From positions 1 through 64,000 of the forward strand of contig CAXTTL010000002.1 of the NCBI GenBank assembly GCA_964247135.1: a stretch of DNA of 64,000 nucleotides. The letters are read 5' to 3'. How positions within the stretch are numbered: the first letter of the stretch is position 1; each line of letters begins with the position of its first letter. Below are positions 1-64,000 of the stretch, one piece after another. Source of the DNA: an uncultured Deinococcales bacterium. Its GTDB lineage: Bacteria; Deinococcota; Deinococci; Deinococcales; JAAFIG01. The notes under the pieces are model-generated. The model worked only from the letters and a program-made list of their open reading frames with translations, did no database searches and had not been told where the DNA came from. Made by a program: the position numbers and the translations under genes.

Positions 1-628
1 CAACCGCTTGCGGTTTGACCTCGAGTTCAAAACTGGTGGTCGTGCCGTAACTGGTTTTCCACTCGGCTCGTTCGATTCCTCGGGTGCTTAGCTCAAACCG
101 AATGTTGGAATTCGTGAGCTTGTACGCACTGCGGAACTCGAGGTCAAACCGCAAGCGGTTGTTCAAACGGTCTGGCTCGAGCGATGTGTACTTCCAAGAA
201 AAGCCTAAGTTTTTCAAGCTCAGAACGCCTCGGGTTTTGGCATAGCTCGCCAGTCCACTGCCTGCTTGTACACTTTCGTTCGGCAATGGAAAACCAGGCT
301 CGAGCCTCGCATTTCCACCCGTCGAACTGCTGTTGGTGATGCGCGGCGGAAAACTGCTGAAATCCAACCAGTACATTTGCACGCCGCCACTTTTCGGGTC
401 GTTCGGGTTTTTTAACAAATGCACCTCGAGTTTAGAATGCTTGGCGTCAATCGGTTTGGATTGCATGGTAATGCGTCCGTCATACACCGACCCCAGCCCT
501 TCACGGTGCGCGTGATACGACCAAGTGTGAGGCTCGAGGTACGGGGCATACATGGTTTGGGTTGTTGGCTGGGCGCAGGCGGTCAGGATTCCAAAACCAA
601 GATAGAGGAGATGTTGCAGGCGGATCAC
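1..628 (-). CDS. Hypothetical lipoprotein, 3'-truncated at window edge (not in ORF track)
   Basis: Manual translation from GTG at 628 gives MIRLQHLLYLGFGILTACAQPTTQTMYAPYLEPH..., open to position 1. It has a lipobox (LTAC), and TAAACT lies 6 nt upstream of the start. Confidence 0.75.
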   Translation of the reverse strand, partial: MIRLQHLLYLGFGILTACAQPTTQTMYAPYLEPHTWSYHAHREGLGSVYDGRITMQSKPIDAKHSKLEVHLLKNPNDPKSGGVQMYWLDFSSFPPRITNSSSTGGNARLEPGFPLPNESVQAGSGLASYAKTRGVLSLKNLGFSWKYTSLEPDRLNNRLRFDLEFRSAYKLTNSNIRFELSTRGIERAEWKTSYGTTTSFELEVKPQAV

Positions 629-855
629 GACTCGAGTTTAAGCGCGAACGGTCTGGTTTTTTGTGTGCTTTCTCGAGATGCCTATACAGCTTTTTCGTAT
701 TTTTATGCGGTACTCGAGCAATCCTTAACTTTAAGAATTCGCGTTCTGCAATCCCTGACATGATTTCTCGAGAAACTTGTACTCGGTTCAGTATGCGCCA
801 AAAAGTTCTCTAAAAAGCTGTGATTTTTGGGCTTTAAGATTTAGAATTATGGTCT

Positions 856-1986
856 ATGGCAAAAAATAGCCGTACCACTTCTAAACAGGACGCAACCTTC
901 AAAGGCAGCGTCACTGAAACGTTGGAACTCAAGCCTTTTCAAATCCTCGCGCCCGACGGCAAACCCGTCCGTGAAGATTTGATCCCTGACCTCGAGTTGG
1001 TCGAGACTTTGTACCGAAAGATGGCGCAATTGCGTTACCTGGACGATAAATTCTTTACTTTGGCAAAATCAGCCAGACTCGGGACGTATGCGCAATTTGG
1101 AGGACAGGAAGCCAGTCAGGTTGGTTCGGCATTCGCGCTCGAGCGCTCCGATTATCTCGCCCCGATGTACCGCAACACGGCAGCCATGATCACCCACGGC
1201 TGGCCCACCAAAAACGCCATCATGTACTGGCGTGGACACCCCGAAGGTTGGCGTTTGCCCGACAACCTCAACATTCTGCCGATCATCATTTCGATCCCTG
1301 GGCAGTACGTTCACGGTGCGGGTGCGGCACTGGGCGCCAAGCTCAAAGGCACGAATCAAATTGCCATGACTTACATCGGTGAGGGCGGCACGTCGCAAGG
1401 CGATTTTCACATTGCCGTGAACTTTGCCAGCGCCACCAATGCGCCGTGCGTGTTCATCATCGAGAACAACGGTTGGGCGATCAGCGTCCCTCGAGCGGTG
1501 CAATCCAAAGTCGATTACCTGATGCGCCGCGCCGAAGGGTACGGCATCCCTGGTTATCTGGTGGACGGCAACGACGTGCTGGCAGTCCATCACACCGCCA
1601 AACAAGCCGTGGACGACGCTCGAGCGGGCAAAGGTCCAAGCCTGATCGAACAGATGACCTACCGCATTCGTCCGCACACCACGGGTGACGAAACCAAAGC
1701 CTACCGCACCGAAGACGAAGCCAACGATTGGATTGCCCACCGCGACCCAATCAGTCGCGTCAAAAAATTCTTGGAACTCGAGAAACGCTGGAACGATGAC
1801 CGCGAGGTTGCCATGATTGCCGAAATCGAATCCGAATTTGCCGAAGCGCTCGCCGCCGCCGATGCCGCCCCAGCGCCAGACCCTCGAGCCATCCTCGAGT
1901 ACGCAATGGTCAACCCTGGGCAAAATTTAATCGCCCAACAAGCCGAACTCGAGCGTCGCATTGCCGCATTTGGAGGCGCACAATGA
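856..1986 (+). CDS. pdhA: 2-oxoacid (pyruvate or branched-chain) dehydrogenase E1 alpha subunit
   Basis: GQEA motif, TPP-binding GEGGTSQGDFH...NNGWAIS, and YRIRPHTTGD loop. First gene of an E1a-E1b-E2 cluster. Substrate specificity cannot be resolved from sequence. Confidence 0.9.
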   Translation: MAKNSRTTSKQDATFKGSVTETLELKPFQILAPDGKPVREDLIPDLELVETLYRKMAQLRYLDDKFFTLAKSARLGTYAQFGGQEASQVGSAFALERSDYLAPMYRNTAAMITHGWPTKNAIMYWRGHPEGWRLPDNLNILPIIISIPGQYVHGAGAALGAKLKGTNQIAMTYIGEGGTSQGDFHIAVNFASATNAPCVFIIENNGWAISVPRAVQSKVDYLMRRAEGYGIPGYLVDGNDVLAVHHTAKQAVDDARAGKGPSLIEQMTYRIRPHTTGDETKAYRTEDEANDWIAHRDPISRVKKFLELEKRWNDDREVAMIAEIESEFAEALAAADAAPAPDPRAILEYAMVNPGQNLIAQQAELERRIAAFGGAQ

Positions 1987-3005
1987 CCCAAATTGTCGAA
2001 CGCCCTGTCGAGGGCGAAACCAAACCCATGACGATGGCAGCCGCCATCACCGACGCGCTCGATCTGGCATTGCAACACGACCCGAGCGTGGTCATGTACG
2101 GCGAAGACGTTGGCAATCTCGGTGGCGTGTACCGCATCACGACTGGTTTGCAAAAAAAGCATGGCATTGAACGCGTGTTTGACTGCCCCCTGACCGAATC
2201 TGGCATTGTCGGTACTGCTGTCGGCATGGCAGCCGTTGGAATGCGCCCAGTGGTCGAATTGCAATTTGGTGGTTTCATGATGCCCGCGATGGATCAAATT
2301 TACAGCCACGTCTCGAGATTCCGTTACCGCAGCCGTGGGCGTTGGAAGACCCCGCTCGTCGTGCGATTCCCTGTTGGTGGCGGCTTGGGGTTGCTCGAGC
2401 AACACGCCGACAGTCCAGAGACCTATCTGGCGCACACCCCAGGCATCAAGGTGGCGTACCCAAGCAATCCTTACGATGCCAAAGGCTTGCTTTTAAGTGC
2501 CATCGAAGATGACGACCCAGTGTTCTTTTTTGAAACCATCAAAAATTACCGCGATCCAAAACTGCGCATGGAAGTCCCAACGGGTTATTACAAAATCCCA
2601 CTCGGCAAAGCTCGAGTGGCGCGTGAGGGCGCGGACGTGACCCTGATTACTTGGGGTGGCATGGTTCAGCAATGCGAAACCGCCGCCGCCGCCGCTGCCG
2701 AATCGGGCATTCAATGCGAAATCATTGATTTGCGCACCATCAGCCCGATTGACCTCGAGACGATCCTCGAGAGTGTCGAAAAAACGGGTCGCGTGGTGAT
2801 CGTTCACGAAGCCAATTTGACCGGAGGCATGGGCGCAGAAATCTCCGCGCTGATCGCCCAACATGCCCTTTACAGCCTCGAGGCTCCGATTGAACGTGTG
2901 GCAGGGTTTGACACCATGCCAAGCCCGTTCAACAGCCTCAACCACTTCTCGAGACCCGAAGCGATTCACATTGCCGATGCGATTCGCAAAGTGCTCAGCG
3001 CCTAA
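1983..3005 (+). CDS. pdhB: 2-oxoacid dehydrogenase E1 beta subunit
   Basis: GEDVGNLGGVYRIT, DCPLTESGIVG and IDLRTISPID motifs; ATGA overlap with E1a. Confidence 0.92.
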   Translation: MTQIVERPVEGETKPMTMAAAITDALDLALQHDPSVVMYGEDVGNLGGVYRITTGLQKKHGIERVFDCPLTESGIVGTAVGMAAVGMRPVVELQFGGFMMPAMDQIYSHVSRFRYRSRGRWKTPLVVRFPVGGGLGLLEQHADSPETYLAHTPGIKVAYPSNPYDAKGLLLSAIEDDDPVFFFETIKNYRDPKLRMEVPTGYYKIPLGKARVAREGADVTLITWGGMVQQCETAAAAAAESGIQCEIIDLRTISPIDLETILESVEKTGRVVIVHEANLTGGMGAEISALIAQHALYSLEAPIERVAGFDTMPSPFNSLNHFSRPEAIHIADAIRKVLSA

Positions 3006-3148
3006 ACAAATTCTTGCGTGGGGGCGCATGGCGACCATGCCCGTAGCGATCCCGCCCGAAGGTGCGTCTTGGGATCAAGAAGGTGCATTTTATGGTCAAG
3101 AAGACATGCGCCTCACAAGACATAGACTTAATTCCTGGAGGAAACCCA

Positions 3149-4558
3149 ATGCCCAAAGAAATGCTGATGCCAACCATGGCAGAATCCATCGTCGAGGTGG
3201 AAATTTTAAAATGGCTCGTAAATGAGGGTGACGACGTTAAAGAAGGTCAGATGGTGGCGGAAGTCATGACCGATAAAGTCACGACCGAAATCCCAGCGCC
3301 GTTCTCGGGGAAGCTCGAGAAAATTCTGGCAAAAGAGGGTTCAGTGGTTGGCGTTCGTGCGCCAATTGCGCAATTCGCAGGTGAGGGCGACGCTCCAGCC
3401 GCGAGTGCACCAGTTGCCACCGCGCCCGTTGCCGCCAGTACGTCAGCAACGCCCCCAGCCGTCAAACTTGGCGCAGACGATCAAAGCGCCACCGCCAGTG
3501 CGACCAACAGCATGTTCGGGGTTAACACCGTCGAAGCCAAACTGGACTTTGGTGGCGTCAAAAAAGGCGGTAACTCGAGCACCGCCGTTGCCGCAGGCAC
3601 CAACAAATTCGGGCGACCCCTGGCAGTTCCAGCCGCTCGAGCTTTAGCTCGAGAGAACGACATTGACATTGCGACCGTGCCTGGCAGCGGACCGAACGGA
3701 CGTGTCGGCATAGATGACATGCGCGGTTTTCTCGCCGCAGGGGGCAGCGCCGCACCAGCCGCCGCCGTCAGCACCCTAGCCAAAGCCGCCCCCTCGAGCA
3801 GCGGCGGTCTGAACGTTGCCGCGCCCGTGTACAAAACCCCCAAAGGGTACGAGCACCTCGAGACGCGCACACCATTGCGCGGGTTGCGCCGTGCGATCTC
3901 GAACGCCATGCAAGCCTCGCATTTGTACACCGTGCGCACCCTGACCATCGACGAGGTGGACATGACTGCGTTGGTGGCGTTGCGTACCCGTTTGAAACCA
4001 GCCGCCGAAAAAGCGGGCATCAAACTGACTTACTTGCCATTTATTTTCAAAGCCGCCACCACCGCGTTAAAAGCCTTCCCAAACCTCAACTCGAGCTTTG
4101 ACGAAGCCACCCAAGAGATCGTTCACAAACAGTATTACAACCTCGGTTGCGCTGTGGACACCGAAGCGGGTTTGATCGTGCCCGTGGTCAAAGACGTGGA
4201 TCGCAAAAGCATCACCGAAATCGCTCGAGAGATCAGCGAGCTTGCCAGCAAAACCCGTGAAGGCAAAGCCAGCCCCGAAAGTCTTTCAGGCTCGAGCTTC
4301 AGCGTCACCAACATGGGGTCGGCGGGTAGCTTGTTAAGCTTCCCGATCATCAACGTGCCCGATGCCGCGATTCTTGGGGTGCAAACCATTCAAGAACGTG
4401 CCGTCGTGCGTGATGGGCAGATCGTGATTCGTTCGATGATGTACTTGTCTTTAAGCTTCGACCACCGCTTGGTAGACGGCGCAGAAGCTGCCAGGTTCTT
4501 GCGTCATATTTCCAACCTCCTCGAGAGTCCAGATTTACTGTTGCTCCAAGCAATTTAA
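3149..4558 (+). CDS. pdhC: Dihydrolipoamide acyltransferase E2 (one lipoyl domain)
   Basis: Lipoyl motif EVMTDKV, E3-binding domain ([10 protein letters not shown]), catalytic [16 protein letters not shown] precedes ATG 3149, so the longer ORF-track start is not used. Confidence 0.92.
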
Positions 4559-4570
4559 GGTTTTAAAAGG

Positions 4571-4602
4571 AAGCTCGAGGTTTTTAAGCCTCGAGCTTTT
4601 TC
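4571..4602 (+). terminator. Intrinsic terminator after E2
   Basis: AAGCTCGAGG-N8-CCTCGAGCTT stem followed by a T-run. Confidence 0.7.
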
Positions 4603-4628
4603 ATGACTTGAACGTTTAGGATAAAGCC

Positions 4629-5456
4629 ATGAACACCCACATTCACAAAATCGGTAACCTTGAGTTGATCGTTATTCAAGTTCAAGAACAGCGGCTTGCC
4701 CCATCCCTCGAGATGTTTCCAACTGCGACGCCTGAGCTTCTCGAAGTGGCTCGAGAAGCTCAACCACAGTTTTTCGGTGAAACTGGAAATGATTTGTTGT
4801 TCACCCAAAACATCTGTCTAATCCGCTCGAGCGACCAGCTTATTTTGATCGACACGGGTTTACCGCTCGAGTCTGAAATCTCACCACTGCTCGAGGGTTT
4901 GAAAGCGGTTGGCATTGCGCCCGAGGATGTCAACATCGTGTTTTTCACCCACCGCGACGGCGATCATGTCGGCGGCACTTTTACGCTCGAGGGACAACCT
5001 GTATACCCCACCGCGCGGCACATCATGGCGCGAACCGAATACCAGGATTACGCCAAAGACGAGGCTCGAGCCGAACAATTCCAAAAACTCTTCGCGCCGC
5101 TCGTTCGTAAAAATTTGCTCGAGGTTGTGGCTAACGATGCGGTCATTGCACCAGGCATCAGTTTGGTCTTGATGCCTGGACATCGCTCGGGCACCACCAG
5201 CGTTTTGCTCGAGTCTGAAGGTGAAAAAGCGTTTTTGCTTGCAGATGTGATGCACGCCCCAGTGCAAGTAACGCACCCAGAATGGAGCATCAAATTCGAC
5301 TGGGACAAAGACATTGCCGCCAAAACCCGAACCGCCATGCTCGAGCGTGCCGAAGAAAACCATATTCTGCTGGCAGTGCCTCATGCGCCATTTCCTGGTT
5401 TGGGATTTGTCACTCGAGACGCAGACGGTCAAGCCATTTGGCAAAACGCGGTTTAA
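4629..5456 (+). CDS. MBL-fold metallo-hydrolase
   Basis: LIDTG, THRDGDHVGG (variant of HxHxDH), PGH, ADVMH and a C-terminal H. Confidence 0.85.
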   Translation: MNTHIHKIGNLELIVIQVQEQRLAPSLEMFPTATPELLEVAREAQPQFFGETGNDLLFTQNICLIRSSDQLILIDTGLPLESEISPLLEGLKAVGIAPEDVNIVFFTHRDGDHVGGTFTLEGQPVYPTARHIMARTEYQDYAKDEARAEQFQKLFAPLVRKNLLEVVANDAVIAPGISLVLMPGHRSGTTSVLLESEGEKAFLLADVMHAPVQVTHPEWSIKFDWDKDIAAKTRTAMLERAEENHILLAVPHAPFPGLGFVTRDADGQAIWQNAV

Positions 5457-5803
5457 GCCTCGCCCATGTCGTCATGGTGTGCGTCCGCATCTCGAGCTTC
5501 CCAACCGCCCAGAATATGAACGTGGGTGTGAAAAACGATTTGCCCAGCGCCAGCGCCAACATTGACCGCCAAACGGTAATCGGTCAAATTCAGGCTCTCT
5601 TGAGCCACTTTTGAAGCCGTAAAAAACAATTCTCCCATCTCGAGTTGGGACATTTCGTCCAATCGACTCGAGACTTTTTTCGGCACGACCAGCACATGCA
5701 CTGGGGCTTTGGGGTTAATGTCCTTGAAGGCAATGAACGCATCGTTTTCAAATACGATGCTGCTGGGAATTTCTCGAGCGATGATTTTCTCAAAAATGGT
5801 CAT
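5453..5803 (-). CDS. HIT family nucleotide-binding protein (HinT-like)
   Basis: IFEKII, DINPKAPVHVLVVPK, and histidine triad GQIVFHTHVHILGG. Confidence 0.92.
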   Translation of the reverse strand: MTIFEKIIAREIPSSIVFENDAFIAFKDINPKAPVHVLVVPKKVSSRLDEMSQLEMGELFFTASKVAQESLNLTDYRLAVNVGAGAGQIVFHTHVHILGGWEARDADAHHDDMGEA

Positions 5804-5811
5804 GGTTTAGT

Positions 5812-6330
5812 TTACCCAATTTCAAGATTCGCCTCGAATTTGCCCTGATAAATCGCTTCCATATTCGCATCAAATGCCACCAAAATCACACGGTCAAAAC
5901 TGTTTGGGTGTTGCTCGAGAAACGCCCGAATGCTGGCAATGGCGATCACGGCGGCAAGTTCGGCGGGAAAACCGTAAATGCCTGTGCTGATGGCTGGGAA
6001 AGCAATCGAACGCAAACCTTTTGAAACCGCCAACGCTAGCGAATTCAGGTAGCATTTCTCGAGCAATAATTTTTCTGAAGCGTGACCGTCCTGCCAAACT
6101 GGACCAACGGTATGAATGATGTGCTTGGCAGGCAGCTTGTAGCCTTTGGTGATTTTGGCTTGACCCGTTTTGCAACCGCCCAGCATTCGGCATTCAAACT
6201 CGAGTTCCTTGCCTGCGGCTCGGTGAATCGCGCCGTCCACACCACCGCCGCCCAACAAGCTCGAGTTGGCGGCATTCACAATGGCGTCCACCTCGAGTTT
6301 GGTGATATCACCGCGCAAGACTTCAAGCAT
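5812..6330 (-). CDS. Macrodomain O-acetyl-ADP-ribose deacetylase (YmdB-like)
   Basis: [31 protein letters not shown] and [12 protein letters not shown]. Start may be 6330 or 6342. Confidence 0.92.
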
Positions 6331-6925
6331 ATTTAACTTCAATATTTTGCGTTTTGCTCAGGTCGGTCAGGCATTGCCGCAGCATTCGAGCATCAAAATT
6401 CAATCGTTGCTCGAGTTTGTCCCAGTTTAAGAATTGAATACGGGTTGGGATTTCAACCAGATTGGTGATCGCATCCCAGAAGGCGCCCCAGTTGTGAGGG
6501 TAGAATTCTGGGAAATCCAGTCGTTCGCGCAGTAAAATATGCAAGGCTCGAGTTGTTTGAATTTCGCCCACGTCAATTTCAATGCCAGCGTGGGTGCGCG
6601 CAAAAGTCGGCGTGGTTTCCTCGAGGTTTGATCTTGGGTGCTCGCAAGGGAAATCTTTTTCGACAAAAAACCGTATTCCATTAGCCTCAAAATACACGCC
6701 CTCTCGAGTTGGCTCGGACAACAACAGGGCATCTGTGTTTGAAAGCTTTAGAACCACAATCCCATCTCGAGATTCCAGCTTGGTCTGCTCACCAGCCTCC
6801 AGCACAAATTTCCAACCGTCAGGAACACCAAACCCAAGCTCGAGTGTTTCACGGTTGGCAATACGCTCGAGTTCGTTTGGCGTGATCCGAACCCGCAGGC
6901 TTGAGGTGGTAAAACGAATTTTCAC
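6323..6925 (-). CDS. Fusion protein: N-terminal DUF7009-like domain plus C-terminal barstar-like domain
   Basis: The N-terminal [15 protein letters not shown]...VEKDFPC resembles a small uncharacterised family (from recollection). The C-terminal [26 protein letters not shown] matches the barstar motif FP.yYG.N.DA.WD.l. Confidence 0.7.
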
Positions 6926-6953
6926 AGGCTTATTTTAGCGCAAGGAAATGAAA

Positions 6954-6991
6954 GAGGACGGGCGTGAACCCGTCCTCGAGATTGCGTTTTT
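6954..6991. terminator. Hairpin downstream of pilC (likely terminator)
   Basis: GAGGACGGG-CGTGAA-CCCGTCCTC perfect 9-bp stem. Confidence 0.6.
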
Positions 6992-6994
6992 GGA

Positions 6995-7053
6995 TTACTT
7001 CGAGAGTGATGTGTTGTTTACTTCGAGAGTGATGTGTTGTTTACTTCGAGAGT
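6995..7053. repeat. 23-bp tandem repeat (2.6 copies) spanning the pilC stop codon
   Basis: TTACTTCGAGAGTGATGTGTTGT at 6995 and 7018, with a partial copy at 7041. Confidence 0.9.
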
Positions 7054-8267
7054 TGACCGATGATCGAGAACATTGGTAAGAACATGCCAGCCACAATCGT
7101 ACCCACGATGACACCAAGGAACATGATCATCAGCGGCTCGAGTGCGGCGGTCAGTTGATCGACGGCTTCATCGACTTCGCGTTCATAATAATCGGCGACT
7201 TTGTCGAGCATGGCGTCCAAACCACCGGTTTCTTCGCCAATCGCAATCATCGAGACGACCATTGGTGGAAAGACCGGCGACGCGCCGAGCGGTTGTGAAA
7301 TTTGCTCGCCTTGTTGCACGGCGTTTTTGGCGTTTTCAATGGCTTCTTCGATCACGGCATTGCCGGCGGTGCCCTTGGTGATCTCGAGGGTCTCAATGAT
7401 ATTCACGCCGCTCGCCAGCAACAGCGAGAAGGTTCTGGCGAACGATGCCATGCCGGCTTTTGAGAGAAGGTTGCCGAAAACTGGGATTTTGAGTTTGAAC
7501 GCATCGAGGTTGTAACGCCCTTGTTTGGTGCGGTTGTAGGCATTGTAAGCAAGGATTGAGCCGACGATGCTGACGACCATGATGCCGCCGCCCCACCAGC
7601 TTTGTAAAAATGCAGAGATCGCCAAAAGCATTTTGGTGATAAAAGGTAGTTCGCCGCCAAGTTGGGTGAGAATATTACCGAACTGCGGTACGATGGTGGT
7701 CAACAAGAAATACGTGATACCGAGCGCAAAAACCAAAACGATCACGGGGTAGGTCAGGGCGCTGCGAATTTTACCGCGCAATGCCAATTCTTTTTCTTGA
7801 AAGATGGCAACACGGTCAAGAACCGTATCGAGCGTACCCGAGATTTCACCGGCACGTACCAAATTCAGGAACAAACGGCTGAAAACCTTCGGGTATTTGG
7901 AAATGGCATCCGAGAACGGCACACCGCCTTCAACGTCGGTTCGGACGCTCTTTAAAATCTTCCTCATGCCAGCGTCTTCGACTTGCTTGCCCAGAATCGC
8001 CAGCGATTGCACCAGTGGCAAACCGGCGTCGATCATGGTGGCGAGTTGTCTCGAGAACAACGAAACGGCTTTTAAGCTGGGTGTTCCGTCGCCCAGCCCA
8101 GGGATTTTGATGTCGGCGTTTAAGCCCGACTTTGGTGGTTGGATCGCCACAATAAACAAGTTTTTTTCGCGCAGCACATCGCGCACTTGTTTTGCATCAT
8201 CGGCTTCCATTGAAGACGAAATGACTTTGCCTGCCGCATCCCGAACTTTATAGGTAAACGTCGCCAT
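7041..8267 (-). CDS. pilC: Type IV pilus inner-membrane platform protein PilC (GspF family)
   Basis: MATFTYKVRD start, FSRQLATMIDAGLPL, AGEISGTLD, GEETGGLDAML and LEPLMI. TATACT lies 7 nt before ATG 8267. Confidence 0.93.
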   Translation of the reverse strand: MATFTYKVRDAAGKVISSSMEADDAKQVRDVLREKNLFIVAIQPPKSGLNADIKIPGLGDGTPSLKAVSLFSRQLATMIDAGLPLVQSLAILGKQVEDAGMRKILKSVRTDVEGGVPFSDAISKYPKVFSRLFLNLVRAGEISGTLDTVLDRVAIFQEKELALRGKIRSALTYPVIVLVFALGITYFLLTTIVPQFGNILTQLGGELPFITKMLLAISAFLQSWWGGGIMVVSIVGSILAYNAYNRTKQGRYNLDAFKLKIPVFGNLLSKAGMASFARTFSLLLASGVNIIETLEITKGTAGNAVIEEAIENAKNAVQQGEQISQPLGASPVFPPMVVSMIAIGEETGGLDAMLDKVADYYEREVDEAVDQLTAALEPLMIMFLGVIVGTIVAGMFLPMFSIIGQLSK

Positions 8268-8315
8268 ATTGGGTAGTATAAACCTTGATATGGTTTTTGA
8301 CAGGGAATTTTTCAC

Positions 8316-8942
8316 GTGAGCCAACCAGCAGACGTAGAGCTTGTTCAAGATGGGGCGCTCGAGCTTCCCGAACTCGCCTTGATGCCTTCAGGCAATGTTA
8401 TTCCCGCCGAGGCAAGCTTGCTCGAGACGCTTTCGGCGGCGCTGCTGGCGGCGGGGCGTCCGGTCAAGCCCAAAGAGATTGCCAGTCTTTTGGGCGTCCC
8501 CGTCGAATCTTCGCACCGTTTGATTGAAATGCTGCGGCGGCGATTTCAGCAGGCGTGTCTGGGTTTTGAGATCGAAGCCGTGGCGGGCGGCTACCGCTTG
8601 ATCGTCGCGCCAGCCGTGGTGGCGCTGCTCGAGCCGCTGCTGGCCCCACCACCGCTTCCGGCATTGTCGGCGGCGGCGCTCGAGACGCTGGCTATTGTCG
8701 CGTACAAGCAACCGATCACGCGCGGCGAGGTCGAATTGATGCGAGGCTCGAGTGCGGCGAGCACCTTGGATACCTTGCAAGAACGCGAGTTGGTCAAGGT
8801 CGTGGGGCGCAAAGAGGTGATCGGACGTCCGATGCTCTTTGGCACGACCGAAAAGTTTTTGCTCGAGTTTGGACTCTCATCCATTTTGGATTTGCCCGCA
8901 CTCGAGGATGATGAGACGTTGGGAGGTTTCTTGCGTGGTTGA
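8316..8942 (+). CDS. scpB: SMC-Scp complex subunit ScpB
   Basis: LSAAALETLAIVAYKQPITRGEVE and GRPMLFGTTEKFLLEFGL. Confidence 0.92.
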   Translation: MSQPADVELVQDGALELPELALMPSGNVIPAEASLLETLSAALLAAGRPVKPKEIASLLGVPVESSHRLIEMLRRRFQQACLGFEIEAVAGGYRLIVAPAVVALLEPLLAPPPLPALSAAALETLAIVAYKQPITRGEVELMRGSSAASTLDTLQERELVKVVGRKEVIGRPMLFGTTEKFLLEFGLSSILDLPALEDDETLGGFLRG

Positions 8943-9109
8943 AGCTCTAACCTGGTTTGATTTCGATGCGAGGATTGACCGCGCAGCCTGTTCGAGCGGG
9001 TGTTAGGATACTTTTTGTCGATTCGCAAAATGGAGAATGAATTTTTTGGAATCTTGGGATTGAACGCTCGAGATGGCTATGATTTTGACTGAAGTTTTTT
9101 GGAGGATTT

Positions 9110-11041
9110 ATGGGCAACGTAACTTTTCGTGAACGGTTCCGATACTGGTTTGATAACACCATGGCTAAAGGACCAATCGCCATGATGGCGTGGCTGTTCT
9201 TGATTTCTCTGATCATTATCGTGCTGATCGCGTTCTTGGTTTCAATCTCTGGGGTTTCAGCCGTTCCTGTGGGCGACGATAAACGTGACGCCTACAGCTT
9301 TGGCGAATTGGTCTGGATGGGTTTGATGCGCACCCTCGACTCTGGCACGATGGGCGGCGACACCGGCATCTGGGCGTTCAGGGCGGCAATGTTGGCGGTC
9401 ACGCTGGCGGGTATCTTTGTCGTCTCGAGCTTGATCGGCATCATCTCGAGCGGCTTGGAAACCAAAATGGATGAGCTGCGCAAAGGGCGTTCCAAAGTGC
9501 TCGAGCAGGATCACACCCTGATTTTGGGTTGGTCGGATCAGGTCTTTGCCATCGTTTCCGAGTTGGTGATTGCCAACGAAAACCGCAAAAACCCGGTGAT
9601 TGTGGTGCTCGCCGACCACGACAAGGTCGAAATGGAGGACGAGATTCGTTCTCGGGTGCCAAAATTGGGTCGCACGCGGGTGGTCTGCCGGTCGGGCAGT
9701 CCGATTGACCTGAGCGATCTCGAGGTGGTCAGCCCGCAAACCTCGCGTTCGATTGTGGTGCTGTCCCCAGAAGGTGACGATCCCGATTCGCACGTGATCA
9801 AAACCGTTCTGGCGCTGACCAACAACCCCAAGCGCCGTGCCGAGAACGATGCCAGGGGGGCGTATCACATTGTGGCGGTGATTCAAAATCCTGGCAATTT
9901 GGAAGCCGCGCACCTTGTCGGGCGCGACGAGGCGCATTTTGTGCTGGGCGAGGATTTGATCTCGAGGATCACAGCGCAAACCTGTCGCCAAAGCGGTCTG
10001 AGCGTGGTTTACACCGAGTTGCTCGATTTTGACGGCGACGAAATTTATTTTCAAGCCGAATCGAGCTTGACCGGCAAAACCTACGGGCAAGCGCTGTCGG
10101 TGTTTGAAGACTCGAGCCTGATGGGTCTGTACAAAAACGGGACTGAGGTTTTGATTAACCCTGCCAGTGACACCAAAATCGAATCTGGCGATCAACTGAT
10201 TTGCATCAGCCGCGACGATGACACGATCAAACCCTCAAAAATCACGCCGAGTATCGACCTGTCATTGATTGTCGCCGCCAAAGAAAAATTTGCCGCCGCC
10301 AGCGAAAAAACCATCATTCTGGGTTGGAATCCTCAGGGTGTGACCATCATCAACGAACTCGAGCAGTACGTTGCTCCAGGCTCAAGCGTGATGATCGTGG
10401 CGAACGATGAAAGCATTCCAGAAACCTTGAAACGCGAGTGTGCTGGCGTGACCAAGCAAAAACTCGAGTTTCAAATGGGTGACACCACAGACCGCCGCAC
10501 GCTCGAGAGCCTTGACGCGACCAATGTTGACCATGTGATCGTGCTGGCGTACCGTGAGCACCTCGAGGTTCAACAAGCCGATGCCAAAACCCTGATTACC
10601 TTGCTGCATTTGCGCGAAATTGCCGAAAAGGCTGGCAAAGACATGAGCATCGTCTCCGAGATGCTCGACAACCGCAACCGCGAACTGGCGGAAGTCACCA
10701 AAGCCGACGATTATATTGTCAGCGACAAACTGATTAGCTTGATGCTCTCACAAATTTCTGAGAACAAACACTTGGCAGAAGTGTTCAGGTATTTGTTCTC
10801 GAGCGACGGCAGCGAAATTTACTTGCGTCCAGCCAGCGCTTACGTCAAAACGGGCGCGGACATGAACTTTTACACCGTGCTCGAGGCGGCACGCTTACGC
10901 GGCGAGACTGCGATTGGTTACCGCATCGAATCTCAAGCCCACGACGCCGATAAAGCTTACGGCGTGCGCGTCAACCCGAAAAAATCGGACATGATCCGGT
11001 TCTCGAGCGATGACAAGATCATTGTGCTGGCGGAAGATTAA
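9110..11041 (+). CDS. CASTOR/POLLUX (DMI1)-like ion channel with RCK domains
   Basis: RYWFDNTM, TM helices, pore segment TLDSGTMGGD, LRKGRSKVLEQDHTLILGW, ELLDFDGDEIY, tandem RCK-type domains and GVRVNP C-terminus. Confidence 0.85.
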   Translation: MGNVTFRERFRYWFDNTMAKGPIAMMAWLFLISLIIIVLIAFLVSISGVSAVPVGDDKRDAYSFGELVWMGLMRTLDSGTMGGDTGIWAFRAAMLAVTLAGIFVVSSLIGIISSGLETKMDELRKGRSKVLEQDHTLILGWSDQVFAIVSELVIANENRKNPVIVVLADHDKVEMEDEIRSRVPKLGRTRVVCRSGSPIDLSDLEVVSPQTSRSIVVLSPEGDDPDSHVIKTVLALTNNPKRRAENDARGAYHIVAVIQNPGNLEAAHLVGRDEAHFVLGEDLISRITAQTCRQSGLSVVYTELLDFDGDEIYFQAESSLTGKTYGQALSVFEDSSLMGLYKNGTEVLINPASDTKIESGDQLICISRDDDTIKPSKITPSIDLSLIVAAKEKFAAASEKTIILGWNPQGVTIINELEQYVAPGSSVMIVANDESIPETLKRECAGVTKQKLEFQMGDTTDRRTLESLDATNVDHVIVLAYREHLEVQQADAKTLITLLHLREIAEKAGKDMSIVSEMLDNRNRELAEVTKADDYIVSDKLISLMLSQISENKHLAEVFRYLFSSDGSEIYLRPASAYVKTGADMNFYTVLEAARLRGETAIGYRIESQAHDADKAYGVRVNPKKSDMIRFSSDDKIIVLAED

Positions 11042-11085
11042 GCGATTGGCTATTGGCTCAAACCCTCGAAATCAAATCAAAATCC

Positions 11086-11139
11086 GTAGTGCGCCCCGCG
11101 CACCGTGTTTCAAGCGTTGGTGCGCACGGCGCACCCTAC
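11086..11139. repeat. Inverted pair of GTAG-type REP elements (REPIN-like)
   Basis: GTAGTGCGCCCCGCGCACC on + and GTAGGGTGCGCCGTGCGCACC on -, facing each other in an intergenic gap. Confidence 0.7.
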
Positions 11140-11154
11140 CGTTAGGATATTGAC

Positions 11155-11976
11155 ATGAACCAACTTGAAACTCGAGCTTGCCTGTTCGCACACCCTGCCA
11201 AGCACAGCCTGTCACCGGCGATGCACAATACGGCACTCGGGTTTTTGGGGATTGCGGCGCGGTATGAGGCTCGAGATGTGCCGCCTGAATTGCTGGCGGC
11301 AGAATTCGCTGTCTTGCGAAGATCAAACTTGTGGGGTGTGAACCTCAGCATTCCGCATAAACAAGCGGCGCTCGGGTTGGTGGACAGCCTGAGCCTTGAG
11401 GCTAGCACGATTGGTGCGATCAATACCGTGGTGCATCAAAATGGTTCATTGCACGGTATAAACACCGACGCGCCAGGTTTTATGGCGGCGTTGCTCGAGG
11501 GGGGCTGTAACCCCTCTGGGCTTCAGGTTACGGTTCTTGGGGCAGGCGGCGCGGCTCGAGGGGTTTGCTGGGCATTGCGAGAGGCTGGTGCGAACGTCAA
11601 CCTTTGGAATCGCAGTCCGGCTCGAGCCAAACAACTGTGCGACGAGTTCGGACTGAATTTTGTCTCAGACAGTGCCCTCGAGCAACACGTTAGATACTCG
11701 AGTTTGCTGGTGAACACCACCAGCGTTGGGCTTGACAACCCGCTCGAGTCGCCACTTCCTGATGGCGTGCTGCCCAACTCGGGTTGGGTTTGCGACATCG
11801 TTTACCGACCACTGGAAACCAAACTGTTAAAAGACGCTCGAGCGAGGGGTTTGACGGGCATTGACGGGCTGGGGATGCTGGTGCATCAAGGCGCGTTGGC
11901 ATTAAAAGCCTGGACTGGTCGTGATGCGCCCGTGGATGTGATGCGCAAAGCGGCTTTGACACAACTCAAAACCTAA
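11155..11976 (+). CDS. aroE: Shikimate dehydrogenase
   Basis: HSLSPAMHN, GVNLSIPHK, IGAINT, NTDAPG, LGAGGAARG and DGLGMLVHQG. Confidence 0.93.
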   Translation: MNQLETRACLFAHPAKHSLSPAMHNTALGFLGIAARYEARDVPPELLAAEFAVLRRSNLWGVNLSIPHKQAALGLVDSLSLEASTIGAINTVVHQNGSLHGINTDAPGFMAALLEGGCNPSGLQVTVLGAGGAARGVCWALREAGANVNLWNRSPARAKQLCDEFGLNFVSDSALEQHVRYSSLLVNTTSVGLDNPLESPLPDGVLPNSGWVCDIVYRPLETKLLKDARARGLTGIDGLGMLVHQGALALKAWTGRDAPVDVMRKAALTQLKT

Positions 11977-12016
11977 TTTGGACTTCAAAAAACGTGTCAG
12001 CCTATAAAATAGAACC

Positions 12017-14023
12017 ATGCCTCGCCTCTCGCTCGGTACAGCCCAACTCGAGCAAGCTGGGCGGTTTCTTACACTTGAGCGCAAAACGGCGGCGGTGTTG
12101 GCGTTGTGCGCGATTGAAGGTGCGCAATCTCGAGCCAAACTGGCGCAGTGGTTTTGGGGTGACGCTTTTGCTGGGCGCAACAATTTGCGTCAGGCATTGT
12201 TTAAACTCAAAAACTTTGATCTGTTCGCGCAGTCAGAACCGTTAACACTTCATTCAAACCTCGAGATCAAGTTCGATGGGCTGCTGATTGGTTTGGAGTA
12301 CGCCGATTGTCCAGAGTTTGAGGAATGGTTGCTGTTGCAACGCGCCATCTTGGAAAGCAAGCAACTCGGGCAGCTCGAGCTTGAAATCCTGAAATTACAA
12401 GAATCGGGTGACCACCAAAACGCCCTGAAACACGCCAAAGAATGGTTGCAACTCGAGCCGTTCTCCGAAGAGGCATTGCGCCATGTCATGCGCTTAATGG
12501 TGGCGCAAAATGAATTGGCGGCGGCTCGGGTAACGTTTCAAATTTTTAGCAAACGCCTCTGGAAAGAATGGGGTTTTACGCCGAGCACCGCCACCCAGCA
12601 ACTCGCCTCAGAACTCGAGCAACAAGCGCTGCAAGATGCGGCGAGCGCTTTAATGAAATTTGCTCAACACGCCGAAGATCAATTGCAATTTGAGGCTGCC
12701 GCCACGCACTGGCAGGCAGCAGCCGAAAAACTCGAGGGCATCAACCGCGCTCAGGCATTTCAAACATGGCAAAAGGCGCACGGTTTAAGGCTCGAGTTTC
12801 CAGACGCCCACCTCGAGTTTGTCACCAGTCAAATTGAACGCCTTGCGCAAGCCCCGAACGATTTGGCGATGGCGGCGTTGGCGAGGGCGCAAACCGCGTT
12901 TGCCCTCAACGATTTTGTGCTGGCGGCAAGGGCGGCTCGAATGGGGTTAAAACAAACCTCGGATCATCACTTGCAGGCACAACTCGAGAACGAACTGGCG
13001 AGCGCCTTGTTGCGGCTCGATCAAGTGCCAGAGGCGCTCGAAGCCCATGCTCGAGCATTGAATTTGTTGCAAGATTCGAGCGACCTGGAATTAAAAGCCA
13101 GCACGCTCGCCGAACTGGCGCTCGCCAAAGCCAACGCCGACCAGCACCAGGCAGCCCAACACGATTTTTTCGAGGCTGACAGGTTGTACACTGTCCTCGA
13201 GCGTCCACGCGAACGCATGACGATTCTGGGCAACCTCGCCATGAGCCAACGTATGCAGGGCAACAGTGAAGCCGCACTTGAGACACTGATGCTTGCCCAA
13301 ACCATCCTCAGTGGGGCGAGTGGCGTGCTCGACGAGGCACGTTATTTGCTCGCCAATCGAGGCGAAATTTTTTGCTGGCGTGAGGAGTACATCGCTGCGC
13401 TAGCCGATTTGTTGCACGCCAAAACCTTGAGCGAGCAACAAAACTTGCCGATGAGTTTTGTCTGGTTCAGGCTGGCGCACGTCTACCAACGCCTTGGTGC
13501 GACAGACCTGGCACTCGAGGCAATTGAACATGCCGAACAGAGTCCTGGGGTGCTGAACCGTGGGCAGGCGATGGCGGCGATCATTCGCGCTCGGGTCAAA
13601 CGCGAAATTGGTCTTGACGCTCGAGCCGATTTGCAACGCGCCGAACAATTGTTGGCTGGACGAAATACATACAGTCACGGTTTGCGCCTGACCCTAGAGA
13701 AACTGGCACTCCAACCCGATTTGAGTGTCGCCCAAAAAACCTTGGCAGAGATTCAAAGCCTCGAGCTTCACGCCCTCGAACCTGTGGCGCACCTGCGAAT
13801 TGCTCAAGTCTCTCGAGATGTTGACACTGCCGTTCACGCCTGGAAGTTGCTCGAGCGCATCACGCCCATCGACATCACCCGCAATGAGATTGCCGTGACC
13901 TGCCTCGATCTTGGAATTGACCTGGGATACCAGCAACCGTTATCGGACATCCCGCTCGAATTTCGAGATGCCTTCCAAAAACTTCCTACCCAACAGCGTT
14001 TGCGCCCACTAACGCTGCAATAA
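12017..14023 (+). CDS. SARP-like transcriptional activator (winged helix + BTAD + TPR)
   Basis: RKTAAVLALCA..QSRAKLAQWFW...RNNLRQALFKL, FEEWLLLQR, LEPFSEEALRHVMRL, GFTPSTAT, then TPR-like helices. Confidence 0.85.
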   Translation: MPRLSLGTAQLEQAGRFLTLERKTAAVLALCAIEGAQSRAKLAQWFWGDAFAGRNNLRQALFKLKNFDLFAQSEPLTLHSNLEIKFDGLLIGLEYADCPEFEEWLLLQRAILESKQLGQLELEILKLQESGDHQNALKHAKEWLQLEPFSEEALRHVMRLMVAQNELAAARVTFQIFSKRLWKEWGFTPSTATQQLASELEQQALQDAASALMKFAQHAEDQLQFEAAATHWQAAAEKLEGINRAQAFQTWQKAHGLRLEFPDAHLEFVTSQIERLAQAPNDLAMAALARAQTAFALNDFVLAARAARMGLKQTSDHHLQAQLENELASALLRLDQVPEALEAHARALNLLQDSSDLELKASTLAELALAKANADQHQAAQHDFFEADRLYTVLERPRERMTILGNLAMSQRMQGNSEAALETLMLAQTILSGASGVLDEARYLLANRGEIFCWREEYIAALADLLHAKTLSEQQNLPMSFVWFRLAHVYQRLGATDLALEAIEHAEQSPGVLNRGQAMAAIIRARVKREIGLDARADLQRAEQLLAGRNTYSHGLRLTLEKLALQPDLSVAQKTLAEIQSLELHALEPVAHLRIAQVSRDVDTAVHAWKLLERITPIDITRNEIAVTCLDLGIDLGYQQPLSDIPLEFRDAFQKLPTQQRLRPLTLQ

Positions 14024-14040
14024 CGCCCAGTCTTTAAACT
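14010..14040 (+). promoter_or_regulatory. Putative SARP/BTAD operator plus -10 element (leaderless promoter)
   Basis: TAACGC-TGCAA-TAACGC (11-bp period), 8 nt, TAAACT, 7 nt, ATG 14048. Confidence 0.65.
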
Positions 14041-14047
14041 CCTATTC

Positions 14048-14245
14048 ATGAGTGAACGCCAAACGGTGCTGCTGAGAGCCACTAAGCTCGGCTCGAGGTG
14101 GTTGCTCGAAGCCCACCATTTGCAAACCCACGTCGAGCACCGTTTTAAAAGTGTGGCGGCGCTCGAGACTTGGTTGCGGCAAACCCTGCCTGAAGAAGAT
14201 GAAAAACCCGTCTCGGACGTAACATCTCGAGCCAATGAAGGTTAA
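14048..14245 (+). CDS. Small hypothetical protein (65 aa) following the BTAD regulator
   Basis: Leaderless start geometry; LLR...W...HRFKSVAALETWL pattern recalls small proteins seen next to BTAD regulators. Confidence 0.65.
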   Translation: MSERQTVLLRATKLGSRWLLEAHHLQTHVEHRFKSVAALETWLRQTLPEEDEKPVSDVTSRANEG

Positions 14246-14267
14246 GATCAAGACACAAGGAGCAATC

Positions 14268-15554
14268 ATGAAAAAATCTGTGATCCTGTTGGGGCTGACT
14301 GTGGCGGCGGTCGCATTGGCGCAAACGCAATACAAAGTCGTGTTCGGCGGCAAAACCACCGGCATTGCGGGCGTGGTTGCCGCAGGAAAACTTTCGCTCT
14401 CGAGCAAACCCTATGCGGGTGCGCTCGGCTCGAGTGTCAGCATCGACTTTAAAGCCAAGAGCGCCAGTTTTACCCGCAACGGTAAAACCGCCAAAGTGGC
14501 TGTCAGCATTCAAAAAGACATTGCTTATGCGCCTGCGGTGGAGGTCGCCAAAGGTTTGGGTTTGAACGCCAGCGTCTCGAGCAACACGGTTACAGTCACA
14601 AATCCGACACCCGCCGCCCCGAGCAACGCGCCGAGTGTTCAAGGCACAAGCCAGCAAAACGGTGGTGACGGCTTGATCGGACAAACCTACACGCTTTGCA
14701 AAGGCGACAACGCCATCAATTACCAGATCACCAAGCTCGAGTACAGCGTTGGTGATTATTTGTACGATGGCGGTAACAAAAACGATGTTTTAAGTCCAGA
14801 TCAAAAAGCGTTGGTGATTTATTTCACGGTGCAAAACCCACTGAAAAGCGAAAGTTATGTCAACGGCGGCAGGATTCGGTTCTCTGGTGTGGATTCCAAA
14901 AATCAGAATGTCGCTGGCGATGGCTACTGGTACGAGCAAGGTACATTGCGTCAGGTGGACACCAGTTTGCGTCCAGCGCAAAAAATCAATGCCTTTACCC
15001 GCATTATTTTGGGCAACGACGTCAGCCTGCCAAAAATGATCGTGGACGATTGCAACAACGCGATCTGGCGTTACGATTTGCGCGACAAGGTCGCGCCGCT
15101 TCCCGCCCCGTTCGCCGATCCCAGCGTGCCCGACGGCTCGAGCGCCCTGAAAATCTTTCCCGCACAATTTGGCACGTACTACCCAGGGCGCACGAATTTT
15201 AGGATTGACAAGCTCGAGTACAGCACCGCGCCCTGGTTTGACGGCAGCAATCCGCCCGAGGGTGGAAAATGGTTGATCGTGTACTTCACGGTGCAAAACC
15301 CGACCAAACAAACGCAAAGCCTGGGTCAGAGCGCCCTGTCATTTTTGGACCAAGACAACATTGAAAGCTCACAGTCGGGCTGGGTCTACCGCGCCTCGAG
15401 GGACACGGGCATTGGGGATATTCAACTGCCTGCCAACCAAGAAATTCAATTGCGGGCATTGGCAGAAGTACCGGCGGGCGTGGAGGTCAAAAAGATTAGA
15501 CTGACCTGGGATTATACCAGGACTGCTGAGCTTGACACCCTAGCCCTCAAATAA
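14268..15554 (+). CDS. Secreted protein with stalk-like N-domain and two duplicated Ig-like domains
   Basis: AAGGAG SD, signal peptide MKKSVILL...AVALAQ, and internal repeat KLEYS...YFTVQNP twice. Confidence 0.8.
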   Translation: MKKSVILLGLTVAAVALAQTQYKVVFGGKTTGIAGVVAAGKLSLSSKPYAGALGSSVSIDFKAKSASFTRNGKTAKVAVSIQKDIAYAPAVEVAKGLGLNASVSSNTVTVTNPTPAAPSNAPSVQGTSQQNGGDGLIGQTYTLCKGDNAINYQITKLEYSVGDYLYDGGNKNDVLSPDQKALVIYFTVQNPLKSESYVNGGRIRFSGVDSKNQNVAGDGYWYEQGTLRQVDTSLRPAQKINAFTRIILGNDVSLPKMIVDDCNNAIWRYDLRDKVAPLPAPFADPSVPDGSSALKIFPAQFGTYYPGRTNFRIDKLEYSTAPWFDGSNPPEGGKWLIVYFTVQNPTKQTQSLGQSALSFLDQDNIESSQSGWVYRASRDTGIGDIQLPANQEIQLRALAEVPAGVEVKKIRLTWDYTRTAELDTLALK

Positions 15555-15586
15555 TTTAAGCTTGAATAAGCCACCCGAGGAGACGC

Positions 15587-18067
15587 ATGAAACACAAAGT
15601 CCTGGCAATATTTACCGTCCTGACCCTCGCCATCGCCGCGCTCGGTGTGGCACTGGCGGGAACACTGACGCTGGTCATCAACGGCACAAGCATCAGCATT
15701 GATGGTTTCGTTGAGCAGAACACGGCTTGGGTTTCGTTGCTGCCCTTTATGCAGGCACTCGGTGAGGGAACGCGTCCGGTCAAAATCGACCTGCCCTCGA
15801 GCACGATGGTCCTGACCAAAGGCGACGGTTCAAAACAAGTTTCTGTGCCGATTCAAACCAAGAACCGCAGCGTTTACGTCGATGCCGTCGCCGCTGCTCG
15901 AGGTTTGGGTTACAGCGTCAGTTTGGATGCCAGCACCTTAACCATCAACTCGAGCACCGCCAGTACACCCAGCAATACGCCAACCGCGCAGGTGGCAATG
16001 TATCCCAAAAACATGGACGCCGCGCTGATCGACGATGCGGTCAGGTCGCTCTACAACGCGCTCGATTCTGGCAATGCCGATGCCGCGCTCGAGGCGGTGC
16101 TGAACGGTTCGGGGATCACGGTTTTTGGTTCGCAAGAGCACCCTGCCGACACGGATTTGCTGAATGTCTACGAATTGATGCACCGTTCGTTTGCCTTGTC
16201 GCTCGAGATTTTTACCTTGCAGATGGGTTACAAGTACCGTTTTTTCACCAAGCTCGATGACCTTCTGGCAGGACTCAAAGAACGCAAGATTGCCACTTTG
16301 GATCGGGCGCGGTTGCAAAGCGGAATTGACAATGCCTTCGCGCTCGAGAAACCCAGCCGTTCGCAAGTTATAACCGCGCTGGTTGCCGCGATGGGACGCG
16401 AACGGGTGCGGCGCGGCATCAGTTTGTCGTTCAAACGCGACCCGTTCTGGGGCGATGATGCGCTCGACCCGATTCAATTGCGTTTGCTCGACACGGTGTT
16501 GACCAATGGTTTTGCGCTCGGCGCACCAGGCATAAACACGCTGCTGGCAACTCGAGCCTTCACCAACCAAGTTCGGTCAACACGCCCTAAAAATGCCGCC
16601 TTGGAATCCAGGCGAAGCTCGAGCCAATTGATTTCCAAAGCCGATATTTCAGTTCCCGAACCAATTCAAAAACTCTTCAACTGGGCAGCCGAAAAAGCCG
16701 TGGACACGATTGCCACCGAAACCTACCCTGGCGTCAAAGACACGATGGATCACGAAATTGCCGACCTGGCGGGTGTGCCACTGCCGACCCCGTTTGACAA
16801 GAACATGTACAAAGCGCTGCTCGAGGGCGACATCGGTAAAGTCAAAACCAGTTTCGGCAACCTTCGCGCCGGACTGATTAAAGAGGCGCTCAAAGAAGGC
16901 GCACAAGTGATTCTCTGCGGGTCAATGATTTTGTACGGTTATCAAGCCAGCCTCGAGTTTGAGCACAGTGAAGTTCACCACCGCACGGACGGCGACGCTG
17001 AAGGTCCGTACTCGAGCAAGATCAAACTGAAGGTCGAATTTACGGATGACTATCACAAGAATGTGTTTGACAAAAAAGTTTTTACCGTGGCGGGCATTTC
17101 GGTCACGCCGCCACCCGTCGAGAACGGCGCGTTGTTCACCAAACTCGGCTGTGACTTTCCCAAGGTTGGCGCGGCAAAAGACAAACCCGTGCAGTGGGAA
17201 TTGACCTCGGAACTTATTCCGCACACCGAAACAGGGCAATTGATCGTCTTTCCAAACAGCCTCAAAACCAATGCTGCCGGCGAATCCGAAGCGCGGTTTG
17301 AAGCCATCAAAGAAAACGTCCCCAAAGCCTTTCGTCTGGGCAAATACACCGCATCCGTGAACGGCGGCATCACGGTCACGATTCAGAATTTGCTGCCCAC
17401 CAACTGGTGGCGCATTCAGGCGGCGGCACAAGTTGGGCAAACCGAAGACAAAGCTGGCACCAATTTTAAACGCCTGATCGTGCATTATTTTGAATTCCCA
17501 AAACTCAAACTCGAGTTTGACTCGAACTTGCACATTGTCGGACAAAGCGAATACGGCTTGATGCACTACAATGCCGAACTCGTCTCGAGCGTGCCGCTGG
17601 CGGTCAAACCCGAAGGTGATGATTTGCAAAAGAAATTTATTGTCTACCAAGGTTCAAACAGCCTGCATTATGAGCAGTACCACCTTGATACCGCCACAGG
17701 TTGTCGCATCAACAATGTGCAAAGTGGAATGCTGGACGTGCTGGTTGGAGCGCGAAGCTTTGAATCCGATGAAGTGAGCGTCGGTCTAAACGACCTGCTC
17801 AAACGACCATCCGAAACCGTGGCTTGCCCAGAAGGTGCTCGAGGTGGGAATATTTGGAGCGGCGGATTTTTAACGCTTCACAACGATGTTTTGGGGAAAT
17901 TTCAATTGCCGAATGTGGACTCGCCCGTGCCAAATTATATTTTTCGCAGTCCCAAAGAAGCCGTTGCCACGCAAGTGCTCTGGCAAAAAACGGTGCAACG
18001 CGATTACACCCAACCCAACATTGCCATCAACGAAAACACCAGCATTAAATTGCAAGTTCAACCTTAA
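15587..18067 (+). CDS. Large secreted hypothetical protein with stalk-like N-domain
   Basis: GAGGAG SD, signal peptide ending VALA, and N-domain (VDAVAAARGLGYSV) similar to the upstream gene's; 826-aa ORF. Confidence 0.8.
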   Translation: MKHKVLAIFTVLTLAIAALGVALAGTLTLVINGTSISIDGFVEQNTAWVSLLPFMQALGEGTRPVKIDLPSSTMVLTKGDGSKQVSVPIQTKNRSVYVDAVAAARGLGYSVSLDASTLTINSSTASTPSNTPTAQVAMYPKNMDAALIDDAVRSLYNALDSGNADAALEAVLNGSGITVFGSQEHPADTDLLNVYELMHRSFALSLEIFTLQMGYKYRFFTKLDDLLAGLKERKIATLDRARLQSGIDNAFALEKPSRSQVITALVAAMGRERVRRGISLSFKRDPFWGDDALDPIQLRLLDTVLTNGFALGAPGINTLLATRAFTNQVRSTRPKNAALESRRSSSQLISKADISVPEPIQKLFNWAAEKAVDTIATETYPGVKDTMDHEIADLAGVPLPTPFDKNMYKALLEGDIGKVKTSFGNLRAGLIKEALKEGAQVILCGSMILYGYQASLEFEHSEVHHRTDGDAEGPYSSKIKLKVEFTDDYHKNVFDKKVFTVAGISVTPPPVENGALFTKLGCDFPKVGAAKDKPVQWELTSELIPHTETGQLIVFPNSLKTNAAGESEARFEAIKENVPKAFRLGKYTASVNGGITVTIQNLLPTNWWRIQAAAQVGQTEDKAGTNFKRLIVHYFEFPKLKLEFDSNLHIVGQSEYGLMHYNAELVSSVPLAVKPEGDDLQKKFIVYQGSNSLHYEQYHLDTATGCRINNVQSGMLDVLVGARSFESDEVSVGLNDLLKRPSETVACPEGARGGNIWSGGFLTLHNDVLGKFQLPNVDSPVPNYIFRSPKEAVATQVLWQKTVQRDYTQPNIAINENTSIKLQVQP

Positions 18068-18073
18068 AAACTT

Positions 18074-18116
18074 ACTCGAGCGTTCAGCTTGATTTGTGCG
18101 CTCGAGTTGGGTTTTC
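18074..18116 (+). terminator. Probable terminator hairpin
   Basis: ACTCGAGCG...CGCTCGAGT stem right after the stop codon. Confidence 0.45.
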
Positions 18117-18226
18117 AAATTCAGTTCAGGGGTTTCAAACTCGAGGTTGCTCGAGACGGGTTTTTACTGCCCAAATTTGCTTGCCCACTCGAGTCCCTGA
18201 CATTTTATCTTCTGGCGATTGGCGAC

Positions 18227-18257
18227 TAACGCTCCAATAACGCCTGCTGTGGATACT
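18227..18257 (+). promoter_or_regulatory. Second putative SARP/BTAD operator plus -10 element
   Basis: TAACGC-TCCAA-TAACGC, 8 nt, then GATACT with extended TG; 17 of 18 nt identical to the site at 14010. Confidence 0.65.
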
Positions 18258-18363
18258 GGTTTTAAGACAGACTGCATTTTGCAAACCCATCGCTGATTGG
18301 TCAATCTTCATCTGCCCTGTTCACCCACCCGAGAGACACTCGGGATGGACTTGGAGGTCTTGT

Positions 18364-19656
18364 ATGAAAAAGTTTGGATTGTTGGTCATTGGTTTGGCGT
18401 TTTCCTCGTTTCTGGTGGCTTGCCCTGGCGGTGGCACAACGCCGCCGCCACTGGTTGCCAACGGTTCGCTCGTTTCAGGCATCATTTCCAACTGGATTCC
18501 AGGCAAGGCAGGCACGTTGTACGCTCGAGTTTTCAACTTCTCGAGCAACCCAAGCACCAGTGCGGGTGTGCCGATTGCGGCAGATGGCTCGTTCAGCAAT
18601 TTGGTTTTGCCCACGCCCACCACAGCCGAACTTGGCAATAGCTCGAGTGGTTTGGGCGATTGCAGCGGAGGCACGGTCAGCGTGACCCCCAGCGATGGCA
18701 AAGCCGTTCTGGCTATTTTGACCAGCAACCTCAATTCGTCCTTGAGTGGTGCTGTCTATCAGGCGAATAAGTCCCAAGCCTCAGCTTTGTTTGTTGATCC
18801 TGGCAGCAACAGCACCTTGCGTATTTACGTCAGCAAAGACACGACCATCAACGGCACTTGCACCACCACCACAGGCACACCAAAGTACACGTACACCTAC
18901 AACAATGTCAGTCTGGCGCAAGGTTGGAATATTTTAAATGTCAGCGTCGCACCGCACGCTGTCAATTCCACAGACCCGATCCTCGAGACGTTCACCTCTG
19001 GGGCTGCCGCCAGCGACGTGAAGTTCTATCAAATCTTGCCTGAAACCACCAACATCACACAATCCCGCAGCGATTCTGCCAAGAAATTATTCCTAACCTG
19101 GGATGCCGTGCCAGATGCCACAGCATACAGCGTGGAAGTGAAATCGAACACGGCGGATTTGGGCAATGGCGTGGGCAATTACGGCAATCCGATCTCGGTT
19201 ACGGGTACATCAACCCTCGTTCCTGCCACCCCGAAAACAGATTATGTCGTGCGTGTCAAAACCAAGTTTGGTACGGTCATCAGCAACGGCGCAGAAAGCT
19301 TTGGGATCAGCAGCAGTACCCTCAACCCCAATGGGCTGAACATCCTCTTCCCAACCCAAGGCATTCCCCACGAAGAAACCATTGCCGCAGGGGCGAGCAA
19401 AGCCGTTAACCTCGAGTTTGAACGCGGTGCAAGCTGCACGCAAGCCCTGAGCTTAAGCGTTTCAGGAATTTCGGTGGGTGCTGCCTCGAGCAGCACGATC
19501 TCGGGGGTTTTTACCCCGAATAACAGCACGGGCAGCACCAGCAGCTTGGCGTTGACTGTTGGCTCGAGCGTTCCTGCTGGTTCGTACACGGTTGATTTGA
19601 ACGCCGATGGTTGTCCAACCAGCGTTGGTGTGTCCATGACTGTGACTGTTCTGTAA
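18364..19656 (+). CDS. Surface lipoprotein with FN3-like and Ig-like domains
   Basis: GGAGG SD, lipobox LVAC, FN3-like LTWDAVPDATAYSVE, and Ser/Thr-rich beta domains. Confidence 0.82.
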   Translation: MKKFGLLVIGLAFSSFLVACPGGGTTPPPLVANGSLVSGIISNWIPGKAGTLYARVFNFSSNPSTSAGVPIAADGSFSNLVLPTPTTAELGNSSSGLGDCSGGTVSVTPSDGKAVLAILTSNLNSSLSGAVYQANKSQASALFVDPGSNSTLRIYVSKDTTINGTCTTTTGTPKYTYTYNNVSLAQGWNILNVSVAPHAVNSTDPILETFTSGAAASDVKFYQILPETTNITQSRSDSAKKLFLTWDAVPDATAYSVEVKSNTADLGNGVGNYGNPISVTGTSTLVPATPKTDYVVRVKTKFGTVISNGAESFGISSSTLNPNGLNILFPTQGIPHEETIAAGASKAVNLEFERGASCTQALSLSVSGISVGAASSSTISGVFTPNNSTGSTSSLALTVGSSVPAGSYTVDLNADGCPTSVGVSMTVTVL

Positions 19657-19670
19657 ACAAAGTTCGGCAA

Positions 19671-19706
19671 AAAAGCATCCTCAAGATTCTCGAGAGGGTG
19701 CTTTTT
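19671..19706 (+). terminator. Intrinsic terminator
   Basis: AAAAGCATCCTC...GAGGGTGCTTTTT. Confidence 0.65.
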
Positions 19707-19751
19707 CAATTTCCTGACCGTTTCATTGTGCGCTCGCAGTAAACTCGAGTC

Positions 19752-20501
19752 ATGAAATCTGTGATGCTTCTTGGACACCGTGGCAGCCCGAACGTCGCTC
19801 GAGAGAACACGCTGGCATCGTTTCAGGCGGCGATGGATGCCGGACTTGATGGCGTGGAATTGGATGTGCAACGCACCTTGGACGGCGTGTTGGTTGTCCA
19901 TCACGACTTTCACTTGCCCGATGGTCGCTTGATTGCCGCCCTGAATGCCAGTGAGGTCGAAGCCGCAATTCTGCCCATGAACGGACGCACCCCGAAGCTC
20001 GAGCATGTGCTGGAATGGGCAAAAAGTGCCAACGCGTTTGTCAATGTCGAAATCAAATCAAATGGTTTACAAACCGACAACCGCGAACTCGAGACGGTGA
20101 AGTGCATTGCCGCCACCGGAATGCGCAGCAACGTGATCGTCTCGAGTTTTAACCCCGCCAGCTTGGCGCGGGTGCGCTTTGCCGATTCTGGACTCGAGAC
20201 TGGATTGCTTTTTGAGAACCGCACCGAACCCAAGTGGTTGCTCGAGAATGGTTGGAGCGCCGTGCTGCTGGGCGTGAAAGCCTTGCATCCGTACCATGCC
20301 GACGTGACCCCAGAATTGATGCAACGCGCCAAAAAACGCGGTTGGACGGTCAACACCTGGACGGTCAACGACCTCGAGATTGCGCAAGACATGATCGCGC
20401 TGGGCGTGAATGCCCTGATTGGGAATTTTCCAGAAGTCTTGCTGACTGCCGCAGGAAGGGCGGTTAAAACGCACAACTCGAGTCAGCACAATCCGTCATA
20501 A
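19752..20501 (+). CDS. Glycerophosphodiester phosphodiesterase
   Basis: GHRG, ENTLASF, ELDVQRTLDG.LVVHHD, NVEIK, SSFN and WTVND. Confidence 0.92.
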   Translation: MKSVMLLGHRGSPNVARENTLASFQAAMDAGLDGVELDVQRTLDGVLVVHHDFHLPDGRLIAALNASEVEAAILPMNGRTPKLEHVLEWAKSANAFVNVEIKSNGLQTDNRELETVKCIAATGMRSNVIVSSFNPASLARVRFADSGLETGLLFENRTEPKWLLENGWSAVLLGVKALHPYHADVTPELMQRAKKRGWTVNTWTVNDLEIAQDMIALGVNALIGNFPEVLLTAAGRAVKTHNSSQHNPS

Positions 20502-20509
20502 TTAAATCC

Positions 20510-20695
20510 ATGACCGAGTTTAAATTGATCACTTCACCCGATAGCGATATTTTTGAAGAACGCCTGAACCGTTTTGTTCACGATCTGGGACCGGATGTGG
20601 TCTTGGGGCATATCAATTTCTCGACCACGGTTTTAGCCAATGGAACTGTCGTGTACAGTGCTTTAATCGCGTATCGCAAGCCAGAAGCCTGGTGA
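20510..20695 (+). CDS. Small hypothetical protein (61 aa)
   Basis: Fills the gap after the phosphodiesterase; plausible beta-alpha-beta-beta pattern (FKLITS...FEERLN...YSALIAY). Confidence 0.65.
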   Translation: MTEFKLITSPDSDIFEERLNRFVHDLGPDVVLGHINFSTTVLANGTVVYSALIAYRKPEAW

Positions 20696-20705
20696 TGCCG
20701 AGGAT

Positions 20706-21485
20706 TCAGGCTTGCGGTATTTTCTCGAGCAAGTATCCTGCGCCATTCTCGAGCGTAAATTCTGCGATGCGGTAGCCTTGGGTAAAATAGTGTTGCAAGA
20801 TTTTGCGCCCGTGCAAACGCCACGCCAGCGCCAAATCTGGGTCCTCTCTCAACAACCTCGAGTAATCTCCTGGCAGCCGCATTTTCAGGTACGGGGCTTC
20901 GAGCTTGAGGTTGATCTCGAGTGGTTGTGCGCCGCCCATTGTATTGATTTCTAAGGCGCTCGGAAGGTTGATTGCCTCTCCCAAGTGCCGCGCCATCACC
21001 CGAGCGTCATTTAAGACCCACTGTGCCATCACACGGTCCGACGGTGCGCCAGCGTTGATGCCAGTTAAGGCTCCATAGTAATCCTCGAGGTAGCTGCTGG
21101 CGGTTGCGCCAAGTTTGGCGATGTTGAGTTTGGCGTTCGGAACCCGCAGTGGATCAAACGTCCAACGCACCGTGTGAATGTTTTTTGCCAAACACCAATC
21201 GCGCTGAAACCATTTGAGTCTCGCGCCCAAACCTGCCGCCCGATGCTCGAGTTTGACGCCCAAACTGTGCGAGTGTTGGACACCTGGATTGGTGGTTGGG
21301 AATCCAAACACGAACGCAACCAAAATGTTGTCCGGCGTGAAGGCGCCCGCCAGCAGGGCGCCCTCGTCCCGCATGGCTCGGTAGAGTTCTGTTGGCACAT
21401 GGTCTGAATTCCAGATTTCTCGCTCGAGCGCCGCGAGTTCTCGCATTTCAGCGTTGCCAGTGATTTCACGCAAGTCGTAATTCAT
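20706..21485 (-). CDS. GNAT acyltransferase (putative D-amino-acid N-succinyltransferase partner of NSAR/OSBS)
   Basis: [35 protein letters not shown] and YYG...SDR; overlaps the menC stop. Confidence 0.85.
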
Positions 21486-22588
21486 GTGCCAAAGACCTGT
21501 TTTTGTTGCGTCACCTGCTCGAGAAATCTTTCGTTCAAACTCACGCCAATGCCCGCCCCAGCCGGAATCGGCATCAGACCGTTTGTCACCTCGAGGGCTT
21601 CATTGATGATGTCGGTCTCAAAATAGCGGCTGGCGGAACTGGTGTCGCCTGGTTTGGTAAAATTCGCCAAGGCACTCAGGTGAATGTTGTGCGAGCGTCC
21701 AATTCCAGACTCGAGCATCCCGCCGCACCAAACGGGCGCATTAAAAGCCGCCGCGACATCGTGCACGCGCCTCGCCTCGAGGTGTCCGCCGACCCGTCCA
21801 ACTTTAATGTTGATCACGCGGCACGCCTTGCTTTCAAGCGCCCGCCGCGCATCCTGGGCGCTCGAGATGCTTTCATCGAGGCACAGCGGCGTGACAATCA
21901 TGGTTTGCAATTTGGCATGGTCGTGAAAGTCGTTCCAAGCCAGCGGTTGTTCGATGTAGTCAAGCTTGATCTCATCCAGCTCTTGAAAAACTCGAGCATC
22001 GGATAGCGAGTAGGCGCTGTTGGCGTCCACGGTCAAGTTGATGTTCGGAAATGCCGTCCTCACCGCACCGACGGGTCGGACATCCCAGCCTGGTTTGATC
22101 TTGAGTTTCACACGCTTGTAACCTTGCGCTACATGATCTGCCACCAACTCGAGGGTGGCTGGAATGTCTTTTTGAATGCCGATGCTGACCCCGACCGGAA
22201 TCGCAGCCTGCACTCCACCCAGCAGACAATGCAAGGGTTGCCCCAAGTGCCGCGCCCACAAATCCCAGAACGCCATTTCGATGACTGCTTTCGCCATGTA
22301 ATTTCCACGGTACGGCTCGAGATCACGCGCCAAAGCTTCGGGGTTGGCAAATTCGCGCCCGATGAGTCTGGGCAAAAATTCTTGTAAAAACACCATTGCA
22401 GTTTGCACGGTTTCTTCCCTAAAAAGCGGCAATCTATCGTCCATCACGCCCTCGCTCAGACCCTCCACGCCACCTGAGCACAGGCGCAACAATGGAAAAA
22501 CCCGTTCGGTTTCGACGCCCATCGACGTTTCAAACCTAAATTTTAGGGGCAGCCTGACCACGCGCAATTCGGCTCGCTCGAGTTTCAT
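21482..22588 (-). CDS. menC: o-succinylbenzoate synthase / N-acyl(succinyl)amino-acid racemase
   Basis: Enolase superfamily: [41 protein letters not shown] and [10 protein letters not shown]. Confidence 0.9.
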
Positions 22589-22634
22589 TGAATGTCTTTC
22601 ATAAAACGCCTGTGCATCCGTTCTCCTGAACCCC

Positions 22635-22654
22635 TGTGGATAAGCTGTGGATAA
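22635..22654 (-). promoter_or_regulatory. Two tandem perfect DnaA boxes (TTATCCACA)
   Basis: TGTGGATAA at 22635 and 22646, in the gap between the Nudix gene and menC. Confidence 0.7.
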
Positions 22655-22656
22655 AA

Positions 22657-23142
22657 TTACGCCATGCCTAGCGCATAATACGCGGCGGCAATCCCTGGCG
22701 ATGACGTCCGAAGACTTCCCTCGAGCGCCCCAGCGATCAAGTCTTTGGGCGCAATCCACTCGAGTGTGATGTGCTCGTCTTCGTCGGGCGTGCCAAATGC
22801 CTCATGCAGGTTTGTGGCATGGACCAAATGCAGCAACTCGTCGGTAAATCCTGGCGAGCTGTAAAAACGGGTCAAGATTTTTAAATCCCCGCCCAAACTG
22901 CATTCTTCCGCAAACTCTCGAGCCGCAGCCGTTAAAACGTCCTCGCCCTCTTCGATCAAACCCGCCGGAATCTCGAGCGTGAAAGCTTCAATTGCGGGTC
23001 GGTATTGTTTGACCATCAGCATTTTACCGTCCTGGACGGCGAGGATTGCCACAGCGGCTTTGTGCCGAATGATCTCCCATTTGGCGTCCTCAATCTCGAG
23101 TTTGACCACACGACCCTCAAAAATGGTTTTTCGGTTTGCCAT
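22657..23142 (-). CDS. Nudix hydrolase (ADP-ribose pyrophosphatase-like)
   Basis: [32 protein letters not shown] Nudix box and [15 protein letters not shown] lies 6 nt upstream of ATG 23142. Confidence 0.9.
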
Positions 23143-23209
23143 GCTTCGAGCATACCCGTGATTGGTATTTGATGTGCAGTTTGGAGTGCGCATAAGCTGA
23201 TTTAAGTCA

Positions 23210-23243
23210 AAAGCTCGAGAAACCTTGTGGCTTCTCGAGCTTT
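23210..23243 (-). terminator. Intrinsic terminator after the large lipoprotein
   Basis: AAAGCTCGAGAA...TTCTCGAGCTTT stem. Confidence 0.65.
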
Positions 23244-23263
23244 GAAGAAGTTGACAATGAACT

Positions 23264-25735
23264 TTAGCGCGGGTAGTAACGCCAGGCGTACCTGGCGGGG
23301 ACCGTGGTACGGCTGGTCACCTCAACCCCAATTTCACCCAATTGTCCGGTGATTGAAACGACTTTGCCAACCAGAATATTCCAGCCTTGTTTGAGTTGCG
23401 CATTGACGCTGACGCTGACGACTGCCCCACTCGTGCCTTGACACGTTCCGGTGACATTGACATCGCCATCGACATACACCACAAAGGCTTGCTCGAGTCC
23501 GATTTTTGGTGGCGTGGTGATGGCATCATTACTGAGGATCAGTGATCCATATTTACCAGCACTGGGAGCACCAAATTGACGTTCTGAACCTTTGACCGTA
23601 CTCGGGCTAAACGTCAGGTTTGGTGTTCCGTTGGTGCAATACGTCGCCAGCAAGGTGGCAGGGTCGCTTAAAACTGCCGGCACGGGTAAGTCATAACTGA
23701 CAAGCCCTGCTGCGCTGATGGGTGTCGTGTAATTGGCAAGCGTTGGATCATTTGAGGTTGCCGATAAGAAATCTCCGACCTGTCCAGACCATTGCAAAAT
23801 GGTTTGGGTGGCTTTGTTGACCGCAAACGGGGCTGCCAAAGTTGTCAAGACCAAAGGCGCAGTTTTGGTCACGCCATCACCGACCGCTTTCAGCTCGAGG
23901 TTGATTGTTTGAGCGGCTGCATTGCTTGCCACGGCAAGCACCAGGGTTCCATTCGTGCCTGCAATGTCGATTGGCGTAGCGCTAACACCTGTTGGCAGCG
24001 CTACACCGCCTGAACCCTGCAAGCTGACACTCACAGCACCGGTCACTCCAGCACGGGTCAAGGTAACAGCGACATTGCCTGTATAGGTTGGTTCGATGGT
24101 CAGGGCGGCGGTTGACGCCAACGTAAAATCGGGCTTGGCACTCACCGTTAGGCTGAGCGGCGCGGTTTTCACAATCCCACCGCCTTCAGCTTTAAGCTCG
24201 AGGTTATAGATTTGTGGCGCGACACCCGCAGCCACATTCACGGTCAGCGTTGTACCAGCCAAGCTCGAGGTGATACCCGTGGGTGCAGGAGTGCCGCCCG
24301 CAGTTTGCAGGCTGACGTTGATGGTTGCCGTAAAATTGGTACGCGTCAGGGTAATGCCCACCGTGCCAGATTTGGCTTGTTCAATACTCAAACTGCTTGG
24401 GGTGCTCGAGAGTGTAAAGTTTGGTGTTGCGGTGACCGTCAGGGTAAACGGAGTTGTTTTGGTGGCGCCGCCACCGACGGCTTTGACCTCGAGCGCGTAA
24501 TTTTGGGCAAGGGTAGTTGCTGCCACGGCGATGTTCAGCGTGCCAGTGTTGCCCGTTGCCGTGGCGTTTGCGGCACTGATGCCTGTTGGTAAACTTGTCC
24601 CGTTTGCGCCCTGCAAGCTGAGGATGATGCCGGCGGTCAAGTTGTTACGAACAATGGTAGCGACCGTACTGCCCGTTTTGCCCTGCTCGAGGCTGAGCGT
24701 CACGGGGTTGAGCGCCACCGAGAAATCTGAGACGGCTGGTGCGACAACATTCACGCTTAAGGCTTTGACTTTGGTGATGCCACCCGCCACAGCTTTGACC
24801 TCGAGCGTATAAGTTTGCGCGGCGACGCTGGCAGCGACAACAACTTGAATACTGCCTGTGAGTGCCGCAATGGTCGCGCCCGTCGATGTAACTCCTGCCG
24901 GTAAGGCTGCCCCGCCCGCACCTTGCAAGCTGATTGCCGCATCGCCGGTCAGGTTGGTGCGCGTTAAGGTCACGGCAACCGTACCCGCTTGACCCTGTGT
25001 GACCGTCAAATCGCTGGGGTTTAACTCGAGCACCAAATCACTGACGCCTGGCGCGGTGACATTCAAGAGCAACGGTGTCGTTTTGGTGATTCCACCACCG
25101 ACGGCTTTGACCTCGAGCGAGTGTTCTTTGATGGCGGTGGTGTTGGCGACGACAATGTTAAAACTGCCCCCAGTGGCATTGGCTGTGAATGTTGCGCTGA
25201 TTCCTGCTGGAAGTGCTGCCCCGCCCGCACTTTGCAGACTGACAACTATCGGGTCGGTCAAATTGGTGCGGGTCAAACTGACATTGACCGTACCAGATTG
25301 ACCTTGAACCACACCAAGACTGGCGGGGTCGATGCTCAGGCTAAAGGTTTTTGCCGTTTCGACGATCAAATTAAAAGCCACCGTTTGGCTTGCGCCACTG
25401 GCGCTGCCTTTGACTTGAAGCGCATAGGTTTTTGCCGCCAAGCTGCTGCTTGCCGCAATGTTCAGCGAACCCGTGCCACCCGTGACTGGGTTGGGACTGA
25501 AGGTGCCGCTTAAACCTGCGGGCAATACCGAACCATCTGCTTGCTCGAGCACCAAATCAATCGGCGTGGTGTCGTTGGCATCCCGTTCGACGGTCAGGGT
25601 AATCGAACCAGAAGCGCCCTGGGACAGCGTTAAATCTTGGGCTTTGAGTTTAAACGTGGTCTGGATGGTTGGATTGCAAGCCATCAAGATCATGAAAAGA
25701 ATCGGTGCAAGCAGGCTGTGTACAGATCGTTTCAT
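23264..25735 (-). CDS. Large surface lipoprotein with six ~100-aa Ig-like repeats
   Basis: Lipobox LMAC; six repeats of the form F.L...P..L...QG..G.....LTRTN....LEVKA.GGG.TKT; C-terminal GWNIL domain. Confidence 0.85.
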   Translation of the reverse strand: MKRSVHSLLAPILFMILMACNPTIQTTFKLKAQDLTLSQGASGSITLTVERDANDTTPIDLVLEQADGSVLPAGLSGTFSPNPVTGGTGSLNIAASSSLAAKTYALQVKGSASGASQTVAFNLIVETAKTFSLSIDPASLGVVQGQSGTVNVSLTRTNLTDPIVVSLQSAGGAALPAGISATFTANATGGSFNIVVANTTAIKEHSLEVKAVGGGITKTTPLLLNVTAPGVSDLVLELNPSDLTVTQGQAGTVAVTLTRTNLTGDAAISLQGAGGAALPAGVTSTGATIAALTGSIQVVVAASVAAQTYTLEVKAVAGGITKVKALSVNVVAPAVSDFSVALNPVTLSLEQGKTGSTVATIVRNNLTAGIILSLQGANGTSLPTGISAANATATGNTGTLNIAVAATTLAQNYALEVKAVGGGATKTTPFTLTVTATPNFTLSSTPSSLSIEQAKSGTVGITLTRTNFTATINVSLQTAGGTPAPTGITSSLAGTTLTVNVAAGVAPQIYNLELKAEGGGIVKTAPLSLTVSAKPDFTLASTAALTIEPTYTGNVAVTLTRAGVTGAVSVSLQGSGGVALPTGVSATPIDIAGTNGTLVLAVASNAAAQTINLELKAVGDGVTKTAPLVLTTLAAPFAVNKATQTILQWSGQVGDFLSATSNDPTLANYTTPISAAGLVSYDLPVPAVLSDPATLLATYCTNGTPNLTFSPSTVKGSERQFGAPSAGKYGSLILSNDAITTPPKIGLEQAFVVYVDGDVNVTGTCQGTSGAVVSVSVNAQLKQGWNILVGKVVSITGQLGEIGVEVTSRTTVPARYAWRYYPR

Positions 25736-25848
25736 AGTTACCCCTTATGAATGCTTTCTTTAGAAACTATATGGGAGCAGCATGATCGAACCGTGAGGGA
25801 CGCTGAAAATGTGATTTAAATGTGATGTGCTTGAGCTTTCAAACAACC

Positions 25849-26769
25849 TTAAGGCAGTTTCTCGAGTGTTAATCTCATCGCGCCCGCCAGCACTTCCCCA
25901 GGCGCCAGAACCTTGACGCCCGTATTCTGTATACCCTGTGCCATCAAATTAAAACCGTCCGTGCAATGCGAGACAGGCTCGAGCGCCACCGTGCCGTCGG
26001 GGTCGCCGTTAAAGACCACAAAATGCGTGTAAATCGGGTCGCCCTCGATCCGTAAACCGTAGCCGCTGCCAGTCCATTCAAACGTTGCCACGCCGTCCCA
26101 ACCGTTGTAAACATTGTCAATAAAAAATCCGGTCACGGCTTTGGAACTCGAGAAATCCAGTTCGGGCGGAATCGCCTGGCTGCCCCCGTCGGGAATGCGG
26201 GTGGTGTCGGTCAAGTACACGCTTTTCGCCTGAAATTGCAGCTTTGGCGCGGCGCTCGAGCCTGAGAACGTGGGCATAAAATACGGGTGATAACCCAGTC
26301 CAGCCGGCATGGATTCAGCCCCAACGTTTTGCAGCTCGAGGTGCGAGACGAACAAATCACCCTCGAGCGAATACCTGGTTTTGAAGGTGTAAGAAAACGG
26401 ATAATTGGAATCGGTCACGGTTCTGGAGTCGTAAAAAAACTCGAGCGCATTTTCCTGGCGGGTCATGTCCAGTGGACGGTTGCGAATGTCGCCGTGAATC
26501 GTCAATAGCCCGTCCGCCCAATTGGGTTTCATGTGGTATTCACGACCTTCAAACACAAACGTGTTGTTTTTAATGCGGTTCGAATACGGTGCAAGGTTGT
26601 AACTCGAGAAATTAGCGCTGTTTTCACCCTCGAGCAAAGCTGGATTTGTTGGACGCATCACTGCTCGCCATGCGCCGTTCGCCATCGCCTCGAGTGCGAC
26701 AGGACTCGCGCCCAAACGCGGGTGAACGGCAAGTTTCCAAAAGTTGTTCTCTAAAATTTCGATGCTCAT
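25849..26769 (-). CDS. Aldose 1-epimerase family protein
   Basis: LAPYSNRI, IHG, GLGYHPYF and ALEPVSH. Confidence 0.88.
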   Translation of the reverse strand: MSIEILENNFWKLAVHPRLGASPVALEAMANGAWRAVMRPTNPALLEGENSANFSSYNLAPYSNRIKNNTFVFEGREYHMKPNWADGLLTIHGDIRNRPLDMTRQENALEFFYDSRTVTDSNYPFSYTFKTRYSLEGDLFVSHLELQNVGAESMPAGLGYHPYFMPTFSGSSAAPKLQFQAKSVYLTDTTRIPDGGSQAIPPELDFSSSKAVTGFFIDNVYNGWDGVATFEWTGSGYGLRIEGDPIYTHFVVFNGDPDGTVALEPVSHCTDGFNLMAQGIQNTGVKVLAPGEVLAGAMRLTLEKLP

Positions 26770-26779
26770 CGGGTTTAGT

Positions 26780-27691
26780 TTAACCTTGGAAACTCAATCG
26801 CACCCAACCAATCAATTTCTCGTTAGGCTCGAGCACCCGAACGCCCGTGTGTTCAACCCCTCGCGCCAGCAAATTAAAACCGTCCGTGCAATGCGAAATC
26901 GGCTCGACCGCCAAAGCGCCATCTGGCGAGGCGTACACGCACAAATGCGAAAACACTTCACTCGCCTCAAGCTTCAAAATTTTGGTCGCCGCATTTGGCA
27001 GATCGTACTCGAGGAGCGCAGTGCCATCCCAACTGCCGAAGACATGGTTGAGTGCCGTGTCGCCAACAAAACGCGCCCTCGAGAAATCGTAATTTGGGGG
27101 AATTGGTTTCATGCCTGACGTCGGAATGAAACTCGAGTCGGTTTCGTAAATTCCAGCCGCGTCAAACTGAAGTTGCACATGGTTGCTGGCGTGTAATTGG
27201 CGCACTAAATACGGATGCAAACCAAACCCTGCCGGCATTCTGGTACCGCCAACATTCTCGAGTTCGAGTTGCGTCTCAAAAACATTGTCTTTCAGAGTGT
27301 AAATCAGTTTCATGCGGATTGGAAACGGAAAGTTGAAATCTGCGAAATCCCTCGAGTCCAAAATACACTCAAGCGCGTTATCATCTCGAGTCACAGCCCA
27401 AGGACGATTTCGCACGTCACCGTGCTGGGTGCTGCCATCGCTCGAGGTGGATCGGAGTTGATACTCTCGGTTTTCAAACACGAACTTGGCATCCCGAATC
27501 CGATTGGAAAACGGGGCAAGCGTAAAACTCGAGAACGGACTGGCAGAATTTCCAGCCACTGCCGATTCAGGCGTGACCCGCATCAAGTTTTGCAGGCTCG
27601 AGCCTTGCTTGGCACCCAAAGACTTGATGCTCGCGCCCACGTTCGGCACAACCTCGAGTTTCCAAAATTCGTTCTCCAAACGTTCGATCAT
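26780..27691 (-). CDS. Aldose 1-epimerase family protein (tandem paralog)
   Basis: LAPFSNRI, QHG, GFGLHPYL and AVEPISH. Confidence 0.88.
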   Translation of the reverse strand: MIERLENEFWKLEVVPNVGASIKSLGAKQGSSLQNLMRVTPESAVAGNSASPFSSFTLAPFSNRIRDAKFVFENREYQLRSTSSDGSTQHGDVRNRPWAVTRDDNALECILDSRDFADFNFPFPIRMKLIYTLKDNVFETQLELENVGGTRMPAGFGLHPYLVRQLHASNHVQLQFDAAGIYETDSSFIPTSGMKPIPPNYDFSRARFVGDTALNHVFGSWDGTALLEYDLPNAATKILKLEASEVFSHLCVYASPDGALAVEPISHCTDGFNLLARGVEHTGVRVLEPNEKLIGWVRLSFQG

Positions 27692-27767
27692 GTCTCGAGT
27701 TTAGCGTGTTTTGAACCTGAAAAAAACCTGCGCCCTTGATCTCGAGGCAATTTTGCGCCATGATGTG

Positions 27768-27971
27768 AGGGCGTCGATCCGCAGGAGTACCAAAGATTTA
27801 AACCTCGAGCGAACCAGGGACGGTGTGAGCCTGGTGGTGAGGACTTTGCGAAAGGCAGCGGGGAGCAGATGTAGAAAAGAGCTTTGGGATTTCCCGAAGA
27901 ACTGGGGTGGAACCGCGCAGTGTTTACTGCGTCCCCAGGTGGCATTAGAAGCCGCCTGGACTTTTTGTTTT
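27768..27971 (+). ncRNA. T-box riboswitch, glycine specifier
   Basis: Stem I motifs (AGTA, AGCGA, GGTGTGAG), specifier GAAA-GGC-A (Gly codon at 27854), T-box GGGG-TGGAACC-GCG (27904-27917) with antiterminator partner GCGTCCCC, and terminator CCAGGTGGC/GCCGCCTGG plus T-run. Lies upstream of GlyRS. Confidence 0.9.
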
Positions 27972-28012
27972 GGCGCAATCCAACTTCTGATGCAGCAATG
28001 AAGGAGGGTTTT

Positions 28013-29545
28013 ATGCCAGCGCAGTCGATGGACGAACTCGTTTCTCTTTGTAAACGCCGTGGGTTCATTTTCCCAGGCAGTGACATTTACGGTGGCTTGC
28101 AGGGGACGTATGATTACGGTCCTTTGGGAGTTGAGTTAAAGAACAACCTCAAAGCCGCCTGGTGGCGTTCGATGATTTACGAACGCGATGACATCGAAGG
28201 GCTTGACGCCAGCATTTTGACGCACAAGATGGTCTTGCGTCACAGCGGTCACGAGGCGACCTTCACCGACCCGATGGTGGACAACCGCACGAACAAAAAG
28301 CGTTACCGTCTTGATCACCTTTTAAAAGATCAAAAGCCCGAGATCATCTCGAGCATCGCGGCATCGTTTGGTTTTGAGGGTGAAGGTGTGGATGCCCTCT
28401 CGAGCGCCATGACCAAAAACCCTGAAAAAGCCGAAACTGCTTTAAACGCAGGCAAAGCGCTTGACCCTGACGATGGCAAACCAGGCAATTGGACTGCGCC
28501 GCGACCATTCAACATGATGTTCAAAACCACGGTTGGACCTGTGGCGGACGAAGAAAGTTACGCCTACCTGCGTCCCGAAACCGCGCAAGGCATTTTCACG
28601 AACTTCAAAAACGTTGTGGATTCAACCTCGAGACGCCTGCCATTCGGCATTGCGCAAATCGGCAAGTCATTTCGCAACGAAATCACGCCCCGCAACTTTA
28701 TTTTCCGCGTCCGCGAATTCGAGCAGATGGAACTCGAGTTTTTTGTGACCCCAGGCACGGACGACGAATGGCACGCCACCTGGGTCGAAACCCGTTTGCA
28801 ATGGTGGCGCGACCAGGGACTCGAGAGCAACAACCTCGAGCCTTACCATCAAAGCAAAGAAGACCTCTCGCATTACTCCAAAGCCACGGTGGACATTCTC
28901 TACCGTTTTCCACACGGACTCGAGGAACTTGAGGGCATTGCCAACCGCACCGATTTTGATTTGGGATCGCACACGCGCGGCAACGATTCGCTCGGGATTC
29001 AAGCCAACGTCGAACCGAACACCGACAGCACCGAAAAACTGACGATTCCGCACCCAGAAACCCAAAAACCGATTGTGCCGTTCGTGATCGAACCCTCGGC
29101 TGGCGTGGACCGTGGCGTGCTGGCGGTCTTGACCGAAGCGTTTACAAAAGAAACGCTCGAGAATGGTTCGGAACGCATCGTGCTCAAATTGCGCCCGCAC
29201 CTTGCGCCAATCAAAGTTGCCGTGATTCCACTCGCCAAGAACAAGCTCGAGATTACCGATGTGGCACGCAAACTGAAAAAAGATTTGCAAGCCATCGGCT
29301 TTGGGCGCGTGCTTTACGAAGACACGGGCAACATTGGTAAAGCCTACCGCCGTCACGACGAGGTTGGCACGCCGTTCTGTATCACCGTCGATTTTGACAC
29401 CATAGGACAGGGCAACAAGGACTCGAGCGAACCGAGTGACCCGAACTTGTTGGGCACGGTCACGGTGCGCAACCGTGATACGATGGCACAAGAACGCATT
29501 GCAATGAAAGAACTGCCAGCGTACTTGCTCGAGCGACTGCGCTAG
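28013..29545 (+). CDS. glyQS: Glycine--tRNA ligase (alpha2 type)
   Basis: [50 protein letters not shown] and [17 protein letters not shown] precedes ATG 28013. Confidence 0.96.
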
Positions 29546-29625
29546 ATTTTTCGAGTAACAATGGGGGTGAGCTTATCAATATTCCAGTCAGAACAGGTTT
29601 CTCCTGGGTTGGTGCGCTCATCCTT

Positions 29626-30060
29626 TTGTTGGTGGTTGGGCTTTTGGTGTTTGCTATTTTGCGGGTGATTTCAGATCAAAATGCAAAGCAATTTGCCATT
29701 CCGTTTTACGTGCTTTTGATGCTGTTTTTTGTCTTGTTGTTTACGCTGCCCCAACGGGCGCTCAAATACCGCCTCGAGAATCAAAAACTCGAGATTCGGT
29801 ATTGGTTTGGGCATCACGGGATCGATTTACAAAATGCAAAACCCGAGGTTATTCAAATCAAAACTGGATGGCGTTTTTTTGGTATCAGTACAGGTTTTTA
29901 CAATGCGGGTTTGTTCAGCGTGAACGGACAGCAGATGCGAGTTTACGGTTCTCTTTTGAACGGTGATGTGATTGTCATTCGTCAAGCTGGCAAAAATACG
30001 ATTATCACCCCAGCCGACCCGCAAGCCTTTTTGAAACTGGTTGAAGAATCTCGAGTTTAA
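29626..30060 (+). CDS. Bacterial PH-domain membrane protein
   Basis: Two TM segments, then WRFFG....YNAGLF...IITPADPQAF. The start is uncertain because the frame is open further upstream. Confidence 0.7.
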   Translation: MLVVGLLVFAILRVISDQNAKQFAIPFYVLLMLFFVLLFTLPQRALKYRLENQKLEIRYWFGHHGIDLQNAKPEVIQIKTGWRFFGISTGFYNAGLFSVNGQQMRVYGSLLNGDVIVIRQAGKNTIITPADPQAFLKLVEESRV

Positions 30061-30099
30061 AAAGTACGCCGTAAACACTTGAATGCAGTCATCACCAAT

Positions 30100-32121
30100 T
30101 CATGCGCTCGGGTTGCCCGAGTGCTGTAAAGGCAACGAAATTTTAATTTTCGTTCCCATCCCAATTTTGCTTTCAACCTCAAAATTCCCGCCAACACTCT
30201 CCACCCGTTCACGCATTCCCAACAAGCCCAAACCCTCAGATTGCTCGAGCGAGGCGTTCATTTCAAACCCAGTCCCCGCATCGCTGACCTCGAGTTGCAA
30301 TTGATTGTCCTGGCGAAAAAGATGCACTTTCTGCCCTCGTCCGCCAGCGTGTTTGAACGCGTTGGTCAGCGATTCTTGCACCAAACGGTAAAGCGTGATT
30401 TTGACTGGCAAGGGCAGTTCTTCGGGCGTCTCCTCGAGCACAAATTCGACACCTGTTTGCGAACGGCGTTTGTGGGCGTTAATCACCTTTAAGAGCGTTT
30501 CTTTTAACGACAATTGCTCGAGTTCGGGCAGGCACATGCCGCTGGCAATGGCTCGCATTTCAGCCAGCGCTCGAGCGATGGAGGCTTGAATCGTCTCGAG
30601 GTCTTTGTTTTGGGCGGCGTGAAGTTGATCGCTATCCAGTTTGAGGAGTGCAAACCCCAAATCTTGGGCTGGACCATCGTGAAGTTCGGCACTCAAACGC
30701 CGCAAGAATTTTTCGTTCAAGGTTGTACTGCGCGTGGCTGCCAGCACCAGACGGTTGCGCAAAAGCTCGTTTTGCTCGAGCAAGAATTGCAAGGTCACGA
30801 CTTTTTCTTGCAACTCTTGGCGTTGGTTTTCTATCGTTTGATTGCCAAGCTCGAGTTCTGCGGTGCGTTCTTTGACGGTTTGCTCGGCTTGCTCTTTGGC
30901 TTCGCGCTCAATCTCGGTTTTCAAGCGGTACACTTCGGTTTCGTGCTGCGCCCGCTCGAGGTCAAATTGAATCGAAAGTTGACGGGTTTTTTCTTCGCTT
31001 TCTTGGTTGAACAAGGTCTTTTCAACGCGGTGAAACTCGCGGAAATGCTGCAAGGCTTGATTGGTATCGCCCAGTCGTTCAAAGGCGTCTGCGAGCAATT
31101 CATGGGCTTCAAAAATCGCTTTCTTGCCCTCAATCTGCTCGGCTCGCTCGAGTGCCTTGCTTAAGGATTCAATCGCCTGAACTGCCTGAGATGTTTTCAA
31201 ATGCACCCGACCAATGTTCAAGAGCGTATCAATCTCGCTTTCAACATCGCCGATCTCGAGCGCACGGTCAAAAGCTTTTTGATGAAACTCGAGCGCGGTG
31301 GTGAGATTGCCCAAACCCAATTCGACCTGCCCGAGTCCGTCGAGTGCCGCGATTTCAAATTTTGGATACTTGATCTGTTGCGCCACCAACAGCACCACGT
31401 CAAAGCTTCTGGACGCATTCTCGAGTTGCCCAAGACGCTTGTAGACGTAACCCAGATTGGTTTTGGTGATTGCTTCGAGCACACTGTTTTCAAGACCTTC
31501 GAGGGTTGTTAACGCACGTTGGTATGTCTCGAGCGCTTTGGCGTCATCGGTCATGTTTTCATACAACAAACCAAGGTTGATTAAACATTGGCTCTCGATG
31601 CCGCGATCATGAATTCGTTCACGCACCAACGCATGGGCATCACTGAGGGCGGTCAATGCCCGAGGGAAATCACCAAGTTTAATGCAAATGATTCCCATGT
31701 TGATCAAGCAATTTGCTGCCCGACGGTCATCATTAAAACGACGGGCAACTATCAGGGCTTGAGTCAGGTCTTTGAGTGCTCGAGCGTACTCGCCATTTAG
31801 ATGGTTGACCCCAGCGCGTTGGTTGAGCGCATCGGCTTCAATCAGGGCATCACCATGAACTCGAGCCAATTCCAGGGCTAAGTCAAGACGCTCGAGGGCT
31901 GTTTCAGGATTGCCCTGGTCGCGGTATACCTTGCCTTGGGCAATCAACGCTTGCGCTTGGATGTTCCAAGCGTTTTCAAATTGGGCTTGCTGGGCGGTTT
32001 GCATCAATATTTGAAGGGCTTCTTGAAAATCTGAATGCCCATACGCTTCCAGCCCAGCCGCCAGCAAACTGGCTGAAGCCTCGAGCTTGGATTTTTGATC
32101 TGGAATCGTTTGTGTGCGCAT
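30100..32121 (-). CDS. Soluble TPR-repeat sensor histidine kinase (HisKA_3/NarX-like)
   Basis: N-terminal TPR array, H-box ELHDGPAQ, YRLVQESLTNAFKHA, DAGTGF and GLGLLGMRERV; no TM segment. Confidence 0.9.
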   Translation of the reverse strand: MRTQTIPDQKSKLEASASLLAAGLEAYGHSDFQEALQILMQTAQQAQFENAWNIQAQALIAQGKVYRDQGNPETALERLDLALELARVHGDALIEADALNQRAGVNHLNGEYARALKDLTQALIVARRFNDDRRAANCLINMGIICIKLGDFPRALTALSDAHALVRERIHDRGIESQCLINLGLLYENMTDDAKALETYQRALTTLEGLENSVLEAITKTNLGYVYKRLGQLENASRSFDVVLLVAQQIKYPKFEIAALDGLGQVELGLGNLTTALEFHQKAFDRALEIGDVESEIDTLLNIGRVHLKTSQAVQAIESLSKALERAEQIEGKKAIFEAHELLADAFERLGDTNQALQHFREFHRVEKTLFNQESEEKTRQLSIQFDLERAQHETEVYRLKTEIEREAKEQAEQTVKERTAELELGNQTIENQRQELQEKVVTLQFLLEQNELLRNRLVLAATRSTTLNEKFLRRLSAELHDGPAQDLGFALLKLDSDQLHAAQNKDLETIQASIARALAEMRAIASGMCLPELEQLSLKETLLKVINAHKRRSQTGVEFVLEETPEELPLPVKITLYRLVQESLTNAFKHAGGRGQKVHLFRQDNQLQLEVSDAGTGFEMNASLEQSEGLGLLGMRERVESVGGNFEVESKIGMGTKIKISLPLQHSGNPSA

Positions 32122-32195
32122 GATGGTCGTATCCGAAGAATAGTGCCTTTTCGATACGACCACCTTAACCGATCAGGCTCGAGTTGAAATGAGGC

Positions 32196-33605
32196 TTAAG
32201 GGACAACCGCTTTTAAAAAATTGAGAATGTCCAATCTTCCATCGCCAAGCATCAGCACGGAAGTGGTGGGCGAATCAATTTTGTATGCCGCATTTTGGTT
32301 GGATTTGTAAATGTTAACCGTTGTGCCTTTGAGTATTTTGGTCAGGTCAATCGAATTGGCTTTCAGGCTTTGCCCCAATGCCAGAGCCAAACTGGCGGAC
32401 ACCATCGGCGCGGACATGGACGTGCCAGACCAAGCGCCCAGCCTGTTGCCAGGCACAGGACCAAAGACTTCCTCACCTGGGGCGGACACCTCGAGCGTCG
32501 CGCCAAAGTTTGAAAATACTGACTTGTTGTCGTTTGCATCCACACTGCCCACACTCAGGCTGAACTGACCACCAAGGGTGGTGTCGAGGTTGGCTTGGTT
32601 GGCAGGAAACGTCACGTTTTGGTTGTTGGTGTTGCCGCTCGAGGAAATCACAAAAATCCCCCGCAAAGTCGCGGCATCAATCGCATCGTTGACAGCCTGC
32701 GAATTCGTGTCACTGCCCAAACTGAGGTTGATGATGTTTGCCCCCGCCTGCATGGCGCGGTTGATGGCTGCCGCCACATTTAACACATCGCCGCTGCCAT
32801 CTGGACCCAGCACCCGCAGGGGCAAGATTTTGGCTTTTGGCGCAATTTGCAAAATAATACCCGCCACGCTTGTTCCGTGACCAAACGCCGCATCCGCTCC
32901 AAGAATACCCTCTTCTTGTGGCACGGCATCGTTGTCAACGTAATCCCACATTTCCGAAGCTGGGGCAAGTGAACCCGAGAAGGCTGGATGTTGCAAATCA
33001 ATACCACTGTCAATCACAGCCACTTCGATGCCAGCACCAAGATTGCTCGCCAAGGTCTGTGCCTGTTGTAAATTTAATTTTTGCCATTTTGTGGTGTTTT
33101 GTGGAACCAATGAGAAATTCCCACCTGCCCAAGCGGCGATACTGCCCCCAGCCCATGCCGCGATGCTCCCCCCAGCCCAAGCCGCAATGCTACCGCTCAT
33201 CGTTGCCAGTTGCCCAGCGCCTAAAAAGACTTTTTTGTTCGACTCGAGCGTTGCCTCGCCTGCCCCACCCGAAGCCGCGAGTTGATCGCCAGTGGCTTTG
33301 TCGAGTGCCAAGATCGCAAATTTTTCGTCGGGTCGCCAGACCACAACCTTGCCGCCGTATGTGGTCTCGGTCTGGACGATGGTGTCTTTTTTATCGATTT
33401 TGACGGTCAAACTGTAATGGCTGTCCGTGGCAGGCACCACCACTGGCGGCGAAACGGGTTCGGTTGGCGGTGGTGTGGTCACTGGGGGCGTGACGGGCGG
33501 TGTAACAGCAGGTTGGATCGCAACCTCATTGCAAGCCACCATGCAAAGCAAACCCAGCGCAAACAGGGCGGTTTTGAGTTGTGATGGTGGCAATTTAAAG
33601 TTCAT
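32196..33605 (-). CDS. S8 subtilisin-like serine protease lipoprotein
   Basis: Lipobox MVAC; catalytic triad VIDSG / GHGTSVAG / SGTSMSAP. Confidence 0.92.
   Translation of the reverse strand: MNFKLPPSQLKTALFALGLLCMVACNEVAIQPAVTPPVTPPVTTPPPTEPVSPPVVVPATDSHYSLTVKIDKKDTIVQTETTYGGKVVVWRPDEKFAILALDKATGDQLAASGGAGEATLESNKKVFLGAGQLATMSGSIAAWAGGSIAAWAGGSIAAWAGGNFSLVPQNTTKWQKLNLQQAQTLASNLGAGIEVAVIDSGIDLQHPAFSGSLAPASEMWDYVDNDAVPQEEGILGADAAFGHGTSVAGIILQIAPKAKILPLRVLGPDGSGDVLNVAAAINRAMQAGANIINLSLGSDTNSQAVNDAIDAATLRGIFVISSSGNTNNQNVTFPANQANLDTTLGGQFSLSVGSVDANDNKSVFSNFGATLEVSAPGEEVFGPVPGNRLGAWSGTSMSAPMVSASLALALGQSLKANSIDLTKILKGTTVNIYKSNQNAAYKIDSPTTSVLMLGDGRLDILNFLKAVVP
33121..33194 (-). repeat. Three tandem 24-bp units encoding SIAAWAGG
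   Basis: AGC ATT GCG GCT TGG GCT GGG GGG / AGC ATC GCG GCA TGG GCT GGG GGC / AGT ATC GCC GCT TGG GCA GGT GGG. Confidence 0.9.
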
Positions 33606-33643
33606 GTCCCAATGATCTTAGAACAAGTTTTGATTCTTGAACA

Positions 33644-33657
33644 CCGACTTTGGTCGG
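33644..33657. promoter_or_regulatory. Palindromic operator upstream of the subtilase-kinase pair
   Basis: CCGAC-TTTG-GTCGG, upstream of a TAAGAT -10 (33615-33620, minus strand). Confidence 0.5.
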
Positions 33658-33663
33658 AAAACA

Positions 33664-33691
33664 AAAGCTCGAGCCTGGATGCTCGAGCTTT
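33664..33691 (-). terminator. Intrinsic terminator after the aldehyde dehydrogenase
   Basis: AAAGCTCGAGC-CTGGAT-GCTCGAGCTTT. Confidence 0.7.
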
Positions 33692-33708
33692 AAAGGTTTT
33701 TGAAGGCT

Positions 33709-35214
33709 TTACTGATCGCCAAAAATCGTGAAATGCCAACCTTTTCGCGCATCGCCCGAAGTGTCGAACATGATGTGCTTGGGAATGGTGTACTCCTCGA
33801 GCGCGTAATGGCTTAAATCCTTGCCCACACCCGAATCTTTCATGCCGCCCGTCGGCATTTCGGAGGTCAATGGCAGGTGGTCATTCACCCAGACCGTGCC
33901 AAACTCGAGCGCACTCGAGACTCGGAAGGCACGTTGAATGTCTTTGGTCCAGACGCTGGCTGCCAGTCCGTAAATCGTGTCGTTCGCCAGTTCTATCGCC
34001 TCGGCTTCGTCTTTAAAACTGTTCACCACCACCACGGGTCCAAAAATTTCTTCTTGCACCACGCTCGAGTCTTGCGGGGCGTTCACCAGAATCGTTGGCG
34101 GGTAGTAAAACCCAGGTCCTTTGGGCAGTTCGCCGCCGAGTTCAACCTTGATTTTTTGTTTTTTGGCTGTCAGCACCATGCCGTGGACTTTCTCGAGGTG
34201 AACCTGGCTGGTCAGCGGTCCCATGTCGGTGCTTTCAGACTCGAGTTTCCCCATTCGGATGCTGCTGGTCACGGCTTTAAAGCGTTTTAAGAACTTGTCA
34301 AAACTTTTTTGTTGCACATAAATTCTTGCCGCCTGCGTACAGTCTTGACCCGCGTTGACGAACGCGCCCGCCACCGCGCCCTGCACCGCCGCCTCGAGGT
34401 CGGCATCGTCGAAAACAATAAACGGCGCTTTGCCCCCAAGCTCGAGCGTCACGCGTTTTGTGCCGAGTCCCGCCAGTTCGCCGATGCGTCTGCCCGTGCG
34501 GGTGCTGCCCGTGAACGTCACCATGCGCACGTTTTTGTGTGTGACCATCGCCTCGCCAACTTCGGCGCCGCCCGTCAGCACATTGATCAAACCTGCTGGC
34601 AAGCCTGCCTCGAGTGCAATTCTTGCCATTTCGATGGTACTGCATGGCGTGTTTGGCGCGGGTTTGATGACCACCGCATTGCCCGCCGCCAGCGCAGGAC
34701 CCAACTTCCAAGCCGCCATCATGAACGGATAATTCCAAGGCGTGATCGCCGCGACCACACCCACCGGCACGCGTTCGATCATGCTCGAGTAACCGCCCAT
34801 GTACGACCCCGCGCCCACGCCCTCAATGCGCCGCAGCACGCCCGCAAAATACCGAATGTTATCAATCGCCACGGGAATGTCGCTGTACTTTGCCAGTTTG
34901 ATCGGTTTACCCGCATTTTCACTCTCGAGCTTCGCCAGTTGTTCGCTGTGCTGCTCGAGTGCATCGGCAAATTTCAATAAGGCGTTGCTGCGCTCGCTCA
35001 GGGAGAGCGCAGCCCAAATTTTCTGGGCTTTGCTGGCTGCCTTGACCGCTTCTTGCACGTCTTTGACCGTGGCAACTGCAACGGTGGCGAAGACTTCACC
35101 CGTGGCTGGCGCGATCAAATCTTGAGTACCATGCGTGACTTCTTTTCCGTCAATGATGAGCGGAAAGTGCCTGAGACTCGAGTTTTTTGCGGTTTTCTTG
35201 GCTACTTTGGTCAT
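33709..35214 (-). CDS. NAD-dependent aldehyde dehydrogenase (aminobutyraldehyde dehydrogenase-like)
   Basis: ITPWNYP, FTGS, LELGGKAP, NAGQDCT, EEIFGPV and EMPTGGMKDSGVGKDLS; AAAGGAG SD; downstream of gabT. Confidence 0.88.
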   Translation of the reverse strand: MTKVAKKTAKNSSLRHFPLIIDGKEVTHGTQDLIAPATGEVFATVAVATVKDVQEAVKAASKAQKIWAALSLSERSNALLKFADALEQHSEQLAKLESENAGKPIKLAKYSDIPVAIDNIRYFAGVLRRIEGVGAGSYMGGYSSMIERVPVGVVAAITPWNYPFMMAAWKLGPALAAGNAVVIKPAPNTPCSTIEMARIALEAGLPAGLINVLTGGAEVGEAMVTHKNVRMVTFTGSTRTGRRIGELAGLGTKRVTLELGGKAPFIVFDDADLEAAVQGAVAGAFVNAGQDCTQAARIYVQQKSFDKFLKRFKAVTSSIRMGKLESESTDMGPLTSQVHLEKVHGMVLTAKKQKIKVELGGELPKGPGFYYPPTILVNAPQDSSVVQEEIFGPVVVVNSFKDEAEAIELANDTIYGLAASVWTKDIQRAFRVSSALEFGTVWVNDHLPLTSEMPTGGMKDSGVGKDLSHYALEEYTIPKHIMFDTSGDARKGWHFTIFGDQ

Positions 35215-35387
35215 GAACAAACTCCTTTCGTGGAAACTCGAGCTGCTAAGTTTCTCTGCTCTCATCCCCAACCCTTCTCTCGATATCCAGAGAAGGGAGT
35301 CTAATGCCGATCATTAATGAATTAAATTGGGTTTTAACAGTTCAACATGCTTTGATTCATCGGTGTCTATCAAGTGTTTTCGGTTTT

Positions 35388-35412
35388 GTAGGGGCGCTAC
35401 TTGCTGCGCCCT
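35388..35412 (+). repeat. GTAG-type REP element
   Basis: GTAGGGGCGCTACTTGCTGCGCCCT, nearly identical to the copy at 41548. Confidence 0.7.
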
Positions 35413-35436
35413 GGGTTGCCCATGCGTTTTTCTAGG

Positions 35437-36753
35437 TTACTTTTTATAAACGCTCTGAAAGGCGTTACGTAAAATCTGAAACCCAACTTCGAGTTCGCTG
35501 TGACTTGCATTTAACGGCACGAGAATCCGAATCGCATTGCCGTGCATTCCCGCCTTAATAATAATCAATCCACCCTCGAGCGCGGCATTCACGACTTTGG
35601 TTGCCCCGTCCGCATCTGGAATTTTCTTCTCGAGGTCCTTCACCAGCTCTATCGCCATCATCGCGCCCAGTCCGCGCACGTCACCAATCATTGGAAAATC
35701 GGCTTGCAAGGCTTTCAGTTCACGCTCGAGAAACTCGCCTTGGATCACGGCTTGCTCGAGGATTTTCTCTTCTTCAAAGACCTCGAGCACCGCCAGACCT
35801 GCGGCGCACGCCAGCGGGTTGCCCGCGTATGTGCCGCCCAAGCCGCCAGGATGCGGCGCGTCCATGATGTCGCTGCGTCCGGTGATGGCAGCCAGCGGCA
35901 AGCCTCCTGCCAGGCTTTTGGCAATCGTCACCAGGTCGGGAATGATGCCGCTGTGCTCGTAAGCCCACATTTTGCCCGTGCGTCCAAAACCGCATTGAAT
36001 CTCGTCGGCGATAAAAACAATGCCGTGCTTATCGCAAATGTTGCGCAAACTGCGCATGAACGCCGCTGGCGCTGGATTAAAACCGCCCTCGCCTTGCACG
36101 GGTTCGATGATGATTGCCGCGACCTGTTCGGGCGCAACTTGGGTGTCGAACAAATGCTCGAGTCCTGCCAGTGCGTCTTTGGTCGTGATGCCCTGATACG
36201 GCATGGGAAACGGGGCTTTGTACACTTCTGGCGCGAAGGGTCCAAAGTTTTGCTTGTACGGTTTTTGCTTGCCAGTCAAACTCATGCCCATCAGTGTCCG
36301 TCCATGAAAGCTCGAGTCAAAACTGATGATGCCAGGACGGTTCGTGTAAGCCCTGGCGATCTTGATGGCGTTTTCGGTGGCTTCCGCGCCCGTGCTGACA
36401 AAAAACGTTTTGTTGGTCTGACCCGCCTTTTGCGGCACGAGCGCGTTCAATTTTTCTGCCAGTTTGATGTAGGATTCATACGCCACCACCTGAAAACACG
36501 TGTGCGTAAAATTCTCGAGTTGCGCCTTGACCGCCGCCTGAACTTTTGCGTGCGCGTGACCGACGTTCAAAACGCCAATGCCACCCGCGAAATCAATAAA
36601 TTCGCGCCCTTCGACATCCCAGAGTTTGGCACCCTCGGCTCGGGCGGCAAACAGCGGGGTTAAGGCGCTGACCCCACGCGGAATGTGTTGCGCTCGAGCG
36701 TCGAGCAGCGTTTGTGTTTTGGTTGTTGGTTTTTCTGGAGCGGTCATGGTCAT
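35437..36753 (-). CDS. gabT: 4-aminobutyrate aminotransferase
   Basis: DFAGGIGVLNVGH, FTHTCF, GAEATENAIKIAR, EPVQGEGGF, DEIQCGFGRTG, AKSLAGGLP and GGTYAGNP. Confidence 0.93.
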   Translation of the reverse strand: MTMTAPEKPTTKTQTLLDARAQHIPRGVSALTPLFAARAEGAKLWDVEGREFIDFAGGIGVLNVGHAHAKVQAAVKAQLENFTHTCFQVVAYESYIKLAEKLNALVPQKAGQTNKTFFVSTGAEATENAIKIARAYTNRPGIISFDSSFHGRTLMGMSLTGKQKPYKQNFGPFAPEVYKAPFPMPYQGITTKDALAGLEHLFDTQVAPEQVAAIIIEPVQGEGGFNPAPAAFMRSLRNICDKHGIVFIADEIQCGFGRTGKMWAYEHSGIIPDLVTIAKSLAGGLPLAAITGRSDIMDAPHPGGLGGTYAGNPLACAAGLAVLEVFEEEKILEQAVIQGEFLERELKALQADFPMIGDVRGLGAMMAIELVKDLEKKIPDADGATKVVNAALEGGLIIIKAGMHGNAIRILVPLNASHSELEVGFQILRNAFQSVYKK

Positions 36754-36866
36754 GATTACCACCTTTCAAGTGCTGGTGTATCAGAATAGCGCTCGAAGCA
36801 TGAAGCTCACAAGTACAAGAAAACAGCCTCCCAAAACTCGAGAGGCTGCCAGGGCGCAATTTGGCT

Positions 36867-37856
36867 TTACTTGACGTTGGTTTCCCAAGTCCAAGCGGCG
36901 GTGCAAGAAACCGAAGTCGTGCGGACATAACCGCCCGCATCGTCGGAGAATTGTACGTTGCCACCGTCAATTTTTTCGTCCTGACCCGAACAGGCGACAT
37001 CGTTGCGATGCACATTGACCGCCAACTTAAAGGTTTTATTGGCTTGAAATCTTTTGCCTGTGTTGTCCGTCAGGTTGTATGCAAAGGTAAAGCTCGAGCT
37101 GGATTCGACGGTGCCCTGACCGTTAAATGGTTTCAAATTGTCGTTTGGCGTGTATTTCAGGCTCGAGCTGAAACCCACCGTGAGGAATTCGGGTTTGGTA
37201 TCGTCGGGTTTGAGGGTGATCGAAAAACCTTCAGAAGCTGCATATGGTGGTGTATCTGATTTTAGATTGAGGTCAAGGTCCAAAATAATCGAAGTTTTGA
37301 AAGTTGTGCTTTGCGGGTTGACATCCAAAGCTTTTAATTTTTTGATATGCACTTCGTAAGGACCATCGCCGTTGGAATTGTCTTTAACCGTGATCGTTCC
37401 TGTGGTCTGAACACCACCCGATAAACAGTCATAAGCGTAATTGACAATCGAATCAGGAATGCCATCTGCATCGGCGTCGGCTTGGTTCGCATCTTGCCCA
37501 CAACTCGAGCCGGTACCCGTCGCTTGCGTGGTCTGAACCCGACCAGATTTCAAGTTTTGCAAGCTTGCACTCAAACTTGAGGTCAGCAAGTTTGAGGCAT
37601 TGGTTTTGGCGAGGATGCTGGCAACGTCTGGGGCGAACGCTCGAGCGAAAACGGTGGGGAGTTTTGTGAGCGGCTCGAGGTTGATTGGAGAGGAATTTAC
37701 ACCAACACCGACACCACCAATTCTTTGGATGCTTGCATCAACCACACTCGGCGCAACGCTGGTGAGCGCGTTGGTATCGTCAGTGGTTAATTTTTGCCCG
37801 CAAGAAACCAGCAATCCCAAAACTGAAATACTCAAAATAAATCCACTTAATTTCAT
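36867..37856 (-). CDS. Hypothetical lipoprotein
   Basis: GGAGG SD, lipobox LVSC, a DADADGIPD Ca-binding-like loop and a beta-rich C-terminus. Confidence 0.8.
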   Translation of the reverse strand: MKLSGFILSISVLGLLVSCGQKLTTDDTNALTSVAPSVVDASIQRIGGVGVGVNSSPINLEPLTKLPTVFARAFAPDVASILAKTNASNLLTSSLSASLQNLKSGRVQTTQATGTGSSCGQDANQADADADGIPDSIVNYAYDCLSGGVQTTGTITVKDNSNGDGPYEVHIKKLKALDVNPQSTTFKTSIILDLDLNLKSDTPPYAASEGFSITLKPDDTKPEFLTVGFSSSLKYTPNDNLKPFNGQGTVESSSSFTFAYNLTDNTGKRFQANKTFKLAVNVHRNDVACSGQDEKIDGGNVQFSDDAGGYVRTTSVSCTAAWTWETNVK

Positions 37857-37951
37857 GAGTTTGAACCTCCCGATAACGACACGCTCAACAGTTTAGCAAG
37901 GTCATTCAAAAAACATCGTTCTGGGAGTCAAGACAATGTCCAGAAAAGGAT

Positions 37952-40900
37952 TTAGTCCTGTTCAATCAATGACAGGGCAACATCTCGAGCCAGAATGCCA
38001 ATTGCCGAAGCTTGGTGCTGTTTGACTAAAATTGACAGTTGCTCGCGTCTTTGTTGGTCCCAATTACCTTCAAAGACCAAGGCTGCAAAATCCTTGTACT
38101 CGGTTGCCAATTCGGAAGTGAGTATCACGTCATAATTGCTTGGTGGTTGTAAAACAAACTCGAGCATTTCAGGGGTATGTTTACCCAATCGCCAAGCGGC
38201 ATGAAGATGGGAGAGTGCCCAAAACCAATCGTTTTTTGGTGTTTGTGTCAACTTAAAAGCTTTTTCGTAATCGCCAAATGAAAGTGCGTACTGAACTTGA
38301 AGTAAATTTTCCAAATCCTCACCAATAGAAATATCAATCAGTGGTAACTGTGCCACAAAACCATCGCCGAGTTCAAGCGTAATACGTGTAATCCATCCTT
38401 GCGCAAGCGACTCGAGTTGATGGTCATGAATTTGCTCGAGTTGTGTTCTGGCTTGCTCAAGTTGACCGAGAGCATACTCGCAAATCGCAGCATTGAAAAC
38501 GGCGTATGATTGATAATTGATTAATCCACTGCGTTTTATGAATGCAAGTGAACGATCAAGACGTAATTTTGCAGTTATGAAATTGCCATTATTCATTTCG
38601 AGCAAGGCAATATTGATTCCAATAATAATTTCTATTCTAACATCACCGATTTTTTCGGCAAAAGCCACAGCCTTTTCCCAAGCAGAGGCTGTTTCGGGAA
38701 TACGGTGTTGTCCATGAAACGTAAGACCTAGATCATTCCAGACGCTGGCGAGCAAATGACTATTTTGTGATTGTTCAGCAAGCTGAATCGCCAACTTCAG
38801 CAAATATTCCGAACGTTGCAAACGCCCTTGTTCACGTTCAAGTCCTGCCAACCCTGAAATCGCCAATGCCTGCCCAACAAAATCTTTTGCTTGCTTGGAA
38901 GCCCTGAGCGCCTCGAGTCCAGCATGTTTTGCCAACCTCACATCCTGCCGCTCTCGCAAAATCGCGCTTTGCTCGAGACACAATGGGGCATAGGCGGGTT
39001 CTTCGCGTTTGGGTTCGCCCACCAGTCGCAGTGCCTCATCCAAAGAGCCGCGCAAGCGCAAGGCTTTGGCGACGCTGACCCGAGCGTTCAGTGAGGCTTC
39101 CAATCCTCCCTCGAGCAATTCGGCGCTGTCCATCACGGTTTTCCACAAGGTTATGGCTTCAAGGTTGCGTCCCATGAACGATAAAACTTCTGCCAGTTGA
39201 TGCCGCACTTTCATGGTTTCCAGGCGCTCACCCTCGAGTTTTTCGCTGGCAGTTAACGCCATGCGGTAGGCGCGTTCGGCTTGCGGGTAGGCGAACGCAT
39301 GTTGCGCTGCCAAACCTGCTTCCAAACCTTTTTGCAGGGTTTGTTCAAACATGCCAGCCTCGAGGTAATGTTCGGTCAACTCGAGCGGTGCGGCGCGGGT
39401 TTCGAGCAGTGCGGCGGCTTTGGCGTGCAGGCGACGGCGTTTGAGGCTCATCAAGCCAAGCGCCAGCAGTTCGGCGTAACTGGGGTGCGTGAACCTGAAA
39501 CCCTCGCCGTTCGTGCCTGGGGTTTCGATCATCAGTTTGGCGCGTACCAGCGTCTCGAGCGCGTCGAGGGCGGCGTCATCTGACCAGTCCAGCAGCGCTC
39601 GGGCGTCTTCAAACAAAAACGCGCGACCCAAAACGCTGGCGGCTCGGGCAAACTCGAGGGCAGGTTGTGGCAGCGCGCTGATGCGGTGGCTGAGCAGGTC
39701 GTTTAAGGTTTCGGGCAAGCCGGTCAGGTTTCGATTCCATTCGTAGACGCCAGCACGCCTGTAGACCGCACCCGATTCGAGCATGGCTTTCAGGCGTTCC
39801 TCGAGCACCCAGGGGTTGCCGCCAGCGCGTGAGACGAGTTCAACTTCCAGTGCTGGGTCAAGTTCATCGTCCATTAGCGCCCGCAGCAACTCGAGCGTCA
39901 AGGGTTCGGACAGTGGCTCGAGGTGAACAATACGTTTTGGATTTAAGCCTTTGGGGTGCGTGGTGTTTTCGGGCAGGTCTTCGAGGCGGTACGAGATCAT
40001 CATTTTTGTATTCTCGAGGGCGCGAGTGCTGTGTGCCAGCAATTCAAGGGTGCTCGAGTCTGCCCAGTGCAGGTTTTCAAACGCCAGGATCGAGGTTTGA
40101 GAAATGTTCTCGAGCAATTCGGTGAAAGCTTCAAACAGTTTTAACCGCGCCACCTCGGGCGGCAAATTGCTGTCGCTGGCGGGCACAAAACCCAATTTGC
40201 TCGAGATGCGACCAAGTTCGCCTTTGGCGTTGTCAGACAGGTTCTCGAGCACCTCAGAATGGTGTTTTCCCAGGCTGGCGATCAACCTCGAGATCGTGCC
40301 AAACGGTGTGGGGTCATCAACGATGGCTTCGGCAATCACCAAGCGTTTTCCGTTCCCTTGAAGCCTTTCGCCCAGAGCTTTGAGCAACCTGGTTTTGCCC
40401 ACGCCAACATCGCCTGTCACGGCAATCAAACCCGTTTCAGACTCGAGGAAGGCATTTAAAACAGCCATTTCGGTGTCGCGTCCAACCAGTGGCGCAATCA
40501 AAATCGCGTCGGCTCGAGCAATTTCACTCGAGATTTCCACGGTGTTTTGAAGGTTTGCTTCCAGCGAGGCGAGCAAGGCTTCTTTGACGGCGAAGGCGCT
40601 CTGCGGACGGTCGAGCGGATTTTTTGCCAGCATCTGCAGCACCAGCGCGTTTAAGCTTTCGGGCACGTTCGGGTTGACATCTTTTGGGGCTGGGGGCGTG
40701 CCTTGAATGTGCTGCATGATGACCTGCACGATGCCCTCGCCCGTGAAGGGTGGTCGCCCCGTCAAGGCACTAAAGAGCACCGCTCCAAGGGCGTACAAAT
40801 CGGCGCGGTAATCGAGTTGCTGCCCTCGGCATTGTTCGGGAGCCATGTACAAGACCGTGCCGACCACCGCGCCCTCCCTGGTCAGTGCCACGCTGCCCTC

Positions 40901-41359
40901 GAGCGTTTTTGCCAGTCCAAAATCCATCAGTTTGGCGTTGCCGCTTTCGGTGACACGAATGTTTTCGGGTTTTAAATCGCGGTGCACAATGCCTTGCGCA
41001 TGAACCGCCGAGAGGGCGCTGGCAACGCCCGCAAAGACCTGAATCAGTTTCTCGAGTGGTGGATTGTCTTTGAGCCAATCGTTTAAGTCTGTGCCGCGCA
41101 CGAATTCCATGATTAAAAAAGGAATCGCGTTTTCTTCGCCCAAACCCAGCACTTTCACCACGTTTTCGTGTTCGATCCGCTCGAGCGATTTGAACTCGCG
41201 CCGCAAACGCACGCCGCCCTGTAAAGCCACGGCTTCGTGCAGGCGTTTGACCGCCACAAACTGCCCTGTGTCTTTGTCCAGCGCCAGACTGACACGACCC
41301 ATTGCGCCAGAGCCTAGCTCTCGGACAAATTGGTAGCGTTGGCTCGAGGAGACGGACAT
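37952..41359 (-). CDS. Hanks-type Ser/Thr kinase fused to AAA/STAND-like ATPase and TPR domains
   Basis: LGSGAMGRV, VAVK, HRDLKPEN, MDFGLAK and GTVLYMAPEQ; LVGRD and Walker A GDVGVGKT; ENLHWAD; TPR tail. Confidence 0.9.
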   Translation of the reverse strand: MSVSSSQRYQFVRELGSGAMGRVSLALDKDTGQFVAVKRLHEAVALQGGVRLRREFKSLERIEHENVVKVLGLGEENAIPFLIMEFVRGTDLNDWLKDNPPLEKLIQVFAGVASALSAVHAQGIVHRDLKPENIRVTESGNAKLMDFGLAKTLEGSVALTREGAVVGTVLYMAPEQCRGQQLDYRADLYALGAVLFSALTGRPPFTGEGIVQVIMQHIQGTPPAPKDVNPNVPESLNALVLQMLAKNPLDRPQSAFAVKEALLASLEANLQNTVEISSEIARADAILIAPLVGRDTEMAVLNAFLESETGLIAVTGDVGVGKTRLLKALGERLQGNGKRLVIAEAIVDDPTPFGTISRLIASLGKHHSEVLENLSDNAKGELGRISSKLGFVPASDSNLPPEVARLKLFEAFTELLENISQTSILAFENLHWADSSTLELLAHSTRALENTKMMISYRLEDLPENTTHPKGLNPKRIVHLEPLSEPLTLELLRALMDDELDPALEVELVSRAGGNPWVLEERLKAMLESGAVYRRAGVYEWNRNLTGLPETLNDLLSHRISALPQPALEFARAASVLGRAFLFEDARALLDWSDDAALDALETLVRAKLMIETPGTNGEGFRFTHPSYAELLALGLMSLKRRRLHAKAAALLETRAAPLELTEHYLEAGMFEQTLQKGLEAGLAAQHAFAYPQAERAYRMALTASEKLEGERLETMKVRHQLAEVLSFMGRNLEAITLWKTVMDSAELLEGGLEASLNARVSVAKALRLRGSLDEALRLVGEPKREEPAYAPLCLEQSAILRERQDVRLAKHAGLEALRASKQAKDFVGQALAISGLAGLEREQGRLQRSEYLLKLAIQLAEQSQNSHLLASVWNDLGLTFHGQHRIPETASAWEKAVAFAEKIGDVRIEIIIGINIALLEMNNGNFITAKLRLDRSLAFIKRSGLINYQSYAVFNAAICEYALGQLEQARTQLEQIHDHQLESLAQGWITRITLELGDGFVAQLPLIDISIGEDLENLLQVQYALSFGDYEKAFKLTQTPKNDWFWALSHLHAAWRLGKHTPEMLEFVLQPPSNYDVILTSELATEYKDFAALVFEGNWDQQRREQLSILVKQHQASAIGILARDVALSLIEQD

Positions 41360-41547
41360 GTGTTTTGTATTATGGCATTTTGCCTGAATGCAAACCGTTC
41401 TTTTGGTGGTATTTGTTGTGCTCGAGAAGAGGTTTGCGATTTGGTTTTTGTTTTATTCCCAATATCCAATTCGGTTGCTGGGGTTTTAATGCCCTGACTA
41501 AACAAAGGGCTTTGATTTTTAATGAATACGCCAAAAAAGTGAGTGTC

Positions 41548-41572
41548 GTAGGGGCGCTGCTTGCTGCGCCTT
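41548..41572 (+). repeat. GTAG-type REP element
   Basis: GTAGGGGCGCTGCTTGCTGCGCCTT. Confidence 0.7.
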
Positions 41573-41620
41573 TTGCTCTCCCGCGTTTTATGGTGATGAG
41601 AACGCGAGTTGTTCTAAATC

Positions 41621-41649
41621 TTGCAAAATCATAAACCCCATGCTATAAT
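41621..41649 (+). promoter_or_regulatory. Near-consensus sigma70 promoter
   Basis: TTGCAA-N17-TATAAT with extended TG. Confidence 0.75.
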
Positions 41650-41726
41650 TACGTTAATAACAGAAATCTCGAGACTCAATACGCTCCCCTCCCCAAAATT
41701 TCGCACATCACGCCATCAACCAGAAA

Positions 41727-41788
41727 GCTCGAGGTGGAATCAGTTTCAAACCCAAGCACATCGCTGCACCTCGAGCGGTGTTTTTTGT
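41727..41788 (+). promoter_or_regulatory. Putative attenuator (terminator/antiterminator) in the 5' leader
   Basis: Terminator ACATCGCT/AGCGGTGT plus T-run; alternative perfect 10-bp pairing GCTCGAGGTG (41727) with CACCTCGAGC (41767). Confidence 0.5.
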
Positions 41789-41871
41789 TGTCTGAAAACT
41801 CCTGCCTGCACTCAGAACTCACAACCTCAACCATGCCAAACTAGGACATGGACTTATCGACTGGAACGACC

Positions 41872-42288
41872 ATGAACCTGACCATGACGGTGAAACAACT
41901 TGGGCGCAAAAAAGCGCTGACCACCCGAAACTACAGCCTCGGAAATTTCTCGAGTCAACCCACACTGACCGAACTGATCGAACGAATTGTGATGCTCGAG
42001 GTGAATGCGTTTCGTGAACGTCAAGCCGACAATCAATTCTTGCGGGTTTTAACCGAAAACCAATTGCTCGAGGCGTCTGAGACGGGCAAAATCAGTTTGG
42101 GCGGACAAGAATTTTCGCAAGAGGTGAACGTTGACGACGCCATCCAAACCGCGATTCAGGCGTTTCAAGACGGTTTGTATTACGTTTTTAACGGTGAAAC
42201 GCAAATCGAATACTTGTCCGATGTCGTCAACCTTGAGCTTCGTCAGGACATTGTGTTTTTACGCCTTGTCGCCTTGGTCGGAGGATAA
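41872..42288 (+). CDS. Hypothetical protein with a MoaD/ThiS/ubiquitin-like C-terminus ending in Gly-Gly
   Basis: ...GLYYVFNGETQIEYLSDVVNLELRQDIVFLRLVALVGG-stop. Alternative start at 41848. Confidence 0.75.
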   Translation: MNLTMTVKQLGRKKALTTRNYSLGNFSSQPTLTELIERIVMLEVNAFRERQADNQFLRVLTENQLLEASETGKISLGGQEFSQEVNVDDAIQTAIQAFQDGLYYVFNGETQIEYLSDVVNLELRQDIVFLRLVALVGG

Positions 42289-42290
42289 TT

Positions 42291-45200
42291 GTGATCAGCC
42301 GTGAAGAAGCTCAGAAAAGACTTGCCGATACTCGAGTCAAAAATCCAAACGTTGTTTTGGCAGGGCGCATCCAAACTTTGCCCGAGCACTTAACGCAAAT
42401 CACGCTCGATTACTTGTGCTTAGACGCCAACGGCGACGAGCCAAAGTTCTCTGATTACCAAGCCCGCAACAAGTTCGATGAAGCCGCCAAGAGCGCCTTT
42501 TTTCAAACCTCGAGCGACGATTTTGCCTTGATTCTCGAGACGTGGTTTCCGCGCTTTCCCAAGGTGGCGCTGTCAGCCTTGCAAGCCCCTGTCACCTACC
42601 GTTTTCGCAGCAGCGTCATGCCCAGTTTGACCTCGCAATTCGAGACCGCCAAAGGCTGGTTGGCGTACACCCGCGCTTACGATCAGCCGCTCGAGTGGAT
42701 GACCGAGTACGCGGGTTACGAATGGGCTTTTCAGTATTACACCATGCCGCTGTTCTTGGCGGCGGTGGATTCTGGCAACGATGCCGTGTTTGAAATCATG
42801 CTCGCAGCCGCCAAAAGCGAACATCCTGTGGCGGTCATGGGCGACTACGTGATCGACACTTTAATGCGTTCCAATCGACCCGAGGGTTGGGATTTGCTCG
42901 AGAAACTGCTGCTCGCCGCGCAGCGTCAGGAGGGTTTACGGCAGAGCATTTTCAATAAAATCATGATCGCTCACCCAACGGCTTTAAAACGAATGATACA
43001 TTTGATTCTGGACAACGACCTGCTGCGGTTTTCCTCGAGCGTGCAATGGGCGATTTCATTCCTGCCACTCGCGCCAATCGAACCCACGCCCAAAGTTTTA
43101 GAAGATGCGGTTCGGGATTTTTTGACGCGGCTCGAGCATCAAGATGCAAGTCGCGCGATTGTTAAAAATTTGAAAGGCACACCAGATTGCCGCGATTTGT
43201 ACTTGGCGTTGTACGTGCTGGCAGTCGAAAATCTCGAGGAAGCCCAAAGTTTGGGTTTGCTATGGCTCAAGCACAAAGACGCCAAGTACCGTTTTGTGGC
43301 GCTGCATGTGTTGCAACGTTTTGATCTTGCCACCCACCCAGATGTGATCGCGTTGTTGTCCGACAAGGACGACATGGTGGCACTCAAAACGCGTTCTTTT
43401 GTGATCTTGCCTCGTGAAACACCCGAACAAGCACTGGCTTCGTTTCAAACCCTGAAAAAGTTTCTCGAGCGTTTCCCTGCCAAGCTCGAGTTGAAAAGCC
43501 CAGAACTTTGGATGGGTGCTGTCGCAACTGACCCAAGCGACATTGCGGGGCAGATGTTTGACTTTGTCAATAACGAAAATGCGCGTTTGATGATGCCCTA
43601 CAAGCACTTGTTAAACCCTTGGACGTTGCGCAGCCTGATGGATAAACTCACCGAACAAAAGCCGTGGGATTTTGAGGTTCGTGGCATGGTGATCGAGGCT
43701 TTGACCGCCAAAGACAATTACTTGCGCGAACGGGCTTTTGTCACCATGAAGGAAAGCAAAGCCGCGCTTGAGGAAAGCGATTTTGTTGCGCTCGAGAAGC
43801 AGTTAAGTCGTAAAACCGCATCGGTGCGCAAAGACACGATTGAACTGATTTTGGCGCAACCAGCCGAATTCGCTAGCGCCAGCGCAACCCGTTTAAAAGC
43901 CGCCAAAACCCCCGAGCAGAAAAAAGCGGGTGAAGAAATCGCCAAAGCGCTCGAGAGTGTCCGACTCGAGCAAAACGTACCAAGTGCGGCGGACGGCTTT
44001 GGATTGTTCGACCCCAACAAGCGCAGTCCAGCCTTTAAGCTTGAGCGCAAAAATGTTCAACTCGTCACGCCCGCCGCACTGGCGGTTTTGGGATCGCTCG
44101 AGAAACTGGTTTGGCAGCACCGTTTGACCGTGGTGGACGAGATCAATTGGAGCAATGAGGTTTCGCAAAAACCGTTTGAAAACACCTGGTTGCGTGCTCC
44201 GAGCTTTCACGACACCGAAAATCCGTTGCTCGAGCAGTGGAAGAAATTCCCGTTGTCTGAAACTTGGACGGCATGGTTTGAAAACCGCACGACAAAAGAG
44301 CGCGACACTGATGGACTCGAGATTTTACGTGCCATTGCGATTCGACCTTTTATGTTTCAATCCATCTTTAACGATGATTACTACGATGAAAATTTCAATT
44401 ACGACCTCGAGCCTGACAATGACGACGCTGGCACAAGCAATTTGGGTTTGCAAAAAAGCTATTTTGGCAGTTTAAGACCCGTCAAACGCAAAGACGAAGA
44501 TCAACGCCTCGAGAACAACATGGTGCAGATTTTGTACTGGCTCAAAGAGTTGTATCCAGCCGTGGGTGAGCACGATTTCGCGCTCGACTTGCTCGAGGAT
44601 CAACTCGCACAAAGCATTCCTCTTCTCGAGCAAGGTTTTCAAAAATTCGTCGAGAAAAATACGTTGCTGCCCGACGAAGTGGCGCTGAGGGAAAACAAGG
44701 ACTATCAAACCTTTAAAAAATTACTTCCCGTCATCGTCAAACTCCAACCCAGCGCTGCCGCCTTGACCAGCGCTCAACAGGCTCGAGCGTGGCAACTCGA
44801 GCACAGCATGAGTTTGCGGCTGTGGTGGAATGGCAGCCGCACAATCAACCACTCGCATCTGATGGCGGCGTTCAGGGCGGGTATTGCGAATCAAACTGAT
44901 GTGATGGAGGCTTTGATCGGTCCGAGTCATTTGCGTCCCAGCAAAAATGTCGTTTGCAACAATGGTTTCACCGACCACCTAACACAAAAACCATCAGAAT
45001 TCCTCAAAACATATCCAGAACTTCAACCCATGCTCGAGCAGTGCGCCGACCGTGTGCTCGAGATTGAATTGCAACGCGGGGATTTGCCAACGCCAGCCAC
45101 GATTGCGGCAACCCGAATTCGGTTTTTGTCGGGTTTGGGACGTTTAATGCCGATTCTCGAGGTGATCGGGCAGGACAATATTTCGCGTGGTGCTGGGTAC

Positions 45201-47159
45201 TATTATCAAGATCAAACGCCGCGATTGGTGGTGTTCTCCGACCTTCTGAAAGCCGTTTATCCCAGCCCCAGCGACACCCAAGCCAATTTTGACAAAGCCA
45301 TCAAAAAAGCCAAAATTCCCGAACAGCGCCTGCTCGAGCTTGGATTGTTCGCGCCGCAATGGACGCAATTTGTCGCCAAGAATATCGGTTGGAAGGGGTT
45401 AAGCGATGCGATGTACTGGCTTCGGGCGCACACCAAAGACGGTGGCTTCAGCAACGATTCCGAACTCGAGGGTTGGAAACTCGAGATGGCGCAACTGACG
45501 CCGCTTTTGACCCAGGATTTGGTCGATGGCGCGGTCGATGTCAGTTGGTTTAATCAGGCGTACAAAGACCTTGGCGACAAGCGCTGGACACAACTGTACG
45601 ATGCTGCCAAATACATTTCTTCGGGGACGGGTCACGCCAGGGCAAAACAGTTTGCCGACGCAATGCTGGGCAAATTACTCGAAGCCGATGTGGTCAAACG
45701 AATCACGGGTAAACGCCATCAGGACAGCGTTCGTGCGCTTGGACTGATTCCTCTGCCCAAAGCCAAAGACGCGGTGCTTTTGGCGCGTTACGAGGTCGTG
45801 CAAACCTTTTTAAAGCAAAGCAAGCAATTTGGTTCGCAACGCAAAGAATCCGAACGACTCGCGTCACGCATTGCACTCGAGAATTTGGCACGCACCGCAG
45901 GGTTTCCAGACCCGATGCGGCTCGAGTGGGCGATGGAATTAAAAGCCGTGGCAGACCTCTCCAAAGGCGCGGTCAAGCTTAAAAAGGACGATGTCGAACT
46001 GGTCTTGTCGGTCACAACCGACGGCGAACCGACGCTCGAGGTTTTGAAATCGGGTAAAACCTTAAAGGACATTCCCACTAACCTCAAAAAAGATGACGCC
46101 GTGATCGAAATTCGCGCCCGAAAAAAGGAACTCGAGAATTCACGCAGCCGAATGCGGGTTTCCTTAGAGCGTGCAATGGTGCATGGTGATGCCTTTACTG
46201 CAAAAGAACTCCGCGACCTGACCAAACACCCAATCGCCCGTCCGATGCTCGAGCAACTGATTTTTATCGACGATGCACAACTGGGGTTTCTCTCGCCCGA
46301 CGGTAAAAACCTGGTCAGTGCAAACGGCGAATTGCTCGAGATCAAAGGCTCGAGTTTGCGCCTTGCGCACCCCGTGGATTTGTTCGAGTCCAAAACCTGG
46401 TCTGAATGGCAGAGCGCGTATTTTACGGCGCAACGTCAGCAACCGTTCAAGCAAATCTTCCGCGAGTTGTACCTGCTCACACCAGCCGAGAAACTCGAGA
46501 AAACCAAATCCAGCCGTTACGCGGGGCATCAAGTCAACCAACGCCAAAGTGCGTCATTGCTTGGTTCAAGGGCTTGGGTGGTCAGTTACGACGGCGATGC
46601 CAGCCGAACTTTTTTTAAAGAGGGCATCACCGCGCACATCGGCAGCAAGCAAGGTTATTCAACGCCAGCCGAAGTTGAAGCCCCCGCGCTCGAGACGGTT
46701 TCGTTTTCCAAACGCGGTGGTTGGGAGGCGCTCGACCTCGAGAGCATTCCAAAGCGTTTGTTCTCCGAAGTCATGCGTGACCTTGACTTGGTGGTTTCGG
46801 TGGCGCACGTCGGCGGCGTTGATCCCGAAGCCTCGCAAAGCACCACCGAAATGCGGGCGGCGTTGCTCGAGGAAACATTGCGGTTGCTCAAGATTAAAAA
46901 CGTCAAACTCGAGAAAAACCTGGCATTGATTGAAGGGCAGATTGGGCGTTACAGCGTGCATCTTGGAAGCGCGGTGGTACATCAACAACCTGGCGGCGCG
47001 ATCTGTTTGGTTGCCGTGCCGAATCAGGCTCGAGGTCGGATTTTCTTGCCGTTTGCGGATTCTGATCCGCGCACGGCGGAAGTGATTGCCAAGGTCATCT
47101 TGTTAGCGAAGGATTCTGAGATTCAAGACCCTATTCTGCTGCGGCAATTGGTCGGATAA
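42291..47159 (+). CDS. Large DUF4132-family (MolR/YehI-like) HEAT-repeat protein
   Basis: AAQRQEGLRQSI, RFSS; C-terminal KQFGSQRKESE, LERAM, HPIARPMLEQL, LAHPVDL, QPFKQIFRELY, FSEVMRDLDLVVSVAHVGGVDPEAS and RGRIFLPFAD.DP.TAEV. Confidence 0.82.
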   Translation: MISREEAQKRLADTRVKNPNVVLAGRIQTLPEHLTQITLDYLCLDANGDEPKFSDYQARNKFDEAAKSAFFQTSSDDFALILETWFPRFPKVALSALQAPVTYRFRSSVMPSLTSQFETAKGWLAYTRAYDQPLEWMTEYAGYEWAFQYYTMPLFLAAVDSGNDAVFEIMLAAAKSEHPVAVMGDYVIDTLMRSNRPEGWDLLEKLLLAAQRQEGLRQSIFNKIMIAHPTALKRMIHLILDNDLLRFSSSVQWAISFLPLAPIEPTPKVLEDAVRDFLTRLEHQDASRAIVKNLKGTPDCRDLYLALYVLAVENLEEAQSLGLLWLKHKDAKYRFVALHVLQRFDLATHPDVIALLSDKDDMVALKTRSFVILPRETPEQALASFQTLKKFLERFPAKLELKSPELWMGAVATDPSDIAGQMFDFVNNENARLMMPYKHLLNPWTLRSLMDKLTEQKPWDFEVRGMVIEALTAKDNYLRERAFVTMKESKAALEESDFVALEKQLSRKTASVRKDTIELILAQPAEFASASATRLKAAKTPEQKKAGEEIAKALESVRLEQNVPSAADGFGLFDPNKRSPAFKLERKNVQLVTPAALAVLGSLEKLVWQHRLTVVDEINWSNEVSQKPFENTWLRAPSFHDTENPLLEQWKKFPLSETWTAWFENRTTKERDTDGLEILRAIAIRPFMFQSIFNDDYYDENFNYDLEPDNDDAGTSNLGLQKSYFGSLRPVKRKDEDQRLENNMVQILYWLKELYPAVGEHDFALDLLEDQLAQSIPLLEQGFQKFVEKNTLLPDEVALRENKDYQTFKKLLPVIVKLQPSAAALTSAQQARAWQLEHSMSLRLWWNGSRTINHSHLMAAFRAGIANQTDVMEALIGPSHLRPSKNVVCNNGFTDHLTQKPSEFLKTYPELQPMLEQCADRVLEIELQRGDLPTPATIAATRIRFLSGLGRLMPILEVIGQDNISRGAGYYYQDQTPRLVVFSDLLKAVYPSPSDTQANFDKAIKKAKIPEQRLLELGLFAPQWTQFVAKNIGWKGLSDAMYWLRAHTKDGGFSNDSELEGWKLEMAQLTPLLTQDLVDGAVDVSWFNQAYKDLGDKRWTQLYDAAKYISSGTGHARAKQFADAMLGKLLEADVVKRITGKRHQDSVRALGLIPLPKAKDAVLLARYEVVQTFLKQSKQFGSQRKESERLASRIALENLARTAGFPDPMRLEWAMELKAVADLSKGAVKLKKDDVELVLSVTTDGEPTLEVLKSGKTLKDIPTNLKKDDAVIEIRARKKELENSRSRMRVSLERAMVHGDAFTAKELRDLTKHPIARPMLEQLIFIDDAQLGFLSPDGKNLVSANGELLEIKGSSLRLAHPVDLFESKTWSEWQSAYFTAQRQQPFKQIFRELYLLTPAEKLEKTKSSRYAGHQVNQRQSASLLGSRAWVVSYDGDASRTFFKEGITAHIGSKQGYSTPAEVEAPALETVSFSKRGGWEALDLESIPKRLFSEVMRDLDLVVSVAHVGGVDPEASQSTTEMRAALLEETLRLLKIKNVKLEKNLALIEGQIGRYSVHLGSAVVHQQPGGAICLVAVPNQARGRIFLPFADSDPRTAEVIAKVILLAKDSEIQDPILLRQLVG

Positions 47160-47205
47160 AACTGAAAGTCAAACCTCGAGCATCAATCCGTTTTAAGATG
47201 CTTGA

Positions 47206-48174
47206 GTGCAAGACCTTTTAACCCGATTTCAAGCCGGTGACGAACGTGCCCTGGCTCGAGCCATCACCATTGTCGAATCGGGTGATCCTCGAGCCGATGA
47301 ATTGCTGGCGGCATTGCGGGGTTTGAACCGTTCTGCCGTGGTGATTGGCATGACGGGCGCCCCTGGTGCGGGCAAGAGCACCCTGACCGACCAGTTGATT
47401 GCGGTGTGCCGCGCCAGAAACGAACGGGTTGCGGTGCTTGCCATCGATCCGTCCAGCCCATTTTCTGGCGGCGCGATTCTGGGTGATCGAATTCGTATGG
47501 GGCGGCATTACCAGGACCGTGGCGTGTTCGTGCGGTCTATGGCAACCAGGGGCGCATTGGGTGGGCTGGCAAAGGCAACCGTGGGTGTCTTGTCGGTGCT
47601 CGAGGCGTTCGGTTTTGACCGTGTGATTCTCGAGACGGTGGGGGTTGGTCAATCCGAGATTGACATTGCGCGGGTTGCCGATCACACGGTGCTGGTGCTC
47701 ACGCCAGCGGGTGGAGATGCGGTGCAGGCATTCAAGGCGGGCATCATGGAAATCGCCGATGTTTTCGCGGTCAACAAAGCCGACATTCCTGGGGCGGATA
47801 GGTTGGTGCGTGAAATTCAGGCGGCGCTCGAGTTCAACCCTCACGATGAATTCTCGTGGTGGGCAAAAATTGTGAAAACCATTGCCAGCACGGGGCAGGG
47901 TATTTCCGAATTGCTCGAGGCTATCGACGCGCACCGCGTACATCTTGGCGAGGCTGGCTTGCAAACCCGCAGGCTCGAGCGTGCCAGGTTCGAGATCATC
48001 AATGCCATCAACGACGAGGTGCGCGGCATCATGAAGCAATCCGAACGCGAGCTTTTGCTGCGCGTCTCGAGTGGTGAAAGCACGGCGAATGTGGTCGCTC
48101 GAGAATTGATTGCCGCTGCCCTCGAGAAATCGGGTTCGTATGGCACGACTCGAGTGCACATTGTTGACGAATAA
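47206..48174 (+). CDS. meaB: Methylmalonyl-CoA mutase-associated GTPase MeaB
   Basis: LARAITIVE, GAPGAGKST, DPSSPFSGGAILGDRIRM, ETVGVGQSE, KAGIMEIAD and NKAD. Confidence 0.93.
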   Translation: MQDLLTRFQAGDERALARAITIVESGDPRADELLAALRGLNRSAVVIGMTGAPGAGKSTLTDQLIAVCRARNERVAVLAIDPSSPFSGGAILGDRIRMGRHYQDRGVFVRSMATRGALGGLAKATVGVLSVLEAFGFDRVILETVGVGQSEIDIARVADHTVLVLTPAGGDAVQAFKAGIMEIADVFAVNKADIPGADRLVREIQAALEFNPHDEFSWWAKIVKTIASTGQGISELLEAIDAHRVHLGEAGLQTRRLERARFEIINAINDEVRGIMKQSERELLLRVSSGESTANVVARELIAAALEKSGSYGTTRVHIVDE

Positions 48175-48255
48175 TGGATACCGTGCTATTCTATAGAAAT
48201 CAACGGCGAAGAGCCGTGTTTTTTATTTTAGACTGCCCGAGAGTGGGTTATTCCC

Positions 48256-50148
48256 TTAAGCCGGAAAACCGTGTCCCTTGCCAAAGTTTGCGGGTTCGTC
48301 GGGTTTGGCGCTCGAGTCATCATCGGGCAATTCTTGCCCGTCCAGGAGCATCTGAAACTCTTCGGCGTTCAGGGTTTCACGAATCAAGAGTTCGTCCACC
48401 ACCCGCATCATCAAATGACGGTGTTGCTCGAGCAGCGCTTTGGCGGCTTCATAACACGTCTCGAGGATGGTTTTGACTTCAGCGTCGATGGCTTTGGCGG
48501 TGGCGTTGCTGTACTGACGGTTCTCAAATCCAAGCCCCAGATAATCTTGGTTCTCTTCGATCAGTGCCACGTGCCCCAGGGTTTGGCTCATGCCCCACTC
48601 GCCGACCATCTTGCGAGCCAGTTGCGTGGCTCGAGCAAAATCGTTTTGCGCCCCCGTGGTGACATCGCCAAACTCGAGTTCCTCGGCGGCGCGTCCCGCC
48701 ATAAAAACCGTGATGTGTTCCAAGATTTGATTGCGGGTCAGGTGGTCTTGTTCGCTGGGCATGGTTTGCATGAAGCCGGCGGCGTTGCCCCTTGGCACAA
48801 TGGTCAGTTTATGGACACGGTCTGCCAAGGGCAGTAAATTGGCTGCCAGCGCGTGACCGACCTCGTGAAAGGCGGTAATACGTTTGTCGGCTTCGGGAAT
48901 GATCCTGGATTTTCGCGCGGCGCCCATTGTGACCCTGTCTGCCGCCTCGTCCAAATCTTTGATGCCAATCCGCCGCCGCCCCGCTCGAGCCGCCAGCAAC
49001 GCGGCTTCGTTCAGCAGGTTCTCGAGGTCAGCCCCGACCATGCCAGGGGTGCGCCTTGCAATCAGTTTAAGATCAACATTGTCCTCGAGCGGTTTTTTGC
49101 GGCTGTGAACGCGCAAAATTTCTTCGCGCCCCTTCACGTCTGGTGCATCGACCACCACTTGACGGTCAAAACGACCTGGGCGTAACAATGCGCTGTCGAG
49201 CACGTCTGGGCGGTTGGTTGCCGCCAAAATGATGATGTCGTGCTTGGTTTCAAAACCGTCCATTTCGACCAAGAGTTGATTGAGGGTCTGCTCGCGTTCG
49301 TCGTTGCCGCCGTTCATGCCCGAGCTGCGCTTGCGTCCAACGGCGTCAATCTCATCAATAAAAATAATGCACGGCGCGGCTTTGCGGGCTTGCTCGAACA
49401 AATCGCGCACCCTGGAGGCACCGACCCCAACGAACATCTCGACAAAATCACTGCCCGAAATCGTGAAGAACGGCACTCGAGCCTCGCCCGCAACGGCTTT
49501 TGCCAGCAGGGTTTTGCCGCTGCCGGGCGGTCCGATCAACAGGCAACCTTTGGGGATTCTGGCGCCGATGTCATGAAACCGTGTGGGGTTTTTTAAGAAA
49601 TCCACCACCTCGGCAAGTTCCTCTTTGGCTTCGTCGCAACCCGCCACCTCGCGGAAGGTCACTTTGGGTTTTTCGACCTGACGCGCTCGAGATTTACCAA
49701 AACTCGGTGCGCCGCCGACATCTTTGGCTGCCCTTGAGCGAAACCACAAAAACCCGCCGATCAACAAAATCGGCAACAAGGCTTGCAAGCCCAGCAGCAC
49801 AAAGCGGTTGGTACGGTTTGCACCAACGATGCGGTATTCGGTGTTGTACTTTTGTCGCGCCAAATTCAGCTCGTTAAACAAGCGTTTGTCGAGCAGCAAT
49901 TGTGTCTCGTAATTGTGATCGTCTTTGGACACGATCCTTGCCGTGCTGATTTGCACCACGCCAGAACTTGAGATGGTGGCATTACCGCTGGGCAAAAGCG
50001 TCACGCTCTGGACTCCGCCCAGCCTCAAATCCTCGAGGAACTGACTTTCAGACACAGCCTGCGCCAAGACCTGCCCATTCAAGACCATGCCGCCCAAGAC
50101 CATGCAGGTCAAAACAAGTTTCCCAATCCAGTTTCGCATCTGATCCAC
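48256..50148 (-). CDS. ftsH: ATP-dependent zinc metalloprotease FtsH
   Basis: TM N-terminus, [26 protein letters not shown] and HEVGH. Confidence 0.95.
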
Positions 50149-50221
50149 AGGGTATCACTCAGGGGATAAAGAACTGTTACGCACACCCCAGATCAAAACA
50201 AAAGCTCAGGTATTCTGATAT

Positions 50222-51748
50222 ATGGATGTCGTCTGGGTTGGTGCGGCGTACTTTGCGGGTTTGTTGGGGTCGCGGGTTGGCTTTCCGCCGCTGGTCGGGT
50301 ACTTGCTGGCGGGCTTTATGCTGTACGCCTTTGGCTACCGCTCGAGCGAAGCCCTGCACACCCTGGCAGACATTGGCGTGTGGTTGTTGCTGTTTGCGGT
50401 GGGTTTAAAGTTCAAGTTGCAAAACCTGATTCGCCCCGAGGTGCTGGGCGTCGGCGGCTTGCATTTGCTGATCTCGAGTGTCGTGGTGTTCGGCATCATG
50501 TTTTTGGCGCTCGGTTTTGGCAACGCCTTGTACCTGGCAATCGGTTTGGCATTCTCGAGCACGGTCTTGGCGATCAAGTTGCTCGAGGACAAAAGCGAAC
50601 TGAATTCCTATCACGGGCGTGTGGTGGTCGGTATTTTGGTGTTGCAAGACTTGGTGGCGATTCTCTTGCTGGCGTTTGCTGGGGCAAAACAACCGACACT
50701 TTGGGCGCTCGGGTTTTTGTTGCTGCCGTTGCTGCGCCCAGTCTTGCTGCAACTGCTGGTTCGCAGCGGTCACGAGGAGCTGCTCTTGTTGTTTGGTCTG
50801 GCGCTCGCTTTGGCTGGTGGCACGTTGGCGCAAAAGGTTGGAATTTCGCCAGAGTTGGGCGCACTGATTTTTGGGGCTGTTTTGGCGGGTCATGACCGCA
50901 CCAGTGAACTCTCCAGCGTGCTGTGGGGTTTAAAAGAATCGTTTTTGGTGGCATTTTTCTTGACCATCGGTTTGGGAGGCTTGCCGCCGTTGAGCTTGTT
51001 GGTGTGGTCGCCACTGGTTTTGGTGGCGTTACCCTTGCAGGGCGCACTGTTTTTCTGGTTGTTTTTGCGATTTGGTTTGCGTGCCCGTACCGCCTTTGTC
51101 GCCAGTGCCGCGCTGACCAGTTACGGCGAATTTGCCTTGATTGTCGTCAAACCCCTGATCGAATCTGGGCAGCTCGAGGCAGGTTGGGCGAGTTTGCTGG
51201 GTGTGATGATTGCGTTATCCTTGGTGGTTGCCGCACCGTTCAACCGTGCGGTGCATGTTTTATACGACCGTTTTGAGACCAGCTTGCTGCGCTTTGAAAG
51301 CAAGACCGTTCATCCTGACCAAGAACCCACCCAACTTGGCAATCCCAACTGGCTGGTCATCGGCATGGGACGCACCGGCGGCGCGGCGTACAAGCAACTC
51401 GAGGTTTCGGGGCAACAGGTGGTGGGTTTGGACAGCGATCCGGACAAACTCGAGCATCACCGTGCCAAGGGCAGAAATGTCTTGTACGGCGATGCCGAAG
51501 ACCCAGCGTTGTGGGAACGCCTCGAGTTGAACGGTTTGAGCGGTGTGCTGGTGACCGCACCCGATTTGGAAGCCCGTCTGCGCTCGCTCGAGGGACTCAA
51601 CAAAAGGGGTTTTAAGGGACGCAAGGCGGTGCTTTCGCATCACGTCGAGGAGGAAGCCGAACTGCTTCGCGCGGGGGCAACCCTGCTGTTTCGACCATTC
51701 TCTGAGGTGGGCGAACGCATGGCGCAACGGGCGCTCGAGTTGAGTTAA
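50222..51748 (+). CDS. Cation:proton antiporter (CPA2/Kef-like) with TrkA-N domain
   Basis: PPLVGYLLAG, SSTVLAIKLL, ILVLQDL, and C-terminal IGMGRTG and YGDAED. Confidence 0.88.
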   Translation: MDVVWVGAAYFAGLLGSRVGFPPLVGYLLAGFMLYAFGYRSSEALHTLADIGVWLLLFAVGLKFKLQNLIRPEVLGVGGLHLLISSVVVFGIMFLALGFGNALYLAIGLAFSSTVLAIKLLEDKSELNSYHGRVVVGILVLQDLVAILLLAFAGAKQPTLWALGFLLLPLLRPVLLQLLVRSGHEELLLLFGLALALAGGTLAQKVGISPELGALIFGAVLAGHDRTSELSSVLWGLKESFLVAFFLTIGLGGLPPLSLLVWSPLVLVALPLQGALFFWLFLRFGLRARTAFVASAALTSYGEFALIVVKPLIESGQLEAGWASLLGVMIALSLVVAAPFNRAVHVLYDRFETSLLRFESKTVHPDQEPTQLGNPNWLVIGMGRTGGAAYKQLEVSGQQVVGLDSDPDKLEHHRAKGRNVLYGDAEDPALWERLELNGLSGVLVTAPDLEARLRSLEGLNKRGFKGRKAVLSHHVEEEAELLRAGATLLFRPFSEVGERMAQRALELS

Positions 51749-51893
51749 ACAACCCTGACACTTTGCTTTACAACCCTCACGCAAACAGAACGCACAAAGC
51801 CTCAAACAGGTTAAACTGTATGATTCTTACTCGAGATTTATTACGGTTTCGGGTGACTTTTGGCAGCATAAAAGCACCAGCAGGAGGCAATTC

Positions 51894-52697
51894 GTGAACG
51901 GAAAAGTCATTGTGGTCACGTCGGGAAAAGGTGGGGTTGGCAAAACCACCACCAGCGCCAACATCTCGGCGGGCTTGGCAAAACTTGGGGAAAAAGTAAC
52001 AGTGATCGACGTGGACGTTGGTCTTCGCAACCTAGACGTGGTCATGGGACTCGAGGGAAGGGTCGTGTTCGACCTGGTCGATGTGCTCGAGGGCAAGTGT
52101 CGCATCAAACAAGCACTCATCCGCGACAAGCGTGTGGACAGTTTGTTCTTGCTGCCCGCCTCGCAAACCCGCGATAAAGATGCGCTCTCGATTGACGGCA
52201 TGAAAGAATTGGTGCGCCAACTGCTCGAGGAAGAGGGCATGGACCGCGTCATCATCGATTCGCCAGCCGGTATTGAAACCGGTTTTAAAGTCGCGGCTGC
52301 CCCAGCCACGGCGGCGCTGGTCGTGGTCAATCCCGAAGTCTCGAGCGTGCGCGATGCCGACCGCATCATTGGGCTTTTAGAAGCCAACGAAGTCCGCGAG
52401 TCACGGCTGGTGATTAACCGGATGCGCCCAAAAATGGTGGCTCGAGGCGACATGCTTTCGGTGGATGACGTGATCGAGATTCTGGCGGTCAAACCCATTG
52501 GTATTATTCCAGAGGATGAAGGCATTCTGATCTCGACCAACATCGGCGAACCCGCCAGTCTGTCGGGCGCGACCAAAGCCGGCATCGCGTTTTTTGACAC
52601 CGCACGACGGATTCACGGCGAGGATGTGCCATTTCCCAAGCTCGAGGACAAAGACGGTTTCTTCGCCAACCTTGGCAAGTTGTTCAGGAGGGGTTAA
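51894..52697 (+). CDS. minD: Septum site-determining ATPase MinD
   Basis: SGKGGVGKTT, DVGLRNLD, DSPAGIE, PEVSSVRDADR and C-terminal amphipathic FFANLGKLF. Confidence 0.96.
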   Translation: MNGKVIVVTSGKGGVGKTTTSANISAGLAKLGEKVTVIDVDVGLRNLDVVMGLEGRVVFDLVDVLEGKCRIKQALIRDKRVDSLFLLPASQTRDKDALSIDGMKELVRQLLEEEGMDRVIIDSPAGIETGFKVAAAPATAALVVVNPEVSSVRDADRIIGLLEANEVRESRLVINRMRPKMVARGDMLSVDDVIEILAVKPIGIIPEDEGILISTNIGEPASLSGATKAGIAFFDTARRIHGEDVPFPKLEDKDGFFANLGKLFRRG

Positions 52698-52921
52698 TGT
52701 TCTGGGGACGCCGCAAAACCAAAGACACCCTGAAAAACCGTCTGCAAGTCGTGTTGCAATACGACCGCGCGGGTTTGCCGCCCGGACGCGAGGAAATGCT
52801 GCGCAGCGAACTGATGGCGGTGATTCAAAAATACTTTCCTGGCGCAAAAAGCCAACCGAATTTAAACGTCGAACGGCGCGGTGAGAACGTGATTTTGACC
52901 GCCGATATTCCGCTGGATTAA
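52697..52921 (+). CDS. minE: Cell division topological specificity factor MinE
   Basis: LKNRLQVVLQYDR...LRSELMAVIQKY; overlaps the minD stop. Confidence 0.9.
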   Translation: MFWGRRKTKDTLKNRLQVVLQYDRAGLPPGREEMLRSELMAVIQKYFPGAKSQPNLNVERRGENVILTADIPLD

Positions 52922-52978
52922 TGCTCGAGCGTTGCCGATCAAGAAGTGGTTGAAATTCGTTTCGACCACGGACATTTT

Positions 52979-54061
52979 TTAACGCCAAGTTCGGCTGAGG
53001 GTTTCGGTCGCTGCCTCGCGCACACTTGGGCTTGGGTCTTGGGTCAATCTTTTTAAGATTTGATTCGATGCCACGCCAACGTATGCCACCTGCCAGCGCA
53101 CGTCCTCATCTGGATCGCTGGCGAGTTGCTCGAGCACCCAGGCTGGCGTCTTTGTGGCTTTGGCGTAAGCCAAGGTTCGCCGCACCTCTGGGTTTTGGTC
53201 TTTGAGCAAAACTTCAAACATGGCTTGCCCCAGATCGTCGCGGCTTGCGATATTCTTGCGCACGTCGGCACTCGAGTCTTTTGCCAGAATCAACATTTGA
53301 TCTTGTGGTAAATCATGATGCCCTGCCAGGCATTCCCGAACTTTTTCATCGGGGTCGATCACCAAATGATTGTGAAATTGAGGAATCCAAGCATAAAGCT
53401 TGGCAATCTCGAGCCGAACTTCGGAATTCACGTCTCTAGATAGGGTTTGCAACAGATTGATTTCGCCGCGCTGACGCAGGTTTTCGACACTCGAGGCTCG
53501 GACGCTGGCAGCGGGGTCGGTGGCTAACATCCGCAGTTCTTTGATCGGAACAAGATTGTTCCAGGCGACCGCGCCACGCACCAGCGGGTCGGGGTCTTGG
53601 GAAAGTTTTTCGAGGACGGCAATTGGACAGGCGTCGCGCACAGCGACATCGAAGCGCACCAAAGCATCGGAGTCTTCGCTCAGTTTTGTAAAAATCGCGG
53701 CAGTACAATTTTTGTTGTCAGTGACGGCACGGCGCACCGCAGCGTCAGAATGCCGTGCAAGTTGCGCCAACAGCTCGGCTGGAGTTTGAATGCTTTGCGC
53801 CACGGCGATGCAAACCGTATTTTGTTTGTGTTTGGCAAGTTTCTCGAGGATTTCCAGGTTGATGTTGGGATTGCTTGCCACCGCTTTCAGAATCGTCCAT
53901 TTGCCGTGCCCACTGAGGTACTCGAGTGCGGCAAGGGGGGCTTTGGGATTCACCGCCACGGCGTACTGCACAGTTGGGTCGGGAAGTTTGGCTAACTCGA
54001 GTAACCGAGATGCCAGGGTTTTTTTGCTTTTTGCTTCTTTTTTAAGCGTGGCAATGTTCAT
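52979..54061 (-). CDS. HEAT/leucine-rich-variant (LRV) repeat protein
   Basis: ~24-aa repeats LE.LA.DP...VR..VA.N. Start uncertain (54061-54145). Confidence 0.8.
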   Translation of the reverse strand: MNIATLKKEAKSKKTLASRLLELAKLPDPTVQYAVAVNPKAPLAALEYLSGHGKWTILKAVASNPNINLEILEKLAKHKQNTVCIAVAQSIQTPAELLAQLARHSDAAVRRAVTDNKNCTAAIFTKLSEDSDALVRFDVAVRDACPIAVLEKLSQDPDPLVRGAVAWNNLVPIKELRMLATDPAASVRASSVENLRQRGEINLLQTLSRDVNSEVRLEIAKLYAWIPQFHNHLVIDPDEKVRECLAGHHDLPQDQMLILAKDSSADVRKNIASRDDLGQAMFEVLLKDQNPEVRRTLAYAKATKTPAWVLEQLASDPDEDVRWQVAYVGVASNQILKRLTQDPSPSVREAATETLSRTWR

Positions 54062-54234
54062 CAATTCATTTTGCAGCATCACAAGATTTGAAAACTTGAG
54101 ATGCCAAATCATTTCGGCTTCACTGGGGTTACCACCTCGAGTCATTGTTCTGTAGCATAAAGAAATGCTTGAGATTCGTCTTCATCAATTCTTGTTGTAA
54201 GAAAAAAGCAATACACCCAGGGTAAAGATAAGCC

Positions 54235-54690
54235 ATGCGACTGATTGATTGGATCAAAAAAATGCTGGCTGGCGAAAAACCCGACGAAAGTTTCAAACTC
54301 GAGGGTGAGCAGAAATTCATCAAAGGACTCGATGTCATGGCGGCACTCGAGGCGCACCTCAAATGGCGCTCTCGACTCGAGCAGTATATTTTGGGCGATC
54401 ACACCGAAAAACTTGATTACAACGTGGTTTCAAAAGACAATGTTTGCATCTTGGGGCAGTGGTTGTACGGCGCCGGATACCAAATTTTCATGCACGTCCC
54501 AGAATACGCCTCACTCGGACGCGCCCACCGCGAGTTTCACGTTTTTGCGGGACAAATCCTTGAGGAATACCAGACCGGCAGCAAAGACGGTGCGAAACGA
54601 TTGCTGGCAGAACAATTTAATGCCTACTCTGGGAACGTTCAAACAGCGCTGGTAAAACTCCATAAACTCGCGCACGGCAACGAAGTTTAA
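54235..54690 (+). CDS. Stand-alone CZB (chemoreceptor zinc-binding) domain protein
   Basis: AHLKW, CILGQWLY and AHREFH (3His-1Cys pattern). Confidence 0.85.
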   Translation: MRLIDWIKKMLAGEKPDESFKLEGEQKFIKGLDVMAALEAHLKWRSRLEQYILGDHTEKLDYNVVSKDNVCILGQWLYGAGYQIFMHVPEYASLGRAHREFHVFAGQILEEYQTGSKDGAKRLLAEQFNAYSGNVQTALVKLHKLAHGNEV

Positions 54691-54708
54691 ATTGATCTCG
54701 AGAATCGA

Positions 54709-55275
54709 TCACTTTGGTTTTACTGGGTTGAACATCTCGAGTCCGCCGGCTTTTAAAAACCTACCCTTCAGACTCTCGAGGCTCTCTACAGGCTTTGAAC
54801 TGGCATCCCCTGGCAATGTTCCCGCAAAGACCTCGAGCGCGTCTGTAAAGCCATCTGAATCGCTGTCAGCATCAAACACGCCTCGAGCGTCGTACTGGGT
54901 TTTTAAGGCATCCAGTTTGGCTTCGGGTTTGCTGTCGCGGTCTGTAGGATTTGACCCTGCCATGCGCTCGAGCGAATCTGGAATGCCGTCATGGTCGGTG
55001 TCGCCGCCATAACGCAAGCCCGAGTACAGCGCCGCGTTGATGTCTTGCTTCTTGCCGCGCCAGAACCCGACGGCGTAACCAAAACTGTTCCAACCCACGC
55101 CACCGTTCGGGCTGACATGGCACAGCACACAACCTGAACGCTCGAGCGCACTCCCTGAGATTTTCTCAAAATGCAGTACCCTGCTGGCAACCCCTAAATA
55201 GTCACTGCGGGCGCTGACCCCCGCACAAATCAGCAAACTCGAGACAATAAAAGCAAAGCCATGAACGGGTTTCAT
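54709..55275 (-). CDS. Secreted protein with c-type heme motif and thrombospondin type-3-like repeats
   Basis: Signal peptide, CVLCH, DTDHDGIPD..E...GSNP and DSDSDGFTD..E...GTLP. Confidence 0.75.
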   Translation of the reverse strand: MKPVHGFAFIVSSLLICAGVSARSDYLGVASRVLHFEKISGSALERSGCVLCHVSPNGGVGWNSFGYAVGFWRGKKQDINAALYSGLRYGGDTDHDGIPDSLERMAGSNPTDRDSKPEAKLDALKTQYDARGVFDADSDSDGFTDALEVFAGTLPGDASSKPVESLESLKGRFLKAGGLEMFNPVKPK

Positions 55276-55314
55276 GGCTTTTGGATGATTGTTTTTGAAA
55301 ATAGTTCCCAGGGT

Positions 55315-57384
55315 TTAGCTTTTCACCAAGTCGCGGATGAACAAATTGAACGACAGGATCGGCGCATAGGTTTCGATGTTGACCAGCAACGTGCCGTCTG
55401 GGGCGTACTTGCGCACGATATGCCCGCCGCGTCTGGCGGCGTAAACTTGCCCTTGGTGGTCGATGCCGATGTCCATGACGTTGTTGGTGTCCTCGCCGTG
55501 AAGCGGTTCGATGTTGAAGCTTTGCCCCTGTTTGCCGGCTGGGAAAATCAGCGACCTGATCTTGGAACTGCTGGCGTCGGCGATGTACAGCACCCCAGTG
55601 GCATCGACGCCCACGCCGTCAAGGACGCGGAGTTCGCTCGATTCGGAATTGATTTTAAAGCTGAAGCGTTGAATAAATTCGCCCTCTTTGGTAAAACGCT
55701 GCACCTGACGGTTGCCGTAATCGAGCACGTACACAAAACCGTCGCTGCCCGCAATGACGTTGCGCGGGTCGTCAAAGGTGCCGCGTCCCGCGCCGCGCCC
55801 ACCAAATTTGGAGATAAATTGACCCTCGAGCGTGAAGCGTTGCACCATGCAAGCCTCGCTGTCGAGCACATACACCTGATCCCAGGGGGCGACGCTGATG
55901 GCGGCAGGGTACAAGAAATCGCCTGGTTTCATGCCGTAATTGCCGAAGGCGCTCAGCTCAACGCCGTTTGGGTCGAGCTTGCGAATCATTTTGGGGCTGC
56001 TCTCGCCGGCGCGGTACTCGAACACGGCGGCAAACAAGTTTAAGTCTCGATCCGCCGCCACCGCGACTGGCGCGGCTGGAAACTTGTCCGCGCCCTGCCC
56101 GATGCTCGAGAGGCTGCGCTCGAGGTTGCCCTTGCCGTCCAGAATGCGCAGCGGTCCTTTGCGCGAATTTAAACTGACCACGAGTTGCACGGGTCCGTCA
56201 AGGCTGCTGCTGCCCTCGAGCAATCCCACATCGACGGCTTCGATCACCTCGTTCAAGGAGGCGCGTTTTTCGGGGTCTTTTTCGATCATGCGCATGACCA
56301 GGTCGTTGAGTTTTTGGCTGACCTCGAGGTTGACCTGGCGCGGTGGGGTCGGGGTTTGAAAGATTTGGGCTTGAACCACGGCTTCGTACCCGCCTTTAAA
56401 GGCGGTGACGCCCGTGACCATCTCGTAGAACACCAAGCCCAGGCTGTAAATGTCGGTGCGGTGATCGATTTTTAAGCCCCTGGCTTGTTCTGGACTCATG
56501 TAGACGGGTGTGCCCACCCGAGCGCCGGTCATGGTCAAGCGGGTCAAAACCTTGCCGGCGGCAATCCCAAAGTCCATCAACTTCACGCCGCTGGCTTCGA
56601 TGCTGGGCGGGTTAAAACCCATCGCGGATTTGGTGACCATGATGTTGCCAGGTTTGATGTCGCGGTGAATGATGCCTTGCTTGTGAATGTAGCGCAGCGC
56701 ATCGGCGGTGGCACGCAAGACCATCGTGCTGTGCTCGAGCGTCAAACGTCTGGTTTCGATCAGGCTCTCCAAACTTTCGCCCTCGACAAATTCCATGCTG
56801 ATAAAGTGGGTGGTGCCCTCGTTGCTGTGCTCGAAGACTTTAATGATGTTCGGGTGATTCAGGCGCATCAGGACTTCGGCTTCGCGGTGAAAACGGCGCA
56901 CGAATTTGGCGTCGGCAACAAATTTTTCTTGCGGGATTTTTAAAGCCACAATCTTGGAGTCGTCCTTGCGCAAAGCGCGGTAGACCGTCGCCATGCCGCC
57001 GATGCCCACACGGTCACGCAGTTCGTAGCGCGATAAGCTCGAGTTGCCCTCGCCTTTGATGTTGTTGGCGTTGATTCCAGCCAAGGTTGGGGTGCGACCT
57101 GTTTCGCGCGATGGTCGGCGTTTGTTGGACCTTGGACGGGCGTAAGCCGTTCCGAGCGGCACGAGCGAGGACACCAGAATGATGGCGGCAATCACCAGGC
57201 TGGCGTCGGCGCGGTGCGGATTGGAGACGCCACCGCTGAAGGCTGGGGTTTGCGCCAAGAAGAACAGCGCTATCGCAAAAACCAGACCCGCACCAGCCGC
57301 CACAAGCGTGGTCAGGATGGCGGGCAAGCGCCAGAAAATAAACACGGCAAAGGCAAACAAGCTCAGCAGCAAAATCGCGGTCAT
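55315..57384 (-). CDS. Membrane-anchored Ser/Thr kinase with C-terminal NHL-repeat beta-propeller
   Basis: N-terminal TM helices, GIGGMATVY, HRDIKPGN, MDFGIA, GTPVYMSPEQ, then NHL repeats (F..P..I...G.VYVLD). Confidence 0.9.
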   Translation of the reverse strand: MTAILLLSLFAFAVFIFWRLPAILTTLVAAGAGLVFAIALFFLAQTPAFSGGVSNPHRADASLVIAAIILVSSLVPLGTAYARPRSNKRRPSRETGRTPTLAGINANNIKGEGNSSLSRYELRDRVGIGGMATVYRALRKDDSKIVALKIPQEKFVADAKFVRRFHREAEVLMRLNHPNIIKVFEHSNEGTTHFISMEFVEGESLESLIETRRLTLEHSTMVLRATADALRYIHKQGIIHRDIKPGNIMVTKSAMGFNPPSIEASGVKLMDFGIAAGKVLTRLTMTGARVGTPVYMSPEQARGLKIDHRTDIYSLGLVFYEMVTGVTAFKGGYEAVVQAQIFQTPTPPRQVNLEVSQKLNDLVMRMIEKDPEKRASLNEVIEAVDVGLLEGSSSLDGPVQLVVSLNSRKGPLRILDGKGNLERSLSSIGQGADKFPAAPVAVAADRDLNLFAAVFEYRAGESSPKMIRKLDPNGVELSAFGNYGMKPGDFLYPAAISVAPWDQVYVLDSEACMVQRFTLEGQFISKFGGRGAGRGTFDDPRNVIAGSDGFVYVLDYGNRQVQRFTKEGEFIQRFSFKINSESSELRVLDGVGVDATGVLYIADASSSKIRSLIFPAGKQGQSFNIEPLHGEDTNNVMDIGIDHQGQVYAARRGGHIVRKYAPDGTLLVNIETYAPILSFNLFIRDLVKS

Positions 57385-58154
57385 GTCATCACCTGCGCGA
57401 TCACACCCGTAATGTTGTCAGGTCCACCGCGTTGGTTTGCCAGACCAATAAAATACTCGAGCGCCATTTGCAATGCCGAGCCACGGTTGAGTTCATCCAA
57501 AAATTCGTCGATGCGGACTTGGTTGTGCAAACCGTCCGAGGTCAGAATAAACGTATCACCCGTCGAAATTGGAAAGCTTAATACATCCACCACGACCTGA
57601 GGACGCGTGCCGAGCGCTCGAGCCAGCAGGTTTCGGTATTGATGGTTTTCGGCTTGTTCGCGTGTCAAAATACCCTTTTCGACCTGTTCTTCGACCCAGG
57701 AATGGTCTTTGCTGATTTGTTGCACCTGCCCTTTGCGCACCAGATGCGCCCTCGAGTCACCGACATGCCCCAGAATACCCTTTCGGTCATACAAAATGAG
57801 TACCGTCAAGGTGGTGCCCATGCCGTCGCGTTCTGGAAACTCGAGCGCGGTTTTGTAAATCGTGCGGTTGGCAGCTTGAATGCTCTTCTCGAGCGCCTTC
57901 TCGAGCGGAATGGCGGCGTTGCCATTTGCGACAAAATCAACGTAATCGCTGATCGCTTTGGTCACGACATCGACCGCAATTTTGCTGGCGTACTCTCCGG
58001 CGGCGGCGCCACCCATGCCGTCAGCCACAGCCAAAAACACCAAAGGTCCTTTGGTGGTCTGGAAGGTTTTGACTCGGTGATAGTCCTCGTTGGAATCGCG
58101 GACGCGACCCACGCTCGAACCATGCCCGAAATTAACTCCTGGTCGTGTCTGCAA
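57381..58154 (-). CDS. PP2C-family Ser/Thr phosphatase
   Basis: GRVRDSNED, VADGMGG, MGTT, HVGDSR, DHS, SDGL and GGPDNIT; overlaps the kinase start. Confidence 0.93.
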   Translation of the reverse strand: MQTRPGVNFGHGSSVGRVRDSNEDYHRVKTFQTTKGPLVFLAVADGMGGAAAGEYASKIAVDVVTKAISDYVDFVANGNAAIPLEKALEKSIQAANRTIYKTALEFPERDGMGTTLTVLILYDRKGILGHVGDSRAHLVRKGQVQQISKDHSWVEEQVEKGILTREQAENHQYRNLLARALGTRPQVVVDVLSFPISTGDTFILTSDGLHNQVRIDEFLDELNRGSALQMALEYFIGLANQRGGPDNITGVIAQVMT

Positions 58155-58393
58155 CGCTCACCTCGAGAAATCTGAATCCGAATTGGATTCTAGCATTCGC
58201 TGGGCGGCTTATGGCTTGTCCAAGTCACATCGTGACAAAAACTGGGTGGTCGCGTGGATTCCCAAAAGGGATTAATTTGGCAAAATCCTTGTCCCTGAGG
58301 CTTTTTTGTGACCAGCGACCCAGATTGACGCGGGTATCATCCAAGCTCGAGATTCAAATTGCTTCGGGGTGCTAAGCTTTCATCAAGCACAAA

Positions 58394-59200
58394 ATGCCAA
58401 AAAGGAGTTTCATGCTGCGTTTTGCCGTTTCCAGTTGGGGTCTCGATGGCTTGCTGAATTCTGGGACGTCCTTGCTCGAGTTGATCAAACTTTTGCCAGA
58501 ACACCAGATTGGCACGCTCGAAATCTGCCATTTTCACCTGCCATCCACAGACGCAACCTACCTCGAGACGCTCAAAGTGGGTCTGCAAAGCGCAGGGGTT
58601 GAACTGTTCAGCATTTTGCTGGACGCAGGCAACATTGCCTCGAGCGACCCTGCACAAATAGACGCCGACGATTTGCTGATTCGACATTGGATTGACGTTG
58701 CAGCCAGCCTTGGGGCAGAACGGATTCGGATTGATGCCGGACTTGAGCCTGCAACCCCAGAAGTGATCGCGCAAAGTGCCAGGCGACTTCAAGAATATGC
58801 TCAAATCGCTGCCAGCAAGGGACTTGAAGTCAGCACCGAAAATTGGCACCTCACCAGCCAGAACCCAGAAGTTTTGCTCGAGATTCTCGTGCGTTGCGCC
58901 GGCACAATTGGACTCTGCGCCGATACGGGCAATGCCGAAGCCTCGAGCGACAAGTACCAAACGTTAACTTTACTGCTGCCAAAAGCCAGTTCAGTGCATT
59001 TTAAGCCGCGTTATACCTCAAGTGGAGAAATTGACATGCTTGACCTCGAGCATTGTGTGCGACTGATGAAACAAGCCAACTTTGCTGGCGTTCTGACCCT
59101 TATTTTTGACCACAAACACGACGAATGGCAAGGCATCGCTAGTCTGCGCGACGCCCTGAAATCACGGCTCGAGTCCGTTAATCCTCAATTAATTCGCTGA
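58394..59200 (+). CDS. Sugar-phosphate isomerase/epimerase (xylose-isomerase-like TIM barrel)
   Basis: WIDVAASLGAERIRI, ENW, ADTGN and HFK. Start may be 58412. Confidence 0.75.
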   Translation: MPKRSFMLRFAVSSWGLDGLLNSGTSLLELIKLLPEHQIGTLEICHFHLPSTDATYLETLKVGLQSAGVELFSILLDAGNIASSDPAQIDADDLLIRHWIDVAASLGAERIRIDAGLEPATPEVIAQSARRLQEYAQIAASKGLEVSTENWHLTSQNPEVLLEILVRCAGTIGLCADTGNAEASSDKYQTLTLLLPKASSVHFKPRYTSSGEIDMLDLEHCVRLMKQANFAGVLTLIFDHKHDEWQGIASLRDALKSRLESVNPQLIR

Positions 59201-61457
59201 TGTTGCGCGGGTTGACATCGATTCGCACGCGTACACTGCCCTCCCGAGAGCGCCGCGCAGGCTCGAGCAGGTGTTGCAATCGCTCGAGGTTTTCGGTTTT
59301 GACCAGCAAGTTGAAAACGTAAAGCCCCCGCAATCTTGGAATTGGATTTGGCGCGGGTCCGAGCAATTCGGTTTTGGTCGCGCCACGATCACGGATGAGT
59401 GCGGCAATTTTCTGGGCAGCCTGTTCGGCGTCTTGCACTTTGCGCCCCGCCAGTTGCACCTGCGCCAGTCTGGCGAACGGCGGAAAACTCAAGGCTTCCC
59501 TGGAATCGAGTTCCAATTCTGGAAAGACCTCGGCATTGTGCTGCTCGAGAATTTGAACCAACGCCGGATGCCTGCCCGAAAAGGTTTGCACCAACAACAA
59601 CGGCGCTCGGGTCGGATGCCACTCGAGCAATTGGCGCAGCAAGACATGAAAGCGCTCCGAACTGCGAAAATCTGGATGCGTGTGAAAAGTATCGGCAAAG
59701 GTCAATGCAATCAATGCCAAATCTGGCGGCGGCTCGAGGCTGAGCACCGCCGTCGTGCCGACCACCACCCCAGATTCGCCGCGTTTAAACTTGCTCAGAT
59801 CATCTTTTTGATCGCGGTCATAACGGTAAATGTTGGTTCCTGGCAGCAATTTCTCGAGTTCGGTCTGAATCCATTGCGTGCCAGGACCTTTGGGATTCAA
59901 GACCGTCCCCTCGCATTTGGGGCAGCGTTTGGGCGGTGTGGTCTGATGCCCGCACTGATGACACTCGAGCGTCCGCGATTGGGCATGAAAGCGTAGCGGC
60001 ACGTCGCAGTTGGGGCAGTAGGGCAACCAGGCGCAATCTGGGCATTTGACCAGGGCGCTAAAGCCGCGCCGTGGCGCAATCAGCACGGCTTGGCGTCCAC
60101 GTTCGGCAACCTGTTTCAAAACTTTTTTTAAGGCACTGGAAAGTGGCCACGACTCTTTTGCCACCGCCATGTGGCTCATCGGACCCATTTCGGGCGCGAG
60201 GTTCGGGTTGGCGTAATCGACAATGTGAATCCTCGAGCGCGGCGGCTCGAGCACAATGCCGTGCAAATCCAGACTTTCGACGCTCGGCACAGCCCCTGTG
60301 AACACCAACTTCGCGCCGCTCGATTCCGCGCGGAGTTTCGCCGCGTCCGGCACAAAGACCCTCGAGCCGCCCTGCAACTTCCAGGCGTCCGAACCCTCCT
60401 CCTCGAGCACGATCAATTTGAGGTTTTTGATGGGTGCCAAGAGCGCCATCATCGTGCCAAAAACCACCTTAAAATCGCCCTCTCGAGCGCCAGTCCAAAC
60501 CGCTTGGCGCTCGCGGGCGTTCAAATCAAAATGGAGCATGGCGCTGGAGCGCACGCCGCCCAAGGCTTTGAAGGCACGCTCGAGCCGTCCTCGGTCGGGC
60601 GCGAGGTACAGGACGCCGCCCCTGGTTTCCCGAATCAGTTGCGCGATCATGGCTTGCCGTTCGCGCCAACGCCCACCATGAATCCGCGCCAGGTTCGACT
60701 CGAGCTTGACCACTCTCGGCGCAGGGTCGGTGCTTGGAAACTCGAGTTGCACCGCCGCCACCGCCTCGAAACCGCGATACGCCAAACCCAGCCGCTCGAG
60801 TTTGCTGACCACGCCACTCGAGACGCCAGCATCACGCGCCCATTGTGCCAGACTCTCGCTACGTCCCAAATCTTGCAGGGTTTCCAGCGCCCGCGCCTGC
60901 TTGGGTGTGAGTTTGACATCTTCAGGCTCGAGCGTCGGCTTGATGATTTCCCGCATCGGCTCGAGCAAATTGGCTTCCTCTTCGAGCAAACCTTGCGAAC
61001 GCAAAAACTCGAGCAAACCAGGGTCATGCAATGCCGCGCTCGTCCAATCCTGCAAGGCGTCGGCGCGTGCGGGCAATTCGGCAATGTTCAGCCCTGGCAC
61101 CAGCCGCACCAAGTGTTCGACCTCTTGGCGCAAACCGAACGGCAAGAAATCCTCGAGCACCACACCGAGCGGCGCGAGCGAATATCCCGCCACCGCCTTG
61201 AGTGTCTCGAGCGCGTCGGGCGTCAAAATCGGACTGGTGTCCAAAAGCGCAATCGCATCTTTGAGATGCAAGCCCCGATCCACCCGCGCATCCTCAAGCA
61301 CCTCGAGCACCACTCCAACCCGCGCCCCGCCCTGCCACGGTACGAGCACCCGAGCGCCCAAAGCGGGTGTCTCGGTTTTTAAAGCGCGAAAGTCATACGC
61401 CCCCAGTGGAAGCGGCACGAGCACGCGCCAAATTGTGAATTGCAGATTTGAAGGCAT
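59178..61457 (-). CDS. priA: Primosomal protein N' (PriA) with degenerate helicase motifs
   Basis: GARVLVPW, RRGFS..C..C....CPNC....H....L.CHQCG.....CPKC zinc modules, PDFRSSER, FPPF, LGPAP and RIDVNP. Confidence 0.9.
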   Translation of the reverse strand: MPSNLQFTIWRVLVPLPLGAYDFRALKTETPALGARVLVPWQGGARVGVVLEVLEDARVDRGLHLKDAIALLDTSPILTPDALETLKAVAGYSLAPLGVVLEDFLPFGLRQEVEHLVRLVPGLNIAELPARADALQDWTSAALHDPGLLEFLRSQGLLEEEANLLEPMREIIKPTLEPEDVKLTPKQARALETLQDLGRSESLAQWARDAGVSSGVVSKLERLGLAYRGFEAVAAVQLEFPSTDPAPRVVKLESNLARIHGGRWRERQAMIAQLIRETRGGVLYLAPDRGRLERAFKALGGVRSSAMLHFDLNARERQAVWTGAREGDFKVVFGTMMALLAPIKNLKLIVLEEEGSDAWKLQGGSRVFVPDAAKLRAESSGAKLVFTGAVPSVESLDLHGIVLEPPRSRIHIVDYANPNLAPEMGPMSHMAVAKESWPLSSALKKVLKQVAERGRQAVLIAPRRGFSALVKCPDCAWLPYCPNCDVPLRFHAQSRTLECHQCGHQTTPPKRCPKCEGTVLNPKGPGTQWIQTELEKLLPGTNIYRYDRDQKDDLSKFKRGESGVVVGTTAVLSLEPPPDLALIALTFADTFHTHPDFRSSERFHVLLRQLLEWHPTRAPLLLVQTFSGRHPALVQILEQHNAEVFPELELDSREALSFPPFARLAQVQLAGRKVQDAEQAAQKIAALIRDRGATKTELLGPAPNPIPRLRGLYVFNLLVKTENLERLQHLLEPARRSREGSVRVRIDVNPRNISELIED

Positions 61458-61577
61458 GGTTTCTCGAGGGGTTCTGGGTTGGACAAGTTCTCGAGCGCCA
61501 AAGAACCCCTGAGCACCACTCACAGGGGTTCTGAAATTTGAATTCTCGAGTCTTATAGCTAAAAATCGTTGTTCTCT

Positions 61578-61602
61578 AAGGCGCATGGCAATGCGCCTCT
61601 AC
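61578..61602 (-). repeat. GTAG-type REP element
   Basis: Minus strand GTAGAGGCGCATTGCCATGCGCCTT. Confidence 0.6.
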
Positions 61603-61606
61603 GAAG

Positions 61607-63169
61607 TTATCGCTTTACCGTTGGAACGTACTTGGTTTGCCGCACTCGAGGTTTGTAATTAAACGGCACGGAAAATGGATTGACCCCAGCCGCCAAGTTA
61701 CCAATGTTTGCTCGAGGATCATTCGGGTTGACGCCGTAAATTGCGCCCCAAGGGGTGTACACGCTGAAAATACTGTCGCGGCGAATGCTGCCGTTGTTCA
61801 TTTTGACCACGCGGTCAATCCGCACGTTCATGCCATTTTCGGCGTGATCGATGCGGCGCATCTGCCCGAGCGGCACACGGTCATCGGCTTGAATGCGGCT
61901 CGGTCCTGGCGGCAAAACTCGGGTCACATACGACCTCGAGATGCTGGCTTTACGGTCTGGCTTGGGTCCGAAGAAATCCATTTGCAAACGCTGTGAACGC
62001 AAGTACCAGGTGACTTGCAGGTACAGTGCCGCACCCGTGTCGTTTCTGAAACGCAGGTTTTTGTACGGCGAGAACACGGTGGCTTCAAAACCTGGTGGGT
62101 CGTAATAATGCACGTGATACGAGTGGTAGTTGCGTTCGGTGATCGGCAGTCCAGAAAGATATGCCGCACGGAAGAGTGTGGTTGAAACCTGGCAGATGCC
62201 GCCGCCGATGTCCTTGGCGAGCGTGCCGTTGGCAATGATGAAGCCTTTGACAAAACCTTTGGCTTCGGAGACTTGCACGGTCTTGTTGAAATTAAACTCG
62301 CCACCCGCCGGAATGATGATGCCGTCAAGCTGTTTTGATCCTGCCACAATGTTTTGCACGCGGAACGGCGGCGAACCCCCAAAGCTCGAGTCGCCACCGC
62401 CAAAGTGATAACGAATGCCGGCTTTGTACCAGTTGATCACACCAAAAGCTGGAGGGCTGCGTTTAACAATAATGTTGGCATTGGCTTTGTTGTACTTGAT
62501 TGCCTCGAGCACAAAAGCATTTGAAACTTGACGGTCTGCAAGCCAGGCGCTTTGTTGGCTGGCAATCCAGTTGCCCTTATTCAGGTTCCAACTGGCGTTG
62601 AGGCTGGGGCGCGTCAAACTGCGGTAAATGCCGTTCAAAACGTCTTGCAAGCCACTCGAGATTGCACCAATGCTTCTCGAGCGCGTCACCGAACGTTGCG
62701 GCAGTGTGAAGGTCAGGGTAATCGGTTGGTCGATCAGGTTGCCCGCCTGAATGCGTTGTTCGGTGGTTTGCAGTGTCAAAATCAGTGGTTTAGCCAGGGT
62801 TGGCTTGACGGCTGGCGCGGTATTGGCGGGTTTGGTCGGTTGGGTGCTTGGTTTGACTGGTGCTGGTTTGACTGGTGCTGGTTTGACTGGTGCTGGTTTG
62901 ACGGGGACTGGTTTGACGGGGACTGGTTTGACGGGCACAGGGGTTGGCGTCGGAACGGGTGTCGGTGTTGGCGCAGGTTCAGGCGTCAAATTGGGCAGGG
63001 GTTGACTGGGATCAACTGGCGGCATTGGGTCTGTGACGGGTGTCACAGGCTGAGTTGGGTCACTCGGCTGGGTTGGCGCGGGAGCTGGCGGTGATTGGGT
63101 CGGATCATTCTGCTGTGCCAAAGCCACAGCCAAAACAAAAACCAAGAACAGGGGCAAAAATCGCTTCAC
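61607..63169 (-). CDS. VanW-domain secreted protein with proline-rich linker
   Basis: Signal peptide, Pro-rich linker, RVQNI, FNFN, GGGICQVSTTLFRAA, ERNYHS, EATV and LRFRNDT. Confidence 0.88.
   Translation of the reverse strand: MKRFLPLFLVFVLAVALAQQNDPTQSPPAPAPTQPSDPTQPVTPVTDPMPPVDPSQPLPNLTPEPAPTPTPVPTPTPVPVKPVPVKPVPVKPAPVKPAPVKPAPVKPSTQPTKPANTAPAVKPTLAKPLILTLQTTEQRIQAGNLIDQPITLTFTLPQRSVTRSRSIGAISSGLQDVLNGIYRSLTRPSLNASWNLNKGNWIASQQSAWLADRQVSNAFVLEAIKYNKANANIIVKRSPPAFGVINWYKAGIRYHFGGGDSSFGGSPPFRVQNIVAGSKQLDGIIIPAGGEFNFNKTVQVSEAKGFVKGFIIANGTLAKDIGGGICQVSTTLFRAAYLSGLPITERNYHSYHVHYYDPPGFEATVFSPYKNLRFRNDTGAALYLQVTWYLRSQRLQMDFFGPKPDRKASISRSYVTRVLPPGPSRIQADDRVPLGQMRRIDHAENGMNVRIDRVVKMNNGSIRRDSIFSVYTPWGAIYGVNPNDPRANIGNLAAGVNPFSVPFNYKPRVRQTKYVPTVKR
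62849..62938. repeat. Six 15-bp coding tandem repeats (KPAPV/KPVPV)
   Basis: TGGTTTGACTGGTGC x3, TGGTTTGACGGGGAC x2, TGGTTTGACGGGCAC. Confidence 0.9.
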
Positions 63170-63249
63170 GTTATTAGTTTACTGGAGATTTCAGTTTTTT
63201 TCAGTAACTTTGAACCAAAGCGTCAAACACAACCTCAACTCGAGCGGCA

Positions 63250-64000
63250 TCAAACCAGGGCAAAGGGGGCTGCGAGTCCAGATTGCGCCACATTTCTTGC
63301 CTCGAGCGGCAACCATTGCAGTGCCAATGCCGCTGTGTAGGCTCGAATCGCGTGCTGGCGTTCACCCATCAAATCCCGCACTTGCCCGAGCCTCGAGAGC
63401 ACAAACCCTGGCAAATAGGCTGGGCGATCAAATTGACCCATCGCCACCGCCTCGAGCAAATCCCTGGCGCTTTCCAGATCGCCCACCGCCAGGTACACGC
63501 CGCTGGCGGCAAACCGCGCCTCGAGCGCCATCCGTCCGAGCGCCGAATCTGGAGCGCCGTCAAGCTCGAGCAAGGAATGCACTAAAATATCCAGATCGTC
63601 GTTTTCGTGCAGGTTGTACGCCCGATCCACCACGGCGCGGAATCTCGAGGCTTCGCCTGGTTTAAAACCGTCCAGGTTTACGGTCTCGAATCCCATCTCG
63701 AGCAAGTCTGGCAGGTCGTCGAGCGGTGTCAACACGATCTCATCTTGTTGTGCCTCGAGTTTGGCTGCCAATTCTTTCAGCCTGCGTTTGCGGTGCGCCG
63801 TGCCAGGTCCTTCCTCGAGGATTGTCGCACTTTTTCTGTGAAAAGTTTTTACGCTTTCCAGCACGGGCAATTCTGGGACAAGTCCATGAATCGAAAACGC
63901 ATCGAGCGGTTTCTCGAGCATGTCTTTTAAATCCAATTCGGCGCGGCGCAATTCTCGCAATCGTTCCAAACCTTGCGGGTACATTTTTAAGAACCCGAGC
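63250..64000 (-). CDS. Hypothetical TPR-containing protein, probably 5'-truncated by the window
   Basis: The frame stays open past ATG 63984 to the window edge; C-terminal TPR-like RLGQVRDLMGERQHAIRAY. Confidence 0.7.
   Translation of the reverse strand, partial: LGFLKMYPQGLERLRELRRAELDLKDMLEKPLDAFSIHGLVPELPVLESVKTFHRKSATILEEGPGTAHRKRRLKELAAKLEAQQDEIVLTPLDDLPDLLEMGFETVNLDGFKPGEASRFRAVVDRAYNLHENDDLDILVHSLLELDGAPDSALGRMALEARFAASGVYLAVGDLESARDLLEAVAMGQFDRPAYLPGFVLSRLGQVRDLMGERQHAIRAYTAALALQWLPLEARNVAQSGLAAPFALV

Follow-up and report, generated by a model that had tools for sequence, protein, structure and literature searches.

Does a subtilase with three identical peptides embedded at its predicted pro/mature junction supply a signal to the soluble TPR histidine kinase encoded directly downstream? 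This question was raised by the analysis of a 64-kb window, i.e., the whole stretch of 64,000 nucleotides from an uncultured Deinococcales bacterium. A preliminary description of the locus had proposed that the protease is both precursor and maturase of a peptide read by the kinase, with feedback through an upstream palindrome. The features of the locus are listed in Table 1.

Table 1. Positions of the protease, kinase, and flanking features in the window.
Feature	Position	Strand	Basis or remark
Aldehyde dehydrogenase gene upstream of the cassette	33709-35271		Aldedh match (Pfam)
Terminator-like hairpin and T run	33664..33691	minus	11-bp stem, 6 G-C pairs, then TGTTTT
Inverted repeat CCGAC-N4-GTCGG, core GAC-N4-GTC (candidate operator)	33644..33657	minus	abuts -35 region
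Conserved promoter-proximal block	33606..33643	minus	nearly invariant in window, L001, and L005
S8 protease ORF (putative lipoprotein)	32196-33605	minus	469 aa
Putative signal peptide and lipobox, aa 1-25, Cys25	33531..33605	minus	sequence, alignment
Pro/Thr-rich tether, aa 26-58	33432..33530	minus	sequence, alignment; low pLDDT
Predicted subtilisin-type prodomain, aa 59-136	33198..33431	minus	predicted structure, beta-alpha-beta-beta-alpha-beta order
Three tandem SIAAWAGG units, aa 139-162	33120..33191	minus	TRF, alignment, pLDDT
Catalytic subtilase domain (aa 163-469) and stop codon	32196..33119	minus	Pfam, alignment, pLDDT
RNA stem-loop, protease stop to kinase ATG	32122..32164	minus	12-bp stem
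TPR/HisKA_3 histidine kinase ORF	30100-32163	minus	GTG start
TPR sensor domain, 18 helices, about nine TPR motifs	31072..32097	minus	Pfam, predicted structure
Long signalling helix, aa 367-473 (GTG numbering), TPR domain to kinase core	30745..31065	minus	single predicted helix H367-473
HisKA_3 dimerisation/phosphoacceptor and HATPase_c catalytic domains	30100..30702	minus	Pfam, PDB matches

The protease is a Peptidase S8 (subtilase) with the Asp-His-Ser triad and oxyanion Asn in a subtilisin fold. Peptidase_S8 (PF00082) was matched over aa 190-417 at 135 bits (cut-off 21.8), thermitase and subtilisin were matched at E 1e-31, and D199, H243, N325, and S396 were invariant in a 46-sequence alignment. 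The N-terminus, read by eye, is hydrophobic with a lipobox-like V-A-C, and Cys25 is nearly invariant, i.e., present in at least 90% of the aligned sequences. The protein is a putative lipoprotein.

The prodomain was predicted as E64-69, H76-83, E86-91, E96-101, H103-111, and E118-122. Its block-mean pLDDT was about 85-97 for the most part (aa 51-130) and fell below 50 from aa 136. The best PDB match of the protease model by Foldseek was unautoprocessed pro-subtilisin E (3whi; 417 aligned columns, target-normalised TM 0.82), and the model also superposes on pro-Tk-subtilisin. Catalytic triad, fold, and predicted order of the prodomain elements are those of the subtilisin and thermitase pro-enzymes. 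Unlike the I9-type subtilisin prodomain, the window prodomain gave no Pfam Inhibitor_I9 match. The subtilisin (I9) type is thus supported by predicted structure but not by Pfam sequence match. Another difference from subtilisin and thermitase is that the prodomain would be lipid-anchored here, so that cleavage would release the enzyme from the membrane as well.

The three SIAAWAGG units had been described as differing only at synonymous positions, and this was confirmed. Tandem repeat search (TRF) gave a period of 24, 3.0 copies, and 81% nucleotide match. Of the 24 nucleotide columns, 7 vary and every change is synonymous, i.e., 9 synonymous and 0 nonsynonymous differences between adjacent units. 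Selection on the peptide, suggested earlier, was borne out, as this pattern indicates that each unit is under purifying selection. Identical tandem units, as expected of a multi-copy precursor, can be read in the window protease and across its family.

The repeat region (aa 136-164) has pLDDT below 50, which is not proof of disorder, and lies between the confident prodomain and the confident catalytic domain. Mature residue 1 was extrapolated to A160, just after W159, by gapless extension of the thermitase alignment, so the cleavage position is placed by homology only. The repeats occupy a linker, predicted to be disordered, where the pro/mature junction is expected. They therefore fall outside the predicted mature fold, and the model supports the junction position proposed before. 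Trp at P1 is acceptable for subtilisins. The units are candidate serial autoprocessing sites and a candidate octapeptide source. We infer cleavage at the repeats, and it is probable that they are excised junction sites.

In the S8 family, at least two x4-W-x-G-G units were found about 45 residues before the catalytic Asp in 111 of the 120 best homologues. A chain of at least two Trp at 7- or 8-residue period was present in 46/52 Deinococcota S8 genes versus 1/33 S8 genes of other phyla, and in all 149 proteins read from the list of a profile covering prodomain and repeat. Tandem Trp-centred units of 7-8 residues characterise one S8 clade of Deinococcota. The repeat Trp was invariant in the alignment of this phylum-wide clade. 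Subtilisin and thermitase have one junction, whereas this clade has 2 to 10 near-identical tandem copies in the predicted disordered linker. The units are near-identical inside one protein and different between proteins, with saturated synonymous sites. Of the arrays whose repeats are exact at the amino-acid level, 28/29 differ in nucleotides, and pS was 0.56 and pN 0.16 when pooled over adjacent units. Unit sequence and even period shift between close orthologues, e.g., period 8 in the window and period 7 in L005 (73% identity). A different arrangement was seen in the S8 protein P0208, i.e., an array of about 40 Trp-centred heptads C-terminal to the catalytic domain.

Similar repeats occur in 13/13 long-form paralogues, and the long forms include some with ricin-lectin or SpaA-like C-termini. 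A downstream TPR gene was found in 0/11 evaluable long forms, and two have an upstream TPR-GGDEF gene. Among the short-form S8 genes, 9 of 36 evaluable ones have no adjacent TPR gene at all. Since the repeats also occur in S8 genes without a TPR neighbour, the repeat is primarily a feature of the protease clade, and an exclusive tie between repeat and TPR gene does not hold.

The downstream kinase likelier starts at the conserved ATG at 32121 than at the GTG. The spacer from the protease stop codon is then 74 nt, in agreement with the roughly 75 nt given before. The peak 19-residue hydropathy is 1.22, therefore the kinase has no TM segment, as had been stated, and none was found by hydropathy in 31/31 TPR proteins. 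HATPase_c was matched at 52 bits. HisKA_3 scored 22.3 bits, just below the cut-off of 24, and 24.5-29.4 bits in the L002, L003, and L005 orthologues. DesK and VraS were the best PDB kinase matches, and an HDGPAQ H-box is readable in the translation. The protein is assigned by these matches as a HisKA_3 histidine kinase, i.e., H-box DHp and HATPase_c.

The sensor contains seven TPR_12 stretches by Pfam, and its predicted helices H23-H364 have pLDDT mostly above 90. The closest solved folds by Foldseek are LGN/Pins TPR domains (3sf4, 4wnd, 3ro2; E about 1e-14, target-normalised TM up to 0.80), which are also the best TPR sequence matches. The listed entries are complexes with the partner proteins Inscuteable, NuMA, Frmpd4, and Afadin. 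In LGN/Pins, the inner TPR groove takes up such partners as extended peptides. LGN/Pins are eukaryotic scaffold proteins with about 20-22% identity to the sensor. Such a resemblance is usual among TPR superhelices and therefore gives no indication of the ligand. The kinship with RRNPP receptors implied by the preliminary description was not found, i.e., RNPP_C had no match in the window kinase at E <= 0.01, and no RRNPP receptor was among the approximately 35 best Foldseek matches listed for the TPR domain. Among relatives, RNPP_C scored only for the neighbour of L027 (25.0 bits, cut-off 26.5). The window TPR region also showed a weak match to the RiPP TPR protein HaaT, 76 bits against a cut-off of 1125.

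The linkage of repeat-bearing S8 genes to TPR signalling genes, proposed from this single locus, extends to the phylum. A homologous TPR gene is directly downstream on the same strand in 25/36 evaluable short-form S8 genes, the spacing ranging from -25 to 173 nt, versus 0/32 for S8 of other phyla. The only conserved neighbours are S8 (27/29 loci) and TPR (28/29), the next family occurring in 4 loci, and the pair was present in 6/6 annotated Deinococcus megaplasmid loci. Protease and TPR transducer are a genuine conserved two-gene cassette, apparently previously undescribed, and the two are very probably functionally coupled. The output varies between HisKA_3 with HATPase, HD_5 (HD-GYP type), HD_5 with GGDEF, and GGDEF, but the TPR domain fused to it is conserved. 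A constant input with a variable output suggests that it is the TPR domain to which the protease is linked. Two cassettes with differing units are present in each of five genomes, and L020 combines two unit types with two TPR genes.

Co-variation of repeat and TPR domain, anticipated from the proposal, turned out to be unspecific. The distance of the unit peptides follows that of the TPR domains (MRM beta 0.69, p 0.001). However, prodomain (beta 0.61) and catalytic-domain (beta 0.58) distances are predicted by TPR distance equally well. Since all protease parts are predicted equally, the TPR domain may simply be the best clock.

Upstream, the terminator-like hairpin ends the aldehyde dehydrogenase gene and thereby delimits the cassette on that side. 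The inverted repeat is a candidate operator of a NarL-type regulator. Of the palindrome noted earlier, the 5-bp arm alone is at chance level for an intergenic region, but the core stood. In the 250 nt upstream of S8, GAC-N4-GTC is present in 5/5 kinase-type cassettes (7 sites) versus 2/40 other Deinococcota S8, against a background of 0.055 sites per 250 nt, the motif having been defined on the same five loci as counted, of which the window, L001, and L005 are close relatives. A simple sigma-70 scan called no promoter in the conserved block. A -10-like TAAGAT (33615-33620) ends 9 nt ahead of the protease ATG, which suggests that the transcript may be leaderless or nearly so.

The 86-nt spacer between the genes folds with an MFE of -24 kcal/mol (z -2.2), and its stem-loop holds a Shine-Dalgarno-like AAGGTGG in the 5' arm. 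The stem-loop is conserved in L001 and L005, where the stem is kept partly via G-U pairs, and had no match in Rfam. As a T run is missing after it, transcription probably reads through into the kinase.

The absence of an adjacent response regulator was verified for the whole window, as none was found in the 64 kb by tblastn with the regulators of three relatives or by the Pfam survey. The kinase is thus not paired with a regulator gene here, whereas REC and GerE (NarL-type) regulators adjoin the kinase in L001, L002, and L003, in line with the NarL-type pairing that had been expected of HisKA_3 kinases. The Pfam survey showed no peptide importer within the window. No small secreted-propeptide ORF with a signal-peptide-like start was present in the 74-nt and approximately 100-nt intergenic spaces, where only short ORFs occur, overlapping the terminator or genes. 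The neighbours in the window encode an aldehyde dehydrogenase, an aminotransferase, a bPH protein, and GlyRS.

Several known systems resemble the cassette in part. The RRNPP(A) systems of Bacillota (Rap-Phr, NprR, PlcR, PrgX, AimR) likewise have a cytoplasmic TPR receptor gene beside the peptide gene, peptides of 5-10 residues as in the candidate units, and several cassettes with different peptides per genome. A published account describes tandemly duplicated Phr pheromones matured by extracellular proteases, cites subtilisin, Epr, and Vpr as producers of CSF, and mentions RRNPP propeptides with several pheromone copies (PMC11343458). The present cassette differs in belonging to Deinococcota, in a candidate peptide that lies in the protease's own pro/mature linker and not in a small propeptide ORF, and in a TPR domain fused to histidine kinase, HD-GYP, or GGDEF instead of HTH or phosphatase. 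The HisKA_3/NarL-type systems (DesK-DesR, VraS-VraR, LiaS-LiaR, NarX-NarL) share the kinase core, the REC and GerE neighbours of L001-L003, and an inverted-repeat candidate operator upstream. Systems of the DesK, VraS, LiaS, and NarX type sense at the membrane, whereas the window kinase is soluble with a TPR input, and, unlike them, it is an orphan within the 64 kb.

A short signal inside a precursor with another job, as proposed here, is also found elsewhere. Enterococcal sex pheromones are cut from lipoprotein signal peptides, and GmSubPep is reportedly a defence signal contained within a subtilase of soybean, so that its carrier is itself a subtilase as here. Unlike the units here, both are single-copy, lie away from the autoprocessing junction, and have other kinds of receptors. 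We know of no conserved protease-receptor gene pair for either of them.

From these data the following mechanism can be proposed. After export, the pre-pro-enzyme would be held by a lipid anchor at the N-terminus of its prodomain, which a disordered linker of tandem junction copies would join to the catalytic domain. Each copy would resemble a subtilisin site, i.e., hydrophobic P4, small P3 and P2, Trp P1, and then A-G-G. Autoprocessing at the repeats would free the enzyme from the anchored prodomain and release n-1 identical octapeptides, in the window two, probably AGGSIAAW, with the exact frame tentative. The octapeptide would, speculatively, be re-imported and bind the TPR groove, and the long signalling helix would set the activity of the fused output, i.e., the HisKA_3 kinase here and an HD-GYP and/or GGDEF enzyme in most relatives. 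In kinase-type cassettes a NarL-type regulator, encoded adjacently in relatives and presumably elsewhere in the source genome here, would close the loop at the GAC-N4-GTC operator beside the promoter. A peptide-signalling cassette is plausible but unproven. A protease-derived peptide read by the TPR transducer is the best explanation overall, held tentatively and somewhat below an even chance, and the peptide-signal mechanism is the best hypothesis for the cassette, with about one chance in three. That the unit peptide acts as the TPR ligand is speculative and rather doubtful.

It is also possible, although well short of probable, that the repeats serve only zymogen control, whether by spacing, by timing, or as a decoy substrate when the prodomain is released. 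The TPR transducer would then respond to another cue, with the protease as its co-expressed output or accessory. The clade-wide repeats, including those of degradative long forms without TPR neighbour, the unspecific covariation, and the generic nature of TPR-GGDEF and TPR-HD-GYP transducers agree with this. However, one junction is enough for other subtilases, with the repeat chain nearly confined to Deinococcota, and P4-P2' needs alone would not demand units that match at all eight positions while their synonymous sites are saturated. An output gene would also not be expected to stay fixed while the transducer output swaps between kinase, phosphodiesterase, and cyclase. Moreover, period-8 units go with TPR linkage, 17/23 linked versus 1/22 unlinked arrays in a hand count of phylogenetically non-independent arrays.

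The Trp-rich units could instead be kept on the mature enzyme or the anchored prodomain as a tether binding envelope, membrane, or glycan, which is improbable. The heptad array of P0208 and the carbohydrate-binding modules of long forms would suit such a tether, as would the caution that low pLDDT does not prove disorder. Binding repeats, however, usually diverge outside key positions, whereas here the units of any one protein are identical and those of other proteins are different. The repeat position coincides with the homology-derived mature N-terminus, three to five 8-residue units offer a small surface, and the TPR linkage would be left unexplained.

Borosin and BURP-domain precursors carry identical tandem cores fused to an enzyme. 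This precedent and the weak HaaT match recall RiPP cores, e.g., Trp cross-linked, released from the protease, but a modifying enzyme was neither adjacent in the window nor conserved among the 29 loci, and this reading is very improbable. A functionless tract made by chance or slippage, for which the variable copy number might speak, has a negligible probability and is already contradicted by the family-wide repeats with invariant Trp, the synonymous-only changes of the window array, and the nucleotide divergence between units, which argues against recent slippage.

Under the preferred reading of a protease-derived peptide, Deinococcota would have their own peptide signalling, for cell-cell communication or self-monitoring. 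A linker-encoded pheromone would be freed by subtilase activation and read by TPR receptors wired to phosphorelay or c-di-GMP enzymes, with GAC-N4-GTC feedback in kinase-type cassettes. This complete picture is unlikely at present. If it is true, several orthogonal pheromone cassettes could share one genome.

The pairing of a repeat-bearing, putatively lipid-anchored S8 subtilase with a downstream cytoplasmic TPR signal transducer, i.e., the S8-TPR cassette, is firmly established. Of the 36 short-form (<565 aa) S8 genes of Deinococcota that could be evaluated, 25 had a homologue of the window TPR domain directly downstream in the same orientation, the S8-to-TPR distance being -25 to 173 nt, and two others had such a homologue nearby in another arrangement. 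The long forms, i.e., longer repeat-bearing paralogues, showed a downstream TPR gene in 0/11 evaluable cases and an upstream TPR-GGDEF gene in two. No such downstream TPR homologue was found for the 32 evaluable S8 genes of other phyla. In the 29 TPR-bearing loci, only S8 (27 loci) and TPR (28 loci) were common, and the next family occurred in four. The pair was also present in all six annotated Deinococcus megaplasmid loci, where the annotations were only 'S8 family serine peptidase' with 'HD domain-containing phosphohydrolase' or 'tetratricopeptide repeat'.

The TPR part was conserved among the loci and the output domain was variable. HD_5 (HD-GYP type) was found in most loci, HD_5 with GGDEF in five, GGDEF alone in six, and HisKA_3 with HATPase in the window and the related loci L001, L002, L003, and L005 (kinase-type cassettes). 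A fixed input and a fixed neighbour with exchangeable outputs argue that the protease is tied to what the TPR domain detects and not to the processes under its control. Each of the 31 TPR proteins was predicted to be soluble.

The N-terminus of the window subtilase is hydrophobic and runs up to V-A-C, in which Cys25 hardly varies among relatives. Next come a stretch rich in Pro and Thr, an N-terminal domain that no Pfam family matches, the three SIAAWAGG units (aa 139-162), and a Peptidase_S8 domain in which Asp199, His243, Asn325, and Ser396 are invariant. Among the three units, 7 of 24 nucleotide columns vary, and all changes are synonymous. The kinase gene begins at a conserved ATG at 32121, 74 nt past the protease stop codon, and encodes approximately nine TPR motifs, one helix of approximately 105 residues, and a HisKA_3/HATPase_c core, with no hydrophobic segment. 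The preliminary description of the protease, its repeats, and the TM-less TPR kinase was accurate in these points. NCBIfam gave no specific family for the protease or the kinase, i.e., every match was far below its cut-off. A Shine-Dalgarno-like AAGGTGG was found within the 5' arm of the stem-loop, and the stem is maintained in L001 and L005, partly via G-U pairs. The stem-loop may set the protease:sensor translation ratio. The Rfam search of 29500-34500 gave no match.

Features around the protease and kinase genes of the window
Feature	Position	Strand	Remark
Aldehyde dehydrogenase gene	33709-35271	-	Upstream of the subtilase
Terminator-like hairpin	33691-33664	-	End of the aldehyde dehydrogenase gene
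Subtilase gene (469 aa)	33605-32196	-	Start approximately 60 nt past the hairpin
Conserved 12-bp RNA stem-loop	32122-32164	-	Directly 5' of the kinase ATG; no T run

The Trp repeat is a trait of the family and not an oddity of the window gene. At least two x4-W-x-G-G units were found in 111 of the 120 best homologues, at the same position approximately 45 residues before the catalytic Asp, and several of the remaining nine carried variants such as W-A-S-G or W-A-E-G. In a scan that took one genome for each species, 77 loci were found, and the 45 of them in which the relatives are full-length were all of Deinococcota, i.e., Deinococcales, Trueperaceae, Deinococcus, and Meiothermus/Thermaceae. 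Most of the close relatives are represented solely by metagenome proteins. A Trp chain with period 7 or 8 was present in 46/52 S8 genes of the Deinococcota loci, whereas 1/33 from other phyla had it. By the profile of prodomain and repeat, 250 cluster representatives were recovered among 1.84 billion (156 at E <= 1e-10). All 149 inspected matches, P0165 left aside, had the Trp chain in 2 to 10 copies, with period 7 in 118 and period 8 in 31. P0165 (19 copies) was rejected as a false match, being a eukaryote-like protein with an unrelated repeat. Another profile match, P0208, is an 898-aa S8 protease whose N-terminal part is ordinary and in which the catalytic domain is followed, on its C-terminal side, by approximately 40 heptads centred on Trp, in a region without a Pfam match. 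In locus L021 (5845-15338) of a Meiothermus MAG, five S8 paralogues were placed in a row, each with 3-5 Trp-rich heptad units of two Trp per unit, and the TPR gene was absent from the locus.

The units are identical or nearly so inside one protein and differ among proteins, e.g., SIAAW, SVSAW, RSSAW, RISMW, GVRAW, and others. Several Deinococcus proteins showed an A-B-A arrangement in which both A units are identical. Of the 29 arrays whose amino-acid repeats are exact, 28 had copies that differ in nucleotides. Pooled over the adjacent units of 45 arrays, pS was 0.56 and pN was 0.16, and adjacent units of the window array showed nine synonymous and zero nonsynonymous differences. This synonymous divergence with peptide identity indicates that the copies are old at silent sites yet held constant as peptides. 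Wholesale unit replacement was seen between orthologues. The period is 8 in the window and 7 in L005 at 73% identity, and this shift requires turnover of whole units. Such a pattern would be expected of interchangeable units that meet one binding site, not of a structural repeat.

The position of the repeats was examined with an AlphaFold2 model of the protease built on a 46-sequence alignment. The prodomain, in the order beta-alpha-beta-beta-alpha-beta, had a block-mean pLDDT of approximately 85-97 from aa 51 to aa 130, the catalytic domain was confident, and the repeat region (aa 136-164) had a pLDDT below 50. The best PDB matches spanning the prodomain and catalytic domain were unautoprocessed pro-subtilisin E and pro-Tk-subtilisin. 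In the alignment with mature thermitase, query residue 175 corresponded to thermitase residue 16, and its gapless extension put the start of the mature enzyme (residue 1) at A160, the residue that follows Trp159 in the third unit. With the junction placed there, each unit resembles a duplicate of the pro/mature junction, i.e., hydrophobic P4, small P3 and P2, aromatic P1, then A-G-G. Subtilisins accept sites with hydrophobic P4, small P3/P2, and aromatic P1. Because the predicted lipid anchor lies on the prodomain side, the cleavage would also release the enzyme from the membrane. In the proposed signalling, the protease would be cleaved at the repeats, and the released octapeptide would be taken up and bound by the TPR domain.

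The primary role of the repeats may instead be protease maturation or localisation. Trp repeats are also present in paralogues that lack a TPR neighbour and have a lectin-like or SpaA-like C-terminus, and these, with the long C-terminal array of P0208, would fit this role. Period-8 units were found in 17/23 TPR-linked arrays versus 1/22 unlinked arrays, in a hand count of arrays that are not phylogenetically independent, so period-8 units associate with TPR linkage. Two cassettes with different units were present in five genomes. In locus L020 (7989-13462), one protease with two unit types in two copies each is followed by two tandem TPR-HD genes, and this was the only locus seen where the count of unit types equals the count of sensors.

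Reading of the peptide by the TPR domain was approached by structure and by covariation. The nearest solved folds were LGN/Pins TPR domains, which hold extended peptides in the groove, and the match is a generic TPR resemblance. Complex prediction of TPR aa 20-445 with the repeat segment aa 128-168 scored 0.02 against a mark of 0.32, and as a run with no controls it weighs neither way. Covariation of unit and TPR seemed positive at first, as peptide distance followed TPR distance (r 0.60; MRM beta 0.69, p 0.001) but not the distances of the catalytic domain or the prodomain. TPR distance, however, predicted these two best as well (catalytic domain, beta 0.58; prodomain, beta 0.61). Since it predicts best throughout, the Mantel/MRM test cannot separate co-evolution from shared history, and this unspecific covariation was dropped as support. 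A peptide-signal mechanism of the cassette is possible, though less likely than not.

No peptide importer was found within the 64-kb window. At L078 (96-3547), on a Deinococcus psychrotolerans plasmid, an ABC transporter, i.e., a substrate-binding protein and two permeases, and an Xaa-Pro peptidase are encoded a short way upstream of an S8/TPR-HD cassette, with an IclR regulator between transporter and cassette. This transporter could be a peptide importer, at this one locus.

Feedback through a palindrome upstream of the promoter had also been proposed. A 5-bp-arm palindrome in such a spacer, taken alone, is expected by chance. The GAC-N4-GTC core was kept upstream of all five kinase-type cassettes, even where the surrounding alignment fails, and L002 and L003 had two sites each, one being a perfect 6-bp-arm palindrome. 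Within 250 nt upstream of S8, the core was found in 5/5 kinase-type cassettes versus 2/40 of the remaining S8 genes of Deinococcota, against a background rate of 0.055 sites per 250 nt. The motif had been defined on the same five loci, of which three are close relatives. The window site adjoins the -35 region of a conserved block, in which a -10-like TAAGAT ends 9 nt before the ATG; the block was not called in a simple promoter scan. REC+GerE (NarL-type) regulators adjoin the kinase in L001, L002, and L003, but none was found in the window or in L005. With the core and the regulators of the relatives, it is reasonable to consider feedback via a NarL-type regulator, which would be unlinked in the window genome.

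L002 and L003 are two more distant kinase-type cassettes, in the order kinase, S8, TPR-kinase, and regulator. Their second HisKA_3 kinase, just upstream of the protease (L002 2518-3942, L003 6334-7773), has approximately 475 aa, a hydrophobic and possibly membrane-spanning N-terminus, and 46-50% identity to the catalytic part of the window kinase.

Other genes of the window were also observed. At 36867-41359, a Ser/Thr kinase of 1135 aa that contains AAA_16 and TPR regions precedes a 329-aa protein without a Pfam match, which is lipoprotein-like by eye, its N-terminus being hydrophobic up to a Cys; L005 has conserved counterparts of both. A 1622-aa DUF5724, DUF4132, and DUF7737 protein precedes a MeaB-like GTPase (42291-48174), and a 668-aa BTAD-domain protein precedes three large proteins (439, 826, and 430 aa) without a Pfam match (12017-19656). 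The Macro-domain protein overlapping the end of a DUF7009-Barstar fusion protein (5812-6925) may form with it a toxin-immunity-like or ADP-ribose-related pair. At 55315-58154, a PP2C phosphatase comes directly after a Ser/Thr kinase that carries NHL repeats.

The cassette resembles two known kinds of protein, i.e., subtilases that process themselves and TPR sensors of peptides. Signals hidden inside other proteins are known: enterococcal pheromones derive from lipoprotein signal peptides, and GmSubPep is reportedly embedded in a plant subtilase. The nearest system in function is RRNPP signalling, including its propeptides with tandem pheromones. By Pfam, the TPR domain does not resemble RRNPP receptors, and membership of the cassette in the RRNPP family is not supported. 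PMC11343458 describes RRNPP propeptides with tandem pheromones that are cut by extracellular proteases, and refers to earlier work in which subtilisin, Epr, and Vpr were found to produce CSF. No literature on the S8-TPR cassette or on multiplied subtilase junctions was found in a search with few subscription journals.

Even without a signal role, a subtilase clade with its junction multiplied 2-10 times and selected for identical units is new, as is the phylum-wide protease-sensor gene pair. Both are testable, and the experiments are straightforward because the cassette is present in Deinococcus species that are cultured and non-pathogenic, e.g., D. aquaticus, D. psychrotolerans, and D. gobiensis. 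Signalling by peptides that TPR receptors read in the cytoplasm is generally seen as particular to Bacillota and their phages. If the cassette signals, TPR peptide signalling would extend to another phylum, and peptide sensing would be coupled directly to c-di-GMP turnover. Precursor and maturase in one polypeptide would then be a new economy, in which the signal, if true, would report the amount of active protease made.

Follow-up and report, generated by a model that had tools for sequence, protein, structure and literature searches.

A small Gly-Gly-ended protein of predicted beta-grasp fold and a giant DUF4132-DUF7737 protein form a conserved two-gene module with a candidate DdrO operator

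The analysed window is a stretch of 64,000 nucleotides, and all features described below lie on its forward strand. The small ORF (41848-42288) encodes a protein of predicted beta-grasp (MoaD/ubiquitin) fold with a length of 146 aa, or of 138 aa when it is read from an alternative ATG at 41872. Its C-terminus is ...DIVFLRLVALVGG, and the last ten residues, FLRLVALVGG, are followed directly by a TAA stop codon (42286-42288). Only two bases (TT) separate this stop from GTG 42291, the start codon of the large ORF (42291-47159), which encodes a partner protein of 1622 aa. According to Pfam, this partner consists of a DUF5724 arm (PF18991; about aa 1-1215), a DUF4132 domain (PF13569; aa 1255-1429, nt 46053-46577) and a DUF7737 domain (PF24879; aa 1520-1620, nt 46848-47150), with scores of 602.5, 158.5 and 110.9 bits against gathering scores of 25, 27 and 27, respectively. 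The terminal Gly-Gly is encoded by GGA GGA (42280-42285), a Shine-Dalgarno-like sequence five nucleotides before the GTG, and the two genes are a translationally coupled module. Both ORFs, the Gly-Gly end and the two-nucleotide gap are as described in the original prediction, but its start codon for the small gene (41872, 138 aa) is not favoured. ATG 41848 is kept in seven of seven aligned relatives and the position of ATG 41872 is occupied by GTG, GTC or TTT in four of them, so the small protein probably has 146 residues.

The pairing of the small gene with a DUF4132-type gene goes far beyond chance. Among 80 independent loci from at least six phyla, 77 have a DUF4132-type gene directly downstream of the small gene. 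In 201 Deinococcota genomes, DUF7737 was found in 55 and the small-protein profile in 55, with 54 genomes containing both, and each of the five genomes with two small genes also has two DUF7737 matches. A survey of 151 genomes of one actinomycete order gave nine genomes with DUF7737 and nine with the small-protein profile, eight of them shared. Presence and copy number thus agree in all but one of the 55 Deinococcota and all but one of the nine actinomycete genomes, and the co-occurrence of the two genes that had been proposed proved to be strict. The constant part of the partner is DUF4132 plus DUF7737; the DUF5724 arm is absent from short forms.

Beyond the pair itself, clustering of the neighbours of the 80 loci yielded no conserved neighbour. 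Generic genes recur, namely MalT/LuxR-type STAND regulators (18 loci), ABC ATPases (16 loci) and histidine kinases (8 loci), and several neighbour clusters are antisense ORFs inside the big gene. The original prediction had stated that no E1, JAB, MoxR, VWA or SWIM gene is adjacent, and none was found among the ORFs of at least 180 aa between 27.9 and 61.6 kb, i.e. about 14 kb on each side, where E2 and rhodanese signatures were not found either. A Pfam scan of the larger neighbour clusters of the 80 loci gave no E1, E2 or JAB either, and the large protein itself has no ThiF, E2, JAB or rhodanese signature (Pfam, E <= 0.1). The E1-E2-JAB operon of a ubiquitin-type conjugation system is accordingly missing from the locus and from the scanned neighbour clusters. 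ThiF-family genes do occur on other contigs of the genome (two above the Pfam cut-off), together with one Prok-JAB gene. PADLOC and NCBIfam gave no match for either protein of the pair.

The small protein does not belong to any family in Pfam, NCBIfam or PADLOC. At E <= 0.1, its sole Pfam match was a sub-threshold hit to CFAP300, with no ThiS/MoaD (PF02597) among the results, and a search of the PDB with the small-protein profile returned no ThiS/MoaD chain and nothing meaningful. Of the marks of a ThiS/MoaD-type carrier, it therefore lacks the sequence profile and possesses the C-terminal Gly-Gly. A single-sequence AlphaFold2 model was unusably poor (pLDDT 48.5), and the prediction was rerun with an alignment of 148 sequences. 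The resulting model (pLDDT 75.5, pTM 0.66) is a beta-grasp with a helical insert of ~55 residues, which is the fold that had been expected. The top match in a full structural scan was MOCS2A/MoaD (5mpo_B; Z 8.1, rmsd 3.6, 80 of 84 residues aligned), a moderate score given the tool's caveat that best Z values of 7-8 are common for models without a clear match. The other rows listed were ubiquitin-like, MoaD/ThiS/SAMP, DIX, Ras-binding or ferredoxin-type beta-grasp domains. Foldseek found no match for the model in the PDB at E <= 0.001; the best of its weak matches were to MoaD (probabilities 0.89 and 0.94), with ubiquitin and SAMP1 also among the top ones. It is the consistency of these match lists, with scores that are moderate, that places the modelled protein in the beta-grasp (ubiquitin-like) superfamily. 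Among 447 candidates for a longer, fused version of the small protein, none reached E <= 0.001, which the tool rates as weak evidence.

The C-termini of 251 homologues of the small protein end in GG (224) or GA (12), some end in GI, GR or GM, and one Bacteroidota clade ends in G-x-x-aromatic. The description as a GG-terminated family is thus correct for most members but not for all. At the DNA level, it has to be considered that the terminal glycines could be a by-product of the downstream Shine-Dalgarno sequence and meaningless in the protein. GGAGGA does lie five nucleotides before GTG 42291, and GGA is the commonest first glycine codon where the genes abut (19 of 27 loci, vs 2 of 13 at distances of 13-147 nt). 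However, all 13 loci with a spacing of 13-147 nt end in GG and use GGC, GGT and GGG codons as well. Over all 80 loci, GG stands directly before the stop codon in 77, encoded by 16 different codon pairs and followed by the next gene at spacings of 1-147 nt. GG is also retained at two loci without the downstream gene (L035 and L036) and in 12 of 12 small proteins of a diverged short-form paralogue in Deinococcus. Since the GG end depends neither on the glycine codons used nor on the spacing, the survey refutes the by-product reading, which we consider hardly credible, and bears out the proposed conservation of the glycines independent of Shine-Dalgarno spacing. The GG end is very likely functionally required.

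When the small protein was co-folded with its partner, three runs gave ipSAE values of 0.76, 0.75 and 0.76, compared with 0.14 for the best of three controls. The models have 185-190 contacts, at least 94% of which agree between runs, and a partner pLDDT of 86. Of 157 solved complexes, 116 attain the tool's mark for ipSAE, as do 2 of 215 mismatched pairs; these counts apply only roughly here because we used our own alignments, and such scores express the confidence of the model and are not a measurement. The interface list and the invariant columns delimit a predicted docking region at 46365-47150 (aa 1361-1619), which includes QPFKQIFRELY (46440-46472), MRDLDLVVSVAH... (46773-46835) and RGRIFLPFADSDP (47031-47069). 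On the side of the small protein, the invariant residues G11, V40, G72, A90, D100, Y103 and L132 and both terminal glycines lie in the predicted interface (138-aa numbering). In the model, the invariant Gly loop (G72) sits on FRELY, the last strand runs along the LFLPF strand and the tail touches the core. Of the motifs named in advance as the contact site, FRELY and part of RDLDLVVS lie in the modelled interface. Where the C-terminal region of the large protein had been suggested to activate, bind or conjugate the small one, the co-fold with its controls argues for binding, and we regard it as very probable that the small protein is a dedicated binding partner of the large one. An interface of this size (~185 contacts) is no less fitting for a permanent subunit than for a transient carrier. 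Many Asp, His, Arg and Ser residues of the DUF4132-DUF7737 core are invariant. Searches of the PDB for its fold, by sequence with the last 422 aa and with a profile of the last 510 aa, gave nothing meaningful, and the ESM Atlas had neither a usable match nor a structure for aa 1240-1622.

Within the predicted interface lies Cys1572 (codon 47004-47006), which is invariant in proteins whose partner has a free GG or GA end. At the corresponding column 460 of the C-terminal alignment, all 79 modules with GG or GA ends have Cys and all eight with an aromatic extension of the tail have Ser or Ala, a count that leaves out 19 modules which could not be assessed. Of the 510 columns, no other combines at least 90% conservation elsewhere with a change in each of the three Bacteroidota long forms that were tested first; among Bacteroidota short forms ending in GG, four of four have kept the Cys. 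As the exceptions come from one Bacteroidota clade (8 of 87 tips, support 1.0), the covariation of Cys and tail amounts to one evolutionary event. This covariation is the only, and an indirect, pointer to a possible covalent chemistry. In the Bacteroidota long forms the pair persists although both the Cys and the free GG end are missing, and binding alone must therefore already be useful. A role of Cys1572 as a Cys protease that trims tail extensions was rejected, since no module has both the Cys and an extension.

Upstream of the small gene, a sigma-70-like promoter (41621-41649) consists of TTGCAA, a 17-nt spacer and TATAAT with a TG before the -10 box, and agrees with the consensus at 10 of 12 positions. 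The region contains three promoter-like sites, no more than shuffled sequences do; the site at 41621-41649 is conserved in close relatives. The -10 box is abutted by a 17-bp RDRM-like operator, TTACGTTAATAACAGAA (41649-41665), a candidate site for the DdrO repressor. The 64-kb window contains no second match (0.22 expected by chance); the pattern was an RDRM consensus relaxed at its centre, so that the match is partly post hoc. The operator is conserved at about -221 in loci L001-L004. With at most one mismatch, an RDRM is found upstream of the small gene in 29 of 39 Deinococcota loci, vs 6 background matches in 250,686 nt. With this palindromic 17-bp RDRM in its promoter, the locus has the sequence feature that characterizes the radiation/desiccation response (RDR) regulon of Deinococcus. 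The 5' leader contains a terminator-like hairpin with a T-run (41758-41791), possibly an attenuator; its stem is maintained, in L005 through a compensatory change, and no Rfam family matches the leader. Three Peptidase_M78 genes (IrrE-type domain) are present in the genome, an observation that is not specific.

The orthologues in D. radiodurans are DRA0165 and DRA0166, i.e. a 134-aa protein ending in ...LTALAGG and, after 2 nt, a DUF4132 protein of 1626 aa; trxC and two YeeE/YedE genes precede the pair. PMC8533742 reports a ChIP-supported RDRM at -83 and lists DRA0165/DRA0166 as a DdrO/IrrE-dependent target that is induced by DdrO depletion, with DRA0166 also induced by mitomycin C. According to PMC9650054, an RDRM is absent at DR_A0165, a statement in conflict with PMC8533742 and with our survey of 39 Deinococcota loci. 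The passages of PMC9650054 on DR_A0165 ('SEP068184') describe a gene whose knockout makes the cells more resistant to H2O2 and whose overexpression sensitizes them, and name DR_A0166 just as the neighbouring gene. Pull-down and co-IP with DR_A0165 recovered Trx1 and 157 other proteins, the latter being those common to N- and C-terminally tagged baits (PMC9650054). As a C-terminal tag would block conjugation, these 157 interactions are not GG-dependent. In the portions of PMC8533742 and PMC9650054 that deal with the two genes, DR_A0165 figures as a small peptide specific to Deinococcus and DRA0166 as an uncharacterised protein with DUF4132; no mention is made there of the beta-grasp fold, of the obligate pairing, of the occurrence in several phyla or of GG as a feature of the C-terminus. 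Our results recast DR_A0165 from a genus-specific stress peptide into a subunit of a conserved multi-phylum pair that is tied to the DdrO/IrrE DNA-damage regulon. Together, the RDRM operator and the published data on these orthologues back the idea of a stress system, one of the two functions that had been proposed for the pair.

We slightly favour an interpretation in which the coupled module consists of a dedicated beta-grasp protein and an enzyme-like giant on which it docks, possibly with a Cys-dependent step. The free Gly-Gly carboxylate would be presented to a conserved pocket beside Cys1572, and a thiol-dependent covalent step at this residue might lead to a thioester, or to an acyl-persulfide/thiocarboxylate. 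Such a step would be comparable to that of MoaD within MoaE or of a ubiquitin-like protein on the cysteine of an E1 or E2. The N-terminal arm, which is variable and consists of DUF5724 in the long forms, could recruit a target under DNA-damage or oxidative stress. The covalent Cys-dependent step itself is put forward tentatively, as a possibility that falls somewhat short of an even chance. In its furthest form, the DUF4132-DUF7737 core would be a new, E1-unrelated and damage-induced enzyme with an origin independent of E1-E2-E3 and a distribution over at least six bacterial phyla, which charges its own beta-grasp partner through a thioester or acyl-persulfide at Cys1572 and modifies, or signals on, a target recruited by the giant HEAT-like arm; we consider this conceivable but unlikely. 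A doubtful but serious competitor is that the small protein serves, without any covalent step, as a structural or regulatory subunit that completes or gates the DUF4132-DUF7737 core. GG would then be kept since the tail fits a narrow groove with a salt bridge to its carboxylate, and Cys1572 would be a packing residue. The very large interface with its several invariant small-protein residues agrees with this, as do the lack of E1, E2 and JAB genes found nearby, the homologues ending in GI, GR or GM and the Bacteroidota long forms that retain the pair without Cys or free GG. However, the exact GG end in two deeply diverged paralogous lineages and six phyla speaks against it. Within the last 510 residues, the lone otherwise-invariant column to have changed in all three Bacteroidota long forms first tested is the Cys, alongside the tail, and the invariant Asp, His, Arg and Ser of the core exceed the needs of a scaffold.

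Two further explanations start from known carriers and modifiers. If the small protein carried sulfur in the manner of MoaD, ThiS and TtuB, its GG end would be adenylated and thiocarboxylated by a housekeeping E1 of the ThiF family whose gene lies elsewhere, and the partner would be a sulfur-using synthase with Cys1572 in a persulfide relay. MoaD/MOCS2A is indeed the best structural match, and in the co-fold the tail docks into the partner as the MoaD tail docks into MoaE in the MoaD-MoaE structure. The ThiF-family and Prok-JAB genes on other contigs, the position of the D. radiodurans pair after trxC and two YeeE/YedE genes, and the recovery of Trx1 with DR_A0165 (PMC9650054) also point in this direction. 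We nevertheless judge it improbable: Pfam ThiS/MoaD is not matched at E <= 0.1, the partner gave no match to a known sulfur-insertion fold, and the 80 loci show no conserved neighbour beyond the pair, the trxC/YeeE neighbourhood being missing from the conserved clusters. Even less probable is a free modifier similar to Urm1, SAMP or TtuB that is put on many targets after stress, with the giant as its ligase or scaffold. The beta-grasp fold with its GG end and the stress induction (PMC8533742) would suit such a modifier, and PMC9574740 provides a precedent in Urm1, which forms conjugates without E2 or E3 under oxidative stress. The 157 proteins recovered by DR_A0165 co-IP (PMC9650054) might be taken for its targets, but they are shared with the C-terminally tagged bait. 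Furthermore, several invariant residues of the small protein lie in the predicted interface with its own partner, with no separate conserved surface for an E1 or a target identified, and the 1:1 linkage in gene order and copy number fits a dedicated pair.

DUF4132 proteins are large and widespread, and their biochemistry is unknown. For one branch of them, the dedicated pair described here offers three handles, namely a partner with a predicted ubiquitin fold, a predicted docking surface, and a cysteine and a Gly-Gly end as targets for mutation. Chemical activation of the tail would make the module a protein-tagging or sulfur-transfer system whose operon lacks an E1; without such activation, it would still be a two-subunit stress machine that has gone unrecognised, in an organism amenable to genetics.

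Among known systems, the module shares with MoaD-MoaE and ThiS-type carriers the small beta-grasp protein (best match 5mpo_B, Z 8.1), the Gly-Gly end and the predicted docking of small on large protein with tail contact. In contrast to MoaD-MoaE, it has no sequence-family match, a helical insert of ~55 residues, DUF4132-DUF7737 in place of MoaE, no E1 in the operon and a link to a DNA-damage regulon rather than to cofactor synthesis. The bacterial Bil, Bub and CBASS Cap2/Cap3 operons and the archaeal/Thermus SAMP and TtuB systems are defined by E1 (ThiF-type), E2 and JAB genes beside the ubiquitin-like gene. The module resembles them in its predicted beta-grasp protein with a C-terminal Gly, and its structural matches include a multi-ubiquitin protein from bacteria (9d59/9d5b); a conserved Cys of the large protein covaries with the free Gly end. 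Unlike Bil, Bub and CBASS Cap2/Cap3, it has no adjacent E1 (ThiF-type), E2 or JAB gene, and PADLOC does not detect it. The DUF4132 domain is shared with MolR/YehI-type proteins of E. coli, which was PF13569-positive as a control genome but DUF7737-negative; in the module, both Cys1572 and the strand that pairs with the small protein in the model lie in DUF7737. Pup, which is small and disordered, contains Gly-Gly at its C-terminus (GGQ or GGE) and is ligated by PafA, a glutamine-synthetase-like enzyme unrelated to E1. The module differs from Pup-PafA in the predicted beta-grasp fold of its small protein and shows no similarity to either component detectable by Pfam, but Pup-PafA does set a precedent for a Gly-Gly-containing small protein that is ligated by an E1-unrelated enzyme.

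The small ORF on the forward strand terminates in DIVFLRLVALVGG. Its last two codons, GGA GGA (42280-42285), are followed by the stop TAA (42286-42288), and the large gene opens two bases past this stop with a GTG at 42291 and runs on the same strand to 47159 (1622 aa). The ORF pair and its coordinates were thus confirmed as first described, except for the start of the small gene. The start at 41872 had been proposed, which yields 138 aa, and it is doubtful: an ATG at 41848 (146 aa) is kept in 7/7 aligned relatives, whereas position 41872 is GTG, GTC or TTT in four. Because of this conservation the small protein is probably 146 aa long; its residue numbers refer here to the 138-aa form, which is the form that was searched and folded. 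Pfam assigned DUF5724 (602.5 bits), DUF4132 (aa 1255-1429, 158.5 bits) and DUF7737 (aa 1520-1620, 110.9 bits) to the large protein, and the small protein belongs to no family in Pfam, NCBIfam or PADLOC. Among ORFs of at least 180 aa between 27.9 and 61.6 kb, none encodes an E1, JAB, MoxR, VWA or SWIM protein, as the original prediction had claimed for the adjacent genes.

The scan of 185,579 species genomes yielded loci of which the best 80 were kept; these span Deinococcales, Chloroflexota, Armatimonadota, Cyanobacteria, Actinomycetota and Saprospiraceae. A DUF4132-type ORF lies directly downstream on the same strand in 77 of these 80. At one exception, L051, the contig stops 247 nt past the small gene. 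Two cyanobacterial loci carry an orphan small gene, intact and with a GG end: in L035 (10001-10552) only the last 31 codons of DUF7737 follow, which looks like a natural deletion of the partner, and in L036 (6304-7400) unrelated genes and an IS-like fragment follow, with a DUF7737 gene on another contig. In an independent test on whole genomes, DUF7737 was detected in 55 of 201 from Deinococcota and the small-protein profile also in 55, with 54 shared; in the two discordant genomes each match sits in a fragmented assembly. All five Deinococcota genomes with two small genes have two DUF7737 matches, and in two more the second DUF7737 match amounts to no more than a fragment or a frameshifted stretch. 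In 151 genomes of one actinomycete order, each was found in 9 genomes, 8 of them shared, and the genome of the window has exactly one copy of each gene. The predicted co-occurrence is borne out by this survey, and it is strongly supported that the two proteins form one dedicated unit.

Beyond the pair, nothing was conserved in the neighbourhood of the best 80 loci. The divergent gene upstream in the window (37952-41359, minus strand) encodes a 1135-aa Ser/Thr kinase with AAA_16 and TPR domains; a similar kinase adjoins the module in five other loci (L001, L002, L004, L059 and L079), and it is not a generally conserved neighbour. Downstream are genes for MeaB, FtsH and a Na+/H+ exchanger, and further out PriA and a minus-strand cluster (52979-58154) comprising genes for a protein with HEAT/LRV repeats (52979-54145), another Ser/Thr kinase, this one with NHL repeats (55315-57384), and a phosphatase of the PP2C type (57381-58154). 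In a Bacteroides finegoldii record (L143, 6239-8420), a gene for a rhomboid-family intramembrane protease ends 7 nt before the small gene, and the small protein of this lineage carries the C-terminal extension ...SGRLW.

A word-indexed search returned 106 homologues of the small protein (75-242 aa), and among 1.84 billion cluster representatives its profile matched 2122 at E <= 0.001, 912 of them at E <= 1e-10. Both terminal glycines are invariant in 40 diverse homologues; the chain stops there in 39 and continues for seven residues in one. The 251 proteins stored from both searches end in GG (224), GA (12) or otherwise (15), the last group consisting of fragments, short extensions (GGYF, GGIF twice, GGC, GG plus seven residues), single variants (GI, GR, GM) and the odd tails SGKPFLF and LRSS. 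A search for longer, fused forms found none, an absence which the tool rates as weak evidence. The tails in the best 80 loci (77 GG, one GA, two GG plus YY or YF) are partly ascertained, since one of the two scan patterns included the GG tail.

The GGA GGA codons could also serve as the Shine-Dalgarno sequence of the large gene, and we measured the stop-to-start distance in 40 loci in which the start of the large gene was fixed by an alignment from the first residues. It ranges from 1 to 147. At distances of at most 6, the first Gly codon is GGA in 19/27 loci; at distances of at least 9 it is GGA in only 2/13, and the GG ending is present in 13/13. The choice between synonymous Gly codons tracks the ribosome-binding role; the residues themselves do not. 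With 16 different GG codon pairs in use among the best 80 loci, GG as a mere Shine-Dalgarno by-product is ruled out. GG is thus conserved independently of spacing, and it is kept in both orphan loci; protein-level selection on the GG chain end is strongly supported.

A tblastn search of plasmid-labelled records matched a 412-kb replicon of D. radiodurans. Here trxC precedes a hypothetical protein of 134 aa with the C-terminus ...LTALAGG, and a 1626-aa DUF4132 protein starts 2 nt on. By gene order and length this pair is DRA0165 and DRA0166; a supplement of PMC9650054 gives DR_A0166 as 1626 aa. According to PMC8533742, a radiation/desiccation response motif (RDRM) lies at -83 of DRA0165, the operon satisfied combined transcriptomic, ChIP-seq and RDRM criteria, depletion of the repressor DdrO strongly up-regulates it, and mitomycin C induces DRA0166-V5 in an IrrE-dependent manner. 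We found the RDRM match TTATGCTATTTACATAA at -74 of the annotated start (L142, NZ_OV024759.1, 6900-7010), in line with the site described there. The window has a promoter-like site (TTGCAA, 17 nt, TATAAT; 41621-41649, plus strand) that abuts a candidate operator at 41649-41665 (plus strand), the only RDRM-type match in 64 kb (0.22 expected), for a pattern that is a consensus whose centre was relaxed after the site was seen, and so partly post hoc. Other loci lend independent support: an RDRM match with at most one mismatch occurs in the 400 nt preceding the small gene in 29/39 Deinococcota loci, from genomes that are related and not independent, at -54 to -86 in Deinococcaceae and at about -221 in the close relatives of the window; the background in these loci is 6 matches in 250,686 nt. 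That the module belongs to the DdrO/IrrE damage regulon in Deinococcota is strongly supported. The leader of about 200 nt from promoter and operator to the start codon contains a terminator-like hairpin with a T-run (41758-41791, plus strand), which relatives share, L005 with a compensatory change in the stem, and which matches no Rfam family; it may act as an attenuator or mark where a short RNA induced by damage ends.

DR_A0165 has been studied as the peptide 'SEP068184' in PMC9650054, where it is reported to rise after H2O2 and gamma irradiation, its deletion to increase and its overexpression to lower H2O2 resistance, and Trx1 to be pulled down by it. The same source terms it Deinococcus-specific and without RDRM; both statements conflict with the present data. 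The D. radiodurans pair (L142, 5350-6879) directly follows two YeeE/YedE-family genes of sulfur-transport type and trxC. This neighbourhood is not among the conserved clusters of the best 80 loci, and beside the reported Trx1 pull-down it is suggestive.

The small protein could not be modelled from its single sequence (pLDDT 48.5). A 148-sequence alignment gave a usable model (pLDDT 75.5, pTM 0.66) with strands at 4-10, 16-22, 103-107, 110-112 and 126-131, a tail after the last, a long helix at 32-68 and another at 87-99. Foldseek returned no match at E <= 0.001; its best weak rows were MoaD (1fm0_D, probability 0.89; 5mpo_A, 0.94), ubiquitin, SAMP1, ISG15 and a multi-ubiquitin protein from bacteria. 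A scan of 48,161 representative chains placed human MOCS2A/MoaD first (5mpo_B, Z 8.1, rmsd 3.6, 80 of 84 residues aligned), a score to be read with the tool's own warning that best Z values of 7-8 are common. The list is made up of ubiquitin-like domains, MoaD, ThiS, SAMP1, and DIX, Ras-binding or ferredoxin-type domains, the last three of which we take to be of the beta-grasp class. Because this list is uniform, rather than because of the score, we conclude that the small protein is predicted to be a beta-grasp with a helical insertion, as originally proposed. At the sequence level it is no member of the ThiS/MoaD Pfam family.

Its partners come in a long form of about 1600-1800 aa and a short form of about 820-1030 aa, the latter in Deinococcus, Actinomycetota and Bacteroidota (L145-L156, L175-L178, L184, L059, L064-L069, L071, L072, L074, L075 and L078-L080). 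Since short partners consist of DUF4132 and DUF7737 behind an unassigned N-terminal region, without DUF5724, these two domains are the constant core. The small protein of the short form, which ends ...KL[VT]PLVGG, has diverged, with the profile match starting from about position 30; in Deinococcus, 12/12 end in ...KLVPLVGG or a close variant. A short-form paralogue can share a genome with the long form (e.g. G017, G004, G204).

For co-folding, the small protein (148 alignment rows) was paired with the C-terminal 510 aa of the large one (36 rows). Three runs gave ipSAE values of 0.76, 0.75 and 0.76, against 0.14 for the best of three controls; these values are model confidence and not a measurement. 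The mark of the tool is passed by 116/157 solved complexes and 2/215 mismatched pairs, counts that are only a rough calibration here because our own alignments were supplied. The runs show 185-190 contacts, agree in at least 94% of them and give a partner pLDDT of 86; sequence searches revealed no comparable solved complex. On the large protein the predicted interface comprises aa 1361-1378, the FRELY motif region (aa 1389-1397), portions of MRDLDLVVSV, a helix spanning aa 1509-1533, the stretch that runs from Cys1572 through RGRIFLPFADSDP (aa 1572-1604), and aa 1613-1619. On the small protein it comprises the first hairpin, the helices, the invariant G72 loop, D100-Y103 and residues 128-138. 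The G72 loop and FRELY form the lowest-error pairing, strand 128-131 pairs with the LFLPF motif, and every tail residue touches the partner. The genetics and the pattern of conservation both fit the predicted complex.

The same 510 residues are rich in invariant polar residues: H248, Q272, Q276, R279, E280, Y282, R297, S380, R384, D385, D387, S391, R410, H445, S448, H452, R471, D478, D480, D496 and D501 (segment numbering; add 1112 for the full-length protein). When the alignment was extended by two Bacteroidota partners and that of D. radiodurans, exactly one column that is at least 90% conserved elsewhere differed in each of the three Bacteroidota long forms. This column, segment position 460, corresponds to Cys1572 (codon 47004-47006) and holds Cys in 36/36 other sequences and Ser, Ala and Ser in these three, whose small proteins lack a free GG and end in ...VGGYY, ...SGRLW and ...AGSIW. 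In a sample of 301 Bacteroidota genomes (DUF7737 in 10, whole modules retrieved), the long forms show Ser at this column, and their small proteins end in AGSYW (three), TGTYW or AGGYF; with the short forms the small protein ends in ...LVGG, and the Cys is retained in 4/4 assessable cases. Altogether, 79 modules with a GG (78) or GA (1) end have Cys, 8 with an aromatic extension have Ser (7) or Ala (1), and none is discordant; in 19 more, column 460 is not in the locus. As all sequences without the Cys fall into a single clade (8 of 87 tips, support 1.0), the switch is one evolutionary event, not eight, and the weight of the covariation lies in its specificity, the sole altered conserved column changing together with the tail. 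The pattern excludes a Cys protease that trims tail extensions and suggests either that the free carboxylate undergoes a thiol-dependent step or that both groups are tightly packed.

A covalent, Cys1572-dependent use of the GG carboxylate, which might take the form of a thioester on the large protein or of a persulfide relay making a thiocarboxylate, seems to us quite conceivable, if short of probable. An E1 encoded elsewhere is possible, because the genome has ThiF-family genes and one Prok-JAB, all on other contigs. The main rival, which we hold to be only slightly less likely, is a permanent non-covalent subunit with its tail seated in a tight pocket; the very large predicted interface and the existence of a Bacteroidota clade without the Cys favour it. 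A role of the small protein as a free modifier of many targets seems the least likely, since several of its invariant residues fall within the predicted contact surface for its own partner and no second conserved surface was detected.

In open-access and bioRxiv full text we found no paper on the fold of the small protein, the DUF4132-DUF7737 pairing or the spread across phyla. We regard the module as a Gly-Gly beta-grasp protein whose uncharacterised partner is without precedent and whose operon contains no E1.
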